DNA from: an uncultured Methanosarcinales archaeon | GTDB lineage: Archaea; Nanobdellota; Nanobdellia; Woesearchaeales; BS150m-G63 | Direction of reading: 5' to 3' | Length of the DNA stretch: 64,000 nucleotides | NCBI GenBank assembly: GCA_964630685.1 | Contig: CAZVVW010000001.1 | Span: 30,236 to 94,235 of the forward strand | Shown: in pieces, positions 1 to 64,000 of the stretch | How the letters are laid out: each line of letters starts with the position of its first letter | Numbering within the stretch: the stretch's first letter is position 1 | Position numbers and translations under genes: made by a program | Notes under the pieces: generated by a model | What the model was told of the DNA's origin: nothing | Database searches by the model: none | Seen by the model: only the letters and a program-made list of their open reading frames with translations

Positions 1-180
1 GCTAATATTGCAGCTAGTGTGATTATCCAACCAGTTTCTGGAAGTACAGAAACAACTGAAAGTGAAGGGATTGAGTTTGAGAACATGACTCCTCTTTTAT
101 TGGTGTTTAGCTTGGTTTTATTACTGCTTTTAGTGGTCGTATTGTTAATATTTGGATTTATTAAGAGGATGGAACTTTGA
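1..180 (+). CDS. 3' end of a secreted/surface protein (partial, start outside window); ends with hydrophobic TM anchor plus basic tail (LLLVFSLVLLLLLVVVLLIFGFIKRMEL*)
   Basis: Open frame from window edge to TGA at 178-180; C-terminal hydrophobic stretch followed by K/R tail, typical of a C-terminal membrane anchor on an archaeal surface protein. Confidence 0.4.
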   Translation, partial: ANIAASVIIQPVSGSTETTESEGIEFENMTPLLLVFSLVLLLLLVVVLLIFGFIKRMEL

Positions 181-267
181 ATATAATATAGAGGTTTTTT
201 CGAAAGATTTATATATCCCTTATTGATATTAAAGGTAGTATTCTGATGAAGAGTTCTAAAGATTAAA

Positions 268-915
268 ATGGATGAAGGACAAAATTTAATGAAAACAGGT
301 ACAACCACTTTAGGTATTGTTTGTAAAGATGGTATTGTACTTGGAGCTGACAGAAGGACAACTCTTGGTGGCCAATTGGTTGCTAATAAGAAAACTAAGA
401 AAGTATTACCGTTAACTGATAATATTTCAGTCACTATGGCTGGAACTGCTTCAGATGCTCAACTTATGATTAAGTTAGCACAAGCAGAATTAAGATTAAA
501 GCGAATAAGAATAGGTAGAGAATGTACTGTGAAAGAAGCTGCCAATCTTATGGCAAGAATGGTATACAATAATCTTAGAAAACCAAGCATGGTTCCAGGA
601 ATAAGTCATTTTTTGATGGCTGGAAGAGATAATCATAGTTATTATTTGTATGATATCTTTGCAGATGGAACAATTACTTTAGTTGATGATTATGTGTCAT
701 CTGGTTCTGGAAGCGTTATGGTTTATGGAGTTTTAGAAACTTTATATAAAAAAGAAATGACTATAGAAGAAGGGCTTAAGTTAATTGTTAAATCAATAAA
801 TGCTTCAATGCAGAGAGATACTGCATCTGGAAACGGAATAGATATTGTTGCAATTACTAAAGAAGGTGTAAAAACTGTTTTTGAAAAAGAAATTGATTCA
901 ACAATAAGCGCTTAA
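268..915 (+). CDS. psmB: Proteasome subunit beta (archaeal 20S proteasome; Ntn-hydrolase with Thr1 after propeptide)
   Basis: Motif TTLGIVCKDGIVLGADRRTTLG..., GTASDAQ and ~215 aa length are classic for archaeal PsmB. Confidence 0.9.
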   Translation: MDEGQNLMKTGTTTLGIVCKDGIVLGADRRTTLGGQLVANKKTKKVLPLTDNISVTMAGTASDAQLMIKLAQAELRLKRIRIGRECTVKEAANLMARMVYNNLRKPSMVPGISHFLMAGRDNHSYYLYDIFADGTITLVDDYVSSGSGSVMVYGVLETLYKKEMTIEEGLKLIVKSINASMQRDTASGNGIDIVAITKEGVKTVFEKEIDSTISA

Positions 916-1029
916 GCTTATGTTGATTATTTAATCGATAAATAAATTAAATGATTTTTATGAATTGAATATTAATTACAATATTCTTAATTAAATTTTT
1001 AATAAGATAAATATAAAGTGAAATGAAAA

Positions 1030-1140
1030 ATGAGTAAGATAACAAATGAAATATTACGAGAACAAGTTCTCGAAAGTTTTGCTTTTAATAGTCAAAACAA
1101 GAAGGAAATCTCTAAATTAGAAGGTGATATTTATGAGTAA
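1030..1140 (+). other. 36-codon upstream ORF whose N-terminus (MSKITNEILRE) duplicates the N-terminus of the downstream aCPSF1 gene (MSKITDEILKE); its stop (TAA 1138-1140) overlaps the main ATG (ATGAGTAA)
   Basis: Direct nucleotide repeat atgagtaagataacaaatgaaatatta (1030-) vs atgagtaagataacagacgaaatatta (1133-); complete ORF read by eye. Confidence 0.35.
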
Positions 1141-3028
1141 GATAACAGACGAAATATTAAAAGAAATTCCTGATGGAAAAATATCGGAAGTAAATTTTGA
1201 GGGCGCTAATATTGTGCTCTATACAAAAGATGAAGATTTTTTCTTTAATAATAATGGCATGGTAAGAGATATTGTGCATAAATTCAAGAAAAGAATAGAA
1301 TTAAGACCAGATCCTGCAATTTGTATGGATGCTGAATTAGTAAAGAAAAAAATAAAAGAATTATTACCAGAAGAAACTGGAATAGATAATATTATTTTTG
1401 ATCCAAAAAGAAGTAGAGTTATAATTGAAGTTGAAAAGCCAGGTTTGGCTATTGGAAAACAAGGTAGTCTTCTTAGAGAGATAAAAAATGAAACTTTGTG
1501 GATTCCTCAGGTAAGAAGAAAACCTGCAATAAGGTGTAAATTAATAGAAGGAATTCGTGCGGTTTTGTATCAAAATTCTGAATCAAGAAGAAAATTTTTA
1601 GATAAAGTAGGGCATAGAGTATATGATGGTTGGATAAGAGCTAAAAAAGAAGAGTGGATAAGGTTAACTTATCTTGGTGGAGGAAGAGAGGTTGGAAGAA
1701 GTTGTTTATTTTTACAGACTCCTGAATCAAGGATATTATTAGATTGTGGAGTGAATGTAGCATCTGATAAATATGCGTATCCTCATTTAGAGGCACCTGA
1801 ATTTAAAATAGATGAATTGGATGCTGTGCTTTTGAGTCATTCACATATAGATCATTGTGGATTTATTCCTTATTTGTTTAAGTATGGATATAAAGGCCCT
1901 GTTTATTGTACAGCGCCAACAAGGGATGTTTCTGCTTTATTGCTATTAGATTATGTTAAAATTATGAGATCTGAAGGGAAAGAACCAATATTTACATCTA
2001 AAGAAGTTGAACAGATGGTTAAACACACTATTTGTCTTGAATATGGTGCTGTTACTGATGTTACTCCAGATATTAGAATTACTTTGTATAACGCTGGTCA
2101 TATTCTTGGTAGTGCAATGATACATATGAATGTGGGTAATGGGTTACATAATTTACTTTATACTGGAGATATGAAGTTTGGTAGAACAAAATTATTAGAA
2201 CCAGCTGTAACTGAATTTCCTAGGCTTGAAACTTTAATGATTGAATCTACATATGGGAAAAAAGAAGATGTACTTCCTTCAAGAAAAGAATGTGAAGATA
2301 TGATGGGTAATATCATAACTGAAACACTTAATAGAAACTCAAAAGTGTTAATACCAGTACTCGGTTCTGGAAGAGCACAAGAAGTATTATTGATTATTGA
2401 TGATTTGATTACTAAAGGGGCAATTAAAGAAGATGTTCCTGTATATATTGATGGAATGGTTTGGGATATAACAGCAATCCATACTGCATATCCTGAGTTT
2501 TTGAATAATTCGGTTAGAAAATTAATATTCCATAAAGACCAAAATCCTTTTTTGAGAGAAAACTTTAAACAAGTTGGTAGTAAAAAAGAAAGGCAAGGCG
2601 TTATTGAAGACGAAGGTGCTTGTATAATCATGGCTACATCTGGTATGCTTGTAGGTGGACCTAGCGTAGAATATTTAAAGAATTTATCTTCTAATCCTAA
2701 AAATTCTATGATTTTTGTGAGTTATCAGGGAGAAGGTTCCTTAGGTAGGAAAATTCAAAGAGGAGTTAAAGAATTTTCACTTATGTCTGGCCAAAAACAG
2801 AATACTTATCAATTGAATATGGAAGTCCATACAATTGATGGTTTATCAGGTCATAGTGGTAGAAGAGAATTGATGAATTTTGTGTATAGATGTCATCCAA
2901 AACCAAAAAAAGTGATTGTAAATCATGGTGAAAGTTCTAAAACATTAGATTTAGCTTCCTCTTTACATAAAGCAAATAGAATAGAGACCGCCGCACCACA
3001 AGATTTAGAGACTATTAGGATAAAATAA
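1133..3028 (+). CDS. Archaeal CPSF1 / FttA-type ribonuclease (N-terminal KH domains + metallo-beta-lactamase + beta-CASP); transcription termination factor homologue
   Basis: HSHIDHCGF metallo-beta-lactamase motif, beta-CASP region, ~630 aa; GGTGAT Shine-Dalgarno 6 nt upstream of ATG 1133 (the ORF track's start at 1124 is a GTG just upstream). Confidence 0.9.
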   Translation: MSKITDEILKEIPDGKISEVNFEGANIVLYTKDEDFFFNNNGMVRDIVHKFKKRIELRPDPAICMDAELVKKKIKELLPEETGIDNIIFDPKRSRVIIEVEKPGLAIGKQGSLLREIKNETLWIPQVRRKPAIRCKLIEGIRAVLYQNSESRRKFLDKVGHRVYDGWIRAKKEEWIRLTYLGGGREVGRSCLFLQTPESRILLDCGVNVASDKYAYPHLEAPEFKIDELDAVLLSHSHIDHCGFIPYLFKYGYKGPVYCTAPTRDVSALLLLDYVKIMRSEGKEPIFTSKEVEQMVKHTICLEYGAVTDVTPDIRITLYNAGHILGSAMIHMNVGNGLHNLLYTGDMKFGRTKLLEPAVTEFPRLETLMIESTYGKKEDVLPSRKECEDMMGNIITETLNRNSKVLIPVLGSGRAQEVLLIIDDLITKGAIKEDVPVYIDGMVWDITAIHTAYPEFLNNSVRKLIFHKDQNPFLRENFKQVGSKKERQGVIEDEGACIIMATSGMLVGGPSVEYLKNLSSNPKNSMIFVSYQGEGSLGRKIQRGVKEFSLMSGQKQNTYQLNMEVHTIDGLSGHSGRRELMNFVYRCHPKPKKVIVNHGESSKTLDLASSLHKANRIETAAPQDLETIRIK

Positions 3029-3152
3029 AATTAAATGATGAAATTTAGTGTTTTCACTACTTCTTAATGATAATAATAGAAAGTTTTATAAATGGATAAA
3101 GGGTAATTTGTTCACGAGACAAATTGGTCAATAAAAAAAAGATTTAGGGTTA

Positions 3153-3551
3153 ATGAAATTAAATGATGTTTCTGTTTCGTTAGATTCTACTACATTAAAT
3201 TCATTTAAAGAATTATCTTTAGCAAGTCAAAAACTTAGTAGTCAATGGAATGGAATTAATTTGGGGGCAGAACAAGCGTTGAGTTCATTGAGGGCCACTG
3301 TTTCTCCAATGGCTGAATCTCTTTCAAAGTTACAGCAAGATTATGCTTCAATGATGAGTTCTAATATTAATATTGATAATTTATTGAGCGGGGCAGAAAG
3401 TATGAGTGAATCTGTTGTTGGTGCTTCAAGTTTGATGGGTGAAGCGCTTGGAAATTATAGGGATGCGTTGAATACTAAAATATCTGACACTAATTTTGGT
3501 GGGTTGATTTCTCAGACAGAATTGTTTAAACAAGGTGGCAGTCTTTATTGA
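3153..3551 (+). CDS. Hypothetical Ser-rich protein; codon composition visibly less AT-biased than neighbours
   Basis: ORF only; no recognisable family. Confidence 0.3.
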   Translation: MKLNDVSVSLDSTTLNSFKELSLASQKLSSQWNGINLGAEQALSSLRATVSPMAESLSKLQQDYASMMSSNINIDNLLSGAESMSESVVGASSLMGEALGNYRDALNTKISDTNFGGLISQTELFKQGGSLY

Positions 3552-3838
3552 GTATTGTCCCTGCTTCGAATGCTGTTTTTGATGATAGTCCATTCTCATC
3601 TAATGAATGTGGTAAATCTAAATGGTTTCAGAGGGGAAATCACACTGCTTATGCAGGTGCTGGATTGCTTGTTTTAACTAGCTTCACAGGTCTGGGTGTT
3701 GGATATGCATTGGGTGCTAAAGCATTGATTGATTCTTATTCAGTGTTAATTGCTTCAGGTGTTGGATTGGCTAGTTGGTGTGCAGGAAATGCTATGGATA
3801 TTGCTGGAATTAATGATAAAGAGAAAAAGTATTGTTAG
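3548..3838 (+). CDS. Hypothetical small Gly-rich membrane protein; no ATG start (TTG), possibly the frameshifted continuation of 3153..3551
   Basis: ORF open from 3530 with no ATG; hydrophobic Gly-rich helices. Confidence 0.2.
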   Translation: MSIVPASNAVFDDSPFSSNECGKSKWFQRGNHTAYAGAGLLVLTSFTGLGVGYALGAKALIDSYSVLIASGVGLASWCAGNAMDIAGINDKEKKYC

Positions 3839-5107
3839 CTAATTTATTTCAACAGCTCTTAAATCATGGATGGTTGTTTTTATTATTTTTATTTTTATTT
3901 CTTGGCCTAAAGGATAGTTTCCTTCAACTATAATCTGTTTGTAGTGTTGATTTCTTCCTATAGATGTGTTGTTTTTTCCCTTTTCATCTATCACTATATT
4001 TCCTTTCCAATTTTTCCATTTTTTGTTGTTTTGAAATGCATTCCAATGGAAAGTTCTGGTTAGTTTTCCTGAACGTTCTTTGATCTGTATTCCAGGAGTT
4101 TGTTTTAATTTTCCTGCTGGAGTGTTTGGTCTTTTCCAAAATTTTGAGATGTTTAGCACATCTGGTTTGATTTCTTCTATTAATTTTATTGAATCCTGAA
4201 ATTGTTCATCTGTTTCTCCAGGAAATCCACAGATTATGTCTGTTGCTAAAGTTATGTTTGGATGTGCTTTTTTGAATTCTTGTATTATTTTTTTGAAATC
4301 TTCTATTTTGTATTTCCTGCCCATCTTTTTTAAGACAATGTTGTTTCCTGACTGGACAGGGATATGAATAAATTTAAACATTCTTGGTGAATTGAAAATC
4401 TCTATTAGTTCTGGTAAATATTTTATTATGTGATCTGGGTTTGCCATGCCTAATCTTATTCTGTGATTTCCTGGAATTTTGATTAAGTCTTTTAGGAGTC
4501 TTGGCAGGTTTGTTTTTATGTCTAATCCATAAGCGCCTGTGTCTTGTGAGGTGAGCCAAATTTCTTTTACTTTATTTTTTGATGCTTGAATTACTTTTTT
4601 TATTATTTCATTTGGGTTGTATGAGAGAAGTTCTCCTCTTGCTTTTTTTGTTAAACAATAAGTGCAGTGGCCTAAACATCCGGTGTTTATGGGGATTATT
4701 TCAATTATCTCTTTGTGATTTATTTTTGGGAAGGCGAGTCTTTTTGGTTGTTTTTCTTCTGCTATTAGAATTACTGTGTTTCCTTGGAGTGTTTCTTCAA
4801 CTACTTCTGAAATATGTTTTAGTTGATAGGTACCTATTAGAGAATATCCTTTTAGTGCGTTGAGTGTTGGTTGTGCTTGAGGAATACATCCTGCGATGAT
4901 TGTTGGTTTTTTTGGTAATTCTTTGATTCTTTTTAAGAAAGCAGAATCTGTAGGGGATTTTACTGTGCAAGTGTTTAAGATTATTAAATCTGATTTGTTT
5001 ATGTCTTTAGTTAGCTGGAAGCCATCTTTAACTAGTAACCCTTGCATTGTTTCAGTGTCTGCTAGATTTAATGAGCAACCATAGGTTTCAAAGTATATTT
5101 TTTCCAT
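3839..5107 (-). CDS. Radical-SAM methylthiotransferase, MiaB/RimO family (archaeal e-MtaB/CDKAL1-like tRNA methylthiotransferase)
   Basis: N-terminal MTTase domain (FETYGCSLNLADTE), radical SAM CxxxCxxC (GCLGHCTYC), TRAM-like C-terminus. The likely start is MEKIYFETYGC at 5107; the ORF-track start at 5179 adds 24 non-conserved residues. Confidence 0.85.
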   Translation of the reverse strand: MEKIYFETYGCSLNLADTETMQGLLVKDGFQLTKDINKSDLIILNTCTVKSPTDSAFLKRIKELPKKPTIIAGCIPQAQPTLNALKGYSLIGTYQLKHISEVVEETLQGNTVILIAEEKQPKRLAFPKINHKEIIEIIPINTGCLGHCTYCLTKKARGELLSYNPNEIIKKVIQASKNKVKEIWLTSQDTGAYGLDIKTNLPRLLKDLIKIPGNHRIRLGMANPDHIIKYLPELIEIFNSPRMFKFIHIPVQSGNNIVLKKMGRKYKIEDFKKIIQEFKKAHPNITLATDIICGFPGETDEQFQDSIKLIEEIKPDVLNISKFWKRPNTPAGKLKQTPGIQIKERSGKLTRTFHWNAFQNNKKWKNWKGNIVIDEKGKNNTSIGRNQHYKQIIVEGNYPLGQEIKIKIIKTTIHDLRAVEIN

Positions 5108-5194
5108 AATATAAGTGATATTTAATGGGTTTTTTAAATTTATGCTGAAAAAAGGCAAGTTTTTTAAAACATTTATCACTTTTTAGTAGATATA

Positions 5195-6664
5195 ATGGTA
5201 GAAAATGATTGGTTAAAGGAATTTGGCACTAAAGAGTATAAAGAAAAGTTAGAAAAAGAACAGCTCGAAAGGTGGGAAATCCAGGGTTTTTATGAAGATT
5301 TGTTTGATAGTGTGGATTTGAGAGATCTTTTTATAGGTACAAAACTTAAACATCATGATTTAACTCTTAATTCTATTGCAAATAAAAAAAATATAAGTGT
5401 TTTAACTGAAAATAATCTTTTAGATACTAAAGAAGGTTCATATATTTTGAAGCAGGGAAAATCCTTACTTGCTACACATAAATTAGTGGATCCATTATAT
5501 CCAGTGGGATATGATCTAACTGAATTTTCTCACAATGTAGATGTTGTTGGAGGGATTTCTGGTAGTGTTTCTGTTGATATTTCTAATAAATTAAATGATT
5601 TTGGATATAAATCTGAAGGAATGTTAGATATAGAGTTTTTTGAAAGAACTCAATTTTTAGAGAAGTTAGAAGAAGTTGTTAAAATAAAAGAAGGCCAAAA
5701 TTATGATTTAAGTGGATTGAAAAAAGAACTGGGTAATGAATTATTTGATGATTCTGAAAAGATTCATTTGAAATATGTTGTTGCTTCTGATAAAAGGGAT
5801 AGGAAAGCTGAGCCTATGTTTATTCCGGCTTATGTGGGGATTGGAACTAATAGGCCATATACTTTTGGAAGAAAAGGCGCTTCACATGATCGATTTTATA
5901 GATTTGATTTGGGGAGTGGTTATATTTCTCAGTGTGATGTGGGGTTGAAAAATATCGGTAAGAGCATGGATAAATTTATTATTGATAGATTTTCAAATAT
6001 GGCTATAGATGAACTTGAAGCAATGCTTGAAAACTTTGTTGGAAAAAAGAATGCTGTTGTTTTTGCTAAAAAGATGAAAAGAAAGCCAAAGAAAACTTTA
6101 GATGATGTTTTTTCTAATTATAGCAATTATAGCACAATTTATGGTGGGGAGTACGATGGAGACCCACTTTATATTTTAAGAAAATTAGCCCTTGTTAAAG
6201 ATAAAGGAAATAATTATTTTATTGATGTTAAGAAAAAAGAATCTTTCTTTAAAGTTAGAGATTATTTGGGTGAATTTTTTAAGTGTAAAAATTTTGGTGT
6301 TGAAGGATTTAGGGGTGATGGAGATATTGCTAAAAAATTAAGTGAGTGTTTTTATGAATTTCCTTATTATTTTGCTAGTGAATTTGATTCAATGAAGTTT
6401 GTGGATAAATATCCTAAGATAGTTGAAAAGGTTCCCATTACTCTTTTTAGTGGGGCAGAACATGTTTTTGGAGCTAATAAAAAAATGTCTGTTCAGGATG
6501 CTTTAGCAATCCAATCAGAAGATTATATTGAGAGATTGAAGTATGGTAGTTTTATTGCTGCGACATATCTTAATACTGGCTTTTTAGATTCAATTAAAAA
6601 ACATTTATGGAATGAGAAAGTGAATAAGACTGCAGTGGATTATGAGAATTTTTTTAAGGAATAA
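5195..6664 (+). CDS. Hypothetical protein (489 aa), no recognisable domain
   Basis: Long ORF with coding-like composition; divergent from the methylthiotransferase gene. Confidence 0.4.
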   Translation: MVENDWLKEFGTKEYKEKLEKEQLERWEIQGFYEDLFDSVDLRDLFIGTKLKHHDLTLNSIANKKNISVLTENNLLDTKEGSYILKQGKSLLATHKLVDPLYPVGYDLTEFSHNVDVVGGISGSVSVDISNKLNDFGYKSEGMLDIEFFERTQFLEKLEEVVKIKEGQNYDLSGLKKELGNELFDDSEKIHLKYVVASDKRDRKAEPMFIPAYVGIGTNRPYTFGRKGASHDRFYRFDLGSGYISQCDVGLKNIGKSMDKFIIDRFSNMAIDELEAMLENFVGKKNAVVFAKKMKRKPKKTLDDVFSNYSNYSTIYGGEYDGDPLYILRKLALVKDKGNNYFIDVKKKESFFKVRDYLGEFFKCKNFGVEGFRGDGDIAKKLSECFYEFPYYFASEFDSMKFVDKYPKIVEKVPITLFSGAEHVFGANKKMSVQDALAIQSEDYIERLKYGSFIAATYLNTGFLDSIKKHLWNEKVNKTAVDYENFFKE

Positions 6665-6939
6665 GAAAAGTATTTATAATATTTGAATTCTTATTGATTT
6701 ATTGTTTTTACTAATTAGTAAAAACTATATTGTAGGGGATATATGTTGGAATATAACAATATTTAAATACTATTTGCGACTATTGAGTGATAATAGTTTA
6801 TAAGCTTATGGAGAATAAGATTCTCTTTAATATTAACTAAAATTTAACTTAAAAAGTTTGGGGGTAAAATACCAAGAAGACTCATTTATTCGTCTTCAAG
6901 GTTTTTTACAATTATATTAAATTTAGGGGGTAAAAAACA

Positions 6940-9759
6940 ATGAAAAAATTATTTTTGTTATTATTAGTTTTCTTATTAGTACCTTTAGCACATGCTCTTA
7001 ATGTAACTCATTCTGGAAGTTTTACTGCTGGAGAAAGTCTAAATATTACAGTAGACATAGAAGATGATAGTTACACTGGCGATGTATATTGGAACACTAC
7101 TACAGATTCTGATTTGACATGGAGTTTAGTCAATGGTAGCGGAACATTTAATGCTGCTGGAATGAATTATACTTTTGATGTCAATGACTCTGGTGTTGTT
7201 ATTTTAGGTCTTTCAAGCAATGTTGCTGAAGAATTTGACCTTACTGTTAAGAACAGCACTGAGATAAATGTTACAGGTATCACTGTTAATCCTGCTGATG
7301 CAACAGCATTTTTTGTTGAGCATGAAGGGGAAGGGGTTGCAGGATCACCAATAGATATTAACTTATTGGCAAAAGATCAATATGGAAATGTTGCTAATTA
7401 TACTGGATATGCTTTATTGACTACAACTGTAGCTGATTTTGATACACTCACATGGTTAGAAGGATCTGCTTGGAATGGTCCTGGTGTCTGGAAGTATGAT
7501 TTTTCAGGAAATGGTAATGTAACGATTAATTTGATCAACACCAAAGTAGAAAGTATCACAATTACTGCAGATAATGCATTTTTAGAAGGAGATACTTCTG
7601 ATGCATTAGTTATTTCTGCATCCGATATGGATTACTTTGCTGTGATTCACGAAGGTTATGGAACTGTTGGAAGTACAGAAACAGTTACTGTTACTGCACA
7701 AGATCAGTACAATAACACTGTTTTAGATTATATTGGTGATTACACAATCACAACTACTGCAACTTATGCAGATAATCTAACATGGAATCCAATAGCGCCT
7801 TATGTATTTACTGCAAGTGATAATGGTGTTACTACAATGACTGTTAGTTCAAGTGTAGCACAAGATTTTACAATCACTGCTACAGATATTGATGGTAATA
7901 CAGGAACTTCAGAAACATTGAGTTTTGCAACCCCAACAATCAGTGCATCACCCAATTCAGGAGATATAGAAGATACAATCACTGTTACTGGAAGCGGATT
8001 TGGCCCTACTGCTAGTGTAGATGTTAAATTAGACGGAACAACGGTTAATTCAACAACTACTGATGCAGATGGTGAATTAAGTGCAATTTTTGTTGTACCA
8101 CAAATTGCTAACGGAACATACAATATTACAGCAGGAATAGCAAACTTTGAGTTTGATGTAAATCCAACTTATGTTGGTTTTGAAGCAACAGAATCTACAA
8201 CTGCTTTAATTGTTAATCCAATTGCTGGCTCAACAGGAACAACAACTTTTGTTGTTAGTGCTTTAGGTAATATGTTAGTGAATGTTACTAGTATAACAGC
8301 AACTGAATTAACAAATGATGGAACTTACACCATTAGCAATGTTTCATTTAGCCCAAGCGCATTTGAAGTTGAATGGGATGGAAGTCAAAAAGTTGATGCG
8401 ATTATTACTTTAGAAGGAGAACCTGTTGAAGGAACTTATGAAGGAGAAATAATTGTAGTGGATAGTACAGGTGGTTTTGCTGAAGTGCCATTATCAGTTG
8501 AACTTACAACTGGTGTTTATGGGTTAGCTGTTGCTGATACTTTGAGCATTAGCGGAAACGATGAAGATACTACTAAAACTGCAACATTAACTTTAACTAA
8601 CAATGGAACACTTGATTTAAGCGGAATAGCTTTAACTTATGCCTCAAGTGATTCAAGCAATGGGAAAGTTAGTTTCAGCGCAACAGATGCTTTAGCAGCA
8701 GGCGCTTCACAAAGTGTGACTGTTACTGCAAATATAACTAATTTAGATGTTGGAACTTATTCAGGAACAATTACTGTAAGTACTACTGAAGGAGTCGGCG
8801 ATACTGTTGCTGTAACTATAATTGTTACAGAAGCACCTCTTGAACTTTTAGTTATTTGGGATGTTGATAGTAATGAAGAAAACAATCTAGATGATGATGA
8901 AGAACTTAATTCAATAAGCCCTGGAGAAACCCTTACTTTAGATGTTACTGTTAAGAATAAAGACAATACAGACATGGAAGATGTTGTTGTTATTGTAACT
9001 ATAAGAGATATTGATGATGGAGATGACTTGGAAGCTGAATATGATATTGGAGATATTAATGATGGAGATACTGAAGAAGCATCTTTTAGTTTTGATATTC
9101 CCTGGGAATTAGACAGCGCAAGTTATGATTTAGATATTGAAATCGAAGGCGAAGATGAAGATGGAGAAGAATATACTGATGAATGGACAATTATATTAGA
9201 TGTTGAAAAAGCTACACATGATGTTGCTGTATCTGATGCAGATTTAGGATCAAGTATTCTTAAATGTGTTAGAAGTACATCTTTAATGATTGACATTACA
9301 AACATTGGTGAAAGGGACGAAAATGATATTGTGTTATCTGTTGAAAGTTCAGAATTAGGAATTTCTTTTTTAAAGAAAGATATTGATCTGGATGAAGCAG
9401 AAACATATTCAGAAACAATACCCATTTCATTAAGTGACAGCTTTTCAGCAGGAACTTATGGAATAACAATAAAAACATATTATGACGAAGATGAATATGA
9501 TGACAATGACATGACAGATTATAATGTTGTTAATTTAGTTGTTGAAGATTGTGTTACCACAACTCCTACAACACCAACGACTCCCACAACACCACCAGCA
9601 CCAACTCCAACTGGAGCTGCTGGAGCTGATATACCAACTTCATCTGAAGGATTTTCAGATTCTATTGGTTATGCAGTTACTTTAGTGTTAGCTAATTTAG
9701 TGTTGTTAGTGATTATAATCTTCGTACTTGTGAAGATATTCACGCCAAGAAAGCCTTAA
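6940..9759 (+). CDS. Large secreted cell-surface protein (939 aa): Sec signal peptide, Thr/Asn-rich Ig-like region, acidic D/E-rich region, TTPTTPTTPTTPPAPTP linker, C-terminal TM anchor
   Basis: N-terminal MKKLFLLLLVFLLVPLAHA; C-terminal ...VTLVLANLVLLVIIIFVLVKIFTPRKP; putative SD agggggt upstream. Confidence 0.6.
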   Translation: MKKLFLLLLVFLLVPLAHALNVTHSGSFTAGESLNITVDIEDDSYTGDVYWNTTTDSDLTWSLVNGSGTFNAAGMNYTFDVNDSGVVILGLSSNVAEEFDLTVKNSTEINVTGITVNPADATAFFVEHEGEGVAGSPIDINLLAKDQYGNVANYTGYALLTTTVADFDTLTWLEGSAWNGPGVWKYDFSGNGNVTINLINTKVESITITADNAFLEGDTSDALVISASDMDYFAVIHEGYGTVGSTETVTVTAQDQYNNTVLDYIGDYTITTTATYADNLTWNPIAPYVFTASDNGVTTMTVSSSVAQDFTITATDIDGNTGTSETLSFATPTISASPNSGDIEDTITVTGSGFGPTASVDVKLDGTTVNSTTTDADGELSAIFVVPQIANGTYNITAGIANFEFDVNPTYVGFEATESTTALIVNPIAGSTGTTTFVVSALGNMLVNVTSITATELTNDGTYTISNVSFSPSAFEVEWDGSQKVDAIITLEGEPVEGTYEGEIIVVDSTGGFAEVPLSVELTTGVYGLAVADTLSISGNDEDTTKTATLTLTNNGTLDLSGIALTYASSDSSNGKVSFSATDALAAGASQSVTVTANITNLDVGTYSGTITVSTTEGVGDTVAVTIIVTEAPLELLVIWDVDSNEENNLDDDEELNSISPGETLTLDVTVKNKDNTDMEDVVVIVTIRDIDDGDDLEAEYDIGDINDGDTEEASFSFDIPWELDSASYDLDIEIEGEDEDGEEYTDEWTIILDVEKATHDVAVSDADLGSSILKCVRSTSLMIDITNIGERDENDIVLSVESSELGISFLKKDIDLDEAETYSETIPISLSDSFSAGTYGITIKTYYDEDEYDDNDMTDYNVVNLVVEDCVTTTPTTPTTPTTPPAPTPTGAAGADIPTSSEGFSDSIGYAVTLVLANLVLLVIIIFVLVKIFTPRKP

Positions 9760-9763
9760 TTGG

Positions 9764-9790
9764 CTTTATTTTTTTCTTTTTTTCTTTTTA
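9764..9790 (+). terminator. Oligo-T tract (archaeal-type intrinsic terminator) after the surface protein gene
   Basis: tttatttttttctttttttcttttt immediately after the stop. Confidence 0.4.
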
Positions 9791-9801
9791 GAATTAGATT
9801 A

Positions 9802-10396
9802 TTAATCTTCTAAATGTTTATTGCAATTAAACACTTTTACATTGTGTTTTCTATCATCACTAATTTCTAGAATAGTCATTGATGTATTTTTATGAATATA
9901 TTTTAGATAATTTTTTTCTGGCTCGTTATGTAGGGCCATTAATAAACATCTTACAGGTCCTCCATGAGTTACTATTAACACAGTTTTACCAATATGTTTA
10001 TCAATTAATTTATTATAGAATTTCATTGTTCTTTGTTGAACTTCTGACATTGACTCTCCACCCTCTGGTTTAAAATCATTGTAAGGCTTTTCTGTTTTCA
10101 TTATAGCTTTATGAAGAACATCTCCGGAGCCTCCCTCATAGATTCCTTTGTTTTGTTCTCTTAATTCTTCTGTTAGAATCAGTTTTGTTTCTGGGTGAAA
10201 TTTTAATATTGCTTCTGCTGTGTGTTTTGCTCTTGTTAGATCGCTAGAATAAGCAAACTTTTTCATCTTTTAATCTGTCTACTATTTTTTTTATCTGTTC
10301 TCTTCCTTCATCAGAAAGAGAAGTATCTAAATGGCCTTGAGTAATCTTTTTTTTATTTTCAGCTGTTTGCCCATGTCTAATAATTATTAATTTCAT
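9802..10396 (-). pseudogene. Histidine phosphatase superfamily (phosphoglycerate mutase/CobC-like) gene split by a frameshift in an A5 run (plus-strand T5 at 10259-10263)
   Basis: N-terminal piece MKLIIIRHGQTAENKK...GHLDTSLSDEGREQ (RHG catalytic motif) starts at 10396 and stops prematurely. The downstream piece from ATG 10266 continues FAYSSDLTRAKHTAEA...LIVTHGGPVR in another frame. Removing one A restores a ~197 aa phosphatase. Confidence 0.7.
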
Positions 10397-10526
10397 AAAT
10401 GAGTTAGAATCTAAGTTATTAATAAATTTTTTGGGTATATTTCGGAAGATATTTGGATAATAAGAGTTATATCACTGGACATTCTCGCGTAAACTTAATA
10501 AGAGTATAAATCATATTTAACTTAAA

Positions 10527-11375
10527 ATGAATAAAAATAATGCTTTGATTGTATTTCAAGGAAAAAAAGTTAGAAGAATATGGTTTAATGATGAATAGTG
10601 GTTTGTTATAAAAAGATATAGTTTTAGTACTTACAGATTCTAAAGATCCTTCTCAATATTTAAAGAGAATTAGAAGCAGAGACGATGCTTTGAATCAAGC
10701 TTTTAAAGAGGGGGGGTACAATTTGTACCCCCCCTTGGTTTGGAGTTTAAAACTTCTAGAGGGTATCAAATGCTCCAATGTTGGAATACTAAAGGAATAT
10801 TTAGATTAATCCAATCAATCCCTTCTAAACGCGCTGAACCTTTCAAACAATGGTTAGCAAAAGTAGGATACGAAAGAATAAAAGAAATTGAGAATCCTGA
10901 ATTAGCTCAGAAAAGAATGAAAGAAATTTATAAAGCAAAAGGGTATTCTGATAACTGGATTGAAAAAAGAGTTAGAGGAATAGCCATAAGGAATGAATTG
11001 ACAGATGAGTGGAAAAATAGGGGAGTTCAAAATCAAATTGCTTTTGATATACTTACCAATGAAATTACTAAAGCTACTTTTGGTAAGAATGTTGAGGAAT
11101 ATAAAAAATATAAAAGTCTAGATAAACAAAATTTAAGAGACCATATGGATGATATAGAACTAATTCTTACTATGTTGGGTGAAGCAACAACTACAAGGCT
11201 CACTCGTGAAAGAGACTCTAAAAAATTTCCTAAGTTAAAAAAAGATGCAAAAGATGGTGGAGACATCGCAGGTAATACAAGAAAAAATATAGAAAAAAAA
11301 TTAAAAAAGAAAGTAGTGTTAAAAGAAAATTATATCAAAACTTTTGAAAAGAAAAAGAAATTAGACAATCAATAA
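10527..11375 (+). pseudogene. DinD/Bro-N-type (DNA-damage-inducible protein D-like) gene disrupted by an in-frame TAG at a conserved Trp position plus two compensating frameshifts
   Basis: MNKNNALIVFQGKKVRRIWFNDE-TAG-WF | +1 at A5 (10610-10614) | KDIVLVLTDSKDPSQYLKRIRSRDDALNQAFKEGGYNLYPPLVWSLK | shift back near 10749-10752 | TSRGYQMLQCWNTKGIFRLIQSIPSKRAEPFKQWLAKVGYERI...NLRDHMDDIELILTMLGEATTT. The whole reading matches the DinD family from memory. Confidence 0.65.
10710..10734. repeat. Perfect hairpin palindrome GGGGGGGTACA-ATT-TGTACCCCCCC (11-bp arms, G7/C7) inside the disrupted DinD-like gene
   Basis: Read directly; G7/C7 runs are extreme for this AT-rich genome. Confidence 0.8.
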
Positions 11376-11376
11376 A

Positions 11377-12657
11377 TTATTTTCTTTTAAAATATCCCCA
11401 TTTATCAATTGCTTTAGCTAACTCTGGATGGGTTTTAGAATATTTTTTTATTGTTTTCTTTTTCATTACTGCTTCAACTGATTGTCTTATTGCTTTAGCT
11501 CCTGCTCTTGTGCCGTCTGGATGTCCGTGACATCCTCCACCATATTGCGCAATAATGTTTTTACCCATTATTTTCATCAGTGGTTCTGTGTGCCCTGGAT
11601 GTAATCCTCCACTACAGACAGCAAACACTGGTTTAATGTATCGCCAATCCTGTTCAAGAACGTGTTGTTTTGTTTTTTTATCAATGAATTTGTCCTCAAT
11701 TTCTTCTTCAATCATTCTCACTTCTCTTGCAGCGCCTTCCATTTTTCCAACTGCAGTTCCAATGTGAAGCTGATCCACACCAATTAGTCTGGCTATTTTG
11801 GCTATTGCAAGCATAGATATTCCGTGTTTATGATATCTGGTTATTGCTGCGTGTCCTGCTCTGTGTGCATGGATTACTAAACCTAAGTTTGCTTGTCTTA
11901 ATGTTTGAAGTACACTAAAACCAGCTGTTAAGATGTCAATCATCACATATTCTCCACCATGAGCTTTTACAAATTTAGCTCTTTTGAGCATTTCATTTGT
12001 TTCTGCTGTAATATTTGGCATATATATTTTTTTCTCTCCTGTTTCTATTTCAGCCATATCTCTTAGTTTGAGTGTTTGTTTGATTCTTTCGTAGAAATTA
12101 TTGAAACTCATAGAAGTTAGGTTTTCATCATCTTTAACAATATCTAATCCCCCCATCCAAGATTCATAAGCAACTTTTGCGTGTTGTTTTTCATGGAGAC
12201 CGAGTTTTGGTTTTACGATTGTGCCAACCAAAGGTCTTTCTTTTACTTTTAGAAGTTTTCTTATCCCTGCGATTCCGAATTTTGGACCTTTAAAGCTGTC
12301 AATAATATCTTTTGGAAAAGAAATATCTTGCAATCTTAGGTTTTTGATTAATTTCATCCCATAAATATTTCCAGCAATACTTGAAAGAATTTGGGGCATA
12401 TTCCCTTGTTCAAATAAATCTTGAGGGTATGCAATTTTGATTGTTTTGGTTGCTTTATTTATAGAGAAAACACTAGGTTTTAATTTTTCTGCTATCTCTT
12501 TATTCATTGTAGAAAGTTCTGTCCAAGTACCAATAGAACTTTCACCAGCTATGTTTTCTGCTGCTTTTTCTAGAGAAATTCGATTAGGCTCAACATAAAA
12601 TTCACAGACAAGATCTTTTTTGTTTGGGAGATATTTTAGGTTTATGTAGTTAAGCAA
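11377..12657 (-). CDS. rbcL: Ribulose-1,5-bisphosphate carboxylase/oxygenase large subunit, form III (archaeal type)
   Basis: GGLDIVKDDENL, HAHRAGHAA, GGGCHGHPDG and the N-terminal LNYINLKYLPNKKDLVCEFYVEP (cf. M. jannaschii MDYINLNYRP). The probable start is TTG at 12657; the ORF track's ATG at 12876 adds a low-complexity 73-aa extension overlapping the upstream gene. Confidence 0.85.
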   Translation of the reverse strand: MLNYINLKYLPNKKDLVCEFYVEPNRISLEKAAENIAGESSIGTWTELSTMNKEIAEKLKPSVFSINKATKTIKIAYPQDLFEQGNMPQILSSIAGNIYGMKLIKNLRLQDISFPKDIIDSFKGPKFGIAGIRKLLKVKERPLVGTIVKPKLGLHEKQHAKVAYESWMGGLDIVKDDENLTSMSFNNFYERIKQTLKLRDMAEIETGEKKIYMPNITAETNEMLKRAKFVKAHGGEYVMIDILTAGFSVLQTLRQANLGLVIHAHRAGHAAITRYHKHGISMLAIAKIARLIGVDQLHIGTAVGKMEGAAREVRMIEEEIEDKFIDKKTKQHVLEQDWRYIKPVFAVCSGGLHPGHTEPLMKIMGKNIIAQYGGGCHGHPDGTRAGAKAIRQSVEAVMKKKTIKKYSKTHPELAKAIDKWGYFKRK

Positions 12658-12682
12658 TTTTTCACCTCTGTTTTTGTTTTTA

Positions 12683-13627
12683 TTATCTATTTCCGTAATT
12701 AAAGATTTTTGATAAATCAGTTTTTTCTTTTTCTTCTTTTGTGAGTTTTGACTTGCTTTGTGTTTCTGCTGGTTGTGTTTCTGCTGGTTGTGTTTCTTGA
12801 GTTGGTTGTGGTGTTGTTTCTGTAGTAGGAGTTTCTTGTGGTGCTGGAGTAGATTCCATAGCAGGTTTTTCTGCAAGGGAATGTTCTTTTTCCATCAGAT
12901 CTTTTGTTAAATTAGGTTTAGATTCTTGTGCTTCTGGTTTTGATTCGTTCAAGTTCTCTTGTGTGTTTTGTGGAGAATCCTGGAGAGCTTGTTCCCTTTG
13001 TTCTTCCTCAATTGTTTTTATGAATGTTGGTTCTTCAGCTGCAGGAGGAATATCATCAATATTCATTGTTTCTCCTTCGCTAGGTTCTTCAGAATCTTGA
13101 ACTGGAATTTCTAGCTCAGAGGGAATAGCTAAATCATCTGATTGATGTTCTGAACCAATTGATTCTCTCCCGTCTAATTCTGGCGCTAATGATTCTTGAG
13201 GAATTTCTGATTGCTTTGACTCTTCTTGTTCTTCCCTGATTTCTATATTTGGCTCTTCTGTAGGTTCTTCTTGAGTGTTCATTATTTCACTTAAAGTTCC
13301 ATCTTCTTTTGTGATATCATATTCAGTAGAGCTTTTTTGAGAATCTAATGTTTCTTGAGCAGAATCTTGTTTAACTTCTAATTCAGCACTCTCTTTTTCA
13401 ACTTCTTTGAGTTCTTCAGAAACATCTTTTTGTGTTGTTTTAGTTTCATCAACTAAATTTTCTTTAACTTCCACACTTTCTTTAACTTCAACTTTTGGCT
13501 CTTCTTTTTTTGGTTTTATACCACCAATTATATTTTGAGCTTTTTCAACAGCATCTGCCATAGATGCAGCCAATCCTCTTGATTTTAATGTTTCCGCAAG
13601 TTCATTTATTTTTTCTTGGTCTGTCAT
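12683..13627 (-). CDS. Hypothetical acidic, low-complexity protein (E/Q/T/P-rich, PAETQ repeats) with a short structured N-terminal region
   Basis: ORF; compositionally biased. Confidence 0.35.
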   Translation of the reverse strand: MTDQEKINELAETLKSRGLAASMADAVEKAQNIIGGIKPKKEEPKVEVKESVEVKENLVDETKTTQKDVSEELKEVEKESAELEVKQDSAQETLDSQKSSTEYDITKEDGTLSEIMNTQEEPTEEPNIEIREEQEESKQSEIPQESLAPELDGRESIGSEHQSDDLAIPSELEIPVQDSEEPSEGETMNIDDIPPAAEEPTFIKTIEEEQREQALQDSPQNTQENLNESKPEAQESKPNLTKDLMEKEHSLAEKPAMESTPAPQETPTTETTPQPTQETQPAETQPAETQSKSKLTKEEKEKTDLSKIFNYGNR

Positions 13628-13659
13628 ATTTCTTCACCACCTATCTTAATTTTGGTTTA

Positions 13660-14163
13660 TTATTCTAATGTTGTTGTAAACTCATCCCCATGTGTATGGA
13701 ATAATCTTTTAGTGTTGCTCTTCTTTTTAAAGTTTACTACTTTTCCGATAAACATTATATGGTCTCCGGTTTCTATCTCCTTAATAATCTCACATTCAAG
13801 ATATGCACTTGCTTCTTTTATCCTAGAACAATCTATTGTTCTACATTCTTCTTTAGTTAATCCGGTTTCCCTAAATTTGTCTTTAAATTGACCTGAATTC
13901 CTGCCACAGTAGAACACTTCTTTCTCTTTTGAATAAGGCATGAAATTTACTACAAAAACTCCTGAACGCCTTATGAGTTCTAAAGAAAATCTATTCTTTC
14001 CAATAACAATTCCGTAAAGCATTGGTTTAAAACTTAGTGGAGTGTGCCAGTCTATGGTGATTATATTTTCTTTTTGTTCTATTCTACCAGAAGGTTTTTC
14101 GTGATCGTGTCCAGAGGTGATTAACACTGTTTGTCGTGGATTAGCTATTTCAGAGATTCTCAT
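13660..14163 (-). CDS. Flavin reductase-like FMN-binding protein (NADH:flavin oxidoreductase, DIM6/NTAB family)
   Basis: ~167 aa with ...DKF...GDHIMFIGKVV..., typical of flavin reductase-like domains. Confidence 0.55.
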   Translation of the reverse strand: MRISEIANPRQTVLITSGHDHEKPSGRIEQKENIITIDWHTPLSFKPMLYGIVIGKNRFSLELIRRSGVFVVNFMPYSKEKEVFYCGRNSGQFKDKFRETGLTKEECRTIDCSRIKEASAYLECEIIKEIETGDHIMFIGKVVNFKKKSNTKRLFHTHGDEFTTTLE

Positions 14164-14171
14164 TTTAAATT

Positions 14172-14957
14172 CTATGCTTTTTTATTTTCAAACCAAAAGG
14201 CAGAGATAAAAGTTAGTAAGTAGAGTAATGTTGTTGAAATATAGAAATTCATCCCCATCAATTGAGCAAATGGAAAGAGGTATGACGTGCTGAAAGGCAC
14301 ACTAATCACTTCAATTAAAATTATTGAAGTTGTGGAATAAAGAGCTATTTTTAGGATTTGTTTAAACTTAATAGGGTTAATTCTTAATCTAGCGATTATG
14401 AAACCGAGAAGTGTGAAAACTATTGCAATAAAGAGATATTTAATTGAGTATAAAATATAACTAGTAAGTAAAATTGAAGGCAAGGCTAGGATTATAAGAA
14501 AACTGAGGATATTAGATGTTTTTTCTTTGTTTTCTAATAAATTTTTGAAATCTGAAGTGTTTATTTTTTTGATTGAATTGTATGGTTTGTAATAAATATA
14601 ATCTTTTGTGATGAGTAGTTTTTCTTTACTCATATTTAATTGATTGTTTGTGTCAATAACTATTTGAGAGTCCTTTTCTGTAAACACTAAAGGAGAATTC
14701 ATTTCTGCTTCAATGTTTAATGTTAATTTATCAAAATGCGAAAATTGATTTTCTAAGTTTGATTTAATTGAGATTATTTTTGGCAGTGCTAAAATAGACA
14801 TTATAATAAAACAAATAAAAAGAATGAATAAGGTGTGTTTGAATGCTTTTGCTATTGGTTTATGTGTGAGTTTTTCAAATTCAGCAGGATTTGCTGAATT
14901 ATACACTCTTTTTAAGATTAAGAAAAGTAAATTGTTTTTTAGGTTTAATTTTTTCAT
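14172..14957 (-). CDS. Hypothetical polytopic membrane protein
   Basis: Multiple hydrophobic helices. Confidence 0.35.
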   Translation of the reverse strand: MKKLNLKNNLLFLILKRVYNSANPAEFEKLTHKPIAKAFKHTLFILFICFIIMSILALPKIISIKSNLENQFSHFDKLTLNIEAEMNSPLVFTEKDSQIVIDTNNQLNMSKEKLLITKDYIYYKPYNSIKKINTSDFKNLLENKEKTSNILSFLIILALPSILLTSYILYSIKYLFIAIVFTLLGFIIARLRINPIKFKQILKIALYSTTSIILIEVISVPFSTSYLFPFAQLMGMNFYISTTLLYLLTFISAFWFENKKA

Positions 14958-15006
14958 TCTCTTTTTTAATAATTAAATAGAGTTAGAATTAATAAAGATT
15001 TTGGTT

Positions 15007-15594
15007 TTAGGTTTTGTAAGCAATTATTATGATGTCTTTTTCTTCTTCAGTAATTTTTTTTACATTAAATTTATTTTTTATCAATTTGAGAATAGTTTCT
15101 CTTTTTTTGGATTTTTTTAGAAAGCTTAGAATCAATAGGTTTTTTGAAACTCTTTTAATATTATCTAATCCCTTTTCTATATGGTGGAAGTTTTGAATTG
15201 CTGTAATACTTGTAACGACATCAAAGCTGTTGTCTTTAAATGGGAGATTTTCTGCTTCTGCTAAAATGTATTTGCTTTTTTGCTTTTTTGCTTTATCTTT
15301 ATTTTTTGCTTTATCTTTGTTTTTTTCTTTATCCTTTGCTTTTTTTATTAGTTTGATTGCGGGGTCAATTCCTGTTTTATTGCAGTTTGTATATTCCCAG
15401 AATTGAGTTGTTAAACCAGTACCGCATCCGACATCGAGTAGAGTATCAGTTTGTTTAATCTTGATGCCTAACTTTTCAAGAAACGCTTTTATGAACTTAA
15501 GTTTTTTAGTCTGTTCTTCACCATGAAGCTCTTCATAACCTTCAGAAATTTGGTTGTAGTAATTGGGGCTTGGTGAAACCATATTAGTAATCAA
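15007..15594 (-). CDS. Class I SAM-dependent methyltransferase (Methyltransf_11-like) with a Lys-rich insertion
   Basis: LDVGCGTG motif I; acidic + hydrophobic motifs (ENLPFKDNSFDVV); overlaps cobO by 11 nt. Confidence 0.6.
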   Translation of the reverse strand: MITNMVSPSPNYYNQISEGYEELHGEEQTKKLKFIKAFLEKLGIKIKQTDTLLDVGCGTGLTTQFWEYTNCNKTGIDPAIKLIKKAKDKEKNKDKAKNKDKAKKQKSKYILAEAENLPFKDNSFDVVTSITAIQNFHHIEKGLDNIKRVSKNLLILSFLKKSKKRETILKLIKNKFNVKKITEEEKDIIIIAYKT

Positions 15595-16174
15595 TACCTT
15601 CTCTTGCTAAAATTTTTTTATTATAGGGATGCTTTACTTCCCCCATTTCTGTGACATAATCTGCAACATCTATCAATTCTTTTGGTGCCCCTCTTCCTGT
15701 GAGAATGAGTTCTGTGTTTTCTGATTTTATTTTCATTAGATTTAATATTTCTTCTGTGCTAATCAAACCTTTTGCTATTGCACAATTTATTTCATCAAGA
15801 ATAATTACATCATGGTCTCCACTTGTTGCAACTTTATGTGCATATTCAAATGCTCTTCTTACTGATTCTGCTTCTTCTTCATCTGGTAGAAATTTGTAGT
15901 GGCCATTATTATTCTTTTTTATGGATTCTTTTCCGAATTCATGAATGTGTGTTTGTTGGTCTGTTAAAGCATCTTTTCCAAATTGTGCAATTTTCATATT
16001 GGGAAGATGATTTTCAACAGCAAAGATTTCTCCTGTATCTCCACTTTTTAGAAATTGAATCATATAGATATTTAAATTATATCCTGCAGCTCTTAGCGCT
16101 ATACCTAAAGACATGGATGTTTTTCCTTTACCGTTTCCAGTATATATGTGCACCAATCCGAGTTTTTTTTTCAT
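15584..16174 (-). CDS. cobO: Cob(I)yrinic acid a,c-diamide / cob(I)alamin adenosyltransferase (CobA/CobO/BtuR family)
   Basis: IYTGNGKGKTSMSLGIALRAAG P-loop; C-terminal ...KHPYNKK...GIDY matches CobA (KHAFDAGVKAQIGIDY). Confidence 0.85.
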   Translation of the reverse strand: MKKKLGLVHIYTGNGKGKTSMSLGIALRAAGYNLNIYMIQFLKSGDTGEIFAVENHLPNMKIAQFGKDALTDQQTHIHEFGKESIKKNNNGHYKFLPDEEEAESVRRAFEYAHKVATSGDHDVIILDEINCAIAKGLISTEEILNLMKIKSENTELILTGRGAPKELIDVADYVTEMGEVKHPYNKKILAREGIDY

Positions 16175-16202
16175 TTTGGTAAGTTTAATCTGGCTTAGTT
16201 GT

Positions 16203-18437
16203 CTATCCGCTGCAAACAGAATAATTACAAGAAGAACATTTACAACAACCCTCTTGAAAGATTAATTTACCCTTACATTCAGGACAAACGTCTTTAGAGT
16301 TATTATTATTTTTTTGTGTTTCTTCATCTTCATCTTCATTTTCATCTTCATCTTTTTCATTATTTTTTTTTGCTTTTTCTTTTTCAATATTAATATTAAG
16401 ATTTAACACTTGCTGATCTTTACTTCCATCTCTATAAATTGTTACCCCCTTACATCCAAGTGTATAAGCGAGTAAATATACTTCTTCAACATCTTCCATT
16501 GTTGCTTCATTTGAAAAGTTAACTGTTTTAGATACTGCGTTGTCTGTATATTTTTGGAATACTGCCTGCATTTTTAGATGGTCTTCTGGATAAATATCAT
16601 GAGCTACCACAAAAGTCTTTTTTAATTTTTCTGGAATTTCATCAATATGTTGAATAGAACCTTGATTGACAATTTTTTCCATTAAACTTTTAGAAAAGAT
16701 CTTATGTTCTTCTAATGCTTTTTTGAAATTCTTATCAATATAGAATAATTCTTTTCCATCCATAACTCTTTTTACATAACTCAAAGCGAATAATGGCTCT
16801 ACTCCGCCAGAAGCATCAGCAATCATTCCAATTGTCCCTGTTGGAGCAATGGTCGTTCTTGTTGCATTCCTTATCTTAATGTGCTTTCCTTGGAAATATC
16901 TACTACTTTTATTGTAGATACTCTCATTCCAATTTGGAAATACACCTCTTTCTTTTGCTAATTCTATTGAAGCTTTATCTGATTCATCTTTTACAAATTT
17001 CATTACTTTTTCAGCTAATTCAACTCCTTCTTCACTATTGTAGGCTAAGTTTGATTGCATTAACATATCTGCCCAACCCATAACCCCTAATCCAATTTTT
17101 CTGTTCGAGTTAACCATTTTTGTAATTTCTGGTAAAGGATATTTGCTTCTATCAATTACATTATCTAGGAAGTGAATTGAAGTGTGAATTATTTTTTTTA
17201 ATTTTTTCCAATCAATTATACCTTCTCTGATAAAATTTCCAAGATTTATTGAACCTAAATTACATGCTTCATAAGGAAGTAATGGTTGCTCACCACAGGG
17301 ATTTGTACTTTCCATTTCCCCTATAGCTGGAGTAGGGTTGTCTTTATTTATTCTATCTAAAAATATAATTCCTGGATCTCCATTACGCCAAGCAGAACTG
17401 ACTAATAACTTAAATACTGTTTTTGCATTTAATTTTTGTACGCAACTACCATCTGCAGGATTTATTAAATCATAATCTTCATCTTTTTCAACTGCTTCCA
17501 TGAATTCTTCAGTTATTCCAACAGAAATATTAAAATTTGTTATTGCTTCATTTTTTTCTTTACAATTTATAAAAGTAAGAATATCAGGGTGATTTATTTT
17601 TAGAATCCCCATATTTGCTCCACGTCTCTTTCCACCTTGTTTAATTACTTCTGTTGCTGCATTATAGACTGTAAGAAATGAAACAGGCCCAGATGCAACT
17701 CCCTTTGTTGATTTTACTACAGAATTTTTTGCTCTTAATCTTGAAAATGAGAATCCAGTTCCGCCACCACTTTTATGGATTATTGCTGCATCTCTTAATG
17801 TGCCAAAAATACCTTCCATGCTATCTTCGATTGGTAGTACAAAACATGCAGCTAATTGTTGGATATCTGTACCTGCATTCATTAAAGTTGGTGAGTTTGG
17901 CAAAAAATCAAGGTTTGCCATCATATCATAAAATTCTTGTGTTATTTTTTTTAAGTCTGCTTTTTTGTTGTATTTTTTATCTGCTTTTGCTATATCTTTT
18001 GCTACCCTTTCAAATAAGTTTTCAGGATTTTCAATTAACTCACCTTTCATATTCTTTAATAAGTATCTTTCTTTAAGTACAGTGAGAGCATTTACAGTTA
18101 ATTTTTTAGAAGGACTAATTTTTCCAAGAACTGCTTTTTTTTCATCTCTTATAGATTTATGTTCATGTCTGTAAATAATATAAGCTTTTGCGGTTTTTAC
18201 ATGCCCTTTATTTATTAGTATGTTTTCTACCATGTCTTGGATAGATTCTACACATGGCACATCTCCATTAATTTTTTTTATTAATTCTAATTCAATTTCT
18301 TCTGCTAATTTTTTAGAAAGTGCTTTATTTGTTCCACCAACTGATTCTGCTGCTTTGAATATTGCGTTCGCTATCTTCCCTAGATCAAATGGAACTATAT
18401 TTCCATCTCTCTTTTTAATTTTAGAAATTTTTGTCAT
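16203..18437 (-). CDS. nrdJ: Class II (adenosylcobalamin-dependent) ribonucleotide reductase with N-terminal ATP-cone and C-terminal Cys4 zinc ribbon
   Basis: ATP-cone (KRDGNIVPFDLGKI), catalytic region with CGEQPLLPYEACNLGSINL, C-terminal CPECKGK...CCKCSSC. Confidence 0.85.
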   Translation of the reverse strand: MTKISKIKKRDGNIVPFDLGKIANAIFKAAESVGGTNKALSKKLAEEIELELIKKINGDVPCVESIQDMVENILINKGHVKTAKAYIIYRHEHKSIRDEKKAVLGKISPSKKLTVNALTVLKERYLLKNMKGELIENPENLFERVAKDIAKADKKYNKKADLKKITQEFYDMMANLDFLPNSPTLMNAGTDIQQLAACFVLPIEDSMEGIFGTLRDAAIIHKSGGGTGFSFSRLRAKNSVVKSTKGVASGPVSFLTVYNAATEVIKQGGKRRGANMGILKINHPDILTFINCKEKNEAITNFNISVGITEEFMEAVEKDEDYDLINPADGSCVQKLNAKTVFKLLVSSAWRNGDPGIIFLDRINKDNPTPAIGEMESTNPCGEQPLLPYEACNLGSINLGNFIREGIIDWKKLKKIIHTSIHFLDNVIDRSKYPLPEITKMVNSNRKIGLGVMGWADMLMQSNLAYNSEEGVELAEKVMKFVKDESDKASIELAKERGVFPNWNESIYNKSSRYFQGKHIKIRNATRTTIAPTGTIGMIADASGGVEPLFALSYVKRVMDGKELFYIDKNFKKALEEHKIFSKSLMEKIVNQGSIQHIDEIPEKLKKTFVVAHDIYPEDHLKMQAVFQKYTDNAVSKTVNFSNEATMEDVEEVYLLAYTLGCKGVTIYRDGSKDQQVLNLNINIEKEKAKKNNEKDEDENEDEDEETQKNNNNSKDVCPECKGKLIFQEGCCKCSSCNYSVCSG

Positions 18438-18512
18438 TTTTTATGCCTCTTTTTATCCCTTGTTTTTAGCTATATATTTAGCCATATATCTAGTTGGTTA
18501 GTTAATTCTACT

Positions 18513-18530
18513 TACCACCCAATTAAATGG
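18513..18530. promoter_or_regulatory. Near-perfect 18-bp palindrome CACCCAATT|AAATGGGTG (1 mismatch) ~80 bp upstream of nrdJ, between an AT-rich TATA-like region and the start codon; candidate operator
   Basis: Read directly; reminiscent of CAC...GTG NrdR-type boxes. Confidence 0.25.
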
Positions 18531-18665
18531 GTGTATAACTTATATATAAATATTTATGTATCTCTAATTTATGTTTTAGGTTATATATTTTTTTGTTAGG
18601 TATTTTAATTTTAAATAGATTGTATTTACAAAAGATATTTATACTTGTTTTAGTGTTTTTTTAGT

Positions 18666-19490
18666 ATGGGTATTGAAAAAGTTATCGAGAAGATTAAAAA
18701 ATTAGTTGAATGTAAATATGTACGTCTGGTTGATAGAGGAAATAGTGCTATTTTTATTGCTTTAAGTGTTGCTAAACAAAGGAGTTTTGATAATGTTTTG
18801 ATTCCAGATCAAGGGGGGTGGTTGACTTATTTACAATTTCCTAAAAAAGCTGGATTGGGTTTGAGGAAGATTAAAACTGATTATGGTCTTATTGATTCTG
18901 TTGATTTGAGGGGTGAAAAAGGTTGTTTGCTCTACCAAAATCTAGCAGGTTATTTTGTTGAACAACCAGTCAAAGAGATTTATAGGGTTTGTAAGGGTAA
19001 AAATCTTGTTATTTTAGATGTTTGTTCAATAGGTGATGAAATTGTTAATCTTGGTGGTTTTGCCGATATTTTAATTGGAAGCTTTGGGAGATGGAAAGTT
19101 GTTGATGCTGGTTATGGTGGTTTTATTGGTACTAATGATAAAGAGCTATTTTCTTTGATTGAGGATTTTAGTTCTGGAGATTATGTTTTTGATGAAAATA
19201 ATTCTGAAGTTTTGTTAGATAAACTTGAGAATGCTAAACAAAGATTGAAGTGGCTTTATGATAAAAATATGGAAGTTAAAGGAGAGTTAAAAGATTTTAA
19301 TGTGATTCATAGTGGTGGTAAAGGGGTTAATGTTGTTGTAAAATACTGTTGTGAAGATGAAAAACAAAAAATACTTAAATATTGCAATAAACATGATTAT
19401 CCATATACTTTGTGTCCGAGATATATTCGTGTGAAAGATAGGGCAGTGAGTATTGAAATTAAGAGGTTAAAGGAAACTTTTCGAAAATGA
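18666..19490 (+). CDS. Hypothetical protein; weak resemblance to PLP-dependent transferase fold (…GSFGRWKVVDAGYGGFI)
   Basis: ORF; only motif-level similarity. Confidence 0.3.
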   Translation: MGIEKVIEKIKKLVECKYVRLVDRGNSAIFIALSVAKQRSFDNVLIPDQGGWLTYLQFPKKAGLGLRKIKTDYGLIDSVDLRGEKGCLLYQNLAGYFVEQPVKEIYRVCKGKNLVILDVCSIGDEIVNLGGFADILIGSFGRWKVVDAGYGGFIGTNDKELFSLIEDFSSGDYVFDENNSEVLLDKLENAKQRLKWLYDKNMEVKGELKDFNVIHSGGKGVNVVVKYCCEDEKQKILKYCNKHDYPYTLCPRYIRVKDRAVSIEIKRLKETFRK

Positions 19491-19753
19491 AGAAAATATT
19501 ATTTTTTGTCGTTGTGTTTTTGGTAGTCGGAGGCTACATGATTAAGAGTTCTTTAGATACAGATTTGGAGACTAAAGAAGAGAAGATAACTTTTGCTAAA
19601 GAATTTTTTACTTGGGTAAAAGGGGTTGGCGTGAATACTAAAAATGTTGTAGGTTATGCAACTGAACAAGATTGGTTACCTGATACTAATGATATTAATG
19701 ATACTAATAGTACTGATGATGAAAATGGGAATGATGAAGGAGATGATGAATGA
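19487..19753 (+). CDS. Small secreted/membrane protein with acidic C-terminus
   Basis: N-terminal hydrophobic helix; overlapping start/stop with neighbours. Confidence 0.3.
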   Translation: MKKILFFVVVFLVVGGYMIKSSLDTDLETKEEKITFAKEFFTWVKGVGVNTKNVVGYATEQDWLPDTNDINDTNSTDDENGNDEGDDE

Positions 19754-20157
19754 TGGGATTAATAGAACCAGAAAGTATGGATGAATGTTTATATTTTAGT
19801 AATAGGACTTTAGGAGAACTTGGAAAAGCAAAGGCTTGGGTGTATAAGAAAAAGTGTCCTGAATGTGGAAAAGTTAAGATGGGGAAACCTGTTGTTAAAG
19901 GGAAAGTTAAGATACGAGCTCTAGAGTATGTTTGTCCTGAATGTGGGTATACTGAAGATAAAAAAGAACATGAAGGATCATTAAATATGGAGATTAAATA
20001 TGTTTGCCCTAAATGTGAACATGAAGGTGAAGTAGAAGTTCCTTATGTTAGAAAAACATTTCAAGGAGTGAAATCAGTTGTATTTATTTGTGGTGGCTGT
20101 GGTGAAAAATTAGCAATTACAAAGAAAATGAAGGATCCTAAAAAGAAAAAGAAGTGA
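19750..20157 (+). CDS. Double zinc-ribbon protein (four CxxC pairs: CPECG…CPECG…CPKC…CGGCG)
   Basis: Cys spacing. Confidence 0.45.
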   Translation: MMGLIEPESMDECLYFSNRTLGELGKAKAWVYKKKCPECGKVKMGKPVVKGKVKIRALEYVCPECGYTEDKKEHEGSLNMEIKYVCPKCEHEGEVEVPYVRKTFQGVKSVVFICGGCGEKLAITKKMKDPKKKKK

Positions 20158-20642
20158 AAATGGTAAAAAAAATACTAAAAAACAAGAAGAGCAAAGCCCT
20201 TCAAGCCTTTCTAAATGAAAGGGGTAAGAAATTTTTGAAAAAAAAGTTTGATGTTTCTAGATTGAAAGAGATGAGAATACTTCTTTTTTTAGTTGTATTT
20301 ATTGCTGTACTTACTTTTATAGGTTATGTGTTGAGTGGAGTGGTAGATAAATCTCCTGTTGAAGAAGATACTTTTTTAATTATTAGGAGTGTTGGTGGCA
20401 CAACCATTGAATTAATTGAATCAGGCAGAACTCCACTTGATGTTTTGTTGGATTTACATGCTATACAAATGGAAGAATTGCAATATATGGTGCTTGTTAA
20501 TTGTATTGACAATATCTGTGGCGGAGATGATTTTTACTGGGCTTATTATATTGATGGAAAAATTGGTAGTGTAGGTGTTGGCGAATATATTATACAGCCA
20601 GGCGATGATATTGAGTTTAGACTAGTTGGGAAAAGTAGTTAA
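20154..20642 (+). CDS. N-terminally anchored protein with DUF4430-like beta-grasp domain
   Basis: TM helix then ...YMVLVNCIDNICGGDDFYWAYYIDGKIGSVGVGEYIIQPGDDIEFRLV. Confidence 0.4.
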   Translation: MKMVKKILKNKKSKALQAFLNERGKKFLKKKFDVSRLKEMRILLFLVVFIAVLTFIGYVLSGVVDKSPVEEDTFLIIRSVGGTTIELIESGRTPLDVLLDLHAIQMEELQYMVLVNCIDNICGGDDFYWAYYIDGKIGSVGVGEYIIQPGDDIEFRLVGKSS

Positions 20643-20735
20643 AACTTTTTATTTCTTTTTGTTTTTTGTTTAAATTATTTTTTGTAGTGATTTTTCCGAA
20701 AACTTTATAAACTATAGTGCATCTATAGTTATACT

Positions 20736-20954
20736 ATGGTAACAACAATACAAGTAAGTCAAGAATTAAAAGAGCAATTGTCTTTTAGAAAAGTTTCTGC
20801 TAAAGATAGTTATGAAGAAATTATTTGGGATTTATTGGAAGACACAATGGAATTGAATGATCAAACTAAAAAAGAAATTAAGATTGCAAGAGAAGAATTT
20901 AAACAAGGAAAATTCGTGACTCATTCTCAATTAAAGAAAGAGTTGGGATTGTAA
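20736..20954 (+). CDS. Type II antitoxin (RelB/DinJ-like) partnered with the downstream RelE toxin
   Basis: 72 aa, immediately upstream (13-nt gap) of a RelE toxin. Confidence 0.5.
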   Translation: MVTTIQVSQELKEQLSFRKVSAKDSYEEIIWDLLEDTMELNDQTKKEIKIAREEFKQGKFVTHSQLKKELGL

Positions 20955-20966
20955 ATGGAGTTCTAA

Positions 20967-21218
20967 ATGTATGAAATAAATTATTCTAATTCTGCAATTA
21001 GGTTTCTTAAGAAACTTTCTAAAGATAAACAAAAACATATTTTATCAGTTTTAGAAAGAGCAAGAATCAGGCCAGAAAAACATTTTGAAAGATTGGTTGG
21101 TGAGAAGACATATAAAATAAGAGCTGGAAAATATAGAATAATTGCAGATGTGTATAATAAAGAATTATTGATTTTAGTAATTAAAATAGGTCATAGAAAA
21201 AATATATATAAAAACTAA
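20967..21218 (+). CDS. relE: RelE/ParE-family type II toxin (mRNA interferase)
   Basis: ...YRIIADVYNKELLILVIKIGHRKNIY. Confidence 0.75.
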   Translation: MYEINYSNSAIRFLKKLSKDKQKHILSVLERARIRPEKHFERLVGEKTYKIRAGKYRIIADVYNKELLILVIKIGHRKNIYKN

Positions 21219-21282
21219 ATATATTAAGATATGTGAAAATTAAAGTAATATTTATAAACTATATTCTAATTTAAAATAGATT

Positions 21283-23562
21283 ATGGCTGTTAAGAAAAGT
21301 AAAAAATCTACTGGAAAGAGTAAAATTAAGAAACATAATAAGAGAATGAAAGATGATAAGAGAATATTAGTGACTAGTGCATTACCTTATGTGAATAATG
21401 TGCCACATCTTGGTACTTTGGTTTGTGTGATTAGTGCTGATGTCTATACTAGATTTTTGAGGCTTAGAGGTAAGGAAGTTGTTTATGTGCTGGGTACTGA
21501 TGAACATGGTACAACAGCTGAAGTTAAAGCACTTGCTGAAGGTGTGACTCCTAGACAATTAGTTGATAAATATTTTAAATTACAAAAAAAGGTTTATGAT
21601 TGGTTTTTATGTAGTTCTGATGCTTTTGGAAGAACTTCTGACAAAGAGAATTTTGAAGTTACTGTTGATATCTTTAATAAATTGAATAAAAATGGTTTTA
21701 TTTTTGAGGATATTGTTAAACAAACTTATTGTTCAAAATGTGATAAATTTTTGTCTGATAGATTTGTGACTGGTGAATGTCCTCATTGTGGTTATGAGCA
21801 AGCTAAAGGGGACCAGTGTGAGCATTGTGGTAAGTTGTTGGATGCACTTGAATTGATAGATGCTAAATGTGAAGTTTGTGGAACATCTCCTGAAGAAAGA
21901 GAGTCAAAACATTTATTTATGGACTTGCCTAAAATTGAGCCAAAATTGAAAAAATGGATAGATATGCAATCTGTTAAAGGAAAGTGGGCTGTGAATGCAA
22001 AGACAATGACTGATGCATGGTTGAAAGAAGGATTGAAGCCAAGATGCATTACTAGAGATTTAAAATGGGGAGTTCCTGTTCCTTTGGAGTCTAGCGAGAA
22101 AAATTTACTAGACTTTAAGGATAAGGTCTTTTATTCCTGGTTTGATGCGCCAATTGGTTATATTTCTATAGCTAAAAAATGTAGGAAAGATTGGAAGAAG
22201 TGGTGGCATGCACCTAAAGATGTTAAGTTAGTGCAGTTTATGGGCAAAGACAATATTCCATTCCATACTATTTTGTTTCCATCTTTTTTGATTGGGGCAG
22301 AAGATAATTATACTTTATTACATCATATTTCTTCTAATGAATATTTGAATTATGAAGGTGGTCAATTCAGTAAAAGCAGACATAGCGGTGTTTTTGGTGA
22401 TGATGCTATGGAAACTGGAATTAAAGCAGATGTATGGAGATATTATATTATGGTGAATCGTCCTGAGAAATCTGATACTGAGTTTTCATGGGCAGATTTC
22501 CAGAGCAAAATAAATCATGAATTGGTTGCTAATATAGGTAATCTTGTTAATAGGGTGCTTAAATTTTTGAATAGTTTTTATAGTGGAAAAGTTCCTGCTG
22601 GAAAATTGGGTGGGAGGGAGAAGAAGTTTTTTGCTGATGTTGTAAAGAAAGAGAAAGAGATTATTGAGTTGTTGGGCGATGTAAAAATTAAAGATGCTTT
22701 GCGTGAAATTATGAACACTTCTAAACTTGGAAATCAATATTTTCAAGAAGCTGAACCTTGGAAAAATTTTAAATTGGATCGTGGGAAGGCAGACACATCT
22801 CTTTTTGTGTTGGTTAACTTTGTGAAAGACTTGGCTTTACTGCTTAAGCCTTATTTACCTGAGACTGCTGAAGGAATTGAGAAACAGCTAAAAGTTAAAG
22901 TTGGTGGGTTTGATGAATTAGGTGAGTTGAGTGTTAAAGAAGGACATAAGGTTGGTAAAGCAAAAGCATTGTTTGAGAAAATTAATGATGATAGATTAAA
23001 TGAACTTCGTGAAAAGTTTAGTGGTGAGAATAGTGAGAAAGAAGGGAATGGAGGAAAAGGCGGTGGTGACAAAATTGATGCCTTTTCTAAATTAGAGTTA
23101 CATGTTTCTAAAATATTGAAAGTCGAAGATCATCCAGATGCTGATAAATTATATGTTATGCAAATAGATACTGGGAGTAAAAAAGGTGAGGGAAAAAGAC
23201 AGATTTGTGCTGGGATTAAAGATGATTATAGTGTTGATGAACTTGTTGGTAGGAAAATAGTTGTGGTTACCAATCTTAAACCTGCGAAGTTAAGGGGAGT
23301 TGAAAGTAATGGAATGCTTTTAGCTGCTGAAACTGATAAAATTTGTAGATTGCTAGAAGTTGGTACTGCTAAAGTTGGCGAAAGGGTTTTTGTTGGCGAA
23401 AGTTGTGAGGGTGGTAGATTTAATCAGATTACTATTGATGAGTTTGCTAAAGTAAAGATGGTTGTTAAGAAAGGGAAAATTATTTATGGTAGCGATGAGT
23501 TAAGAACAAGTGATGGGCCAGTTATTGTTCAAGATATGAAGGACGGCGCTAAAGTTCATTGA
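21283..23562 (+). CDS. metG: Methionine--tRNA ligase with C-terminal Trbp111/EMAP-like tRNA-binding domain
   Basis: HLGT (HIGH-class) motif, Zn knuckles (CPHCG…CEHCG…CEVCG), KFSKS-like FSKS, C-terminal LHVSKILKVEDHPDADKLYVMQIDTG. Confidence 0.9.
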   Translation: MAVKKSKKSTGKSKIKKHNKRMKDDKRILVTSALPYVNNVPHLGTLVCVISADVYTRFLRLRGKEVVYVLGTDEHGTTAEVKALAEGVTPRQLVDKYFKLQKKVYDWFLCSSDAFGRTSDKENFEVTVDIFNKLNKNGFIFEDIVKQTYCSKCDKFLSDRFVTGECPHCGYEQAKGDQCEHCGKLLDALELIDAKCEVCGTSPEERESKHLFMDLPKIEPKLKKWIDMQSVKGKWAVNAKTMTDAWLKEGLKPRCITRDLKWGVPVPLESSEKNLLDFKDKVFYSWFDAPIGYISIAKKCRKDWKKWWHAPKDVKLVQFMGKDNIPFHTILFPSFLIGAEDNYTLLHHISSNEYLNYEGGQFSKSRHSGVFGDDAMETGIKADVWRYYIMVNRPEKSDTEFSWADFQSKINHELVANIGNLVNRVLKFLNSFYSGKVPAGKLGGREKKFFADVVKKEKEIIELLGDVKIKDALREIMNTSKLGNQYFQEAEPWKNFKLDRGKADTSLFVLVNFVKDLALLLKPYLPETAEGIEKQLKVKVGGFDELGELSVKEGHKVGKAKALFEKINDDRLNELREKFSGENSEKEGNGGKGGGDKIDAFSKLELHVSKILKVEDHPDADKLYVMQIDTGSKKGEGKRQICAGIKDDYSVDELVGRKIVVVTNLKPAKLRGVESNGMLLAAETDKICRLLEVGTAKVGERVFVGESCEGGRFNQITIDEFAKVKMVVKKGKIIYGSDELRTSDGPVIVQDMKDGAKVH

Positions 23563-23584
23563 TTGATTAGTTGATTAAGTTTAG

Positions 23585-24118
23585 TTGTTTTATTATAAGG
23601 TAATCGGGGTGAATTACATGAAAAAAGGGAAAACTAAAAAATCGAATTCTAAATATGGTGAATATCTCCTTTCTGGGGAGAAGATAATTAAAGAATATAA
23701 TTTTAAAATTGGACTTTATGATATATTGATTACTGATAGAAGGGTGTTGATAAAAAGAAGATTTCCAAGAACTGTGATGGCTTTCAAATATAAAGATGTT
23801 GAAGTTGTTGAGTATATTACAAAGTTTAAATGGGTTAAACTCGTTATTTCTGTTTTTGGGTTTGCGTTTACTTTCTTTTTTACAAAAGCAAGAGATAACA
23901 TGTTTATCAAAATGTTTGGATTAAAAGAGTTGATGTATTTATTTGCTATTGCTTTTGCTGTTATGGGAATAGTTTATTTAGGTAAATTTTTACTTAGTGC
24001 AATTGGTAGGTTGAGAATAATAATAAAATCTAGTTCAGAGCCAGTAGAGATTTATACAAGATATACTAAATTAATTCCAGAATTTATTAAACTTGTTGAA
24101 GGAAAAAGACGCAAGTAA
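23585..24118 (+). CDS. Membrane protein with bacterial PH (bPH_2/DUF304-like) domain
   Basis: YLLSGEKII...LITDRRVLIKRR pattern followed by TM helices. Confidence 0.4.
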   Translation: MFYYKVIGVNYMKKGKTKKSNSKYGEYLLSGEKIIKEYNFKIGLYDILITDRRVLIKRRFPRTVMAFKYKDVEVVEYITKFKWVKLVISVFGFAFTFFFTKARDNMFIKMFGLKELMYLFAIAFAVMGIVYLGKFLLSAIGRLRIIIKSSSEPVEIYTRYTKLIPEFIKLVEGKRRK

Positions 24119-24120
24119 AA

Positions 24121-24167
24121 TTGTTAAATTAGATTGTTAATTAGATTGTTAATTAGATTGTTAATTA
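24121..24167. repeat. Tandem 12-13 bp repeat (ttgttaa(a)ttaga x ~4) immediately upstream of the first gene of the surface-protein cluster
   Basis: ttgttaaattaga ttgttaattaga ttgttaattaga ttgttaatta. Confidence 0.8.
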
Positions 24168-24186
24168 AAAAATTGGTAAACAATAA

Positions 24187-27100
24187 ATGAATAGTATGAA
24201 TCATTTGAAAACGGTAGCTATTTTTATGATTTGTTTAATTTTAACTTTGCCATTTTATTCTGCTAATGTTTTTGCTGCTGCTAATGTTATGAGTGCTAAG
24301 ACTTATGGGGGGAGTGGTGTTGAAAGATATAGGCAATCTGTAGATAACACTAGGTTTGAAGCTGTTGTTGGTGGGGAGCCTGTTGGAATTGAATATATTT
24401 ATCTTGAAAGTTTTAGTGGGGGATTTAAACAGCAATTTACTTCTTGTGTTGATGCAGATTTTGGATATAATTGTGTTAAAACTCTTGAGTTGGATACTCT
24501 GACTGGTGGGTTATATACTTATTATATTCGTTCTTATGATAATCCTGATGGGCAAGGCATTGCTGTGAGTACAATGATAACTGATATTATTGTTGATGAT
24601 TCTAAACCCATTGTTAATACCTTTAGTTCTAATTTTAATAATGTAGGATTAACTCAAGAAGTACGGCTGAATTTTGATGTTTCTGATGTTGCTGCTCAAG
24701 GATGTAGTGGGTTTGGAAGAGTTGAGTTATCTGTAGGGTCAAAAGATAATGTGGTTGAAACATTGCCTTTGAATGATGTTATTGGTTGTTCTTATTTGGG
24801 TAATCTTACTGTTGTGCCTGGACAACATATTGAAGAAGGAGCTATGAGGGTGATATATTATCTGAAAGTGTATGATAGATTTGATAATCCTTCTGATTCA
24901 AAATATTTACAAGTTAGTGTTGATTTAGAAGCTCCTAGTATTGTTACTAGTTCTTTTGAGATCGTTACTCAAGTTGGGGATGAACCAGTTTATTATGTTA
25001 AAAAAGGGGAGAGTACTCCTGTTCTTATTAAATTTTTAGTGGATGGTGATGTAGATTTAGTGAATGCTGATTTTTTAGACCTTAATCCAAATTATATTAG
25101 TTTGGTTTCTGGTTCTTGTCAGCAGATGGGTTATGAAAGATATAGGTGTAGCTGGAATGCTTTTATCAATGTTGGAGAAACTACTAATGCTCAAATAAAA
25201 AGTAGAGCTTATGATGATTCAGGAAATTTTGATGAAGCTGTTTTTCCATATACTGTTTTTGTGGATGATTCTTCTCCTGAGTTGAGTAGTTTAACTACAG
25301 GTCATAGTTATGATGATGTTATTTATGCAGGTAAATTTACTACTTATAATGCTTTGATTACTGAAAGCGGTGTGGGGTTGAATTTGAGTAAGGTTTATCT
25401 TGATTTGAGTGAGATTAATGGGCGTAGTAGTGTAAAGGCTGATAATTGTACTGGTGCTGGAACTACTTGGAATTGTTATTGGTATGATGTTGAAACCACA
25501 ACAGGCGATGGATATAAACAACTCGCTTTGACTGGTGAGGATGATAGTGGAAATGCTTTTGGGGAATTAGGAATATTAACTTATGCAGATAGCACTTTTC
25601 CTGAAGTTGTCAGCAAGAATTATACAAGTAGTAGTGGCTATTGTCCAACAACTGCAGATATGATTACTTTTGAGGTAGGGGTTATTGAAGCAGGTCCTGG
25701 ATTGGAATTTAGTGTTGATGTTTCGGATATAAGTACTGCTTCTGAAACTGTTGATGGAAGTTGTAGTTTGGTTGTTGATGAAGAAGAAGAAAGTGCAGAT
25801 GAATGGGAATGTACTGCTGTTGTTGGAGAAATTATTTCTGGCCATTTTGATGGGGAGATTGGATTTACATTAATTGATGGCTCTAATAATACTATTGAGG
25901 ATGTTATTGATATTGAGATTTGTTTGCTTGATGATGTTACTGTTGAGCCAAACTTTTTTGATTTAATTGAGGATCCTCCGGAAGCAGTTCCTTCTATTGT
26001 AAGCAGAAAAGGATTGAGTAAATATAATTATCCTGTTTTTGTATTTCCAAAATTACGTGCTAGTGGGCTTACAGAAATGCTGAATTTTGAGACATCTTGT
26101 GTTGGTGCAGAAGTTATTGATGTGTTAGGTGAAAGGAGTACAAATCCTACTTTTAGTTTAAGGTTAGACCAAAATGACAATACATCAGACATTGAAGAGA
26201 TTTTGATTAATTGTTCTTTTAGCATAAAATTAAGATCTGGTAACACTGTTTACCTTAATCCTGAAATAGAAGAGTTTGAGGTTCCCTTTACATTGTATGA
26301 TACTTCTTTTGGTGATGTAACAGAAGCTATGGCTGATAAAATTTATGGCGTTAAAGAGAGATTGATTGAATTGGATGATAATATAGCTACTTGGGATAAA
26401 GTAAATACTTTTTTGAAAGTTATTTCAACTATAACCAAAGCTTTGGTTAAGATTGCTGTTATGGCATCTATTTTACTTCCAATAATTTATGCTTTTGCAT
26501 GGGTTGTTTATGGATTTATTTATGCTGGTTGCTGTGTTGTTAGTTTGGGTAGTGGTTGCGTGGGAGCTTGTGACCCCCCTGCAACATTGAAAGGTAATGC
26601 AGTATGGCAAATAGTTGGCAATATTCTTTCAGGAATTTTTGTGTGGATTGAAAAATTTGTTTGGCCTTTAGGTATGGAAGATATGAATCCATGGAGAATT
26701 CTTTTTAAAATGGCAGTGATGCTTTATTCTTGTAAATTATGTCAGTATAATATAGCTGGTTTTGAACCTTATAAGAGTATACACACTGCTAGTGCTTGTA
26801 TGTGTTTACCTGCTATATTATATAATTGGAGAAAAGAAAAAGCAGTTAATTGTATACAATTGAGGTGTTTGCAAGATAGTGTTGAAAAAGGGTACCCTTC
26901 TTCTGTATGCGATCAAAGAAAAACACAACAACAATGTTTGTATGTTGATGGTGCCGCTTGGAGTGAAGTTGCGGTTAAAAAAGGATTTGGATATTGGATG
27001 GGCATTTTAGGTCAACTGATTTTAGGGTTGTTAGTTAACTTAGGCATACTTTTATTAGGTATCTCTTGGAAAGTTACATGTAAAACATTTTTAAATGGCA

Positions 27101-27348
27101 TAGTTAGGGATCTTAAAGATGTTTTATTAAATGGAGAAATAATTGCATGTGAACTTGCAGGTTCTGCAATAATGTTGACAGAATTAAATGGATTTAGTAC
27201 TAATTTATGGGACTGGGAAGATTATAATAATAAGTTGTATTTTGATAGTGATCCATGTGCAGGCCTTGATTGGTCTACTTCAAGTGGTGGTGGTGCAAGT
27301 GCTGATGCAGGAGACGATGCATTAGAATTGGAGGTGTCTTCATGGTAA
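24187..27348 (+). CDS. Giant secreted Cys-rich protein (1053 aa): Sec signal peptide, repeated beta-rich modules with NCT..W.CYW motifs, C-terminal Cys-rich domain with hydrophobic helices; paralogue of 36139..39513
   Basis: Signal MNSMNHLKTVAIFMICLILTLPFYSANVFAAANV; shared motifs with 36139 (DNCTGAGTTWNCYWYD vs ENCTQSGSDWDCYYDTD; CMCLPAIL…CDQRKTQQQC vs CGCVPAIV…CQRDKKVGTC). Confidence 0.6.
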   Translation: MNSMNHLKTVAIFMICLILTLPFYSANVFAAANVMSAKTYGGSGVERYRQSVDNTRFEAVVGGEPVGIEYIYLESFSGGFKQQFTSCVDADFGYNCVKTLELDTLTGGLYTYYIRSYDNPDGQGIAVSTMITDIIVDDSKPIVNTFSSNFNNVGLTQEVRLNFDVSDVAAQGCSGFGRVELSVGSKDNVVETLPLNDVIGCSYLGNLTVVPGQHIEEGAMRVIYYLKVYDRFDNPSDSKYLQVSVDLEAPSIVTSSFEIVTQVGDEPVYYVKKGESTPVLIKFLVDGDVDLVNADFLDLNPNYISLVSGSCQQMGYERYRCSWNAFINVGETTNAQIKSRAYDDSGNFDEAVFPYTVFVDDSSPELSSLTTGHSYDDVIYAGKFTTYNALITESGVGLNLSKVYLDLSEINGRSSVKADNCTGAGTTWNCYWYDVETTTGDGYKQLALTGEDDSGNAFGELGILTYADSTFPEVVSKNYTSSSGYCPTTADMITFEVGVIEAGPGLEFSVDVSDISTASETVDGSCSLVVDEEEESADEWECTAVVGEIISGHFDGEIGFTLIDGSNNTIEDVIDIEICLLDDVTVEPNFFDLIEDPPEAVPSIVSRKGLSKYNYPVFVFPKLRASGLTEMLNFETSCVGAEVIDVLGERSTNPTFSLRLDQNDNTSDIEEILINCSFSIKLRSGNTVYLNPEIEEFEVPFTLYDTSFGDVTEAMADKIYGVKERLIELDDNIATWDKVNTFLKVISTITKALVKIAVMASILLPIIYAFAWVVYGFIYAGCCVVSLGSGCVGACDPPATLKGNAVWQIVGNILSGIFVWIEKFVWPLGMEDMNPWRILFKMAVMLYSCKLCQYNIAGFEPYKSIHTASACMCLPAILYNWRKEKAVNCIQLRCLQDSVEKGYPSSVCDQRKTQQQCLYVDGAAWSEVAVKKGFGYWMGILGQLILGLLVNLGILLLGISWKVTCKTFLNGIVRDLKDVLLNGEIIACELAGSAIMLTELNGFSTNLWDWEDYNNKLYFDSDPCAGLDWSTSSGGGASADAGDDALELEVSSW

Positions 27349-27857
27349 AATCAAAATTAATATGGGTGAGTGGAATAGTTTTAGTTATTTTTTGTTGTTT
27401 ATCTGGAGAAATGATTGCTTGGCAATGGTTTCACCCTTCTGGAAGTCCTAAAACTGCCTGGTATGATGTTACAGATGATGAAGTTGAAAAATGTTCTAAA
27501 GGAATAGACGTTCCAGGAGTTATAACTGATGGTGGGTCACATGGAGATAGTAATTATATATATGAATTAACTTTTTCATTACAGGCGTCAGAAACAGAAC
27601 TCCATAATGTTAGTTTATTTGAAGTATCTTATTATATAGAACCTTTGGAAGGTAATTTAACTTTTGAGGTATTTTTATTAGGTTCTGGAATATCTACAAA
27701 TGTAACGGGTGAATTAGTATCAAAACCTAATGGTGGAAAAGTAGGTTATGAATTTATAGAAGATGAAAAAGGAATATACACAGAAGCATTGATTGATTAT
27801 TGGGGAGATTCAAGCGGAAGTTATATTGTTCCGGTGGTGAAAAATGAAGAAGAGTAA
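27342..27857 (+). CDS. Small secreted/N-anchored protein (171 aa)
   Basis: Signal/TM; overlaps neighbours (translational coupling). Confidence 0.4.
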   Translation: MVKSKLIWVSGIVLVIFCCLSGEMIAWQWFHPSGSPKTAWYDVTDDEVEKCSKGIDVPGVITDGGSHGDSNYIYELTFSLQASETELHNVSLFEVSYYIEPLEGNLTFEVFLLGSGISTNVTGELVSKPNGGKVGYEFIEDEKGIYTEALIDYWGDSSGSYIVPVVKNEEE

Positions 27858-28680
27858 AGATGTAAAACATTCAAAATTTAGAAAAAGTGATTTTTTTAAA
27901 ACATTGAAGAAGTGCAAGAAGATTCATTTTGTATTGTTATTTGATATTTTGGTTATATTGTTAATGATGATTCCATTATTTTTTTCAGGAGTGTATTTGA
28001 TGGGTTATATTAATAATAATCCAACTATGAAAAATGTGGTTGGACAATTAAACCAATTTGAAAATATGGATGTTACATCTCCAGAGAATTCTGAAATCAT
28101 AAAATCACTTATCTTACCTAATAAAGAAGTGTTTCTTAAATTAGTAATTACATTTTTGTTACTTTTTGTAATTTCTTTATTGCTGATGAATATTATATTT
28201 TCAATTATGAAGGGAACTTCGTGGAGTTTTGTGAAATATGGTGGGCTTAAAAAAAAGTTTGTCGTGAGTTTTTTTAAGAAGTCTTTTCTTTGGCTTTTTG
28301 TGTGGTTTTTTATTATTCTTTTACTTGCTACAGCTTTGGGGGGGATTAGCGGAATTATATTATTGCAAATATTAATGTTGTTCTATTTTTATTTAACTTT
28401 TTTTGTATTTTATCCTTTGCTTACATTAGATTATAAAATAGGTTTTAAAAAATTGTTTAAGAAAACTTTGAAATGTGCTATGAATTTTAGGAAATTTATT
28501 GTTCCATTTTTATGGTATATCTGTGCTTTAATATTGTTTATAGTTATTTTGGGATTGTTTTTTAAGATAAACATTATTTTAGGATATGGGGTATCTTTAT
28601 TATTTATGTTTTTGTATTTTGCTTTTCAGAAATATTATTTGTTAACGATTGTTGAAAAAATAAAGAAGAACTGTGATTGA
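27844..28680 (+). CDS. Polytopic membrane protein, family member 1 of 3 (paralogues at 51066 and 60779)
   Basis: Shared motifs: [KQ]Gx(2)WxFx(6)KK[FIY] and K[KT][LI]FxKT[LF]Kx(4)[KR][FH]x(2)P with the other two. Confidence 0.45.
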   Translation: MKKSKDVKHSKFRKSDFFKTLKKCKKIHFVLLFDILVILLMMIPLFFSGVYLMGYINNNPTMKNVVGQLNQFENMDVTSPENSEIIKSLILPNKEVFLKLVITFLLLFVISLLLMNIIFSIMKGTSWSFVKYGGLKKKFVVSFFKKSFLWLFVWFFIILLLATALGGISGIILLQILMLFYFYLTFFVFYPLLTLDYKIGFKKLFKKTLKCAMNFRKFIVPFLWYICALILFIVILGLFFKINIILGYGVSLLFMFLYFAFQKYYLLTIVEKIKKNCD

Positions 28681-28696
28681 TGTTATAATTAATAAA

Positions 28697-31003
28697 ATGT
28701 TAAGAAGTAAAAGAGGTCAAATAACGGTATTTATTTTGTTAGGGTTAGTTATATTAGGACTAGTTGTTGGATTTTTAGTGTTGAAGTCAAAAGTTACTGA
28801 AACTGAATTGAGTACTGGAGATGTTGTGGAAAAAACCCCTACAGATCTTAGACCTGTACATAATTTTGTTCATGAGTGTATGGAAAGGGTACTGATAGAT
28901 GGGCTTAAACGGGTTGGAGAACACGGCGGATATATTGAGCCTTTGAATGAAGAATTATCTGGCAAGAGTTTTGAAGTAGATTATTTTAATCCTACTGATT
29001 CTGATGGTGTTTCATTGTCTGGGGAAGATGAACTTTTTGTGCCTTATTGGTTTTATCAAACTCAACCAAATCCCTGTGTTTCGTGTACTGTTTCTACACA
29101 TAAACCATCTATTGAAAATATTGAAGAACAATTAGAGATTTATTTTAAAAGGGAATTTAATAATTGTGCAAAAGATTTTGTTATGTTCACAAAAAGGGGA
29201 TTTGAGATAGAAGAAAAGGGAGAACTTAAACCAGAAATTAGTGTTGCTGAAAAAAGTGTTAATTTTTTCCTTGAATATCCTCTTAAAGTTAAGAATAGGG
29301 GGAGTTCTACTTTAATTGAGCAGTTTTATGTTTCAGTACCTTTGAATTTTATGGATTTTTATAAACTTGCTGAAGATATTTATACTTATGAATCAGAATT
29401 TATGCCTTTGGATAAGTTTATAATTAATTTAATTAGTATGCATTCTGGTTTAAGCAATTATAAGTTGCCTCCTTTTTATGAGATAACTGAAGGTTATAAT
29501 TATATTATGTGGGTGAAACCAATTGTAGATAGACTTCTGAGGCATGTATTTTTATTAAATTTTCCTTATTTGAGGGTTAAAGGCACTTTAAATGAGCAAG
29601 AGATGTTACAGAATGCAGATGGTTATTTAGAGGGTGCATTTTTTAATGGTTCTATTTTAAATGTTAGTGGTGGATCTGGAGATTATGGTGAACTTGAGGC
29701 TGAATTTTTTTATGTTAATTGGCCCATGTTTTTTTCAATAAGACCTGGAGATGGAACAGTTTATAAACCAATAAGAACTGAACAAAGATCATTTTCTTTT
29801 ATTCAACCACATCAAGTGAATACTTACAAGTTTTTATATGATATTAGTGTTCCTATTTTAGTTAGAATAACTCAAAAAAATGCTTTGTTGGATGGGCCAT
29901 ACAGTTTTTGGTTTTCAATGGAAGTAACAATAAAAGATAATAAGAATTTATTGCAATGGTTTTCTGGTAATGGTACTGTAACTGCAGACCAAATAAATGA
30001 TACCATCAATGTTTCTGATTTGGGATTGATTGAAAAAACATTATTTTGTGAAGAGAATCAGTTGTTAAGTGGTAATGTAAATGTCACTGCTTATAGTGCT
30101 TATAATGGAACTCCTATTGAAGATGCAATTGTACGATTTGGGTGTGGTAGATATGGTTCTTGTAAATTGGGAAAAACAGATGCTAATGGTGTGTTGAGTA
30201 CTAAAATGCCTTTATGTAATGGAGGTTATGTGCTTGTTGAACCTCCAAGAGGGATGGAGAGTGTTTATTTTAGAAAAGCAGAACCATTAACAACTGAGAT
30301 TGGAGGTGATGGTTTTGTTGAAGTTTATTTAGACAGAGTTGCTGTAAAAAATATATCTTTTAAAATTCTAGAGATGTTGAGTGTTAATGATTGTTGCGTT
30401 GCTGGAAGAGATATTAATGATCATGAGCTGGTTATGCTTACTATTAAAAAAATGCTTGAGCCTGGAGAGATAGGGGAAGCCTTTACTCAGACATTTATTT
30501 ATGATCCTGAAGCAGACGAGCCAATGGCAATTAAAGAATTAAAATTAGTGCCTGGTGAGTATGATGTTAGTGCAACTTATTTTGATAATGATGGATTTGA
30601 GATAAGAAAATGGTGTAAACATATCTGTAAAGGATTTGGGTGTGGGCAGATAGAGGGGGCTGTTTTTCAAGGAGTACATCCAACAGATGCAAAACACGAT
30701 TGTTTAATAAGTCCAACTTGTCTTGTGTTGATGTCTCAATGGGTTCCAGATGATCCTATAGAAATTACTCCAGCACCACTTGGCGGTGTGATTATGAATA
30801 ATGAAACTGGTTATTGGGAACTAACCGCAAGTGATATTTATTCTTATCAAGATGATGTTGTTTTTAATATATTAAGAATGCCAACACCGACTTGTTTAGA
30901 TACTGATTGTGTGTTACCTGTTTGTGTAGGATTGGAAGAGATGGGTAAGACAATCAATTATTCTAAAGATTTTAGGAATGAGATTGAGCCGAGATTTATT
31001 TGA
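28697..31003 (+). CDS. Large protein with archaeal class III (type IV pilin-like) signal peptide (MLRSKRG|QITVFILLGLVILGLVVGFLVL), family member 1 of 3
   Basis: N-terminus matches the prepilin-peptidase motif [KR]G|Q + hydrophobic helix; paralogous to 33445 and 52187 (…RPVHNFV…GGYIEP… vs …RPVYNFI…GGWISV…). The ORF track's start at 28673 is probably upstream of the real ATG at 28697. Confidence 0.55.
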   Translation: MLRSKRGQITVFILLGLVILGLVVGFLVLKSKVTETELSTGDVVEKTPTDLRPVHNFVHECMERVLIDGLKRVGEHGGYIEPLNEELSGKSFEVDYFNPTDSDGVSLSGEDELFVPYWFYQTQPNPCVSCTVSTHKPSIENIEEQLEIYFKREFNNCAKDFVMFTKRGFEIEEKGELKPEISVAEKSVNFFLEYPLKVKNRGSSTLIEQFYVSVPLNFMDFYKLAEDIYTYESEFMPLDKFIINLISMHSGLSNYKLPPFYEITEGYNYIMWVKPIVDRLLRHVFLLNFPYLRVKGTLNEQEMLQNADGYLEGAFFNGSILNVSGGSGDYGELEAEFFYVNWPMFFSIRPGDGTVYKPIRTEQRSFSFIQPHQVNTYKFLYDISVPILVRITQKNALLDGPYSFWFSMEVTIKDNKNLLQWFSGNGTVTADQINDTINVSDLGLIEKTLFCEENQLLSGNVNVTAYSAYNGTPIEDAIVRFGCGRYGSCKLGKTDANGVLSTKMPLCNGGYVLVEPPRGMESVYFRKAEPLTTEIGGDGFVEVYLDRVAVKNISFKILEMLSVNDCCVAGRDINDHELVMLTIKKMLEPGEIGEAFTQTFIYDPEADEPMAIKELKLVPGEYDVSATYFDNDGFEIRKWCKHICKGFGCGQIEGAVFQGVHPTDAKHDCLISPTCLVLMSQWVPDDPIEITPAPLGGVIMNNETGYWELTASDIYSYQDDVVFNILRMPTPTCLDTDCVLPVCVGLEEMGKTINYSKDFRNEIEPRFI

Positions 31004-31007
31004 TTTA

Positions 31008-32552
31008 TTATATAATTAATTGAGCTATTTCTTCATTACTTTTTCCTTCATGCACTGCAGTTATTAATTGGTCAACCATATTATAATCGTTAATATTAGG
31101 ATTAGTTATACCCATCATTGCTAATAATTCGTCTGAAGTTTTACCTTCAATTACTGATTGTTTTAGTTGTTCAATTCCAGAATAATCTGGTTCTGGAGGA
31201 TTTTCTATTTCTTCTATCATTGCTTGTACTTGTTTGAATGAGTCACATGAACGCTTAAAATGAGGTGTTGTTAGTTCATTACATAGATTATAATTGTGAT
31301 TGTTTAGTACAATGCCAAAATAACAACTATCTTTTGTTGTTTCTCTTTCTACATATTGGCAAAATTGACTGTCTTGTGTATGTTCTACAATTGTGCTGAA
31401 ACAATTATCTTTTTCTATTTGATTTGTTAATTGTCCGCATAGTTGGGCAGCTTCGTTGGGGTTTGAAGAAATTAAGTTGGATAATTGATCTTGAATGTCT
31501 TCTAAATCTACATTTTCAGTAGGTGTTGTGAATGTTACTGGTTCTTCAACTTGTGTTGGTTGTTCTAAGTAAGGTTCTCTACATCCTTCTATTTCTACGT
31601 GTTTGCAGATGTAATTTGTTTCTTCTGAGCAAGGGATGTCTTCTGTACATGCATCTTGGTCATCGCAGGTTGCAGGACATTTTCTACATTCTTCACATGG
31701 CCCACCACAGTCTATATTTTCTTCTCCTTGGTTTTTGATATTGTCTGTGCATGTTGGTTCTTGTTTTGATTCTTTGTAAATTTTTATAGGAATTGATGCT
31801 ATTGCTGTCTGTCCATTATATTTTACAGTTGCTTTGAGGGAGTAAGATCCTGGCTTAGTGGTTTCTTCAATAAGAATATTTATTTTTTTAGTGCTTTTTG
31901 TTTCCAGAGCTATTGTTTCTTCAGTTGGAGTCTGTAATACATTGCCATCTTGGTCTTGAATTGTATACATTACAGTTACATCATATCTTTTTTTAGTGCC
32001 CATGCTATCTAATGTTTGAATAAAAGATATTTTTTCTCCTGGTTGAGCTGTTGTAGAAATTGCTTCTAAACTTACATCTAAAAGAGTTTCAGGTGTTTGA
32101 TTGGGTTTTATTAATTTTGAATATCCAAAATAGATTGTTCCTGTTACTGCCATTATTAATATTAAGAAAACTAAAATTTGTTTTGGAATGTCTGCTTTTG
32201 GTGATTGTTGTGTTTGTTGTTGTGTTTGTTGTTGTGTTTGTTGTTGTGTTTGTTGTTGTGTTTGTTGTGTATGAGTTTGTGGATATTGTTGTTGCTGAGA
32301 GTATGGTTGTTGTGTTGGCGGATATTGTTGCTGTTGTACTGGTTGAACTCTTCCTGGCCAAGCTTGTGGTTGTTGTGCTAGTTGTTGTGCTGGTTGTTGG
32401 CCATATGTTTGTTTTATTGCTTGTTCAACTTGATAGTTTGCATAACCATAATTTAATAGAGCTTGTCTTATCTGTTGAATAGAATATCCTTGAGATAATT
32501 GTTGTTGGATGTAATTTATTAGGTTTTGAGGCATAAATTTTAGAAAGTGCAT
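31008..32552 (-). CDS. Q-rich (prion-like) N-terminal region + TM + Cys-rich extracellular domain + duplicated C-terminal helical motifs; the only minus-strand gene within the cluster
   Basis: QQ(T)QQQ repeats encoded by a 12-nt tandem repeat; hydrophobic helix VFLILIMAVTGTIYFGY; CxxC-rich segment. Confidence 0.45.
   Translation of the reverse strand: MHFLKFMPQNLINYIQQQLSQGYSIQQIRQALLNYGYANYQVEQAIKQTYGQQPAQQLAQQPQAWPGRVQPVQQQQYPPTQQPYSQQQQYPQTHTQQTQQQTQQQTQQQTQQQTQQSPKADIPKQILVFLILIMAVTGTIYFGYSKLIKPNQTPETLLDVSLEAISTTAQPGEKISFIQTLDSMGTKKRYDVTVMYTIQDQDGNVLQTPTEETIALETKSTKKINILIEETTKPGSYSLKATVKYNGQTAIASIPIKIYKESKQEPTCTDNIKNQGEENIDCGGPCEECRKCPATCDDQDACTEDIPCSEETNYICKHVEIEGCREPYLEQPTQVEEPVTFTTPTENVDLEDIQDQLSNLISSNPNEAAQLCGQLTNQIEKDNCFSTIVEHTQDSQFCQYVERETTKDSCYFGIVLNNHNYNLCNELTTPHFKRSCDSFKQVQAMIEEIENPPEPDYSGIEQLKQSVIEGKTSDELLAMMGITNPNINDYNMVDQLITAVHEGKSNEEIAQLII
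32205..32270. repeat. 12-nt tandem repeat (ttgttgtgtttg x5.5) encoding (QQQT)n on the minus strand
   Basis: Perfect copies 32205-32264 plus a partial. Confidence 0.85.
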
Positions 32553-32662
32553 TATTTATTTAAAACTTTTGAAATGTAGATTTATTTTTTGTTGAAGATC
32601 TTTTGGTTTTTTTGTTGGTTTTTTCAAAAAAATATAGTATGGATTTATTAATTCTAAAATTG

Positions 32663-32698
32663 TTAGTTATAGGGTAATAATTAGTTATAGGGTAATAA
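32663..32698. promoter_or_regulatory. Perfect 18-bp tandem direct repeat (ttagttatagggtaataa x2) upstream of a TA module, followed by a (TA)7 tract at 32727-32741; candidate antitoxin operator/TATA region
   Basis: Read directly. Confidence 0.35.
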
Positions 32699-32772
32699 AA
32701 AGTAAATTAAGGTAAAACAAAAGGTTTATATATATATATATCAAATATATCCCATATAATGGTGATGTATAT

Positions 32773-33006
32773 ATGGTACAAGCAATGATTAAAATATCTG
32801 AAAATGCAAATCAAATTTTGAATATTGTTAAAGCTAGATTTAATCTTAAAGATAAGAGTGGAGCAATTGAAAAGGTTGTAATAGGTTATGGTGGAGATTT
32901 TTTAGAGCCAGAATTGAGACCTGAATTTATTCAAAAAATGCAGAAAAGACAAAAAGAAGAAACCGTTAAAGTTAAAGATTTCAAAAAACATTTTAAATTA
33001 AATTAA
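32773..33006 (+). CDS. Putative antitoxin (77 aa) of a RelE-type TA module
   Basis: Small ORF 16 nt upstream of a RelE-like toxin; its 3' end and the spacer are a (taaat)5 microsatellite. Confidence 0.35.
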   Translation: MVQAMIKISENANQILNIVKARFNLKDKSGAIEKVVIGYGGDFLEPELRPEFIQKMQKRQKEETVKVKDFKKHFKLN

Positions 33007-33022
33007 ATTAAATTAAATTAAT

Positions 33023-33290
33023 ATGTATATTTATGAAATTAGAAAAAGTGTAGAGAAAGAATTCTTTAAATTAGCAAAGAAAAATCCAAAACAATTAATA
33101 ATAATTGAAAAAAAGATTCATGAAATAATTAAAAATCCACATCACTATAAAAATTTAAAAAAAACCATTACAACCTCTAAGAAGGGTGCATGTTGAGGGT
33201 TCTTTTGTGTTGGTGTTTTCTGTAGATAGCGAAATCGAAAAGATAATTATTGAAGATTATGATCATCATGATAAAATTTATCATTGATTG
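33023..33290 (+). pseudogene. RelE/ParE-family toxin disrupted by a frameshift in an A8 homopolymer (33157-33164)
   Basis: MYIYEIRKSVEKEFFKLAKKNPKQLIIIEKKIHEIIKNPHHYKNLKK then +1 frame PLQPLRRVHVEGSFVLVFSVDSEIEKIIIEDYDHHDKIYH (cf. RelE ...RVGDYRIIY...IGHRKDIY). Confidence 0.6.
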
Positions 33291-33444
33291 TTTTAATTGT
33301 TAAGATTGATTAATGACTTCTCAAAACCTTTTAGGTTTTTTCGAAAGTTTTATATATTTCTCAATTATTTTATTCTCTATTAATTAGGTTTTTTTAGATA
33401 GTAGTACACATTATCCATTTAAGTGTACTAAAAAGAGGTTAAAA

Positions 33445-35073
33445 GTGGATAAAAAAGCTCAGGTGACATTGTTTATAGTAATAGGATTAATTATTCTTGC
33501 TTTAGTTGGCACTTTTATGTATATTAGAGAGAAATCTGTTGAGGGTGAAATTGGTAAGATTGATATTTCTGAAGTTCCTATGGAGTTTAGACCTGTGTAT
33601 AATTTTATTAATGATATTGTTTATGATGTTGCTGTTGAAGGTTTAGAGATTATGGGTTTACAAGGTGGGTGGATTTCTGTTGATGATGCTGAACTTTCTG
33701 GAGAAACCTTTATGATTCATCCTGATGCTACGAGTTCTGAAATTCTTAAACTTTTTAACATACAAGTTCCTTATTGGTATTTTATGAGTTCTCCTAATGA
33801 ATGTATGGCTAATTGTGAATTTAGCACTAAAGGAAAAGCTCCACTCAATAGCTGGACAGAAAATCCCTCCGATAGGCAAGATACTGATAAATCTGTGGAA
33901 GCACAATTGGATAGATATATTGAAGCAAACCTTAAAGAAAGATTGGCTTTGGAATTTAATACATTGAGAAAACAAGGATATGACATAAGTGGGGAGGGGG
34001 ATGTTTTGATAACAACAATTGTTGGAGAAGAAGATATTTCTGTTTCTGTCTCGTATAAAATTATTGTTGAAAAAGAAGATGGAAAAGGAGAATTTGACAG
34101 ATTTTTTGTTAGGGTTCCTTTAAATCTTAAGAAAATGTATGCTTTGGCAGAAGAAATAATTAATGCTGAAGTGGATTATCATTTTTTAGATGAAATTTTT
34201 TGGAATTGGATTAGTATTTATCAAGGGTTGGAAGGAGAATTGCCCCCTACAACCCAGTTTGATGTTAGTGTTACTAGTGCGGGCCCCTGGTTTATGACTA
34301 CTTCAAGAAAATTTATTGAAGATTCTATATTAGTTCCATTTGTTAAAACAATTCAAATACAAGATACTCAAAATTATGAATCTAAAGAGGTTCCTGGAGA
34401 TCCTAATGATAATTTTTATCGTGCAATGAATGGTATAAGGTCTATGGCAGAACCAAAATTCTTGAGCAAGCCATATAACATGTCTGTTGTGTTCATCTAT
34501 CAGCCAGAATGGAGTATTTATTTTAATATAGACCCCCATAATGGAGAAGTTATAAGATCTACCCAATATGATAATAATATATTGGGGATGTTACCTATTT
34601 CATTCCAAAATTATAAATTCTTTTATGATGTTTCAATTCCAGTACTTGTAATTATCACATCAGATGATGAATTAAAAGAAGAAGGATATTCACTTATGTT
34701 TGCAATTGAATCTAATATTAGGGGTAATAAACCCTTATCTCCTGCAAAGGTCGTTAGCTCAATTGTCGGAACACAGAGAAATACCCTTTTTACAGATGAA
34801 TCTCAATGGTTAAGCGGTAATATCACTATTGAAATTATAGATAATTTTGGAGCACCTGTTGAAGGGATTTTTGTGAGATATTTATGTGGGACACAAGTAG
34901 CAGATATAGGAGTTACAACAATTGATGAAGAGGAGAAGGCTAGTTTAATTTCTAAATTTCCTTTATGTGAAAATGGTTTACTGAACTTGCATAAAGAAGG
35001 ATATTTAGGATTTGAAGGTATAAGATTAAGCACTAAACTTGGAGAGGAAGCATATATATTAGTTCAAACTTAA
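33445..35073 (+). CDS. Large protein with class III (type IV pilin-like) signal peptide (MDKKA|QVTLFIVIGLIILALVGTFMYI), family member 2 of 3; GTG start
   Basis: Paralogous to 28697 and 52187; SD-like aagagg 10 nt upstream. Confidence 0.5.
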   Translation: MDKKAQVTLFIVIGLIILALVGTFMYIREKSVEGEIGKIDISEVPMEFRPVYNFINDIVYDVAVEGLEIMGLQGGWISVDDAELSGETFMIHPDATSSEILKLFNIQVPYWYFMSSPNECMANCEFSTKGKAPLNSWTENPSDRQDTDKSVEAQLDRYIEANLKERLALEFNTLRKQGYDISGEGDVLITTIVGEEDISVSVSYKIIVEKEDGKGEFDRFFVRVPLNLKKMYALAEEIINAEVDYHFLDEIFWNWISIYQGLEGELPPTTQFDVSVTSAGPWFMTTSRKFIEDSILVPFVKTIQIQDTQNYESKEVPGDPNDNFYRAMNGIRSMAEPKFLSKPYNMSVVFIYQPEWSIYFNIDPHNGEVIRSTQYDNNILGMLPISFQNYKFFYDVSIPVLVIITSDDELKEEGYSLMFAIESNIRGNKPLSPAKVVSSIVGTQRNTLFTDESQWLSGNITIEIIDNFGAPVEGIFVRYLCGTQVADIGVTTIDEEEKASLISKFPLCENGLLNLHKEGYLGFEGIRLSTKLGEEAYILVQT

Positions 35074-35130
35074 AATAAAAACTAAGATAAATATCAAGAT
35101 AAAAATTAAAATAAGAATAAAAATAAAAAA

Positions 35131-36015
35131 ATGAAATCAAAAACATTCATCGGAATTGGAATTTTTATGATTTTACTAGTAGTTATGGTTCCAATATCAT
35201 TTGGAGTGAGTTTTGATTCTGAAAATCCTCATATGACAGTTACTATGGATAAATTACATGAATTAGATGTGTCTTTTAAGAGAATTCCCATGGATGCTGC
35301 ATCTGATACTATTGGAAATCCAATGGAATTAGAAGAAGATGATGAAATAATTTTAACTATTATTAAGTATGAAGAAATCAGTGGAGAAGAAACTTTTCAA
35401 CAATTTATTGATTATAATTATGGTGAAGAAGGGATTAAAGTTAAGTTAGTTCCTGGAAAATATTCTATTAATGGGCAATTATTAGTTAATAGAAATATAA
35501 CTATCCCTGGGAGAAAAGATACTTATTGTAAAGGTATTGCACAACAAGATTTTGAACAGACATCATCTACTTTTGCAACTGGGGCTGCAGGAGTTGTTGT
35601 TGGGGCTGCTGTTGGAACTGCAATATCTGCAGCAATTGGTGCTGGAAGTGTTGCTGCTGCTGGGCCAGCATTAGTTGGAGTTTTTTCTAGTGGTGCAGGT
35701 TTTATGGCTGCTTTAGGTCCTATTGGTTTGGTTGCTTTAGGACTTCTTGCTGTATTTGCTGTAGTCACTTCTTTACTTGATTGTACAGGGACAGAAGAAT
35801 CTGTTGAGATTCCTGAAATAAGTATGAATCCTGCAATGCTTGGTGGAGTTATGGGGAATATAACTCTTAATCAAGATATATATTCAAAAAGTGAAATAAC
35901 ATTTTATGTTTTTAGTACAGATCCCCCATTAGCTATTGAAGGATTAAATATTTTGGGAATGATAGAAGATTTGGGAATTATACATCCAGATTTGATACAA
36001 CCAGATTTATCATAA
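35131..36015 (+). CDS. Secreted protein with C-terminal Gly/Ala-rich (glycine-zipper-like) membrane segment
   Basis: Signal peptide; AAGVVVGAAVGTAISAAIGAGSVAAAGPALVGV... Confidence 0.4.
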   Translation: MKSKTFIGIGIFMILLVVMVPISFGVSFDSENPHMTVTMDKLHELDVSFKRIPMDAASDTIGNPMELEEDDEIILTIIKYEEISGEETFQQFIDYNYGEEGIKVKLVPGKYSINGQLLVNRNITIPGRKDTYCKGIAQQDFEQTSSTFATGAAGVVVGAAVGTAISAAIGAGSVAAAGPALVGVFSSGAGFMAALGPIGLVALGLLAVFAVVTSLLDCTGTEESVEIPEISMNPAMLGGVMGNITLNQDIYSKSEITFYVFSTDPPLAIEGLNILGMIEDLGIIHPDLIQPDLS

Positions 36016-36138
36016 TTATGATTGAGATAATATTAGGAGTAAAAATTTAAATTAAGGGGTAAAAGTTTAAATTTCAAAGAAACTTTTATATATAATTGGG
36101 CATAACAATAATTAGGAGAGGACATATACACGATATAC

Positions 36139-39100
36139 ATGAAAAAAGAAGAGATATTGAGAATTTTGGTAGTGTTTATTATTACAGGTATCCTGTTGAT
36201 GCCAGTCTCTTCTGCTGTTTTTTTGGGTTCTGTGAGTGTTTCTGGAAGTGATGGAATTCCAAATGTAAGGAGAGGACTTGATTATACAACAGTTAGTGTG
36301 CAAGTTAGTGATGTCGGCAATGGTAGTTTGCTTTCTCAATTGACTTTTGATACCCCTCATGGTTTTCATCAACCACCTGATAGTTGTGATGGTGGGACAT
36401 GTTATTTTACTTCTGATACTGGTTTTTTGGTTTCTAATGTTTATACTGCAACTGCAAATTATCCTGGAGTGAGTTCTGTTTCTGCATCTTTTGTTGCTGA
36501 TGGTGATGCGCCAACTACTGTTGAATTAACTGTTGGTCAAGAGAAGGATAAAGTTAAAGCTAATTATTATATGCACGATCCTGAGTATGGTGGAACTAAC
36601 ACTATGACTTGTTCAGGAATCACTAAATTAGAATTTTATGTTGATGGTGATTTAGATTCTACTGTTGATGTTGGTGCAGGGGAAGGTAATGGGACTAAAG
36701 TTTGTGAATATGAAGGAGAAGCTGAACTCACTGTTAATACTAATGGAGATCATGAAGTTTTTATTAAAAGTTATGATGCTTTAGATAATGTTAAGTCTTC
36801 TATTATTAGACCTTTTGAAACAGATTTTACTCCTGCTGTTATTAGTAATACTTTTAGTTTGTTTAAAGACGGTGTAGAAATGAATTATATTCGTACTGCT
36901 GGTGGTACTATTAATGATATTGAAGTGCGTTTTGAGATAAAAGAAGAAAGTGACCTTGTTTTACTCAAAGCTGATTTGAGTGAAGTGGGTGGGGGGGTTG
37001 ATGATGCAATCTATCCATATGCTTCTGGAAATTCAAATAATAAATGTTTATTTACAAGTGTTAATAGCACTTGGAATTGTAGATTTTATGTTAATTTGGA
37101 ATTGAGCAGTAATAATCCTTCTATCCATGTTAGTTTGGAGGACAAGTATGGGATTGAAGTTAGTCAAAGTCTTACTGGAGATTTTATCACTGATAATGAT
37201 AATGCTTCACTTAAATTTTTGGGAACAGATATTTGTTATGAAAATGTTTGTTATGTTAATAGTGACGAGGTTCGATTTATTGCTGAGTTATATGATAAAG
37301 GATCTGGTTTTAGAAATGAATTGATTGATGGCGGAAGAAACTTTATCTTTAATCTTGAAGATTTTGGATTGGGACAAGTGAATGCAGAGAACTGTACTCA
37401 ATCTGGAAGTGATTGGGATTGTTATTATGATACTGATTTGAGTGGAATTGGGTTAGTTAATGGTAACGAAAAAGAAATTTATATGTATTCTGCTTCAAAA
37501 GATGATGCTGGAAATCCAATTACTGAAAGTGATACTGTCAATAGAACTGTGATTGTAGATACACTTGCACCTGAAAAGTATGGAGCTGTGGTTGTTCAAG
37601 AATCTCTTGGTGGAAGAACAGATTGGTTACAAGAAGGTGATAATCTTGATTTTATAATTAATTTTGTTGAAGATGAAAGTGTAATATTAGCTGAAAATGC
37701 ATTTGCTGATTTTTCACAAATTGTTGGGGATGATGAGCCAGATCTTTATACTAATGTTACTGCTGAAGAATGTGGGGAAGGTGTGCTTACAGAAATTATT
37801 GTTGATACTGAAACTAATGAAACAGAAGAGCATATATTGTATGAATGTAGGTGGAATGTTGAAAATGTAGCCCCTACTGGAAGTGCTGAATTTGATAAAG
37901 TTACTTTTTCAGTTAGTGATATTGCAGGAAATTCTGTTGATGAAGAATATTATGTTTGGATATTGACAATTTCTACTGAAGAAAATCCTAATTATTTTGA
38001 ATATGGAGTTATGGCTATAAGTCCTCCAGCAGTAGATCGAAGGGCAACAGATTTAGTTGATTATAGTGTTTTTGTACAATTAGGGATAGAAGAATATTTA
38101 CCTACTTCTTCTGGCATGCAAGCAATTCCTTTGAAAGTGGATAAAAATACTGTAATTTGTGTTGGAGAATATTTTGCAGGAGAACCAACAGTGTTTGGAA
38201 ATACTATGGTTCCTGGAAATTTTACTGTTATGCTTGATATTGCTAAAGGAGATTATAATAATGTAAGTGAAGTTGAATTTAATTGTTCTTTTGAAGTGAT
38301 ATCTCAATATGAAAATTTTATATCTAACCCAGAGAATGAAAGTGTTGTTGTGGTTATAGACTTATTTGATAGTGTTTATGATCCTTTAGGGGATGCATTT
38401 CTGAAAAAAATAAAATCTAATACAGTTATATTGAATAAGTTTAGTGATTGGATTGTTAAATTAGATGATTTTATCACTAATTTGAAAAGATGGTGTGGTA
38501 TTTCTGCTACTTTTGCTAAATTAGATCAAACCATTTCTGCAATAGATACTACGTTACTTTCAGCGGCTTTAGCAGTTTATGTAGTTCCAGGATTACAGGG
38601 AGTTGCAAAAGGGATATGGGAACCTTATCATAACACTGTTGTTTGTAATTTTAAAAAAATACAGCAAAAACTGACATTATCTGCTACAGGTTTAAATGGA
38701 ACAGTGCCTTTTATAGGTAAAACATGTGCATTTGTTCAATGTGATAAATGTTGGGGGTGGGGTTCAGATACTATAGGTGGAGCTGTTGATAAGATAAATG
38801 ATTTTATGGATGATAATGCGGTAAATGAGGTGATTACTGCGTGGAATGAAGATATACTTGGCGCAGGAGGAAATCGTTCTTTGAAGAGTACAGGTTTCCC
38901 TTCTATGGGTAAATTTGGTTTTCCAGGACAAGATGATAGTATTATAATGGCACTAACTTGTGGATGTGTTCCTGCCATAGTTCATTTCCTTGCTAAATAT
39001 ACTCAGATAGAATGTACTTATGTTAGTTGTATGTTTGAGATGGCTGCACAAGGAGCACCATTTGAACATTGTCAACGAGATAAAAAAGTAGGTACATGTA

Positions 39101-39513
39101 AATTTATAATTGGTCCATTTTTAGATGCAATGCCAAATCCTTTTGCATATCTTGGACAAATTATGGATTGGGTTAAAGATTTAATTGAAACCGCCCCTGT
39201 TAGAGCACTTAGTATGGGAATGGGTTATGCATGTCAAAAATATAATGAGGCATATAAGAAAGTCAATGTTCCTTGTGAATCTTCTTTGGAGAATATTGTC
39301 AAAAATGGGTGGCTTGTTGCTTGTGGTGCTAGTGAGGCTCTTATGAAATGGGATCAGAATCAAGCTACTTGGGATTGGTTAGCTAATCCAGGCGATTGGA
39401 AATTAGGAGATTTTTTCCAATCAGAAGCTGCAAGTTGGCAAGAAAGTGATAATTGCTTAGATAATCCCGCAGTAAAAGATATAATTGAGAGGATGGGTGA
39501 AATAGAAGATTAA
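36139..39513 (+). CDS. Giant secreted Cys-rich protein (1124 aa), paralogue of 24187..27348 (shared N-terminal modules and C-terminal Cys-rich domain)
   Basis: Signal MKKEEILRILVVFIITGILLMPVSSA; motif sharing described above; TATA-like ttttatatataatt ~45 bp upstream. Confidence 0.6.
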   Translation: MKKEEILRILVVFIITGILLMPVSSAVFLGSVSVSGSDGIPNVRRGLDYTTVSVQVSDVGNGSLLSQLTFDTPHGFHQPPDSCDGGTCYFTSDTGFLVSNVYTATANYPGVSSVSASFVADGDAPTTVELTVGQEKDKVKANYYMHDPEYGGTNTMTCSGITKLEFYVDGDLDSTVDVGAGEGNGTKVCEYEGEAELTVNTNGDHEVFIKSYDALDNVKSSIIRPFETDFTPAVISNTFSLFKDGVEMNYIRTAGGTINDIEVRFEIKEESDLVLLKADLSEVGGGVDDAIYPYASGNSNNKCLFTSVNSTWNCRFYVNLELSSNNPSIHVSLEDKYGIEVSQSLTGDFITDNDNASLKFLGTDICYENVCYVNSDEVRFIAELYDKGSGFRNELIDGGRNFIFNLEDFGLGQVNAENCTQSGSDWDCYYDTDLSGIGLVNGNEKEIYMYSASKDDAGNPITESDTVNRTVIVDTLAPEKYGAVVVQESLGGRTDWLQEGDNLDFIINFVEDESVILAENAFADFSQIVGDDEPDLYTNVTAEECGEGVLTEIIVDTETNETEEHILYECRWNVENVAPTGSAEFDKVTFSVSDIAGNSVDEEYYVWILTISTEENPNYFEYGVMAISPPAVDRRATDLVDYSVFVQLGIEEYLPTSSGMQAIPLKVDKNTVICVGEYFAGEPTVFGNTMVPGNFTVMLDIAKGDYNNVSEVEFNCSFEVISQYENFISNPENESVVVVIDLFDSVYDPLGDAFLKKIKSNTVILNKFSDWIVKLDDFITNLKRWCGISATFAKLDQTISAIDTTLLSAALAVYVVPGLQGVAKGIWEPYHNTVVCNFKKIQQKLTLSATGLNGTVPFIGKTCAFVQCDKCWGWGSDTIGGAVDKINDFMDDNAVNEVITAWNEDILGAGGNRSLKSTGFPSMGKFGFPGQDDSIIMALTCGCVPAIVHFLAKYTQIECTYVSCMFEMAAQGAPFEHCQRDKKVGTCKFIIGPFLDAMPNPFAYLGQIMDWVKDLIETAPVRALSMGMGYACQKYNEAYKKVNVPCESSLENIVKNGWLVACGASEALMKWDQNQATWDWLANPGDWKLGDFFQSEAASWQESDNCLDNPAVKDIIERMGEIED

Positions 39514-39514
39514 G

Positions 39515-40252
39515 ATGGTTGAAGAAATAAAAGGGGTAGGTGAAACTTCGTTTGCACGCCCAAATGATGAAGAATATAAGGGTTTACCTATTGCTCCAAC
39601 TAGCGAAGAACATAAAGAGCATATAGCTCCACCTACAATGGGGGAATATAAAGAACATATTGAACCTCCTCATCCACATGAAGTTGGGATGTCTGTATTT
39701 GGACATCATCACATATCTTTATTGATTATTGCGCTTGTTGTAGTGATTGTTGGAGTGATGGTTGTTTGGTTTTATCCTGGCGGTGAAGATGTGAGTGATG
39801 TTGGAATTACTGGAAGTGTTATAACTATTGAAAATTTGAGGTTAGTTGATGATGCTGAAGGTGGAGGATATGTAGATAGGAAGAATAACCTTTATGATTT
39901 TAATGAACCTTTGAATAGGCGTGTTGGGGTGTTGTGGGATATAAAAGGAAATATTGGAGAGCTTCCAGAAGGTAGTGTTCCCATAATTACTCTCACTATT
40001 AAACATACTATCTTAGTAAAAGAACAATTTAGTGATGATGAGTATTCTCCTTTAAGTGATTTAAAGGATATTCAAAGAGTTGATACAGAGCTTGATGAAA
40101 ATAATAATTATTTTAGTCCCCATGGAGCGTTTACTGGGTTTGATGAACTTCAAGGGGTTGGAAATTATAAGGTGGAAATTGTTGCAATAGATGAAAAAGG
40201 CGTTGAAATCAGAGATGAATTAGAATTTATGCTTGGAGAATGGAAAAACTAA
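39515..40252 (+). CDS. Type II membrane protein with His-rich N-terminal repeats (E[EH]YKEHI.PP) and extracellular C-terminal domain
   Basis: Single TM (ISLLIIALVVVIVGVMVVWFY); starts 2 nt after the upstream stop. Confidence 0.4.
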   Translation: MVEEIKGVGETSFARPNDEEYKGLPIAPTSEEHKEHIAPPTMGEYKEHIEPPHPHEVGMSVFGHHHISLLIIALVVVIVGVMVVWFYPGGEDVSDVGITGSVITIENLRLVDDAEGGGYVDRKNNLYDFNEPLNRRVGVLWDIKGNIGELPEGSVPIITLTIKHTILVKEQFSDDEYSPLSDLKDIQRVDTELDENNNYFSPHGAFTGFDELQGVGNYKVEIVAIDEKGVEIRDELEFMLGEWKN

Positions 40253-43200
40253 GAATTAATAGGAATTTAGTATTATTAGGGGTTTTATTAGTTGTATTTG
40301 TGCTATTCTCTGGGTTAGTTAATGCAGCATGTTATAATTATGAAAACAATTGCAAAATTACTGGTGGTAGTGGAGATATATATACTCAACCAAGGTGTAG
40401 TGATACTGTTCCAGGAGTGAAAGAAGTTCCTCAATGTGGAACGAGTGATACTACTAACCAATATGGTTGTGGATTCGATAATTCTCATAAAAAAGAAGTT
40501 ATGGTGGATTATAGTTATTGTCAGCTTAAATCAAATCCTGGAGCCGGAGATCCAACAGAATGGGTATTGTTAGAAGATGTTATGATTGAAGAAGGGGGAA
40601 CTAAAGTGTTTTATCCAAGAGAGAATAAATATGGAGAATACTCCCCAAAATGTTTAGCTAATGGAAAAACAATTCAATATTCTAAAAAACATATTAGCGG
40701 ATATTATGGTAATCTGGCAAATAGTGTAAATGATTATAATGCTCAAGAGACCTGTTTAGATAATTCTTTTTGTTATTATAAATCTGGTTTTGGAACTGAA
40801 GTGCGTTGTGGTGAATGTGAACTGGATAATAATTTTGTTTGTACTGATTACAGTACTGTCGATAGGGGGGGCAATCCAACTCATAAAGTTTATCCAAAAA
40901 GGGTTGTTGGTGAGTCTATATCTCACAATCAAATAAAACATTCAAAATGTGTGCAAGGAAAATGTAGTGATACATTAACTGAGGTAAATACTTGTGATTA
41001 TGCTTTTGTTAAAGTGAATCTTGGTCAAGGGAATAATGGATATGTTTGTGGAACTGCTGAATGTAAACCAGGATATATTGATAGAGATTGTGAAGAACCT
41101 TATATTGATGGGGAAGAGATTAAATTTAGGATAAAAAAGAATGAAAAAATTTTAGATAGTGAATTGAAATATTATATTTGTGATTCAAATCAGGAATGTG
41201 TTGTGGAAAATGTTTATGATTGTGGAGAAAATAAAAAATCTAGTGATGGTGGTACTGATGAAAATGATCCTGGCTCAAGATGTGAAGAGCCGAGTTGTCG
41301 TAAAATAGGTTTTTTAGAGAAGTTTTGTGAAACAAAAGTTGGAAATGATTGGAAGAAAGTGTATGATGGAACAGAATCAAGAGAATCTTTTTGGGGCATT
41401 GATAGGGTTCCTACAGCAAAATGTGTTGATGGTGTGTGTGTTAAAGATGAAAATAATATGATTGTTAAAGAAAATAAAGTTGTTTGGTTAGATGAAACAT
41501 TGGATTTGCGTTTTTTGGATAAGTGTGTTAAAGTTGGAGATACTGTTAAGTTATTTCCCATTCATGATTTCGGAGACTTTTTTATAAATTATTTTGTGTC
41601 TAATGAACATATATCTCCATCAATGTATGCATTGGATGAATTAAATCCATCAAATGATATAGATAATAATGTAAAAAAAGTGAAAGTTTATTCTTGCAAA
41701 GAAAGTACTGGGCTTGATTTAAATGTTGATTATGAATGGGTTAGTTTTAGGGATCATTCAGAAGAACTTAAAAATTGTGATGGGAATGATGAGAGAGTGT
41801 GGGTGAGTGCTGATAAGACTAAATTTATTTGTCAACCAAATATAAATACTAATGGTGGAGATTCTAGTACAACTGATGGAACTTGGGATAGTTGTGGAGT
41901 TATAACTTCTGGAAATGATGTAGGATATGCTCGTACATGTGAGAGTGGGAAATATTGTGAGATTGGTGAGTATGGATGTAAACCTTTTAGTGTTATACTT
42001 TCATTTGAAGGTGGATTTAAACAAAATAATCATAATAATCCTATTGAGATAAGCATAAAAAGAAGTGATGGGGGGTATGGTCAAACTTATACTAAAGACG
42101 GGAAAGATTTACATGAAGCTGATTTGACTCAATTTACTGGATTGGGATTCACTCATCCAGGAGATTATACATTAAAAGTAAGTGCTCAAGGATATCAAGA
42201 TAAAGAGTTTTCTTTTACTATTTTAGATGGACAAGATGCAATAACTGCTGGTTCTTATGGAGCTAATTATATTAACAATGTAAGATTGGATTTTTTAGAT
42301 GTTATGAGGGGAACAGAGGTTGTTAGCTGTAAATCAAATGAAAAAATATTTTATGATCCAGAACATGTGTTAGAAGAAGCTGGTTGGTTAAGTAAGTTTG
42401 GAAGTGTAATAACTTTTGGGTGGATAAGTGCAGATGATACTACGGGAGAAGTGTTTGCTTGTGTTCCTAAATGTATTAAGGTTGAGGGAGAACATAGTGT
42501 ACAAATACTTGACCAACAGGCAACAACAAAATATAGTCCTATTCCTTCTATATTTACCACCCCACCTGTTTATGATAAACAAGAGATTGTGATTCCTGCC
42601 CCTATCCTTGCAGGATGGAAAACTAAAGAACTTGAATGTGATAGTAATGGTATGGCTGTTAGAGGTGTTATAGAAATAATATGTCCAGATACTGCTAAAC
42701 CTGTTTATAATTCTGATACTAATAAGGTTGACTGTGTTGAAACTTGTGAAGATGTTGCATATGAAGGTTCAAGTAGTTTGGGTACTCATACTTGTAGAGA
42801 TTTGACTGAAAGCGTTGCTATAAAAAAAGAATTAGACAATTTAAATTATAATATGTATAAATGTAAAGAAGGTAATTGTGAATTAGATGACAGTTTTAAA
42901 TTTCAATGTACAGGGGTAACCACAGGTACTGCAACTATTGAGGTAGAAGAAGATCATTATGTTTGTGTTGAAAAACAAAGTTGCGACCCATTAGGAGGGA
43001 GTAATGTTAATAAATGTGATGGAACTCAACAAAGCTGTGGTTGTAGTTTAAGTAATATTTGTATTCCTTGTGATGCACATGAAGTATGTGTACAAGATAG
43101 TACAAATTTGTATGAATGTAAGGGTACTAAATTAACTATTTTATTGCCTGCAGGGATTACTTGTAAAAATGTAGTGTCACATGAAGGGATAGGCTTAAGT

Positions 43201-44085
43201 TTAGTCATGTTTCCCTCAAATTTGGAGGAGGATAGATATGAAATAAATAAGATTCCTGATAAAACTAGTTTTTCAATTAATTTTGCAAAAGGAGACAGGT
43301 CATCACAAGTTCAGGGTATTACTAATTTTGATGAAAATGGAGAACAGGTTTTCACTGTGACTGGTTTAGAGAATCTTGCTGGGTTTGTTGGAACACAAAT
43401 AGAAGGAATGAGAGTTTTGAGTAATAGGATCTTATTTGGTGGCAAACCAACTGTAGGGAAAACTCGGACTGAATTATGTGAAATTGCTAAAACAGAGTTT
43501 AAAGAAGAAGTGAGTGCTAAAGTTAAAGAAATAGAGAGTGAAGGAGTTACATTTCCTTATCAAGATTATGATGTTGAATCATTAAAGCCAAGCATTTGGG
43601 GAGATATATGCAGACTTTATGAGATTACATCTGCCCAAAAACAAGTTGCGTTGGATATTCCCAAATTAACACGTATTAAAGTGAAAAATAATGCAGGTTC
43701 AATAAATACTTTCACTGGATGGAGTAATATAAAGCCAATTCTTCAGAGCAGTTATGGGGAAACAATATTACTTGATTCAAGTAGTGCAAATAATGCATTA
43801 CAGTGGTTTAGGGGATGTATGAAGATTGATGAAACTGTTGATGATATAAGGCAACAATTGTGTGTATATGATGGGGATAAAACTATTCCAGGATGTATTG
43901 TTGTGATGGAGATGAGGTGGGCTGGCGATACTACTGTTGCTGGTGGTTTGAGTGATACTAATTATAATGAGTTAGTTTTTGAACTAAAACATAATGGAAA
44001 TAGGATTTGGGGTCCTCATTCAATAAAAGACCTTGAAATAACTGAAGATATAACACAAGATTCAACTCTTGCTTGTAGTAGTTAA
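40240..44085 (+). CDS. Giant secreted Cys-rich protein (1281 aa) with many CxxGxC / EGF-like-spaced Cys modules
   Basis: Signal peptide; overlaps upstream stop. Confidence 0.5.
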   Translation: MEKLRINRNLVLLGVLLVVFVLFSGLVNAACYNYENNCKITGGSGDIYTQPRCSDTVPGVKEVPQCGTSDTTNQYGCGFDNSHKKEVMVDYSYCQLKSNPGAGDPTEWVLLEDVMIEEGGTKVFYPRENKYGEYSPKCLANGKTIQYSKKHISGYYGNLANSVNDYNAQETCLDNSFCYYKSGFGTEVRCGECELDNNFVCTDYSTVDRGGNPTHKVYPKRVVGESISHNQIKHSKCVQGKCSDTLTEVNTCDYAFVKVNLGQGNNGYVCGTAECKPGYIDRDCEEPYIDGEEIKFRIKKNEKILDSELKYYICDSNQECVVENVYDCGENKKSSDGGTDENDPGSRCEEPSCRKIGFLEKFCETKVGNDWKKVYDGTESRESFWGIDRVPTAKCVDGVCVKDENNMIVKENKVVWLDETLDLRFLDKCVKVGDTVKLFPIHDFGDFFINYFVSNEHISPSMYALDELNPSNDIDNNVKKVKVYSCKESTGLDLNVDYEWVSFRDHSEELKNCDGNDERVWVSADKTKFICQPNINTNGGDSSTTDGTWDSCGVITSGNDVGYARTCESGKYCEIGEYGCKPFSVILSFEGGFKQNNHNNPIEISIKRSDGGYGQTYTKDGKDLHEADLTQFTGLGFTHPGDYTLKVSAQGYQDKEFSFTILDGQDAITAGSYGANYINNVRLDFLDVMRGTEVVSCKSNEKIFYDPEHVLEEAGWLSKFGSVITFGWISADDTTGEVFACVPKCIKVEGEHSVQILDQQATTKYSPIPSIFTTPPVYDKQEIVIPAPILAGWKTKELECDSNGMAVRGVIEIICPDTAKPVYNSDTNKVDCVETCEDVAYEGSSSLGTHTCRDLTESVAIKKELDNLNYNMYKCKEGNCELDDSFKFQCTGVTTGTATIEVEEDHYVCVEKQSCDPLGGSNVNKCDGTQQSCGCSLSNICIPCDAHEVCVQDSTNLYECKGTKLTILLPAGITCKNVVSHEGIGLSLVMFPSNLEEDRYEINKIPDKTSFSINFAKGDRSSQVQGITNFDENGEQVFTVTGLENLAGFVGTQIEGMRVLSNRILFGGKPTVGKTRTELCEIAKTEFKEEVSAKVKEIESEGVTFPYQDYDVESLKPSIWGDICRLYEITSAQKQVALDIPKLTRIKVKNNAGSINTFTGWSNIKPILQSSYGETILLDSSSANNALQWFRGCMKIDETVDDIRQQLCVYDGDKTIPGCIVVMEMRWAGDTTVAGGLSDTNYNELVFELKHNGNRIWGPHSIKDLEITEDITQDSTLACSS

Positions 44086-44086
44086 G

Positions 44087-47000
44087 ATGAAGAATAAATT
44101 AATGGTTGGAAAGAGAAGTTTGATTTTATTAGTGCTAACAATATTCTTATTTATGAATCTTGAAGTGGTGTTTGCTACACCATCAATTCCACCATTACCT
44201 CCAATTAATTTAAATACTATAACAAATAGAGATGTTACTATTGGAACTTATGATATTTCTTCAAATAATGATCCTATTGGAGGCATTAAAGTTTCTTTTA
44301 CAGGAGATTCTATATCTCAAGATGTTTCTTGTACAACTAACAATCAAAATCCTGGAAAAGGTACATGTAAAATTATTCTTCCTGTTGACTCTTATACTCT
44401 TACATTTGAAGAAGGATTGAATTACGAGCTGGATAGTTCGACTAGTTCTTTAGTTCTAGATGTTCCTGAGACTGGAAGTTCAACATTTAATTATATGTTT
44501 AATCAAGTTACTACAGGTACACTTAAAGTTGAAGGGGTGAAAGAGAAGTTAATTAATGGGCAAGAAAATTCTTTAGCAGGTGCACAGATAACTTTAAAGG
44601 ATGATCAAGGAACCTCTGTTGTGGGAGTTAGTGGAACTACAGATGCTAATGGTGGGGCGTCATTGACTGTTGCTGAAGGTACTTATACTGTTATTGCAAG
44701 TAAAGATGGATGGGTAACTACAGAAAAAACAGGGGTGGTTATTACTGCTAATCAAGATACTGTGGTTAATAATATTCCTGCTTTAGATAAAGAAAATAAT
44801 CTTCAATTGAGATATTTGATTGTTAAAGATGATGGTTCTAATACTCCTATTAATGGAATTGAATTATATTTTGAAGGAAATGTTGTTGGAACTAGTGGTT
44901 CAAATGGTAGATTAGAATCGACTATTCAAAGCGTAAATCTTAAACCTATTTTGACATTTAAAGGAAATGGGTATGATGATAAAGATGGGACACCTAGTGC
45001 TGATTTGAGTTATAGTGGCTGGAATGTTTTTGAAGGGGTAAATGCTATTCAGATGGTTAAATCTGCGCCGGTTCTTCCTGCTTGTCTTAGTGTGATTAAA
45101 AAGATGAATGTTACTGCTGATCTCTTAGATGCGTATAATATAAAAGATACTAGTGGAACTAAAAATGGCACTATTCCTAAAGGAACTTTAGTTGATATAT
45201 GTGAAATTGATGGGGATTGGACAAAAGTTAAATCAGGTTCAGGTGTAATTGTTGGATGGGCTAAAAGTGAAGGACTTGAGGATATTGTTGCACCGCCTTT
45301 GAATTTATTAGTAAAAGTTAAAGGAAAAAGACAAGATAACACTGAATTTAATATTAATGAGCAAGGTAAGATATTTGTTGATGGTGTTAAAAAACATGAT
45401 GGAGTAATAGATACTAGTAATCCTACATCTATTGGGGTTAATTCTGCTGAACATACCATTAAAGTTGTTATGAATGGTAATTCCAGATTTGAAGAAGCAA
45501 GTGTAGATAAAACAAAAATGGAAATTGATTTGCTTACAGCTGCTAATACACCCTTAACAATATTAGTTAATGAAAAACCAGGTAATTTAGGGAATATTAG
45601 TGTTACTGTGAAAAATGAAACTGGAGCTTTTATTACAAACGCGGTTGTTAAAATACAATGTTCTGGATGTAATGAAATTGATTTGACTTATATATCTAAT
45701 GGGGTGTATAAAGCAGAAAATGTAGGTATTGGGACTTATAAATTGATTGTGAGCACTGGTACTAATTACCTTCCTTTTGAAAGAGCTAATGTGATTGTTA
45801 GTGCAGGTATCTTAACTTCTATTACTGATGTTGAACTTCTAAAACCTTCAAAGTATGTTGATTTTAAGGTTGTTGTTAAAAATAGCACTAATACTGGAAT
45901 TCCTTTACAGGATGTACTTGTTAGCATACCTCTTTATAATTCAAAGGAAATTACAGATGACCAAGGAAAAGTAACTTTTACTGGATTGGGAAGGGGAGCT
46001 TCAGTAGAAATATCTGCTGAAAAAGAAGGGTATTTTATGATTCCTGTTACTAAAATAGTTGGAGATACTGAAATTACTTTAACTATGAATTTAGTGGGTG
46101 CTATGACAGGACGATTAGGAATAAGTGTTTTTGATGAAGATGGAAAATGTGTTGAGTTGGTTAAAACAGATTTAAAATTAACTGATATTAATAATATGAA
46201 TCCATATCTAAAACAAATAGGTAGTTTAAATAAAGATAATACTTATTGTGGTAAATATTCTTGGTTTGTTTGGAACAATGTTCCTAGTGGCGAACACACA
46301 TTATTGATAACAAAACAAGGATATGATGATTATACTACTTCGATAACTATTACTCCTGGTGGAAGTATGGTTGTTAAAAATGTTATATTGAAGGGTGTAG
46401 TAGGAGATCAATGTAGTGATGATGAGAAATCAAAATGTATTAATGATAATAAATATGTTGAATGTAAAAAAATAGCAGGAGTTCGTAAGTGGGATCTTTC
46501 TAATGAAATAGAATGTGGAGAAGAAAAATTTTGTGTAGATAAAATTGGTTCTTTAAAACGTAAAGCTAATTGTGTTAAAGAAGAAAACAAGTGTGCTTCA
46601 GATGAAAGTGCTAATTATTGTGCGGTAGAATGTACAGGAAATTCTGTGTCTTATAAAAACGGATTATTTGGAACTGGGAATGAACATTGTAAGGCTCTTT
46701 ATGATGATAAGAAAAGGTGTTGCCTTACTGAAGAAGAGGTAGGAAATTTAGATACTAAAGCAGAACAAGAAACGCTTGGAACAGGAGAATGTTCTAAAGC
46801 ACAACAAGGATATCATAGATGTTATGCTGATCAATTACAGAAATGTAGTGGTTCATGGTATACTCTAGGATTGGCTAATCTTAAATGGAAGCAAAAAGAA
46901 GAATGTCCAGTAAATACGCATGTTTGTACTGTTTCAGATAATAAATTAGATGGGGCATGTGTTAAAAAATCAAGAGTTTGTGATATGAAAGGAAATTTAC

Positions 47001-47551
47001 AAGTGATGGTGAATGTGATTGGAGAAGATAAAAAAGATGTTACCATTACATTAAATAGGCATGCTCAAGATAAAATTCAATGTGGAAAGTGGCCCCAAAC
47101 ACATACTGGAAATGCTGGAGAACGGTTTGTTTTAACTAAAAGGTTTACTGATATTCCTTATGGTACTTATGATATAACTATTAGTAAATCAGGTGTTGAT
47201 GAGAAATCACAAGAGATATCTTTTATGGAAAAAGATAGAATAGTTAATATTGAGTATACAACTGGAAAAGCTGTTGAAAAATGTACTGATGAGTTTATAT
47301 TTAGTGAAACTGAATTGAATAAAATAAATGGAATGAATAGAGCTGATTTTAAGGAATTTTGGATGACAGATATTAAAGGAACTACACATAAAGTTAGTTA
47401 TAGTGGGAATCAATTTAAAATAGATAAATTTTGGTTCAGGGGCGCTAAACAAGTTTCTTATAATATTGAGATATATTATTTGAAAAATGAAAAACCTTAT
47501 AGAAGTACTGGAACTTATACTGTTTCAGAAAATCCCTGTGCATCATCATGA
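44087..47551 (+). CDS. Giant secreted protein (~1154 aa) with multiple CarboxypepD_reg-like beta-sandwich repeats and an SH3b-like domain, Cys-rich C-terminal part
   Basis: Repeats such as GAQITLKDDQGTSVVGVSGTTDANGGASLTVAEGTYTVIASKDGW; SH3b-like ...KGTLVDICEIDGDWTKVKSGSGVIVGWAKSEGL. The ORF track's TTG start at 44069 is unlikely; ATG at 44087 follows the upstream TAA by 1 nt. Confidence 0.5.
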   Translation: MKNKLMVGKRSLILLVLTIFLFMNLEVVFATPSIPPLPPINLNTITNRDVTIGTYDISSNNDPIGGIKVSFTGDSISQDVSCTTNNQNPGKGTCKIILPVDSYTLTFEEGLNYELDSSTSSLVLDVPETGSSTFNYMFNQVTTGTLKVEGVKEKLINGQENSLAGAQITLKDDQGTSVVGVSGTTDANGGASLTVAEGTYTVIASKDGWVTTEKTGVVITANQDTVVNNIPALDKENNLQLRYLIVKDDGSNTPINGIELYFEGNVVGTSGSNGRLESTIQSVNLKPILTFKGNGYDDKDGTPSADLSYSGWNVFEGVNAIQMVKSAPVLPACLSVIKKMNVTADLLDAYNIKDTSGTKNGTIPKGTLVDICEIDGDWTKVKSGSGVIVGWAKSEGLEDIVAPPLNLLVKVKGKRQDNTEFNINEQGKIFVDGVKKHDGVIDTSNPTSIGVNSAEHTIKVVMNGNSRFEEASVDKTKMEIDLLTAANTPLTILVNEKPGNLGNISVTVKNETGAFITNAVVKIQCSGCNEIDLTYISNGVYKAENVGIGTYKLIVSTGTNYLPFERANVIVSAGILTSITDVELLKPSKYVDFKVVVKNSTNTGIPLQDVLVSIPLYNSKEITDDQGKVTFTGLGRGASVEISAEKEGYFMIPVTKIVGDTEITLTMNLVGAMTGRLGISVFDEDGKCVELVKTDLKLTDINNMNPYLKQIGSLNKDNTYCGKYSWFVWNNVPSGEHTLLITKQGYDDYTTSITITPGGSMVVKNVILKGVVGDQCSDDEKSKCINDNKYVECKKIAGVRKWDLSNEIECGEEKFCVDKIGSLKRKANCVKEENKCASDESANYCAVECTGNSVSYKNGLFGTGNEHCKALYDDKKRCCLTEEEVGNLDTKAEQETLGTGECSKAQQGYHRCYADQLQKCSGSWYTLGLANLKWKQKEECPVNTHVCTVSDNKLDGACVKKSRVCDMKGNLQVMVNVIGEDKKDVTITLNRHAQDKIQCGKWPQTHTGNAGERFVLTKRFTDIPYGTYDITISKSGVDEKSQEISFMEKDRIVNIEYTTGKAVEKCTDEFIFSETELNKINGMNRADFKEFWMTDIKGTTHKVSYSGNQFKIDKFWFRGAKQVSYNIEIYYLKNEKPYRSTGTYTVSENPCASS

Positions 47552-49326
47552 ATAATAAAATAAAGATTGAAATGGGAATAATGGTTTTATTACTTGTGAG
47601 TATGTTAGTGGTTTTGGCTCCTTTAGTTGTTGGTGTTTCTGCTTTTAGTGATAATGTTGATATATGGGATGCTGCTGATACTTCTACTGTGCATAATGAT
47701 TGCAAAGACCACAATACTGATTGGTCGTGTCAATGTAGTAAAGACCAATGCGATGCTGTAAACGATTCGGACTGTAAAAAAGGTTTATGTACAGATTCTT
47801 CTGTGAGTGAGTTTTATTGTTGTAGTGATGCTGCTGCTGGTGTTACTGGGGGATTGTCTACTTTATGTAAAAAGTTTAAATTTAATGAAAAAATTAAAGG
47901 GGTAACAATAAATATTGGTGGTCAAACAGGCGTTTCTGATGAGGAGGGTGTTTTTATAAGGGACAGCGGAGATAAAAAGGATACTAATTGTTTTAATTTT
48001 GAATTGAAAACTACATTTGGAATGAATGCTCATTTGGAATGTAGTGGCCAAACTGGTACTCAATTAGTGTTTCCAGAAAGTGAGAAATTTGAATCTGTTT
48101 CGTTTTCTTATGAATTAGGAGAGAAAAATATGGCTAAAAAATATGGTTGTTCGGGAGATCCAGATTTAAGAACTCTTTGTAAAAAGTTTAAATTTAATGA
48201 AAAAATTAAAGGGGTAACAATAAATATTGGTGGTCAAACAGGCGTTTCTGATGAGGAGGGTGTTTTTATAAGGGACAGCGGAGATAAAAAGGATACTAAT
48301 TGTTTTAATTTTGAATTGAAAACTACATTTGGAATGAATGCTCATTTGGAATGTAGTGGCCAAACTGGTACTCAATTAGTGTTTCCAGAAAGTGAGAAAT
48401 TTGAATCTGTTTCGTTTTCTTATGAATTAGGAGAGAAAAATATGGCTAAAAAATATGGATGTGGGGCTGAAATTTCGGGTGTTGAAGATACTCCTAGTGT
48501 GCATAATGATTGCAAAGACCACAATACTGATTGGTCGTGTCAATGTAGTAAAGACCAATGCGATGCTGTAAACGATTCGGACTGTAAAAAAGGTTTATGT
48601 ACAGATTCTTCTGTGAGTGAGTTTTATTGTTGTAGTGATGCTGCTGCTGGTGTTACTGGGGGATTGGAATTGAATGAGGAGAGTTTAACGAATTTAACAC
48701 TACAAACAACAGAAATTAATACTGAAAAGGCTGAATTATGCGGAAATACAAATCTTACTTTACTTAAATCAGATTTTTCTCAACCAATTAAATGGAATAC
48801 TTATACTTGCCAAGAATTAAGTGGAACTAACAAAATAAGAGGTATTAATAAAAATTGCTATAAACAATCAGAATATGTTAAATCTACTTCTAATTATTAT
48901 GGATGTAAAGTTAGTACTAAATATTGTTGTCCTTTTATTGAAAATAGTGTAATTGATAATATTCAAATAACTAAAATAATAAATAGTTTAAATGCTAGAA
49001 AGAGTTTTATAACTGATCGTCTTCTTGTTTTATTTAAAACTGCTTTAATAGAATATGATACTGATAACAATGGAACTATTGAGAAATCTGAACAACCCAA
49101 TTGTGTTAATTGTCCAATGAAAATAGGTGACGTTCAAATAGAATTTAAATTCACAACAGAAACCAAACCAACACCAAGTAATACACATTTAATTCGAGAA
49201 ATAAGTAATACTAAATTTAAAATCGATGGATTAAAATACAACTTAAAAATAATATATAATGGAAATACTAAAGCACAATCATTAAATCGAGATTATACTG
49301 CAGAGATACCCTATGAAACACAATAA
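47548..49326 (+). CDS. Secreted Cys-rich protein (592 aa) containing perfect internal module duplications (A-B-B-A)
   Basis: ATGA start/stop overlap; see repeat feature. Confidence 0.5.
   Translation: MNNKIKIEMGIMVLLLVSMLVVLAPLVVGVSAFSDNVDIWDAADTSTVHNDCKDHNTDWSCQCSKDQCDAVNDSDCKKGLCTDSSVSEFYCCSDAAAGVTGGLSTLCKKFKFNEKIKGVTINIGGQTGVSDEEGVFIRDSGDKKDTNCFNFELKTTFGMNAHLECSGQTGTQLVFPESEKFESVSFSYELGEKNMAKKYGCSGDPDLRTLCKKFKFNEKIKGVTINIGGQTGVSDEEGVFIRDSGDKKDTNCFNFELKTTFGMNAHLECSGQTGTQLVFPESEKFESVSFSYELGEKNMAKKYGCGAEISGVEDTPSVHNDCKDHNTDWSCQCSKDQCDAVNDSDCKKGLCTDSSVSEFYCCSDAAAGVTGGLELNEESLTNLTLQTTEINTEKAELCGNTNLTLLKSDFSQPIKWNTYTCQELSGTNKIRGINKNCYKQSEYVKSTSNYYGCKVSTKYCCPFIENSVIDNIQITKIINSLNARKSFITDRLLVLFKTALIEYDTDNNGTIEKSEQPNCVNCPMKIGDVQIEFKFTTETKPTPSNTHLIREISNTKFKIDGLKYNLKIIYNGNTKAQSLNRDYTAEIPYETQ
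47688..48666 (+). repeat. Nested perfect direct repeats inside one gene: A1 47688-47856, B1 47866-48146, B2 48178-48458, A2 48498-48666 (A=169 bp, B=281 bp)
   Basis: Nucleotide-identical copies (offsets 810 and 312). Encodes the Cys-rich module HNDCKDHNTDWSCQCSKDQCDAVNDSDCKKGLC... x2 and the LCKKFKFNEKIKGVTINIGG... module x2. Confidence 0.85.
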
Positions 49327-51085
49327 AATGATAAAAAAATCAAATATATGGATTATTGGAATTTTAGTATTCATTTCTTTAGGTCTTACTGTATCTGTAC
49401 CTGTTAATGCTGAAGATTTAGGAATTTCTTTAGATTTAATTAGATCACTAGTGGCAGAAACGATGAGTGACTCTCAATCACAACAATCACAACAATCACC
49501 AATTTCTATAGTAGAGGATGAAACTGATTTAACTTCAGAAGAATTATCGTGTAATAACGACCAATCTAAATGTCATACAGAAGGATGGAATGGTGGTGGT
49601 GCTGGAAAAGAAGTAGAACCAGTGACATTTGGAAGTGAAACTATTAAATGTTATATAAATAATCAAGAAGACCATGAATGTAAAGGAACTGATGAGAATC
49701 CAACACCTTGTGTGTGTTATAGGATGAGGAGTTATGGTGAATGTATTTCTGGAACAAGGGCTTGTGAAATGGAAGCTAAGTATATGGATGGAAATAATAA
49801 TGAACAGGTTGGCCCATGTAAATGTGGTAATGGATATACTACTGAAGATAAACCTTTTTGTTTAGCTATAGCTGACCAAATATTTTCAACTAAATATGAA
49901 TGTGATGGATATAGTAATACAGCTGACCTATGCGATGAAACAAATTGTGCACAACCTTCTAGCCCACTTTGTGAAGGTAAGCCTTGTAGTGGTGGTGCTG
50001 GAACGTGTACTAATAGTGATCAAGGAATTGTGTGTCAAGCTGATGCTGGAGAAGTTGCATGTAATACTTTAGCACAAGGAAGAGCCAAGTTAATTAAAGT
50101 TGATGATTTAAGTTTTAGAAACCAAGTTAAAAATGATACGAGTGGGTCTAACATCCCAGGAGGTTATAGATGTTATGATGGAGATCACGCTGCTGGAACA
50201 AGTATATGGAGATTTCCCAATACAGCAGAATTAAGAGGTCATAAATGGAATCTAGATGGAGAAGAAAAAGAGATTGATTGGGAAAGATTCCAAAGAGAAT
50301 ATTTGGGTGTTACTAATAGTTATAGTGGACAAGGTAGTGAAGAGTTTAGGAGATTAGTTAATGGGAGAGAATATGCAAGGAATTATCAATGTTGTGTATT
50401 GGTTTCATCTGCTGATTACTCTTTATGGGGTGGATTTTTTGGACCTATAGATCCTAGAGCTCAATGGGTATGGGATAAAACAGGATTGGCAGAAATATAT
50501 GGTGATAAGGTTAATGAATTCTTTGGATTGGATAATTGGAGCCTTGGAGCTATGGAAAATATGACTGATTGGACTGATATGCTTTGTGATAGTGTTAGGG
50601 TTTCTGGAGAAATAGTAGAAGAACCAGAGACGTCTCAGATAGAAGAGGGAGGAATTGTTTATTCAGCTCAAGGAACAAGAGGAGAATGGTTGCCAGATTA
50701 TACTAGATTATATGAGGTTTCTTGGAGTTTACTTAATGAAAGAGGCTCTGATAAAGATATCAATGTTAGTGTTTATCTTAAAGAAGAAGGACAGAATTGT
50801 GAAAATAGCGAAGAGACTCCTGTTTCATGCAAAAAAGCAGCTAAATGGGAAGGTGATGATATAATTAGAAAATTAGTTGCAGAAGGAGAGTATATTTATG
50901 GATATTATTCTTTTTATTATAACCAAAGTGTTAATTTTACAAAAACGTGTGTGACTTATACAGGAGATGGAGGCAATTGTAATTTCCCAATGGTTGATGA
51001 GACTTATGATGCACCTGATCCAGCATTTAGTGAAGGTGAAGAAAACACAGGAGACTCAGAGGTAGATGAAGGTGGCTGGGTATAA
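49313..51085 (+). CDS. Secreted Cys-rich protein (590 aa)
   Basis: Signal peptide; many Cys; overlapping start/stop. Confidence 0.45.
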   Translation: MKHNKMIKKSNIWIIGILVFISLGLTVSVPVNAEDLGISLDLIRSLVAETMSDSQSQQSQQSPISIVEDETDLTSEELSCNNDQSKCHTEGWNGGGAGKEVEPVTFGSETIKCYINNQEDHECKGTDENPTPCVCYRMRSYGECISGTRACEMEAKYMDGNNNEQVGPCKCGNGYTTEDKPFCLAIADQIFSTKYECDGYSNTADLCDETNCAQPSSPLCEGKPCSGGAGTCTNSDQGIVCQADAGEVACNTLAQGRAKLIKVDDLSFRNQVKNDTSGSNIPGGYRCYDGDHAAGTSIWRFPNTAELRGHKWNLDGEEKEIDWERFQREYLGVTNSYSGQGSEEFRRLVNGREYARNYQCCVLVSSADYSLWGGFFGPIDPRAQWVWDKTGLAEIYGDKVNEFFGLDNWSLGAMENMTDWTDMLCDSVRVSGEIVEEPETSQIEEGGIVYSAQGTRGEWLPDYTRLYEVSWSLLNERGSDKDINVSVYLKEEGQNCENSEETPVSCKKAAKWEGDDIIRKLVAEGEYIYGYYSFYYNQSVNFTKTCVTYTGDGGNCNFPMVDETYDAPDPAFSEGEENTGDSEVDEGGWV

Positions 51086-51830
51086 TTTTATTAATTACCT
51101 TAAAAATGTTTTTAAGGTGTTTGGAAATAGTTTTAAATTAGATTTATCTTTTCTTTATAGTATCTTGTTAGATTTATTATTTTATCTCTCAATATTTTTT
51201 ACTTATAATGTATTATATAACATAATTATGGATAGGACATTCGAACTAATGAGTATGAGTGCAGTAGATTTAGGAATTGAACAAATAGGTATGATGGCTA
51301 AATCATTCATGCTGAAATTTTATTTGATGGTAGTTGTGGGAATAGTTTTGTTTATCTTTTTTTATGGAATATTTAAGTCATTAGTCTGGGCAATGACATT
51401 AAAATCAAAGATGAATAAAAAATACATGCAAAACTTTTCAATGTTGAGTTCTATAGGAATTATTTTTTGGGGATTAATAACTTATTTGATTATTGTAACC
51501 GTAACAATTGAAAACACTTTGATAATGTTATTTTTCTTTTTGTTTATCAATTATTTTACTAAAATACTTTTTACAGTATTTAGCCACCATAAATCAAACA
51601 TTAAAAAGAGTTTGAATAGCATGGTAGATATAGCTTTTAAAAAGTTTCACTTATTTATAATTCCTTATGTGTTAGAATTTGCAGTATTTTTAGTTTTATT
51701 TATAATTCTTGTAAATTTTAAATTTTTACCTTTAAGAACTTATTTAATTATAATCTTTTTTATATTTTTAATTTACTTTGCTTGGGCAAGAAAATACTTC
51801 TCAAGTGTGGTTAAAGGAATTATAAAATGA
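51066..51830 (+). CDS. Polytopic membrane protein, family member 2 of 3
   Basis: Motif sharing with 27844 and 60779; the true start may be a downstream ATG (~51228). Confidence 0.4.
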   Translation: MKVAGYNFINYLKNVFKVFGNSFKLDLSFLYSILLDLLFYLSIFFTYNVLYNIIMDRTFELMSMSAVDLGIEQIGMMAKSFMLKFYLMVVVGIVLFIFFYGIFKSLVWAMTLKSKMNKKYMQNFSMLSSIGIIFWGLITYLIIVTVTIENTLIMLFFFLFINYFTKILFTVFSHHKSNIKKSLNSMVDIAFKKFHLFIIPYVLEFAVFLVLFIILVNFKFLPLRTYLIIIFFIFLIYFAWARKYFSSVVKGIIK

Positions 51831-52090
51831 TATTATCAGCTATATTTGGACTTATTGGTGGAGTGACAAGAGCTTTTGTTGGATTATTGAAGTATTATAA
51901 TCTTAATAAAAGAGGTAAATTAAAACTTAGTTATATTCTTTTTACAGTGATTGCTTCTGGCTTCATAGGTGTTTTCTGCGGACTTTTAGTGTCTCAAAGC
52001 TATGTTCTTAGTATGTTGGGAGGATATGCTGGCACAGACTTAATAGAAGGGATATATAAAATTAGAAAACGGCAAGGAATTGTGATTTAG
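51827..52090 (+). CDS. Small 2-3 TM membrane protein (87 aa)
   Basis: ORF with hydrophobic helices; ATGA overlap. Confidence 0.3.
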   Translation: MILSAIFGLIGGVTRAFVGLLKYYNLNKRGKLKLSYILFTVIASGFIGVFCGLLVSQSYVLSMLGGYAGTDLIEGIYKIRKRQGIVI

Positions 52091-52186
52091 CGTCTTTAAA
52101 ATAATAACCTTTTTATAGTCAAAGAGTTTAAAATATTAAAGTCAGTAGAAATATCGGAATTTTAGCTTAAAAAAGAGGACATATTT

Positions 52187-54172
52187 ATGAGCAAAAGAGG
52201 ACAAGTAAGTCAGTTTGTACTAATGGGTATTGTATTAATTCTTGCTATTTCTGTAATTGTTTATGTTCGAGAAGAAAGTATTTTTTTTAGACCTAGTGTT
52301 GTGCTTCCTGCAAAAGTGCAACCAGTTGCTGGATTTGTAGAGACATGTGTAAAAGATCAAGGAATAGAAGCATTAGAATTGGCTGGTTATCAAGGTGGAT
52401 GGGTGGAGCTTCCTGACTATATTAATTATAATCCTTCTACATACATTAATTATGGTGGATTAAAAAAACCTTATTGGTATTATGGTGGTAGAATAATTGC
52501 ACCAACTATTGAGCAAGTTGAAATAGGACTTGCAGATTATCTTGATAAAGAATTACCTTATTGTCTAAACAATCTTTCTGTTTTTGAAAATGAGTTTGAA
52601 GTAAAAATTTATGATGAACCTAAAACAACTGTACAAATAGGTGAGAAAGCAGTAACTTTCAATCTGGAATATCCTGTTAGATTAACAGATAAAACAAATA
52701 GAACAAAAACAAAAGTACTCAATTTTCAATCAATAGTGCCAATTGCGTTTAAAGAATTATATGATTTTGGTATGAGAATATTAGAAATGGAAAATCAAGA
52801 GATGTTTTTTGAAAAAGCAACAGTTGATTTAATGGGGATGAATAAAAATATTCCATTTACAGGACTTAATTTTAAATGTATTTCTGGGCCAATGGAGTGG
52901 AAGGTTGCTGATGTGAGCAGAGAGATAAGGGAATCATTAACAAAAGATATTCATAGAATTAGGATAAAGAATTCAGATTATGTGCCTTTTTATGACGATG
53001 AAAGTGTTTATGAAAGTATCCAAGAAGAATTTGGTGGGGTTGAAGGGAAAACAAAGATTGTTGAGGCTAATATAGTGCCAGATTATGTTCCAATTGATGC
53101 TTATGATTATTTTCATTATTTTTGGGATGTAGGAATAGAGCCCACACGATTTAAAGCTAATTTTAATTATCTTCCTGATTATGGTATAAGATTAAACGTA
53201 AGACCTAGTGAAAAAGGTGTAATGAAAAGTAATGTTGCTAAAGGAACTAGTTATTTGAATTTTTTATGTTTACATGTGCATCATTTTAGTTATGATGTTA
53301 ATTATCCTGTAGAAGTTATGATTAGGGATGATGAAAGTCTTAATGGGCAAGGTTATGTGCTTAGATATGCTTTTCCAGTTATAATTGATCATAATGTGCC
53401 AAATAGACAAAGAACTTCTTCATCTATATTTGATGCTGTTCCTTCTATAAGAGATTATAGTGTTGAATGTGAAGATAAAGAAGGAGATTATACTGTGATT
53501 GCTAATGGGTATGATGAATATTTATTTGAAAGTGAATTAAATAATGTAAGCATAGCTTATGATTGTTTGAAATATATGTGTGATTTAGGCAATACAGGCC
53601 ATACTGGAGAGAGTTATCATAATTTGAATACTGGACTTCCTACTGGATGTTTACATGGATTTGTTGAAGCAAATAAGGAAGGGTATCTTACAACAAGAAA
53701 ACAAGTGACTGCTGACGATATGGAAACAGGACTTATCGAGTTCTGGATACCAAAACTTCAGAGTTTTAATTATAGTATTGTTAAACAGAAATACTATCCT
53801 GCAACAGAAACTTTTGGTGCAGAAGAACCCTTTAATGGAACTGCAAGCATTAATTTAAGAGTAGATGAACTCAAATTTGATGAAAGAGAATTATTGGATC
53901 CAGAGCAAAATCAAGAGCAGAAAATCAATATTTTGGCTGAAGAAGCAATGACTTATAGGTTAGAAATAACTTTATTAGACACAAATGATACTGTTGTTGG
54001 AGGATTTATGGGTGATTGGATTATTGGTTTAGATTTTATAGGTAAAGAAAAAATAGTTTTCAAAACTTTTGAATACTGGCCAACACCCACAAATGAAGAT
54101 GAAGAGATGAATATGTATGTTTATTTAGGTGAAGGAAATTATACTGAAATATTAAAACCTAAATTTGAATAA
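52187..54172 (+). CDS. Large protein with class III (type IV pilin-like) signal peptide (MSKRG|QVSQFVLMGIVLILAISVIVYV), family member 3 of 3
   Basis: SD-like aagagga 8 nt upstream; paralogous region …VAGFVETCVKDQGIEALELAGYQGGWVELPDY…. Confidence 0.55.
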   Translation: MSKRGQVSQFVLMGIVLILAISVIVYVREESIFFRPSVVLPAKVQPVAGFVETCVKDQGIEALELAGYQGGWVELPDYINYNPSTYINYGGLKKPYWYYGGRIIAPTIEQVEIGLADYLDKELPYCLNNLSVFENEFEVKIYDEPKTTVQIGEKAVTFNLEYPVRLTDKTNRTKTKVLNFQSIVPIAFKELYDFGMRILEMENQEMFFEKATVDLMGMNKNIPFTGLNFKCISGPMEWKVADVSREIRESLTKDIHRIRIKNSDYVPFYDDESVYESIQEEFGGVEGKTKIVEANIVPDYVPIDAYDYFHYFWDVGIEPTRFKANFNYLPDYGIRLNVRPSEKGVMKSNVAKGTSYLNFLCLHVHHFSYDVNYPVEVMIRDDESLNGQGYVLRYAFPVIIDHNVPNRQRTSSSIFDAVPSIRDYSVECEDKEGDYTVIANGYDEYLFESELNNVSIAYDCLKYMCDLGNTGHTGESYHNLNTGLPTGCLHGFVEANKEGYLTTRKQVTADDMETGLIEFWIPKLQSFNYSIVKQKYYPATETFGAEEPFNGTASINLRVDELKFDERELLDPEQNQEQKINILAEEAMTYRLEITLLDTNDTVVGGFMGDWIIGLDFIGKEKIVFKTFEYWPTPTNEDEEMNMYVYLGEGNYTEILKPKFE

Positions 54173-54179
54173 GATTAAG

Positions 54180-57100
54180 ATGGAAAGAAAACTAAAAACA
54201 GTACAAGTGATGGCAATAGTGATAATCCAATTAATGTTAATCACACCATTAGCTAGTGCTGTACTTATTCAAGGGGTGGATGTTGAGGTTAGTGGAAATT
54301 CAGCTGTTATCACTTGGACAACAACTGACCCAACTACTACCACAATTAATTATGGAGATACAACATTAAAGGAAAATAGTGTTTCTGATACTAATCTTTT
54401 AGAAGAACATACTATGGAGATAGTTGGATTGAGTCCTGAAACTAAATATTATTATGATATTGTTGCTGAAGATGCAAATAGTAGTAGTACAGAATATTCT
54501 AGTAATTTTATTACAGCAGATATAACTTCACCACCAAAAGTGAGTGGAATTCTAAATGGTACAATTACTGAAACTTCTATTGAATTATTATGGGCACATG
54601 TTAATGTTGTTGATTTTAATCATTATAACATTTTTAGAGATGGAGTTAATATTCATAATGCGACTTCCATTAGTCATGTTGATGATGGATTGATTGCTGG
54701 AATGAGTTATACTTATACTATCTCTGCAGTTGATGACAGCGGAAATATGGGTGAGAGTTCAGACCCCTTTACAGTTTCTACATTGGCTCCAGATATTACT
54801 GGTCCGGCTGTGTTTAATATAAGTATTTTAGCACTTACAGATTCTACAGCTGTGATTGGATGGAATACAGATGAAGAGAGCAATTCAATTATTAATTATG
54901 GTACTTCAGAGTCCTCTTTGGGGTTGAGTGTAACTGATCTTGCGTTAGTCATAGAACATTCTTTGACGATGATAGGGCTGACTAAAGATATTAGATATGT
55001 GTATGTTGTGCAATCTTGCGATGAAGCAGGTAATTGCGATAATTCAGAACCACTTGCGTTCACAGCAGGAGCAGATTACACTCCCCCATTTATTAATGCC
55101 ACAATTCCTGAATATTACAATGGATTGGAAATAGATTTTGATGTTTTTACAGAAAATCATAGTGATGTGCTTGTTTATGTGAATGATATATACAGGCGTT
55201 CTGGAAATAGTGGTTCAGAAGGGAAGGTTTCTTTTAGAAATGTTGATCTAGATAGTGTTTTAGGCACTAATGTTATTAGGATTGAAGCTGTTGATCAAAT
55301 TGGAAATGAAGCTGTTCAAAATTATAATTTGGAACTAGATTTTGTTGCTCCTGTTATGGATATAACCACAAATGTCACTAATCTTACAACTGAAAGGAGT
55401 ATTACAATACAAGGAAATGTTGATGAGCTGAGTACAATTAGATTCTTTTTAGAATTAGATCCATTTGATACAACACCGCCTGAAAAAGTGACTGAATTGG
55501 TTGCTGTTAATGTTGAAACTAATAATGTTGAATTAGAGTGGAAAAAAAGTATAGCAGAAGATTTTAATTATTATTTAATTTATAGAGAAGATATAGGACT
55601 TATTGCAACCTCTACAAGGGAAAATTATAAAGATGAAAATGTTAATTCTGGAATAACTTATAATTATTGGGTGATTGCTGTTGATAATGATTGTATTAAA
55701 GGAGGGGGTTCTGATGTTATAGCTGTTAGAACTCAAGAGGGTGAAGAGGCAATTGTTGAGTTGGATGTAGAACAAGTAGTTGCAGAATGTGATATCACAT
55801 CACCAGAAGTTGAATTAGAAACAAGTGGATATTTTAGTGAAAAAATAAATCTAAGAAAAGGGATTAATAAAATAAAAGTAGAAGCTAGTGATAAAGCTGG
55901 TAATGCTGTTGTTTGGGAAGTGCAAACAATTCATGATACTGATGCTCCAAAGTTTGTTTCTGATAATATTGATGCATTAAATCCTAGTTATAGTGAATAT
56001 GTCACAATAAAAGGGCAAGTGGATGAACCATCAACTGTTTATGTCTATCTAAATGAACGTGTTGTTCCAGATCATTTTACTCAAACTGATAATCAAGGTA
56101 ATTTTGCTGTCGAAGTTCAATTAAGAAAAGACGAAGAGATTGGAAGGGCAGGTGAATTAAAGTGGAGAAATGAATTAACTTTAATGGCTGTGGATATTGC
56201 TGGTTTAAACGGCACAATAGATGGAAGAATAGATTTTTCTAGATGTGGTGGCGGAAACATGGATTGGATTGTTAACACAAGAGATTTATATCCAGATTCA
56301 CTTGTTCCAAGACTTTTATTAGAAGGGATGGGACAATTTACTTTAGGTGTTGATTTAGAATGGCAAGGTGCTGGGGCTGAACCAGAAAGATTTAATGCAA
56401 TACCCAGAATTGAAAAATTAGATTTAAGTATAGAAGAAAAAGTAAATTATGATGAAGAATATTTAAGATCTAGAGTGTTGATGCCAGACAGAAAAGATAG
56501 AACTTTGACTGTGCTTGTTGATATAAATGCATTACCTGACCCAACTCCTGCTGGAGAAAATTGGACTTCTTATGATAAAGAAGATAATATAAGCAAAATG
56601 CATGCAGGTGAATGTTTTGGAAGTTCTACTTTATCTAATGTTGGAGTAGATGTTATGGAAGGTGTTGGATGTATAAAGGCACCCCTTGAACTTATTTTGA
56701 AATATAAATGCGAAGAGTATGATAGTCATGGATATTTGAGAAATGAAACTTGTATACAAAAAGAGTGCATTTTTGTTGATATGCTTATTGAACCAAGAAT
56801 AGATCCTAGTAAGATGTTTAATAAAGATTTATTAGGTGCAATGGTTGGATTTTTGAATGGTTCTATTGAGGCAATAAATGCCGTTTTGGAATCTTTAGAG
56901 ACTGTTTCTAGGATTACAATGGCTGGATGTGCTGTTGGTTGGGCTTTATTGACTGTTAAGAAAGTATCTGAGTTTAAAGCTTGTTATGTTTCAACTAGTT
57001 TTAAAGATTTAATTGCTAATTTACAATTAGAAGAAATTTGCGAAAGTTGTAATGTGGTAGATGGTTCTGTGATTTGTCCAATAAGTGATGATGATATTAA

Positions 57101-60100
57101 AAATAAATGTGAGAGTTGTATGGGTGCTAAATTAAATACACTAAAATTTGAAAGGGGAATGCATGCTGTGTGTGATAGGGTTTTCTGTCCAAGTGTGCCA
57201 AGTTATGAAAGTTATATTGAAAAGAATACTTCTAAAGTTTGTGAAAATCATGTTCCTAATTATAATGTGGATTTAATTAAATCTAAAGAGAGTAAAGTAT
57301 TTTCAAATACAGATTGTGATATGTGTGAGATATTACCAGAAGGAACATGGTGTAAAGATCATAAAAGTGAATGTTGTGCTGTTGATTATATGAATCAGTG
57401 GAGTACTGGTGCTTTGTTTATGGATGAAATGAAAGAATCTGCTTGTATTGCAGCAGGAAATGCTGCAGATGTTAAAGAAGGTCTTGGATGTAATAAATGG
57501 GGAGATTTCATAAGGGGCGCTAGAAATTTTAAACTGTGTAAGGGTGGAATCACAGAAGAGATAGCAGTGGGTAGTGGAGATTATACTTTAATTCTTAATA
57601 AAACAGGGGAAGGAGATTTAGCTATTTGGGGAATGCATCTCGCAAGAGATTTTGAATATACTATGACAATTGGAGGGATTCAAGAAACTAAAAGCGAAAG
57701 AATAATGATTCGTGATTTGAGTGGTTTATTGAGGGAGATAGAAGAAATTAAATGTGAAGGAATTAAAAAAGGAGATATAAAATACAATAGTTTGGATTGG
57801 CCGACATATGAAGTTGGAGGAAGTATTGAGAGAACTGAAGTTGAAAGGCGAGCTGGAACCGATTCTGCAATAATAACTAATATAACCACACTCCCAGAAC
57901 AACAAAAAGTGCCAATACCGGTGGTGAATTTTATTTGTGAAGATTTTGAGGTAAAAGAAGATAATATTATTGATCCTGCTTCTGGTTTATTGAAAGCTAC
58001 ACAGGCTGTTTGTTTACCTGGTGTAAATTCATATCTTAAACAAACAAAACAGATAATGGAATTGTTCCAAGGATGTTTTAACACTATTCTGGTTACTGGT
58101 GATGGTAGTTCTGGAATGTGTCAGCATTTGGTTAGTCAATATATTTGTGATTTAATTTATTATGCTATAAGTTGTGTTAAACAATTAGTACCTCAAGGAG
58201 ATGGAATCAGAGCAGAAGGTGGAATAGTGGGCTTTGGAAAACATATATTGAGTTCTGTTAAAAATGTGCAAAGTGGTATTTCTGGAAGATATGGTAATTC
58301 AAGAAATTTCCAGGCATTTTTTACAGGTAAAAAATTAGTGCATAGTGTTTGTATGGCTATGTTTGGTGCCGATATTGATTTTAATTTTGATAGTTTACTG
58401 GATATGGGTGTGGATATTCCTACTGATCCATTTATTATGGCTAGCGGAACAAGACGTTTTGTTGGTTATGATGTGACAACTGGTTGGAGTTCACATCTTT
58501 ATAATATTGCTCCTGTTATTATTGCAGGGGAAGATATGAAATATTGGATAGAATTAGTTTGTTCTAATGATTTTAGCTGTGAGCCCTCTGATGGTTTTGA
58601 AGGTGGTAAATGTGATTGTGCTGAAGAGGCTTTGAATTGTCGTGTTGATGGATGTACAAGAGGAGTTACTAGAATATTTGGAAGTGGAAGATTAGCTAAA
58701 GGTGAAGTGCTTAATACAGAAGAGTTTATTTCTGTTGAACCGCCACATAGAGATTCAAAATATAGATTTGATAAAGTTAGGATAAGATATGAATCTATGC
58801 TTGGACAAGATGCAAGGGCTGGAGAAGAACATAGTAGAAGAGGAGATACTAAAGAATTTAATATAAGACCTATAGGTGGAAATTCACCAGTACATTGTTA
58901 TTTTAGGTGGGGTGCAACAGATCCTGGATTTAGATGTGATTTTTATATGGATGAAAGAGGAACAGCTGTTTTTACTAATCCTCGTGGAGAATCTGTTAAA
59001 AATATTTCAGATGTTTATTATCTTGGTGAAAGAATAATGAATAATTCTCAACTCAGTTATGTGTTTAAAACAGAAGGAAAAGATGATAATGGAGACCCAA
59101 TTCCGATTTATTTGGTTGGAGAGTTGAAGAACCAAAATGGGGCTGTTGTACAGCAAGAATCTATACCAATAACAGAAGAAGGTTATCATGATTATAATAT
59201 GAATAATGATGCTTTTAATGGTGCTTTTGTTGTAAGGCCAGAGTTTTTTACACAAACAGCAAGTGTAGGAACTGGAAGTACTACTAATGCTGATGGCACT
59301 ATTTCTGGAAGTGGATGTGATGGAATTGAGAGTAGATTTGGAGTTGATAGTTTATCTTGTGATGGCATTTCAGGAACAGATGTGAGGGTTGTTTATTATG
59401 AGGGGAGTGATATTTGGAAAGTTTATTCTAATATTGCAGGATCACCTTTAACACCTACTGGAAAAATAGAAAATTATATGTGTGCACCTTATGTTGATTC
59501 AGAAAAAATAGTAAAATGTAATTTAACAGATAGTTCTGGAGATGTTACAGAGAGTATAACTATCTATATACCTACTTGGGAGAAAACAGTTGGAGATTAT
59601 ATTAAAATAATTTCTAAATCTAATAGTTCTAGTGGTGGAAATGTTCCTGGTGCTCCAGCTATTCCTGGTGCGTCTAGTGGAAATGTGGATTGTACAACTA
59701 CTGCTGTTCCTTGGACATTAACTCTTAGTTTGTATCCTTCAGATGATTTTGGAGATATTGATATGGGCACTCCTTTTGAATTGAATGAAAAAGAACAAAA
59801 AATTACTTTTAATATTAAAGCTAAATGTATTAATGAGGGGGAAGAAGTTCCTATTACTTCTCCACCTATTGGAGGAGATATAAGTGGAGGTAATGGTGAT
59901 ACCCCTGGCGGTTCTAATGGTGATGGCAGTGGTTCTGGAAGTTCTAATGGTGATGGTGAAACTACTGAAGAGTCTGGAAATTGTACTTTTAGATCCTGTG
60001 AAGGAGTAAATACTGTTGGATGTAATTGTGGCGGAAATTTAACAACAAATAATACAAAATATTGTTTTGAAGGAGAACATAATACTGGAAATCATATTTT

Positions 60101-60782
60101 TGGGAATAGGGAAGAATGTTTATGTGGGAATTATGAAGTTGATAGTGGAGAGATATGTGATTTTGATGATGAGGGAAATGTAATTAATAATTCAAATTTA
60201 AATATTCAAATGCCTGATAGTGGACAACTTAATGGCGGATATACAAATATATTTTTTAATGGAGTTTCTTCTCGTTTATTTTTTGTTAGAACTATTAATG
60301 CTAAAGTATCTGGGTGGTGTGATGATTATAGCTATTTATATAGCAAGAATGAAATTAATAATATAAATGAAGATGTATCTAATTTAATACTTTCAGAGGA
60401 TAATTGTATTGAAGGAAATTTATTGAATAATTCAAGAAATTTTTGTAAGAATCAATGTACAGAATATTGGCCTGCAATTGCTGTAAGGGATAGCACAGGA
60501 AATATTGGGGGTGGAGTTATATTTCATCCTTATGGATTAAAAATGAATAAAACTAACCCATTAAATGAACAATATGAATTAGGTATTAAAATGTGGGATA
60601 AAAATGAATGGAAGTATGAATCAGATATTGAGTTTGAAAACAGATATAAAAAAACATTTAATTTTAATACTCCCTCTACTAAGTCTGGAGAAGAATATAT
60701 TTGTGAGTGGCACAATTCAGATGATGGTACATGTACTGCAAGCAATACAGCAGAAGAATATTACTTTGTTTATAATAAATGA
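54180..60782 (+). CDS. Giant secreted protein (~2200 aa): signal peptide, >=3 fibronectin type III-like domains, long Cys-rich C-terminal region with hydrophobic helices
   Basis: Fn3-like repeats (…VITWTTTDPTTTTINYGDT…TKYYYDIVAEDANS; …VIGWNTDEESNSIINYGTS…IRYVYVVQSCD). The ORF track's TTG start at 54165 is replaced by ATG at 54180. Confidence 0.55.
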   Translation: MERKLKTVQVMAIVIIQLMLITPLASAVLIQGVDVEVSGNSAVITWTTTDPTTTTINYGDTTLKENSVSDTNLLEEHTMEIVGLSPETKYYYDIVAEDANSSSTEYSSNFITADITSPPKVSGILNGTITETSIELLWAHVNVVDFNHYNIFRDGVNIHNATSISHVDDGLIAGMSYTYTISAVDDSGNMGESSDPFTVSTLAPDITGPAVFNISILALTDSTAVIGWNTDEESNSIINYGTSESSLGLSVTDLALVIEHSLTMIGLTKDIRYVYVVQSCDEAGNCDNSEPLAFTAGADYTPPFINATIPEYYNGLEIDFDVFTENHSDVLVYVNDIYRRSGNSGSEGKVSFRNVDLDSVLGTNVIRIEAVDQIGNEAVQNYNLELDFVAPVMDITTNVTNLTTERSITIQGNVDELSTIRFFLELDPFDTTPPEKVTELVAVNVETNNVELEWKKSIAEDFNYYLIYREDIGLIATSTRENYKDENVNSGITYNYWVIAVDNDCIKGGGSDVIAVRTQEGEEAIVELDVEQVVAECDITSPEVELETSGYFSEKINLRKGINKIKVEASDKAGNAVVWEVQTIHDTDAPKFVSDNIDALNPSYSEYVTIKGQVDEPSTVYVYLNERVVPDHFTQTDNQGNFAVEVQLRKDEEIGRAGELKWRNELTLMAVDIAGLNGTIDGRIDFSRCGGGNMDWIVNTRDLYPDSLVPRLLLEGMGQFTLGVDLEWQGAGAEPERFNAIPRIEKLDLSIEEKVNYDEEYLRSRVLMPDRKDRTLTVLVDINALPDPTPAGENWTSYDKEDNISKMHAGECFGSSTLSNVGVDVMEGVGCIKAPLELILKYKCEEYDSHGYLRNETCIQKECIFVDMLIEPRIDPSKMFNKDLLGAMVGFLNGSIEAINAVLESLETVSRITMAGCAVGWALLTVKKVSEFKACYVSTSFKDLIANLQLEEICESCNVVDGSVICPISDDDIKNKCESCMGAKLNTLKFERGMHAVCDRVFCPSVPSYESYIEKNTSKVCENHVPNYNVDLIKSKESKVFSNTDCDMCEILPEGTWCKDHKSECCAVDYMNQWSTGALFMDEMKESACIAAGNAADVKEGLGCNKWGDFIRGARNFKLCKGGITEEIAVGSGDYTLILNKTGEGDLAIWGMHLARDFEYTMTIGGIQETKSERIMIRDLSGLLREIEEIKCEGIKKGDIKYNSLDWPTYEVGGSIERTEVERRAGTDSAIITNITTLPEQQKVPIPVVNFICEDFEVKEDNIIDPASGLLKATQAVCLPGVNSYLKQTKQIMELFQGCFNTILVTGDGSSGMCQHLVSQYICDLIYYAISCVKQLVPQGDGIRAEGGIVGFGKHILSSVKNVQSGISGRYGNSRNFQAFFTGKKLVHSVCMAMFGADIDFNFDSLLDMGVDIPTDPFIMASGTRRFVGYDVTTGWSSHLYNIAPVIIAGEDMKYWIELVCSNDFSCEPSDGFEGGKCDCAEEALNCRVDGCTRGVTRIFGSGRLAKGEVLNTEEFISVEPPHRDSKYRFDKVRIRYESMLGQDARAGEEHSRRGDTKEFNIRPIGGNSPVHCYFRWGATDPGFRCDFYMDERGTAVFTNPRGESVKNISDVYYLGERIMNNSQLSYVFKTEGKDDNGDPIPIYLVGELKNQNGAVVQQESIPITEEGYHDYNMNNDAFNGAFVVRPEFFTQTASVGTGSTTNADGTISGSGCDGIESRFGVDSLSCDGISGTDVRVVYYEGSDIWKVYSNIAGSPLTPTGKIENYMCAPYVDSEKIVKCNLTDSSGDVTESITIYIPTWEKTVGDYIKIISKSNSSSGGNVPGAPAIPGASSGNVDCTTTAVPWTLTLSLYPSDDFGDIDMGTPFELNEKEQKITFNIKAKCINEGEEVPITSPPIGGDISGGNGDTPGGSNGDGSGSGSSNGDGETTEESGNCTFRSCEGVNTVGCNCGGNLTTNNTKYCFEGEHNTGNHIFGNREECLCGNYEVDSGEICDFDDEGNVINNSNLNIQMPDSGQLNGGYTNIFFNGVSSRLFFVRTINAKVSGWCDDYSYLYSKNEINNINEDVSNLILSEDNCIEGNLLNNSRNFCKNQCTEYWPAIAVRDSTGNIGGGVIFHPYGLKMNKTNPLNEQYELGIKMWDKNEWKYESDIEFENRYKKTFNFNTPSTKSGEEYICEWHNSDDGTCTASNTAEEYYFVYNK

Positions 60783-61672
60783 ACCAACTAAAATCTTCAA
60801 GAAGAGCAATCTCTTCAAGGTCTATGAAAGGTCAGAACACTTTTCGTATACTAAAAAAAGCGTTCTTTGAAACGTTTAAGAAAATAAAACAGAAACCATT
60901 TTACTTAGCTCTGCCTATGTTTATGGATTTACTGCACTTAATAGTGTTTAGTGGAGTGCTCGGATGGGCTCAATTGAAAGCTATGGAGCATATACAAGGG
61001 TTACAAGGTTTATTAGAGAGTTCTTCAGCTATTGTTGGTGATGCACTTAATGAAACTACTATGACACTTATGTTAGGGCACCAAAATGAACTTATGACTT
61101 TACAGAGTGCTTTAATTAAATTAGCTTATCTGCTTTTATTGAGTGCTTGTATATTATGGTTATTATTTCAAGGGCAGAGTTGGAGATTTGCATCTAATCT
61201 GACTGGAAAAAAGATAAAATACTTTAAGTTCTTTGGAAGATTCACTATTCTGAGTGCTGTTTGGCTTATTTTAGCTAGTGTAGTTAGTGTATTTCTTTTC
61301 AAAGTGTTATTTAGTATGCAGATGGAGATACATCAGGTGAAATATGGTATTGAAACACTAACTTCTGTTGTGTTTTATGCTTTGGTAGCTTATTTTATGT
61401 TTATTAGTTATGCTTTAGTGCCTAAATATACACTTAAGACAATATTCCAGAAAACATTTAAGATTGGAACTAAACATTTTTTACCTTTAATCACAATGTT
61501 TTTCATGTTAACTGTTGGTTTTTTTATTATAGATTTAATATTAAAAGCTGTAGGTACAGTAAACATCACAGCGATGATGATTGTTGGGTTTATCTTGTTG
61601 TTACCTTACCTAACTTGGATTAGGTTATACATACTTTTAGTTGTAGAGAAATTAGAAAAACAAAAAGAATAA
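60779..61672 (+). CDS. Polytopic membrane protein, family member 3 of 3; last gene of the cluster
   Basis: Motif sharing with 27844 and 51066; ATGA overlap with the giant gene. Confidence 0.45.
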   Translation: MNQLKSSRRAISSRSMKGQNTFRILKKAFFETFKKIKQKPFYLALPMFMDLLHLIVFSGVLGWAQLKAMEHIQGLQGLLESSSAIVGDALNETTMTLMLGHQNELMTLQSALIKLAYLLLLSACILWLLFQGQSWRFASNLTGKKIKYFKFFGRFTILSAVWLILASVVSVFLFKVLFSMQMEIHQVKYGIETLTSVVFYALVAYFMFISYALVPKYTLKTIFQKTFKIGTKHFLPLITMFFMLTVGFFIIDLILKAVGTVNITAMMIVGFILLLPYLTWIRLYILLVVEKLEKQKE

Positions 61673-61683
61673 GAAAAATAAAA

Positions 61684-62289
61684 TTATTTTTTAGGTTTTT
61701 TATAATAAATTTCGTGTCTATATGGTTTGGACGCTACTTGTCCAGATTCGTGGTAACTTGTAAGTAAATTTATTGCTTCTCCTTTTCTTATTTTTTTTGA
61801 ATCTATAAATCCACTTGTTTTTGTGTATTTTATAATATCACTTATATCACTTGATTTTAGGTGAGATGATGCTGCATTAAATAATGTAGGGGCTATTTTT
61901 TCTTTTATTATTTGTTTCATATGTCCGTGATGGTTATCAAAAGTGTAATCACTCCCTTGAGATTTTACTGCTGATTTAAGTTCGTTTTTTGTAATTCCTG
62001 CATAAGTGTTGAGAATTAATTCGTTTTCAATTTGATCTTTTCCTTTCATGCCTAATGTTTGTTTTGCTTTTGAAAGATAAATATCAGTCATTTTATCAAC
62101 AAATTTATCTTGGACTTTAGAATTATCAAGTTTATCCATATCTACCAATCCATCTTTTCCAGTTAAATGTGAATCAATAGCAGAATCATAAGCTTGCCTA
62201 TGATGTCTATGAATAGTATCAGTTAGTTTTTTAGCTTTTGTATATAATTTTTTGTGTTTATCAATCGATGCATTAGTCATAATTATCAC
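61684..62289 (-). CDS. Hypothetical basic protein (201 aa); possible distant paralogue of 62892..63464 (shared MTN…RQAYD…LDN)
   Basis: ORF. Confidence 0.3.
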   Translation of the reverse strand: MIIMTNASIDKHKKLYTKAKKLTDTIHRHHRQAYDSAIDSHLTGKDGLVDMDKLDNSKVQDKFVDKMTDIYLSKAKQTLGMKGKDQIENELILNTYAGITKNELKSAVKSQGSDYTFDNHHGHMKQIIKEKIAPTLFNAASSHLKSSDISDIIKYTKTSGFIDSKKIRKGEAINLLTSYHESGQVASKPYRHEIYYKKPKK

Positions 62290-62344
62290 CCATCTGAGTT
62301 ATTATAAAATATTAAATGTTTAATCAATATAAATCTTTCTTTTT

Positions 62345-62704
62345 TTATAAGGAATTTAATATCAAATTAACTTGTTTAAGGTGTGGTTTTTGTAAATCTA
62401 AGAAATCATTATAAGTGGTATTTTCTTTTTTATTTTCTACAATTTGATAAATTTCAATCCAAGAAAATCCCGAATACCCTTTTACAAGAGATGTTTTTTG
62501 AAATATATCTAATTTGTTGATATCACTTTTAAAAAAATTCATTGCAGAATTTGTTATATATTCCATAAAAGTATCAATAAATACTTTTCTTGATTTTTTG
62601 TTTGATAAATAATTAATATTTATTATTGTTTTTTCTGCTTTTTTGTAGGCAAAATCACACTCATTAATAATATATTCAATTTTACTTTTTGCCTTTTTAT
62701 TCAT
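62345..62704 (-). CDS. Hypothetical protein (119 aa)
   Basis: ORF. Confidence 0.3.
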   Translation of the reverse strand: MNKKAKSKIEYIINECDFAYKKAEKTIININYLSNKKSRKVFIDTFMEYITNSAMNFFKSDINKLDIFQKTSLVKGYSGFSWIEIYQIVENKKENTTYNDFLDLQKPHLKQVNLILNSL

Positions 62705-62891
62705 AATTAATAAATATAGTGTTAAAAGAATTTAAGTGTTATGGAGGAAATTCAGAAGAATCTTTGATTCTTCAGGGCTTTTTTTCGAAAAACTCAGAAA
62801 ATTTTTTATAAATTTAATATTTTTTTCAGAAAATAGTGGACTTTTTTTATTAAAATCAAAAAATAATAAAAATAAAAAATAAAAAACCTAA

Positions 62892-63464
62892 CTACATGTA
62901 AGGTTTTCCTTTTAGAAATTTGGGAGGTACAATACCTAATCTATCATATTGATTAACCAGTGAAGCTCTTTCTTCTAAACTAGCTTTACTTGGATCTTTA
63001 GGTGTCACACCCACATAAGTGAATACATCATTAACAGGTACTTGATCAAGTACACTAAATGGAACTTGAGCCCTTATTCCTAATGTTTTGTTGAATTCAG
63101 TATGTTTGTTTAAGAATTCTGTATAGGTTTCATATTTTAAATCTCCTTTTTGATTATCTATTAAATCAGAAAGTGATTTTTGATCAATTCCATAAAACCC
63201 TCTTAATCCCAATGCTTCAGCAAATATTAGATCTTCAGGCATTGAATTTATAGATTTTTGTAATGGTTTTGTTAATTCTGAGATTAAAGTTTTTTTAAAA
63301 TTAGATCTTATTACATCATTTTCTAAGTTATCTAATCTGTCATAATTACCTTTTTGAAGCCCTTCTTGAGCTTTATCATATGCTTGTCTTACTCTTCTTT
63401 TAGTTGTTTCTACACTTCCAGTAGCATCTTTTGATGCAGTCAAATAATCATTTATATTAGTCAT
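62892..63464 (-). CDS. Hypothetical protein (190 aa)
   Basis: ORF; oligo-T tract just downstream on its strand. Confidence 0.3.
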   Translation of the reverse strand: MTNINDYLTASKDATGSVETTKRRVRQAYDKAQEGLQKGNYDRLDNLENDVIRSNFKKTLISELTKPLQKSINSMPEDLIFAEALGLRGFYGIDQKSLSDLIDNQKGDLKYETYTEFLNKHTEFNKTLGIRAQVPFSVLDQVPVNDVFTYVGVTPKDPSKASLEERASLVNQYDRLGIVPPKFLKGKPYM

Positions 63465-63630
63465 TTTTTCTCCCCCAATTATACTTATTAAATATGTTAC
63501 TACTATAATGTGACTATCTCATTTATAAAAGTTTCGGTTTTTTATATAGAATATTTTTGGTTCTTCCGGATTTTTGTTATTCTATAGTTTTTAGAAAAAC
63601 TTTTAAAGGTTTAAGTTATTGCTGAATATA

Positions 63631-64000
63631 ATGGTCAAAGAGAAAAAAGAAAAAAAAAGTGGTGCGAATTCTACTGAATCATCAAAAGAGTTACCTAAAG
63701 ATGTTGAGAAGAAACTTAAAGATATAAAGAAAAAAATAGATAAATTTCAAAAAAAGTTACTGGATAAATTTGAAGATTATGTGATGGGTATTGCATTATT
63801 ACCCCCTGAAAAAACAAAAGAAGGAGAACCAAAAGATGATATTAATGTGTTAATTCTTGTTGATGATTCTGATAGTCAAAAGATGACTAAGGAAGAGTTG
63901 AAAGATAAACTTTCTAAGATAATTGAAGAAATCGCTAAAGGTGTTGATAAAAAAATGGTTCCTCAGACATTGATTTTGTCTGAAGTTTGGCAGAATTGTT
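63631..64000 (+). CDS. Hypothetical protein, 5' partial at window edge (MVKEKKEKKSGANSTESSKELPKDVEKKLKDIKKKIDKFQ...)
   Basis: ATG at 63631; open to the end of the window (not in the ORF track because it has no stop). Confidence 0.3.
   Translation, partial: MVKEKKEKKSGANSTESSKELPKDVEKKLKDIKKKIDKFQKKLLDKFEDYVMGIALLPPEKTKEGEPKDDINVLILVDDSDSQKMTKEELKDKLSKIIEEIAKGVDKKMVPQTLILSEVWQNC

Follow-up and report, generated by a model that had tools for sequence, protein, structure and literature searches.

Large Woesearchaeota proteins with prepilin-type N-termini and conserved giant secreted partners: candidate anchors of a fixed cell-surface complex

Three large proteins encoded in the window (the whole 64-kb stretch of DNA that was analysed) each begin with a basic leader of 5–7 residues, G or A, and Gln, which are followed by a hydrophobic helix of ~22 residues. 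The N-termini reported in the initial annotation, MLRSKRG followed by QITVFILLGLVIL, MDKKA (from a GTG start) followed by QVTLFIVIGLIIL, and MSKRG followed by QVSQFVLMGIVLIL, are exact at the gene positions of Table 1, and the suggestion that the three genes are paralogous holds true, with pairwise BLASTP E-values of 2e-55, 4e-24, and 4e-22 and a full-length alignment among the three. They belong to a family termed C here, two to subfamily C1 and one to subfamily C2. The segment RPV[HY]NF...GG[YW]I, described as common to all three, is present in two of them, and the third reads QPVAGF...GGWV. An alternative GTG start at 28673 is possible for the first gene, and the ATG at 28697 is favoured because close homologues begin MLLNKRGQ and MLSSKRGQ; an AGAGG motif precedes both the GTG start of the gene at 33445 and the ATG start of the gene at 52187.

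Table 1. Features of the C-family gene cluster (positions in the window)
Feature	Position	Strand	Description
A, 1053 aa	24187..27348	+	Cys-rich, Sec-type signal; conserved C1 partner, in 59/82 loci; paralogue at 36139..39513
171-aa protein (s171)	27342..27857	+	Signal-bearing; between A and B1, arrangement A-s171-B-C1
B1, 278 aa	27844..28680	+	Six predicted TM segments; directly upstream of C1; paralogue of B3
C1 paralogue, 768 aa	28697..31003	+	Leader MLRSKRG at 28697-28717
C1 helix	28718-28783		+1 to +22, then Pro/Glu-rich tether
C1 ectodomain	28829-30061		Novel alpha/beta, residues 45-455
C1 beta-sandwich region	30062-31000		Transthyretin-like
514-aa protein	31008..32552	-	Cytoplasmic N-domain, Gln-rich repeat, one TM, Cys-rich ectodomain; near A/C1 in 15 loci
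C1 paralogue, short form, 542 aa	33445..35073	+	GTG start, leader MDKKA; stops after first beta-sandwich
ORF, 294 aa	35131..36015	+	Own Sec-like signal; weak match to C1 residues 543-648
A2, 1124 aa	36139..39513	+	A paralogue; partner of second C1 copy; opens 12-gene unit
Five-gene block	39515..51085	+	Lineage-variable; 245, 1281, 1160, 592, and 590 aa
B2, 254 aa	51066..51830	+	6-TM; conserved upstream neighbour of C2; one conserved Asp in TM1
C2-subfamily paralogue, 661 aa	52187..54172	+	Leader MSKRG
D, 2205 aa	54165..60782	+	Giant, Cys-rich, N-terminal FN3 repeats; conserved downstream partner of C2; overlaps C2 stop codon
B3, 297 aa	60779..61672	+	6-TM; last gene of cluster

The C genes are accompanied by a recurrent set of neighbours, and the one-strand gene order MetRS-C1-A...B2-C2-D-B3 is conserved in dozens of genomes, with A found in 59, B2 in 25, and D in 24 of 82 loci. 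Each C gene has as its partner the gene of a giant Cys-rich, Sec-secreted protein, in most cases together with that of a six-TM protein (B). In nearly all loci the gene immediately ahead of C2 is a B gene. C1 is likewise preceded by B in loci arranged as A-s171-B-C1, and many copies of C1 lack a neighbouring B. The pairing of a short C protein with a large secreted partner (~750 aa) recurs in five loci, usually standing alone amid housekeeping genes. In the window, the 12-gene unit at 36139..61672 is tightly packed, with overlapping stops and starts throughout. Four products of its five-gene block are Cys-rich and carry Sec-type signals (the 1160-aa protein also contains CarboxypepD_reg domains), and the 245-aa product lacks Cys and contains a single hydrophobic segment, which is internal. 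Comparison of A and D with the PDB returned FN3 repeats only, and neither the tRNA nor the Rfam scan gave a match in the window. The possibility that the B proteins are an unrecognised prepilin peptidase or platform was rejected, since they have a single conserved Asp (in TM1), have no Pfam or PDB match, and do not match FlaK; hhalign of B against the T2SSF proteins of related contigs gave a probability of 0.1%.

The C family is very large, unnamed, extracellular, and almost confined to Woesearchaeota/Nanoarchaeia (DPANN). It comprises 9,393 clusters at 50% identity (E <= 1e-3), or 1,983 at E <= 1e-30. Confirmed loci number at least 408, and almost all of these carry the label Woesearchaeota, Nanoarchaeota, or Nanoarchaeia. 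The prepilin-type (class III) form of the N-terminus claimed for the three window proteins is borne out and is kept across thousands of homologues, namely a short basic leader, K/R at -2, G/A/S at -1, Q at +1, and ~22 hydrophobic residues. When all six frames of the window were scanned for such N-termini, just these three genes were found, apart from spurious starts inside one multi-TM ORF, so the motif is not a chance feature. In 144 of 157 diverse family representatives, [KR][GAS]Q is followed by a hydrophobic stretch; K/R at -2, G/A/S at -1, and Q at +1 are fixed by the selection of these 144, among which T occupies +3 in 90%, F or Y occupies +5 in 97%, and G occupies +9 in 91%. Residue -1 is G in 96, A in 35, and S in 13 of them, and the leader mostly has 4–7 aa. 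Six of the 13 exceptions are N-terminally truncated gene calls, and the other seven are near-variants that all have G or A ahead of the hydrophobic helix. The resulting consensus, K-[KR]-[GAS]/Q-[IV]-T-x-F-I-I-x-G (the slash marks the putative cleavage site), is far more conserved than the remainder of the proteins (22–31% identity); conservation of the mature N-terminus reaches +13, and hydrophobicity spans +2 to +22, ending at a conserved R/K.

A regular-expression version of the FlaFind rule, applied in place of the original FlaFind program, recognised the signal, and 96 of the 105 ORFs that pass a FlaFind-like rule in the genome loci belong to this family. Likewise, 113 of 123 occurrences of the back-translated leader in metagenomes come from it, which largely rejects the leader as a mark of many unrelated proteins; an exact leader that is nearly family-specific is unlike what is expected of a general sorting signal. 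Assignment to DUF361, as proposed in the initial annotation, is not upheld, because the family has no match to PF04021, PF07790, or TIGR02537 and reads Q-x-T-x-F with Phe at +5, against the Glu at +5 of the DUF361 QxSxE motif. Pilin and class III HMMs gave no match at E <= 1 for 15 members compared with Pfam and NCBIfam, and the first 68 aa of the proteins encoded at 28697 and 52187 gave none in NCBIfam.

Beyond the helix, the family shares a Pro/Glu-rich tether of ~17 residues that is constrained in length and contains Pro in 94% of sequences. It is followed by a disulfide-containing alpha/beta ectodomain of ~400 aa without a known fold and by one or more transthyretin-like beta-sandwich domains. 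C1 has extracellular hallmarks, including a conserved Cys pair (C61/C157), 18 Cys, and 10 N-x-S/T sequons. The C proteins have no C-terminal anchor and have a conserved C-terminal end, ...P-x-F, a motif carried by 110 of 156 representatives, where 9.7 would be expected. The three window proteins and 15 family members found no match in Pfam, NCBIfam, or PDB-sequence searches, and a pilin fold was not detected with confidence. Pilins are characterized structurally by a continuous alpha-1 helix of ~50 residues, the C-terminal half of which packs on a sheet of four to five strands, and the C proteins do not have this arrangement.

The preferred reading, to which a probability of about 0.55 is given, is that the C proteins are class III-signal-anchored subunits of a fixed surface complex and not pilus subunits. 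The N-terminus would serve as a class III signal, and the protein would insert with its N-terminus in the cytoplasm. Judging from the residues around the site, an A24-type prepilin peptidase would cut the leader between G/A/S and Q, and the hydrophobic N-terminal helix would keep the mature protein in the membrane. There would be no pilus polymerisation; each C protein would act as the membrane-anchored subunit for its giant Sec-secreted Cys-rich neighbour, pairing C1 with A, C2 with D, and the short forms with the ~750-aa partner, and the adjacent six-TM B is a probable membrane partner. The physical C-A, C-D, and C-B interactions are predicted purely from gene adjacency. The C protein, the giant partner, and B may jointly form a fixed complex at the cell surface, which could be an envelope or a host-contact structure. 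The initial annotation had also suggested that such proteins might use the prepilin pathway simply for anchoring and export, and this option fits the evidence better than giant pilins do, with the cleavage itself a prediction from sequence. A tentative and rather doubtful extension is that C1-A...B2-C2-D-B3 could be an undescribed, near-universal envelope or host-contact apparatus of Woesearchaeota, in which prepilin-anchored proteins of a new fold would tether giant Cys-rich proteins, with B as a dedicated assembly or docking partner and without the need for a type IV filament ATPase.

Alternatively, the C proteins could be genuine filament subunits, that is, modular or giant minor pilins or tip pilins that are pulled out of the membrane after peptidase cleavage and are built into filaments by an ATPase and platform encoded elsewhere, with the ectodomain acting as an adhesin. 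Conservation past the cleavage site (+1 to +13, with G at +9) resembles pilin alpha-1N segments, and large proteins with class III signals are known in archaeal pilus loci, such as the "adhesin or minor pilin" encoded in those of Thermoproteales (PMC4858521). Filament machinery whose pilins share the cleavage context occurs in related lineages: in L123 and L160, pilin-like genes adjoin a T2SSE ATPase (E = 7e-31) and two T2SSF proteins, and these operon pilins share the -3 to +2 context KKRG/QI with the C family. The operon of L160 is headed by a short family member (243 aa, neither C1 nor C2) that overlaps the next gene, a third filament core adjoins MetRS-C1-A in L013, the core of L123 also lies near C genes, and tandem arrays of small class III-like genes lie upstream of C1 in L023, L031, L040, L042, and L082. 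DPANN genomes have been stated to lack type IV pilus systems (10.1101/2020.05.14.094862), to which these filament cores are exceptions, and the T2SSE, T2SSF, and pilin genes of the related contigs imply that a peptidase is encoded elsewhere. Literature searches yielded no direct statement on a prepilin peptidase in Woesearchaeota or DPANN. However, when filament ATPases were censused across loci by homology search, C genes were near filament machinery in just 3–4 of 207 loci, approximately the level of chance in ~1-Mb genomes, and none was found in the 84 kb around the window. The fixed gene order involves A, B, and D and not pilins, and the short-C pairs usually stand apart in housekeeping contexts. 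Moreover, the Pro-containing tether would break the required continuous alpha-1 helix, and only the leader and helix align when the N-module is compared with the operon pilins by hhalign (probability 15%). The initial proposal of giant minor pilins or tip adhesins is thus disfavoured by chance-level proximity to filament loci, the Pro-rich tether, and the want of a confident pilin fold, and we consider filament subunits an unlikely reading.

Two further readings dispense with the prepilin peptidase. The C proteins might be uncleaved type II signal-anchor proteins inserted by SRP/Sec, with a convergent resemblance to class III signals and an N-terminus conserved because it packs on a membrane partner, such as the six-TM B with its Asp in TM1; the helix conservation to +13 would also fit such packing. 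In the window and the 10 kb on each side (~84 kb), no prepilin peptidase turned up, and no A24 peptidase was seen in related loci (~2 Mb, searched with a crude motif in the first 1.35 Mb and through the Pfam annotations of a few loci). The failure of pilin and class III HMMs to match, the near family-specificity of the leader, the position of B directly upstream of C2 (and of C1 in A-s171-B-C1), and the published statement of an absence of pilus systems in DPANN (10.1101/2020.05.14.094862) point the same way. An uncleaved anchor leaves unexplained, however, why -1 is limited to G/A/S after K/R and why +1 is invariantly Gln, which is exactly the peptidase recognition pattern: EppA substrates have Gln at +1 and a leader of 5–13 aa ending in Gly (PMC3875500). 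The filament pilins of related lineages use the same KKRG/QI site, many C1 genes have no neighbouring B, and this reading too is considered improbable. It is very improbable that the N-termini are ordinary Sec signal peptides cut by signal peptidase I, after which the proteins would be released or otherwise attached. S/A/G are enriched at +15 to +17 and all neighbouring giant proteins carry Sec-type signals, but the 22-residue hydrophobic stretch has the length of a TM segment rather than of an h-region of 7–15 residues, five hydrophobic residues and then the conserved R/K follow the small ones, the Sec-type neighbours in the operon have a different leader pattern, and no C-terminal anchor would hold the C proteins at the cell.

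Large non-pilin proteins with class III signals are an accepted category, represented by the bindosome binding proteins (preprint 10.64898/2026.04.22.720090). Similar to the C proteins, those of the Sulfolobales bindosome (GlcS, AraS, TreS) and comparable archaeal binding proteins have a non-pilin ectodomain of >400 aa behind a prepilin-type leader and helix, are encoded outside filament loci, and are thought to be held at the surface via the N-terminal helix, whether anchored or assembled (10.64898/2026.04.22.720090). Neither a substrate-binding-protein domain nor a neighbouring transporter was found for the C family, so its members do not classify as bindosome-type proteins; in contrast to these, they lack the substrate-binding-protein fold, a Pfam domain, and an ABC transporter neighbour, their partners are giant secreted Cys-rich and six-TM proteins, and their lineage is DPANN. 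The EppA-processed DUF361 proteins of Methanococcus maripaludis (EpdA-E, MMP0600/0601/0709) likewise have a leader of 5–13 aa ending in Gly, Gln at +1, and Ser/Thr at +3, and some far exceed the major pilin in size (PMC3875500). The C family differs from this set in having Phe and not the conserved Glu at +5, in having no PF04021 match, in its proteins being 3–10 times larger, and in its location outside the pilus gene cluster. Minor pilins such as GspK, PilX, and the large ones of Thermoproteales, and also the modular pilins of Streptococcus sanguinis, come from genes that accompany the filament machinery, and a pilin head domain can be recognised in them. The similarity of the C family to these proteins is below significance, and the genomic context differs. 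The match to SlaB of the Sulfolobales SlaA/SlaB S-layer arises via generic beta-sandwiches, and no sequence relationship was detected; SlaB has a Sec signal and is anchored by a C-terminal TM segment, whereas the C proteins would be anchored N-terminally.

Woesearchaeota are abundant, uncultivated, and probably host-dependent; the C family, with >9,000 clusters (50% identity), is without a domain model. With its fixed partners it fills 25–35 kb of ~1-Mb genomes and is therefore probably a major surface structure. The prepilin-type signal provides handles on it in the form of a predicted mature N-terminus, a predicted processing enzyme, predicted protein pairs, and marker genes. If the preferred reading of anchored surface-complex subunits is true, the pilus-independent use of class III signals, for which binding proteins are so far the main examples, would extend to DPANN and to structural surface complexes, and if the wider apparatus reading is also true, the pilin-type N-terminus would have a new use as the organising element of a fixed DPANN surface structure.

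Variation in the length of the C proteins is exemplified by the 542-aa paralogue of the window, a short form that is also present in L003 and P0010. The C-terminal domain absent from this paralogue finds a weak match in the next ORF (E = 3e-4), which retains the family C-terminal ending (..P-x-[FL]..) and is therefore the C-terminal module of this paralogue, encoded separately.

The three ORFs with class III-like N-termini described in the initial annotation were present at the coordinates in the table and were the only genes with such N-termini recovered by a six-frame scan of the window, an archaeal fragment of low GC content (~31%) that encodes a proteasome beta subunit, FttA/aCPSF1, form III RuBisCO, ribonucleotide reductase, and MetRS, and in whose 64 kb no tRNA or Rfam elements were detected. 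The proposed paralogy was borne out by BLASTP (E = 2e-55, 4e-24, and 4e-22) and by the end-to-end alignment of the three proteins, which fall into two subfamilies of the family termed here C, namely C1 (28697 and 33445) and C2 (52187). The second C1 copy (33445..36015) is split into a 542-aa N-terminal protein, which ends past the first beta-sandwich, and a separate 294-aa ORF (35131..36015), which weakly matches the part absent from the 542-aa copy (E = 3e-4), bears a signal peptide of its own as well as a Gly/Ala-rich hydrophobic region, and retains the family C-terminal P-x-[FL] ending. The same split is kept in a related Black Sea Woesearchaeon (L003 8083..10475), in which the larger C1 copy shares 75% identity with that of the window, and is therefore not an assembly artefact.

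Coordinates of C family genes and their C-terminal motif in the window, and of small class-III-like genes in related loci (↓, predicted cleavage site)
Feature	Location	Strand	Description
C1 paralogue	28697..31003	+	768 aa, N-terminus MLRSKRG↓QITVFILLGLVIL
C1 paralogue	33445..35073	+	542 aa, GTG start, N-terminus MDKKA↓QVTLFIVIGLIIL
C2 paralogue	52187..54172	+	661 aa, N-terminus MSKRG↓QVSQFVLMGIVLIL
C-terminal motif	30980..31000		
C-terminal motif	54149..54169		
C-terminal motif	35992..36012		
Tandem small paralogues	L031 365..1769		
Tandem small paralogues	L040 6121..7912		
Tandem small paralogues	L042 6690..7994		
Tandem small paralogues	L082 6337..7723		
Tandem small paralogues	L044 1371..1865		single copy

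A word-indexed search returned 13 relatives, all without a name or Pfam domain, and an exhaustive profile search returned 9,393 clusters at 50% identity (E <= 1e-3), with 1,983 at E <= 1e-30; no family member matches Pfam, NCBIfam, or PDB sequences. At least 408 loci (one genome per species) encode a C relative, and the record titles are nearly all Woesearchaeota, Nanoarchaeota, or Nanoarchaeia, while the few titled 'Methanosarcinales' or 'Alphaproteobacteria' are low-GC contigs with identical gene order and are taken to be mislabelled bins. A third, short subfamily (~240-380 aa) consists of the leader and the first ~200 ectodomain residues.

The N-terminus is an archaeal class III signal in form, as had been proposed, and passed the FlaFind rule as implemented in this study. 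In 144 of 157 diverse representatives, [KR][GAS]Q precedes a hydrophobic stretch; the 13 exceptions are six truncated gene calls and seven near-variants, each with G or A ahead of the hydrophobic helix. The consensus of the 144 is K-[KR]-[G 96 / A 35 / S 13]↓Q-[IV]-T(90%)-x-F(90%, Y 8%)-I-I-x-G(91%), with a leader mostly of 4-7 residues and a hydrophobic run that extends to +22 and is followed by R/K; outside the N-terminus, identity within the family is just 22-31%. The exact leader is almost family-specific (113 of 123 metagenomic occurrences). The suggested likeness to DUF361 was not upheld, as PF04021, PF07790, and TIGR02537, the HMMs for pilins and class III signals, were unmatched and +5 is Phe. 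Substrates of the peptidase EppA in M. maripaludis have a 5-13-residue leader ending in Gly, a conserved +1 Gln, and a +5 Glu (PMC3875500), whereas the C family has Phe at +5; the +5 Glu is missing from Sulfolobus and Haloferax pilins as well (PMC3875500). From the -2/-1/+1 pattern, the leader would be cleaved by a prepilin peptidase. Cleavage of the Sec type is unlikely.

In the AlphaFold2 model of the 768-aa protein (pLDDT 77), a helix spans residues 5-39, residues 31-44 are of low confidence, the next helix starts from residue 49, and a confident alpha/beta region up to ~residue 455 is followed by beta-sandwich domains. Across 231 sequences, 53 +/- 2.6 residues separate Q+1 from the first conserved Cys, and a ~17-residue Glu/Val/Pro-rich stretch contains at least one Pro in 94%. 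The segment after the helix is a tether of fixed length, in place of the unbroken alpha-1 helix of a pilin; the ectodomain is of unknown fold, and its resemblance to pilins is no more than suggestive. A conserved Cys pair (C61/C157), many additional Cys, and N-x-S/T sequons indicate an extracellular location. At the extreme C-terminus, ...P-x-[FLIVY] occurs in 110 of 156 representatives, where 9.7 would be expected, and this motif, [hydrophobic]-x-P-x-[F/Y/L] inside the last six residues, may provide a strand on which a partner docks.

In dozens of genomes, the genes follow the one-strand order (p274-Zn135-)MetRS - C1 - A - [variable] - B2 - C2 - D - B3, and A - s171 - B - C1, where s171 is a 171-aa signal-bearing protein, is another arrangement; the window has both C1 arrangements as a duplicated C1 module, and its twelve genes from 36139 to 61672 are tightly packed with mostly overlapping stops and starts. 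A is a Cys-rich protein of 1,000-1,300 aa with a Sec-type signal (59 of 82 loci), and D is a giant of 1,300-2,200 aa with N-terminal FN3 repeats (24 loci). The B proteins (~260-300 aa; 25 loci by phmmer, 44 by HMM) have six TM segments and a single conserved Asp, in TM1, and no relationship to A24 peptidases, T2SSF platforms, or anything else was detected. Similarly, in five loci a short-subfamily gene is followed, with overlap, by that of a 700-980-aa secreted partner, and since pairing is seen for C1, C2, and the short subfamily, a large secreted partner for every C-type gene is a general rule. MetRS (window 21283..23562) is the immediate upstream neighbour of the surface-protein cluster in 26 of 82 related loci; the same 274-aa and Zn-ribbon 135-aa genes often stand before it. 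This synteny is stable and can serve to locate the cluster in Woesearchaeal MAGs.

Between the two C1 copies, a 514-aa protein is encoded on the opposite strand (31008..32552, -), with a cytoplasmic N-domain, a long (QQTQ)n-type Gln-rich repeat, one TM segment, and a Cys-rich ectodomain; its homologues adjoin A or C1 in 15 related loci. The ~890 bp between this divergent gene and the second C1 copy (32553..33444) hold no ORF of at least 80 aa, are unusually long for so compact a genome, and may be regulatory or harbour an unannotated small gene or RNA.

The best-supported reading is that the C proteins are N-terminally anchored ectoproteins of class III signal type which, bound to the membrane, partner the giant secreted proteins encoded alongside in a fixed surface complex. 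The main rivals are that the N-terminus is an uncleaved signal anchor and that these are true modular minor pilins. Operon pilins of the filament loci in related contigs have the same cleavage context as the C family (K-K-R-G↓Q-I); in a profile comparison with the C family, only their leader and helix align. Genes for the filament ATPase (T2SSE), platform protein (T2SSF), and prepilin peptidase (A24) were absent from the window and its 10-kb flanks, and homology searches of 207 loci (2.06 Mb) placed filament cores near C genes in 3-4, which is about chance proximity in ~1-Mb genomes; C1 and C2 are therefore not filament-locus genes. L123 encodes a T2SSE ATPase (E = 7e-31) and a pair of T2SSF proteins along with several pilin-like genes; 2.5 kb downstream, past archease, a toxin-antitoxin-like gene pair, and RtcB, there is a C gene. 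L013 carries an ATPase and two platform proteins, oriented divergently, at 4-8 kb upstream of MetRS-C1-A. In the metagenomic contig L160, the gene of a short C member of 243 aa (E = 8e-33 against the family HMM) overlaps that of a 747-aa secreted protein; after these come pilins (KRG↓LSTVVAVLILV..., KKRG↓QIWVE...), an ATPase that contains an intein, two platform proteins, and more pilin-like genes. These loci show that lineages with the C family own filament machinery, in contrast to a general statement on DPANN (10.1101/2020.05.14.094862) and in agreement with 'system 1/4A in some DPANN' (10.64898/2026.04.22.720090). The L160 ATPase (4576..7590, -) reaches 1004 aa because of an intein-like insertion right after the Walker A region (...VVSIEDS/VTGDS...VHN/TRELNLP...).

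Small class-III-like genes occur upstream of C1 in L023, L031, L040, L042, and L082. In one sub-clade, tandem arrays of two or three paralogues (134-256 aa) lie a few kb upstream of C1; most start MK[KR]G↓Q[TIV]GI[AG]LVILGVIAIIAVIGLVLLFTR-type, none has a Pfam or NCBIfam match, and they may be the actual pilins of these organisms. Two ~200-aa genes of L023 (3144..3770 and 5625..6230), located 4-7 kb upstream of C1, encode N-termini canonical for archaeal pilins (KKG↓ALELSITAIVVLIIA..., KKG↓LELPINMIVLLIIS...) and match no pilin HMM.

On the best-supported reading, the C family would be analogous in principle to bindosome binding proteins, which carry a class III signal without a pilus, and the layout of C and giant partner would be similar to a stalk-plus-canopy S-layer pair. 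As bindosome proteins are already known, and so are large class III-signal candidates for adhesins or minor pilins in pilus loci (PMC4858521), the principle of a large class III protein is not new. Within the libraries and papers searched, the C family with its unknown-fold ectodomain and Q-x-T-x-F-I-I-x-G mature N-terminus is undescribed, as is the near-universal, filament-independent Woesearchaeota cluster with giant partners.

Elsewhere in the window, the form III RuBisCO ORF (11377..12876, -), when read from the TTG start, is extended at its N-terminus by ~75 Lys/Gln-rich residues of low complexity, which overlap the upstream ORF 12683..13627; since the Pfam RuBisCO_large_N match starts at residue 76, translation probably begins further downstream. 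A 211-aa protein (10740..11375, +) with a weak Bro-N match (E = 7e-4) has homologues at varying positions in four related loci, and its gene may be mobile or derived from a virus. GC skew is strongly positive across nearly all of the window (1..64000), and from 18.6 kb on almost every gene is on the + strand.

Follow-up and report, generated by a model that had tools for sequence, protein, structure and literature searches.

In the archaeal DNA analysed here, a stretch of 64,000 nucleotides that we refer to as the window, a gene for a small toxin is split by a run of eight adenines and lies beside an intact antitoxin gene. We read the locus as an ordinary, recently inactivated toxin gene next to its intact antitoxin, a decay state and not a switch, and give this reading a probability of about 0.8. 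Decay of this kind, in which a homopolymer frameshift breaks the toxin and the antitoxin is left as an orphan, is familiar from toxin-antitoxin (TA) modules, and the earlier note on this DNA had named it as such; on the evidence below it is the best reading. Such decay is tolerated when the toxin goes first, because loss of the antitoxin first is lethal. The window locus gives the same picture as other degenerate TA loci that have kept an orphan antitoxin: one base inserted into a homopolymer would have killed the toxin, and the antitoxin is intact. Nothing material separates the window locus from these cases; its local colour lies in a run that was made by a recent Arg-to-Lys codon change, and in two expanded repeats.

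The A8 run lies at 33157-33164 on the plus strand, with a T before it and a C after it as read from the window sequence, and is the site of a +1 insertion that splits a toxin gene of 87 codons. The N-terminal part (33023-33164, plus strand, frame 0) encodes residues 1-47, which comprise strand 1 and two helices, and its open reading frame continues to a stop at 33194-33196. The complete frame-0 ORF, 33023-33196, therefore has 57 amino acids and reads MYIYE...NLKKTITTSKKGAC, also written MYIYE...HHYKNLKKTITTSKKGAC, up to the stop. The C-terminal part (33165-33287, plus strand, frame +1) encodes residues 48-87 plus the stop at 33285-33287; translated from 33165 it reads PLQPLRRVHVEGSFVLVFSVDSEIEKIIIEDYDHHDKIYH followed by the stop, and it carries the beta-sheet and the conserved residues. 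Those encoded 3' of the run are R54, H56, S60, F61, E77, H81, H82, D83 and Y86. The frameshift at A8, together with every sequence feature that the earlier note had described around it, was found in place. Since the downstream part is in frame +1, the reading frame is restored by A7 (minus one A) or by A10 (plus two); the earlier expectation that A9 or A6 would give an intact toxin was arithmetically wrong.

The split arrangement goes beyond chance, since the protein restored by A7 aligns over 99-100% of its length to homologues, with E values down to 3e-35. Its match to the NCBIfam profile TIGR00053 extends from residue 2 to residue 86 and thus crosses the junction. No uninterrupted frame spans the full toxin domain, the frame being lost after residue 47 in the window and in all 13 other assemblies as well. 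The toxin frame is otherwise undamaged: no stop interrupts 41 codons of AT-rich sequence and none of the conserved residues is missing, suggesting that the lesion is very recent, or that it is tolerated because some full-length product is still made. Under the reading as a recently inactivated gene, translation would leave the frame after residue 47 and stop 10 codons later, yielding a 57-aa fragment. This fragment would end after the second helix, lacking both the sheet and the conserved Arg, His, Glu and Tyr of the predicted ribonuclease site, and to judge from its sequence it would be unable to act as a toxin, which amounts to a loss of function. The orphan antitoxin is probably still made, since its gene, promoter and ribosome-binding site are intact.

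The identity of the broken gene was established from the A7-restored protein of 87 aa. It matches TIGR00053 (YafQ family addiction module toxin) with E=1.2e-18 and 67.4 bits, a score that does not reach the curated cut-off of 87.25 bits and therefore points to a related or sister subfamily, not to a trusted member. All 22 aligned toxin homologues (22/22) match the same profile, with a best E of 3.5e-21. Against PF05016 (ParE_toxin) the restored toxin scores 23.2 bits for a cut-off of 23 over residues 4-76, a marginal pass, and the 57-aa product as encoded gave no family match in the same profile search. A search of a large protein collection returned 1313 toxin homologues. The 120 of these that were listed are 86-92 aa long, except for one of 122 aa; all are encoded in a single frame with 98-100% query coverage, and the best among them is 78% identical. 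The named homologues among those listed belong to Woesearchaeota, Nanoarchaeota or Thermoplasmata and are labelled 'YafQ family' or 'RelE/ParE family toxin'. The 22-sequence alignment contains 21 invariant and 26 nearly invariant columns, all kept by the window toxin, and around two thirds of the 21 invariant columns fall 3' of the frameshift.

The AlphaFold (AF2) model of the restored toxin has a pLDDT of 84.7, with strands at residues 3-6, 52-57, 61-68 and 73-77 and helices at 8-20 and 22-37. This is the order of the RelE-type fold: an N-terminal strand, two helices and then an antiparallel sheet. The best PDB matches of the model (Foldseek, TM 0.65-0.79, probability 0.99-1.0) include 4fxh RelE, 9g12 RelE1, 7bwf YoeB, 3oei RelK and 4mmj YafQ, and E. 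coli RelE and M. tuberculosis RelE1, RelE2 and RelK are among them. The toxin-family profile, run against PDB sequences, retrieved nothing at E<=0.01. The proposed placement of the toxin in the RelE/ParE superfamily is borne out by the PF05016 score and by the RelE-type fold of the model. By profile (marginally) and by predicted fold, it is best called an 87-aa member of a YafQ-like archaeal subfamily within that superfamily.

The window toxin resembles YafQ-like toxins (TIGR00053) in its length of about 87 aa, its full-length profile match and its position 3' of a small antitoxin gene, and its predicted fold superposes on RelE, YoeB and YafQ structures. It differs from them in that the window copy is frameshifted and in its partner, which is a DUF2683 protein and not DinJ. 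The predicted fold, together with the conserved His, Arg, Glu and Tyr, suggests that intact members of the family would have ribonuclease activity, and the C-terminal HHDxIY motif is presumably reminiscent of the catalytic His/Tyr or His/Phe residues near the end of YoeB and YafQ. By analogy, the module would work like RelBE, YefM-YoeB or DinJ-YafQ.

The antitoxin gene (32773-33006, plus strand) is intact and encodes 77 aa. The profile search that had been proposed for this ORF named a family, DUF2683 (PF10884), over residues 15-70, but with 26.1 bits against a cut-off of 27 the match itself falls just short. The homologues strengthen the assignment: 21/21 aligned antitoxin homologues match DUF2683 at E<=1 (best E 2.2e-8), and most of the antitoxin homologues listed carry a precomputed PF10884 match. 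Homologues reach 97% identity; among those with NCBI names, several that are 84% identical are called 'DUF2683 family protein' and one that is 79% identical 'antitoxin'. The window antitoxin retains 34/34 of the family-invariant residues, which, with the full 77-aa ORF, upholds the earlier statement that it is intact. It resembles other DUF2683 proteins both in the PF10884 match and in the conserved place of the family directly 5' of the toxin. The AF2 monomer model is poor (pLDDT 56.8), with residues 1-9 unstructured and helices at 10-22 and 28-39. There was no match to a Pfam ribbon-helix-helix (RHH) family, and the antitoxin compared with PDB by sequence gave chance-level matches only. In the searched literature a single paper names DUF2683, in passing, and we found no experimental definition of its function there; we infer that the antitoxin binds DNA.

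The organisation of the two genes is conserved. An antitoxin homologue lies directly 5' of the toxin in 75/80 related loci, and the remaining five have too little upstream sequence. The 80 loci represent one genome per species, taken from 448 genome-contig matches, and their toxins are 56-74% identical to the query. This conserved gene order, combined with the toxin and antitoxin family matches, identifies a two-gene type II TA cassette, in agreement with what had been claimed for the pair. The window copy belongs to the AT-rich genome of an uncultured archaeon that is probably Woesearchaeota-like. The cassette is hosted by Woesearchaeota, Pacearchaeota, Nanoarchaeota, Micrarchaeota, Altiarchaeales, Methanosarcinales/Methanoperedens, Methanocellales and Thermoplasmata, and its differing genomic neighbourhoods suggest that it is mobile. 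The DUF2683 / TIGR00053-like cassette is very widespread and strongly conserved across archaeal phyla; it is apparently unstudied, as a literature search found no experimental characterisation of it.

Other assemblies bear on whether the A8 run is real and whether it varies. Contigs were traced via the neighbouring gene, the antitoxin and the 57-aa fragment, and A8 is the consensus in 13/13 other assemblies read, which derive from different samples and from three sources (JGI, ENA and Logan). Indel errors typically arise in homopolymers, and if the run were a sequencing or assembly artefact the true genome would have A7 and an intact toxin. This is extremely unlikely, since the same A8 recurs in all these assemblies, built by different pipelines. 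In addition, the other 20 A or T runs of at least 8 bases in the window leave the ORFs unbroken; the other A8, T8 and T9 runs sit within long open ORFs.

The same assemblies show how little the locus differs between samples. Nine contigs span all of 32553-33444, an interval with the promoter, the two genes and the intergenic region 3' of them, and they differ only in the promoter TA tract, which has 6, 7 or 8 copies. None of the assemblies that span 33007-33444, which takes in the spacer, the toxin gene and the intergenic region after it, has a single substitution there, and the TTAAA copy number between the genes is that of the window in 12/12 assemblies where it is countable. The sampled population is almost clonal. 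The SAMN102319xx and JGI samples are probably water-column metagenomes from the Cariaco Basin. One short contig (L092) differs also at its own 5' end. Another (L104; ENA SAMN10231903 scaffold_233555, 687 bp) is the same as the window through A8 and diverges completely 2 nt later, 21 nt before the end of the contig; its antitoxin has two non-synonymous changes, E47V and R49S, and the contig may represent a structural variant or a tip of the assembly graph.

The earlier note had raised the possibility of phase-variable toxin expression, in which frequent changes in the length of the A run, at the DNA level, would leave the toxin on in subpopulations with A7 or A10 and off in those with A8. Homopolymer runs are prone to slippage, and a length-variable repeat does exist in the promoter of the same locus, namely (TA)6-8, but it is the TA tract that differs among the assemblies while the A run has the same consensus length in all of them. 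A collection of 15 billion proteins contains the 57-aa fragment, from NCBI, JGI, ENA and Logan, and neither the exact A7 nor the exact A10 protein. Two exact-pattern scans of metagenome contigs for alleles with another length of the A run gave no match and say nothing on this point, since that collection evidently lacks these contigs. The run is also a lineage-specific, unconserved accident of an AGA to AAA change, and a stochastic switch-on of the toxin has no evident benefit. Taken with the uniform A8 consensus, these points make phase variation highly improbable, and we do not retain that proposal.

Comparison with homologous loci shows how the run arose. In most of 62 such loci the site reads TTA AGA AAA CCN (L-R-K-P), and the longest A run there is at most 5 in 59/62; A7 is found in one locus only (L046), where it is in frame, and the site is frameshifted in 0/62. 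The closest intact relative (L105-L108), whose antitoxin is 90% and toxin 78% identical to those of the window, has CTA AAA AGA CCA, which indicates that the window gained the G-to-A change first and one A second. The ancestral codons were thus ...CTA/TTA AAA AGA CCA (L-K-R-P). A G-to-A substitution (AGA to AAA, Arg to Lys) turned them into TTA AAA AAA CCA, creating a run of A7, and one A was then added, probably by replication slippage, to produce A8.

The undamaged downstream frame, with all its conserved residues kept, would also fit a locus at which low-level expression persists, either by RNA polymerase slippage that yields A7 transcripts or by a +1 ribosomal slip, leaving an attenuated TA module. 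In the ribosomal variant, tRNA-Lys would slip from AAA to an overlapping AAA, with CCA (Pro) as the next codon, and the product would have L-K-K-P, the exact junction of the family. The literature describes slippage on A/T runs as well as frameshift sites rich in A, among them A_AAA_AAR in some archaeal genes (PMC5009743, PMC1088944), but the published cases have no tie to the A8 site of the window, and slippage at just eight A is not known to have been measured in archaea. The 62 homologous loci also speak for a lineage-specific accident, given their short A runs and intact frames, and 120/120 listed homologous proteins are single-frame and near full length. The 86 nt downstream of the run show no excess of folding over shuffled sequence (z=+0.77). 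In the 0 frame the run is followed by ACC, an ordinary codon that is neither rare nor a stop, and the 16-nt spacer upstream of the toxin, which has no Shine-Dalgarno motif, already weakens its translation. We consider such residual expression unlikely.

Neither a conserved slippery site nor a conserved two-frame layout was found among the 62 loci and the 120 listed proteins, and no stimulatory element was detected. With an unconserved run and no RNA structure 3' of it, there is no sign of programmed frameshifting. It is a distinctly unlikely proposal that A8 serves as an attenuator, with slippage giving a trace of active toxin, the amount of which the length-variable (TA)n TATA box would adjust and an excess of antitoxin would buffer; if true, it would make the locus a 'leaky pseudogene' TA module in a DPANN archaeon.

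Two simple repeats at the locus have grown relative to the closest intact relative. A (TTAAA)5.8 microsatellite at 32993-33021 on the plus strand (Tandem Repeats Finder) codes for the C-terminal end of the antitoxin with its stop and occupies the 16-nt spacer between the genes, matching the TAAAT-type microsatellite that had been reported between antitoxin and toxin. The corresponding junction of the relative, AAATTAAATTAAA, consists of the antitoxin C-terminus and stop, a 1-nt spacer and about 2.6 TTAAA units, so the window junction represents a 15-nt (TTAAA)3 expansion; spacers in homologous loci are usually 3-8 nt. The promoter TTTATATATA of the same relative has grown into (TA)7 in the window. 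Both the (TTAAA)3 expansion and the TA expansion in the TATA box would fit a locus freed from selection for coupled expression.

The TATA-box region (32725-32741, plus strand) is TTTATATA extended into (TA)7, with the TA tract at 32727-32741, and corresponds to the conserved TTTATATA of homologous loci. The suggestion that (TA)7 forms the TATA box is well founded in this respect, as the tract coincides with the TATA box conserved in those loci. The TATA-like octamer has a modal position of -40 from the start codon in homologues and lies at -46 in the window. Among assemblies, the 6-8 copies of (TA)n move the start of the TATA-like element relative to the start codon, from -44 to -48.

Between the TATA box and the antitoxin start, at 32745-32772 on the plus strand, lies a segment of operator-like repeats, ATATAT / ATATAA / TATAT, with GGTGAT. 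The elements 3' of (TA)7 in the window are ATATAT at 32745-32750, ATATAA at 32754-32759 and the Shine-Dalgarno-like GGTGAT at 32761-32766. Homologous modules share this layout: a TATA box, lineage-specific direct repeats about one helical turn apart and a GGTGAT ribosome-binding motif. Between TATA box and ATG, 47/67 loci have direct repeats that are 6 nt or longer and recur at a spacing of 8-14 nt (mostly 11 or 13), and 43/67 have a GGTG-type motif at -16 to -4. Examples of the repeats are TATATAC..ATATATA..TATAGG in the relatives of the window, three copies of ATTAATA in Methanoperedens and TTATAAAACAT in Thermoplasmata. The conserved layout points to a candidate family operator between TATA box and start codon, and the lineage-specific repeats look like co-variation of operator and repressor, as far as the promoter sequences indicate.

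The autoregulatory operator had previously been sought further upstream, in a perfect 18-bp tandem repeat, TTAGTTATAGGGTAATAA x2, at 32663-32698 (Tandem Repeats Finder). This repeat occupies -110 to -75, outside the conserved cassette, and we rejected it as a family operator because it lies outside the segment common to the closest intact relative and 66 other loci; it has no counterpart upstream of homologous modules. Only within about 50 nt of the start codon does the upstream sequence resemble that of the closest relative. The repeat is present in two copies in 10/10 assemblies that reach that far upstream, and the 18-mer, allowing up to 3 mismatches, was found nowhere else in the window. 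It sits between the divergent promoters of the minus-strand gene 31008-32552 and of the TA cassette. A scan for bacterial-type promoters and terminators gave no excess over shuffles, though such a scan is uninformative in an archaeon. No RNA genes came out of Rfam and tRNA scans of the window.

The neighbouring gene, 31008-32552 on the minus strand, encodes a protein of 514 aa. A 12-nt tandem repeat, TTGTTGTGTTTG x5.3, lies inside it at 32205-32294 and encodes a Q/T-rich low-complexity stretch. The product has 508, 512, 514 or 516 aa among assemblies, and in one of them (L001) the TTGTTGTGTTTG repeat region has about 146 nt more, and the gene is called at only 381 aa. Either this is a length-variable surface-protein-like gene or the repeat is mis-assembled. 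Elsewhere in the window, the minus-strand ORFs 15587-16261 and 16206-18440 overlap by 56 nt, close to a T9 run at 16163-16171; this may be a second homopolymer-associated frameshift or simply two overlapping genes.

The window contains another TA module, which is intact, at 20736-21218. It consists of an antitoxin gene (20736-20954, 72 aa) and a toxin gene (20967-21218, 83 aa) separated by a spacer of 12 nt. The toxin scores 31 bits against ParE_toxin, matches RelE_StbE weakly and has no TIGR00053 match. This module has the same superfamily and the same antitoxin-then-toxin order as the frameshifted one, and its own antitoxin is different, not DUF2683. Describing the frameshifted gene as a second RelE, in the sense of a paralogue of 20967-21218, proved unfounded: BLASTP gives E=4, with no significant pairwise similarity, and the comparison that had been suggested is for this reason unusable as a reference for the intact state. 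As it is not a paralogue, 20967-21218 was also ruled out as a repair template. The ORF of 759 aa directly 3' of this module resembles, by eye, a methionyl-tRNA synthetase.

For the genome, the result means that an annotation is due as a DUF2683 antitoxin with a frameshifted YafQ-like toxin pseudogene, instead of two hypothetical small ORFs. The locus would also provide a clean and datable example of a conservative AGA to AAA change that makes a homopolymer, which then slips, and it shows the expansion of simple repeats in an AT-rich DPANN genome. Beyond annotation the significance of the broken copy is small; it is the cassette family, and not this copy, that merits experiment.

What the first reader, a model, noticed from the sequence alone, without database searches (positions are those of the whole stretch)
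47688..48666. Perfect nested direct repeats (A-B-B-A) inside a secreted Cys-rich protein gene
Two different segments of 47548..49326 are each present twice with nucleotide identity: A (169 bp: 47688-47856 and 48498-48666) and B (281 bp: 47866-48146 and 48178-48458). The result is a protein with duplicated Cys-rich knot-like modules and duplicated beta modules. Perfect identity implies a very recent duplication, ongoing gene conversion or cassette shuffling of a surface-exposed protein, or an assembly collapse/expansion artefact.
Basis: seen in the sequence. Interest (0 to 1): 0.65.

Follow-up and report, generated by a model that had tools for sequence, protein, structure and literature searches.

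The report
Exact internal repeats in archaeal secreted protein
A secreted, cysteine-rich orphan protein gene of a tiny symbiotic-type (Woesearchaeota-like, DPANN) archaeon really does carry two pairs of perfectly identical in-frame repeats. The repeats are real, but public assemblies disagree on how many copies of one unit there are, which makes this an ordinary case of repeat homogenisation and length instability in a surface-type protein.

Summary
A (169 nt, 47688-47856 = 48498-48666) and B (281 nt, 47866-48146 = 48178-48458) are each 100% identical, and they are the only long repeats in the 64 kb. Both lie in frame in ORF 47548-49326 (592 aa; signal peptide; 32 Cys). This gene sits in an operon of orphan, Cys-rich secreted proteins of a Woesearchaeota-like archaeon.

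Eleven contigs from other assemblies of the same population cover this locus:
- Four resolve the gene as A-B-A, exactly one 312-nt unit shorter. One of them is otherwise 21,467/21,467 nt identical to the window.
- Seven break inside A or B.
- In one independent JGI assembly, two contigs stop exactly 119 nt inside B from each side. B therefore has two left and two right contexts there too.

The 31-nt B-B linker is unique and cannot be built from the flanks. The two-B form is therefore real, and the one-B form is a collapse or a B1xB2 deletion allele. A has a diverged but homologous left flank, and one polymorphism appears at the same position of both copies. This points to gene conversion.

Only A has relatives: two proteins among 1.8 billion. 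B and the C-terminal part are orphans. I see no cassette or DGR machinery. The kind of event is ordinary; function is unknown.

The parts
47548..49326 (+). ORF of 592 aa (stop included) for a secreted, cysteine-rich orphan protein. Its ATG overlaps the upstream stop (ATGA), and its 3' end overlaps the next ORF by 14 nt.
   Evidence: ORF and start overlap; only itself and a 488-aa variant among 5.8 billion proteins; no Pfam or NCBIfam family
47548..47643 (+). N-terminal signal peptide or anchor, MNNKIKIEMGIMVLLLVSMLVVLAPLVVGVSA. The cleavage site after VSA is inferred by eye.
   Evidence: the only TM-like segment starts at residue 3; helix 3-29, the only confident part of the model
47658..47687 (+). 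Diverged left flank of A1, homologous to 48468-48497 (21/30 nt identical, in frame: DAADTST versus GVEDTPS).
   Evidence: P = 4e-6 against the composition background
47688..47856 (+). Repeat A, copy 1: 169 nt, residues 47-103, an 8-Cys module (C-x7-WSCQC-x4-C-x7-C-x4-C-x9-YCC).
   Evidence: 100% identical to A2; A-like modules in P0005 and P0006; AF2 pLDDT 76.8
47857..47865 (+). s1: unique 9-nt linker (STL) between A1 and B1.
47866..48146 (+). Repeat B, copy 1: 281 nt exact. The protein unit CKKFKF...KKYGC has 4 Cys and no detectable relatives.
   Evidence: no hit to B among 1.84 billion representatives; JGI contig L091 ends at 47984, 119 nt into B1
48147..48177 (+). s2: unique 31-nt linker between B1 and B2 (encodes ...CSGDPDLRTL). 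It occurs once in the window and is not derivable from the flanks of a single-B allele.
   Evidence: unique; the best flank chimera has 16/31 mismatches; absent from all fetched loci
48178..48458 (+). Repeat B, copy 2: 281 nt. Start-to-start distance to copy 1 is 312 nt, or 104 codons.
   Evidence: (JGI contigs L088 and L089 start at 48329 and 48340, inside B2)
48459..48497 (+). s3: unique 39-nt linker between B2 and A2. Its last 30 nt are the diverged homologue of the A1 left flank.
48498..48666 (+). Repeat A, copy 2: 169 nt, 810 nt (270 codons) downstream of copy 1.
   Evidence: Logan contig L090 starts at 48637, the last 30 nt of A2; polymorphic site 48571, homologous to 47761
48667..49326 (+). 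Non-repeated C-terminal region (about 219 aa, 8 Cys) with no detectable relatives and no C-terminal anchor.
36139..61672 (+). Surrounding same-strand cluster of tightly packed or overlapping ORFs. It encodes large Sec-signal, Cys-rich proteins (2.6-5.4% Cys; only Ig-like, CarboxypepD_reg, PEGA and fn3 domains are recognisable) plus multipass membrane proteins.

Best explanation
**Proposal.** ORF 47548-49326 encodes an extracellular, disulfide-rich modular protein of a Woesearchaeota-like (DPANN) archaeon. Its layout is signal peptide, A, B, B, A, C-terminal domain.

**Origin of the repeats.** Both repeat pairs are genuine genomic duplications, not assembler inventions. The two A copies are old paralogous modules whose 169-nt core has been homogenised by intragenic gene conversion (non-reciprocal homologous recombination). 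The two B copies are a tandem pair with a 312-nt period. They are kept identical in the same way, or were copied very recently onto a pre-existing linker.

**Consequence.** Because B1 and B2 are 281 nt of perfect identity only 31 nt apart, two things follow:
- Short-read assemblers mis-count them. This explains the single-B contigs and the broken contigs elsewhere.
- In the cell they are a substrate for unequal recombination or replication slippage, which removes or adds whole 104-residue modules in frame.

The real copy number in the population is at least 2 and may be heterogeneous.

**Shown:** the repeats, the reading frame, the unique linkers, the differences between assemblies, the contig break points and the shared polymorphism.

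**Inferred:** gene conversion as the mechanism, extracellular location, disulfide bonding, and any functional role of length change.
For: 1. Exact repeats, in frame.
2. s2 is a unique 31-nt sequence flanked by B on both sides. Reads must therefore have spanned B-s2-B. It cannot be formed by joining the flanks of a single-B allele (best chimera 16/31 mismatches). By contrast, the single-B form equals the window minus 312 nt with 0 mismatches over 21,467 nt (L001). That is what B1xB2 recombination or loop-skipping by an assembler produces.
3. Evidence from an independent assembly graph. In JGI 3300009008 the left contig ends at 47984 and the right contig starts at 48340, which is 119 nt inside B from each boundary, while A is read through. 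B is thus a node that branches at exactly the window's repeat boundaries. L088 (JGI 3300007511) starts 119 nt before a SNP specific to B2.
4. A is present twice in all resolved assemblies. Where contigs break in A, they stop 30, 55 or 115 nt inside it. In three JGI samples (contigs L002, L003 and the pair L091 + L089) A1 and A2 differ by one base (47761 G versus 48571 A), which proves they are two physical copies.
5. Signs of conversion in A. The core is 169/169 identical, but the adjoining 30 nt are 21/30 identical (P = 4e-6), in frame and similar at protein level. The same A>G change occurs at homologous positions in the states (A,A), (G,A) and (G,G), among contigs that otherwise differ at no more than 4 sites per 10 kb.
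6. Secreted and Cys-rich. There is one N-terminal hydrophobic segment, no other TM segment, and an even number of Cys per module (8, 4, 4, 8, 8). The neighbouring genes have the same character.
7. Archaeal, Woesearchaeota-like host. The window encodes a proteasome subunit, FttA, a RuBisCO large-subunit homologue and RNR. The best FttA matches are Woesearchaeota MAGs at about 71% identity.
Against: - No reads, coverage or long reads were available, so copy number (2, or more) and heterogeneity are not measured.
- All four assemblies that resolve the locus, other than the window, show one B. If they are correct, the window's form is a minority allele.
- For B the flanks are not significantly similar (4/9 and 8/31 nt). 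An old duplication followed by conversion is therefore not demonstrated for B. A recent copy event with a novel linker would fit equally well.
- The (G,G) state rests on one re-assembly (L004). It has the same length and ends as the JGI contig L002, which is (G,A). It could be an assembler consensus effect rather than a conversion event.
- Extracellular location and disulfides are inferred from sequence only.
Confidence: 0.7

Rival explanations
1. Genuine copy-number polymorphism used as a length or valency switch. Cells with one, two or more B modules coexist, and the single-B contigs are real alleles rather than collapses. The protein would then behave like a variable-length surface protein.
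For: Four contigs from different samples carry exactly one B with clean in-frame junctions. A 281-nt perfect tandem repeat is a known substrate for frequent deletion and expansion (general knowledge). The surface-type context fits.
Against: L001 is identical to the window at all 21,467 other positions. This is what re-assembly of the same or a clonal population with a loop skipped would give. Assemblies that do not resolve the region break at B, as expected if two B contexts are present. There are only two copies and not a long array. No C-terminal anchor or distal binding domain was identified.
Confidence: 0.3
2. Assembly expansion artefact. The true gene is A-B-A, and the window's assembler traversed B twice.
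For: Every other assembly that resolves the locus has one B. Tandem repeats longer than the read length are often mis-assembled.
Against: An assembler cannot invent the unique, in-frame 31-nt s2. An independent JGI assembly has B as a node branching on both sides at the same boundaries. That would not happen if B had only the contexts s1 and s3.
Confidence: 0.06
3. Two independent, very recent duplications with no older paralogy and no ongoing conversion. Identity simply reflects youth.
For: There are zero differences in 169 and 281 nt. The B flanks show no significant homology.
Against: The A left flank is clearly homologous but 30% diverged, right next to a perfect core. s2 is not explained by a simple tandem duplication. 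The same polymorphism appears in both A copies in some assemblies.
Confidence: 0.15
4. Programmed diversification: cassette shuffling from silent copies, or a diversity-generating retroelement acting on the modules.
For: None beyond the surface-protein context.
Against: There are no extra A or B copies on either strand in 64 kb. No reverse transcriptase, integrase or invertase appears among the ORFs scanned. The copies are identical rather than hypervariable.
Confidence: 0.02

Closest known systems
Periscope proteins: bacterial variable-length surface proteins such as Rib/alpha C, SasG/Aap and Sgo_0707 (Whelan et al. 2021, PMC8201768)
   Same: A secreted or surface-type protein with whole folded-domain-sized repeats (about 104 aa) that are near-identical at DNA level. 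High DNA identity favours intragenic recombination and change in repeat number. Short-read assemblies mis-count such repeats, as that paper also notes.
   Different: This protein is archaeal, not bacterial. It has only two tandem copies, not a long array. The second repeat pair (A) is dispersed and brackets the tandem pair. No wall or membrane anchor and no distal ligand-binding domain are recognisable. Variation in repeat number between strains is not proven here.
Concerted evolution by intragenic gene conversion in repeat-bearing genes (general phenomenon)
   Same: A sharp switch from a 100% identical core to a flank about 30% diverged at A. The same SNP is present at homologous sites of both copies in some assemblies.
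   Different: Conversion was not observed directly. For B, the flank evidence is not significant.
P0005, a 1555-aa hypothetical protein on an NCBI MAG contig (GCA_018823985.1, JAHJHA010000253.1), and P0006 (77 aa)
   Same: These are the only detectable relatives. They carry the same 8-Cys WSCQC...LC...YCC module (45-53% identity in the representative search). P0005 also has two copies that bracket a long insert.
   Different: The two modules of P0005 are diverged from each other, with no sign of homogenisation. The bracketed region (about 970 aa) is unrelated to B. No function is known for either protein.

Membership tests
Periscope proteins (PMC8201768) | Tandem array of highly similar folded domains with high DNA identity | tested here: inconclusive
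   B1 and B2 are 281/281 nt identical with period 312. However, there are only 2 copies, and the fold of B is unknown (pLDDT below 50).
Periscope proteins (PMC8201768) | Repeat number varies between closely related strains | tested here: inconclusive
   There is 1 B in L001-L004 and 2 in the window. Assembly collapse explains this at least as well.
Periscope proteins (PMC8201768) | Bacterial cell-surface protein with a C-terminal wall attachment motif and an N-terminal ligand-binding domain projected by the repeats | tested here: not met
   The host is archaeal. The only hydrophobic segment is N-terminal, and no C-terminal anchor is present. No recognisable binding domain was found.
Periscope proteins (PMC8201768) | The repeat region forms an elongated rod | not testable with these tools
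   No confident structure model could be obtained for B.
Any curated protein domain family (Pfam-A, NCBIfam, PDB sequences) | Match above the family threshold | tested here: not met
Diversity-generating retroelement or silent-cassette antigenic variation systems | A reverse transcriptase with a template repeat, or additional silent copies of the variable module | tested here: not met
   No further copies of A or B in the window at DNA or protein level. No RT or recombinase domains in the ORFs scanned. Only 64 kb were examined.
Assembly artefact (repeat expansion) | The extra copy is joined without any sequence that is unique to the junction | tested here: not met
   The 31-nt junction s2 is unique and is not a chimera of the flanks. 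An independent assembly branches at the same B boundaries.

The most novel reading that the evidence does not exclude
The number of 104-residue B modules genuinely varies (1, 2 or more) among cells of this DPANN population. The WSCQC...YCC module (A) is a new disulfide-rich domain whose two copies pair to bracket and present a variable insert. P0005 also has two A-like modules bracketing an insert. This would be an archaeal analogue of variable-length bacterial surface proteins, possibly tuning contact with a host cell.
Probability: 0.2. Interest if true: 0.5.

Novelty: new member of a known kind. Interest (0 to 1): 0.3.

Why it matters
Biologically, it adds an archaeal (DPANN) example of a phenomenon well documented in bacteria. 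Surface-type proteins there have domain-sized repeats that stay identical at DNA level and are therefore unstable in length. If the variation is real, it would bear on how an episymbiont-type archaeon varies its exposed proteins.

Practically, it is a clean worked example of how exact repeats of 169 and 281 nt make public metagenome assemblies of one population disagree. Four contigs are a full domain short and seven are broken at the repeats. Protein databases consequently hold a 488-aa and a 592-aa version of what is probably one gene.

It also flags a very rare 8-Cys module, found in three proteins among 1.8 billion representatives, with a moderately confident model and no match among solved structures.

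Tried and rejected
- **Homology of the whole protein.** The word-indexed search found only itself and the 488-aa variant. The full HMMER scan of 1.84 billion representatives added only two hits, both to module A. A profile search with the four A modules scored just two candidates.
- **Domain and structure searches.** Pfam, NCBIfam and PDB sequence searches gave nothing.
- **Paralogues.** I looked for A, B or C-terminal paralogues in the window and found none.
- **Metagenome scans.** I scanned metagenome contigs for the s2 junction and for a mid-B 36-mer. Both scans gave 0 hits. The mid-B 36-mer is present in JGI contigs L002 and L003, which the scan did not return. That collection therefore lacks these samples, and both nulls are uninformative.
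- **Genome scan.** A genome-contig scan with the protein found no relative. The species is evidently not among the representative genomes.
- **Neighbouring gene.** The downstream 590-aa protein is also an orphan, so synteny with other lineages could not be used.
- **Source sample.** Paper searches for the accessions returned nothing (SAMN10231914, SAMN10231901, SRR8062320, SRR8062321, the JGI ids). My guess that the 'SUTE22-1' label points to a Cariaco Basin study could not be verified, and I do not rely on it.
- **Fresh tandem duplication.** I rejected a simple fresh tandem duplication of a single-B allele as the origin of s2.
- **Bacterial promoter and terminator scan.** The results were at or below the shuffled expectation and are irrelevant for an archaeon.

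Full report
**1. Observation**

Window 47688-47856 equals 48498-48666 (169 nt), and 47866-48146 equals 48178-48458 (281 nt). Identity stops at the very next base on each side.

The repeat finder gives the same pairs with short imperfect extensions: 199 nt at 95% with spacing 810, and 291 nt at 99% with spacing 312. TRF reports a 312-nt period with 1.9 copies. In the whole 64-kb window there is no other repeat of 40 nt or more, except a 12-nt microsatellite and a 40-nt promoter-like box.

All copies are direct. Spacings of 312 and 810 nt are multiples of three. Everything lies in ORF 47548-49326 (+), 592 aa. The layout is:

| Segment | Length | Note |
|---|---|---|
| signal peptide | 32 aa (inferred) | N-terminal |
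| A1 | 169 nt | repeat A |
| s1 | 9 nt | unique linker |
| B1 | 281 nt | repeat B |
| s2 | 31 nt | unique linker |
| B2 | 281 nt | repeat B |
| s3 | 39 nt | unique linker |
| A2 | 169 nt | repeat A |
| C-terminal region | about 219 aa | not repeated |

**2. Context**

The window is archaeal. It encodes a proteasome subunit, FttA/aCPSF1, a RuBisCO large-subunit homologue, ribonucleotide reductase and MetRS. GC content is 31.6%. FttA finds its best matches, at about 71% identity, in Woesearchaeota/Nanoarchaeota MAGs. The host is therefore a Woesearchaeota-like DPANN archaeon with no close representative genome.

The gene sits in a long same-strand cluster (36139-61672) of overlapping or abutting ORFs. 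The start ATG overlaps the upstream stop as ATGA. Most products have a single N-terminal hydrophobic signal, no other TM segment and 2.6-5.4% Cys. They are interspersed with multipass membrane proteins. Recognisable domains are limited to CarboxypepD_reg, PEGA, Ig-like and fn3.

The 592-aa protein has 32 Cys, distributed evenly by module: 8 per A, 4 per B unit and 8 in the C-terminal part. This fits independently disulfide-bonded extracellular modules, but that is an inference.

**3. Relatives**

Among 5.8 billion clustered proteins, only the protein itself (P0001, NCBI) and a 488-aa form (P0002) were found. A full HMMER scan of 1.84 billion representatives added two hits, both to module A:
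- P0005, 1555 aa, with two diverged A-like modules bracketing about 970 aa.
- P0006, 77 aa.

The shared motif is C-x7-WSCQC ... C ... LC ... YCC. B and the C-terminal region have no detectable relatives.

**4. What other assemblies show**

This is the key evidence.

*Contigs that resolve the locus.* P0002 is exactly the window protein minus 104 residues.
- Its contig L001 (ENA re-assembly of SAMN10231914, 150.7 kb) equals the window with one 312-nt unit removed. There are 0 mismatches over 21,467 nt.
- Three further contigs also read A-B-A: L002 and L003 from JGI, and L004 from ENA. They differ from the window at 2-4 SNPs.

*Contigs that stop in the repeats.*

| Contig | Source | Where it stops |
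|---|---|---|
| L094, L095 | Logan | end 30 nt into A1 |
| L090 | Logan | starts with the last 30 nt of A2 (k = 31) |
| L093 | ENA SAMN10231913 | ends 55 nt into A1 |
| L092 | JGI 3300007510 | ends 115 nt into A1 |
| L091 | JGI 3300009008 | ends at 47984, exactly 119 nt into B1 |
| L089 | JGI 3300009008 | starts at 48340, exactly 119 nt before the end of B2 |
| L088 | JGI 3300007511 | starts 119 nt before a SNP (48448) specific to B2 |

In sample 3300009008, A1 carries G at 47761 and A2 carries A at 48571. A is then no longer an exact long repeat, and both contigs read through it, yet both stop at B. A contig that ends one k-mer inside a segment from both sides marks that segment as a branching node. 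B must therefore have two left and two right contexts in that independent assembly, at precisely the window's repeat boundaries. This is what B-s2-B predicts. A single B flanked only by s1 and s3 would not branch.

**5. Direction of the difference**

s2 (TTGTTCGGGAGATCCAGATTTAAGAACTCTT) occurs once in the window. It cannot be generated by joining any prefix of the right flank of B to any suffix of the left flank; the best chimera has 16/31 mismatches. The two-B form is therefore not a fresh tandem duplication of the one-B form, and an assembler cannot have invented it.

The one-B form, conversely, is exactly the product of recombination between B1 and B2, or of an assembler skipping the B-s2-B loop. 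I conclude that at least two B copies are real. The single-B contigs are probably collapses. A minority deletion allele cannot be excluded, because 281 nt of perfect tandem identity is a good substrate for deletion and expansion (general knowledge).

The graph X-A-s1-B-s2-B-s3-A-Y has a unique traversal if each linker is used once. Higher multiplicities (more B, or extra s1-B-s3-A rounds) are also compatible, and only coverage or long reads can exclude them.

**6. Why the copies are identical**

*For A.* The perfect 169-nt core abuts a left flank that is clearly homologous but diverged: 21/30 nt identical, P = 4e-6, in frame, DAADTST versus GVEDTPS. Purifying selection cannot hold synonymous sites at 100% next to a flank at 70%. 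The core has therefore been homogenised recently by gene conversion.

The same A>G (Asn>Asp) change is found at homologous sites 47761 and 48571 in three states:
- (A,A) in the window and L001.
- (G,A) in L002, L003 and the pair L091 + L089.
- (G,G) in L004.

These contigs otherwise differ at no more than 4 sites per 10 kb. This pattern is what exchange between the copies produces. There is a caveat: L004 has the same length and ends as L002 and may be a re-assembly of the same sample, so its (G,G) call could be an assembler effect.

*For B.* The flanks are not significantly similar, at 4/9 and 8/31 nt. There is only a synonymous GGT/GGA difference followed by a shared TGT at the 3' edge. Conversion of an old pair and a very recent copy event are both possible.

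The order A-B-B-A cannot come from duplicating an A-B unit. The A and B pairs have separate histories.

**7. What it is not**

There are no additional A or B copies, no inverted copies, no reverse transcriptase and no recombinase in the window. Cassette shuffling and DGR-type diversification are therefore unsupported.

**8. Comparison with known systems**

The closest functional analogy is the bacterial 'Periscope proteins'. In these, tandem domain repeats that are near-identical at DNA level change in number by intragenic recombination, and short reads mis-assemble them (PMC8201768).

Membership is not claimed, for four reasons:
- The host is archaeal.
- There are only two tandem units.
- No C-terminal anchor or distal binding domain is visible.
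- Strain-level variation in repeat number is unproven.

**9. Verdict**

This is an ordinary kind of event in an unusual and poorly known lineage and in an orphan protein. Interest is about 0.3.

Noticed in passing
window 199-216 and 33340-33357 (+): An exact 18-nt box, TTCGAAAG(A/T)TTTATATAT, looks like an archaeal BRE/TATA promoter. It lies about 50 nt upstream of the proteasome gene (268) and about 90 nt upstream of ORF 33445. There are 4 matches at 3 mismatches or fewer, against 0.73 expected.
   Followed up: partly
window 33445-35073 and 52187-54172 (+): Both ORFs begin with K(K/R)(A/G)Q-V-(T/S)-x-F followed by a hydrophobic stretch (VDKKAQVTLFIVIG..., MSKRGQVSQFVLMG...). This resembles archaeal class III (type IV pilin-like) signal peptides. 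Neither has a Pfam hit.
   Followed up: no
window 36139-61672 (+): The whole cluster consists of large, Cys-rich, Sec-signal proteins with almost no recognisable domains, plus multipass membrane proteins at 51066-51830, 51827-52090 and 60779-61672. The 590-aa protein downstream of the finding is also an orphan, found only in this population.
   Followed up: partly
window 32205-32268, inside ORF 31008-32552 (-): A perfect 12-nt tandem repeat, TTGTTGTGTTTG, in 5.3 copies and in frame. This is another potentially length-variable coding repeat.
   Followed up: no
window 49200-49320 versus 47400-47545: There is weak similarity between the C-terminal ends of the 592-aa protein and the upstream 1154-aa protein (FKID...YN(L/I)xI(I/Y)Y; 35% over 48 aa; pairwise E = 0.022). 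It may be a shared terminal beta motif.
   Followed up: partly
L088 position 120 (window 48448): In JGI sample 3300007511, the contig that enters B2 from the right carries an A>G (Lys>Glu) change 11 nt before the end of B. The contig begins exactly 119 nt upstream of it. In that sample the B copies (or strains) are therefore not identical.
   Followed up: partly
L085 587-5254 (P0005; NCBI GCA_018823985.1, JAHJHA010000253.1): A 1555-aa hypothetical protein carries two diverged copies of the 8-Cys A-like module, near residue 463-513 and near the C-terminus. They bracket about 970 aa. This hints that A modules occur in bracketing pairs.
   Followed up: partly
window 6940-9759 (+), residues 877-930: The C-terminus of a 939-aa protein gives a sub-threshold hit to Pfam PF22812, 'Plant cysteine-rich protein domain' (E = 4.4e-5; 24.3 bits against a cut-off of 34.1). 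It also has a Wzt_C-like domain. It is unrelated to module A by phmmer.
   Followed up: no
window 11377-12876 (-) and 12683-13627 (-): The RuBisCO large-subunit ORF, as listed from a TTG start, overlaps the upstream ORF by about 190 nt. Its Pfam N-terminal domain begins only at residue 76, so the true start is probably further downstream.
   Followed up: no
Metagenome-contig collection: Exact-match scans did not return JGI contigs Ga0118721_1006220 and Ga0117917_1008475, although these contain the query 36-mer. Null results from that collection should not be read as absence from JGI data.
   Followed up: yes
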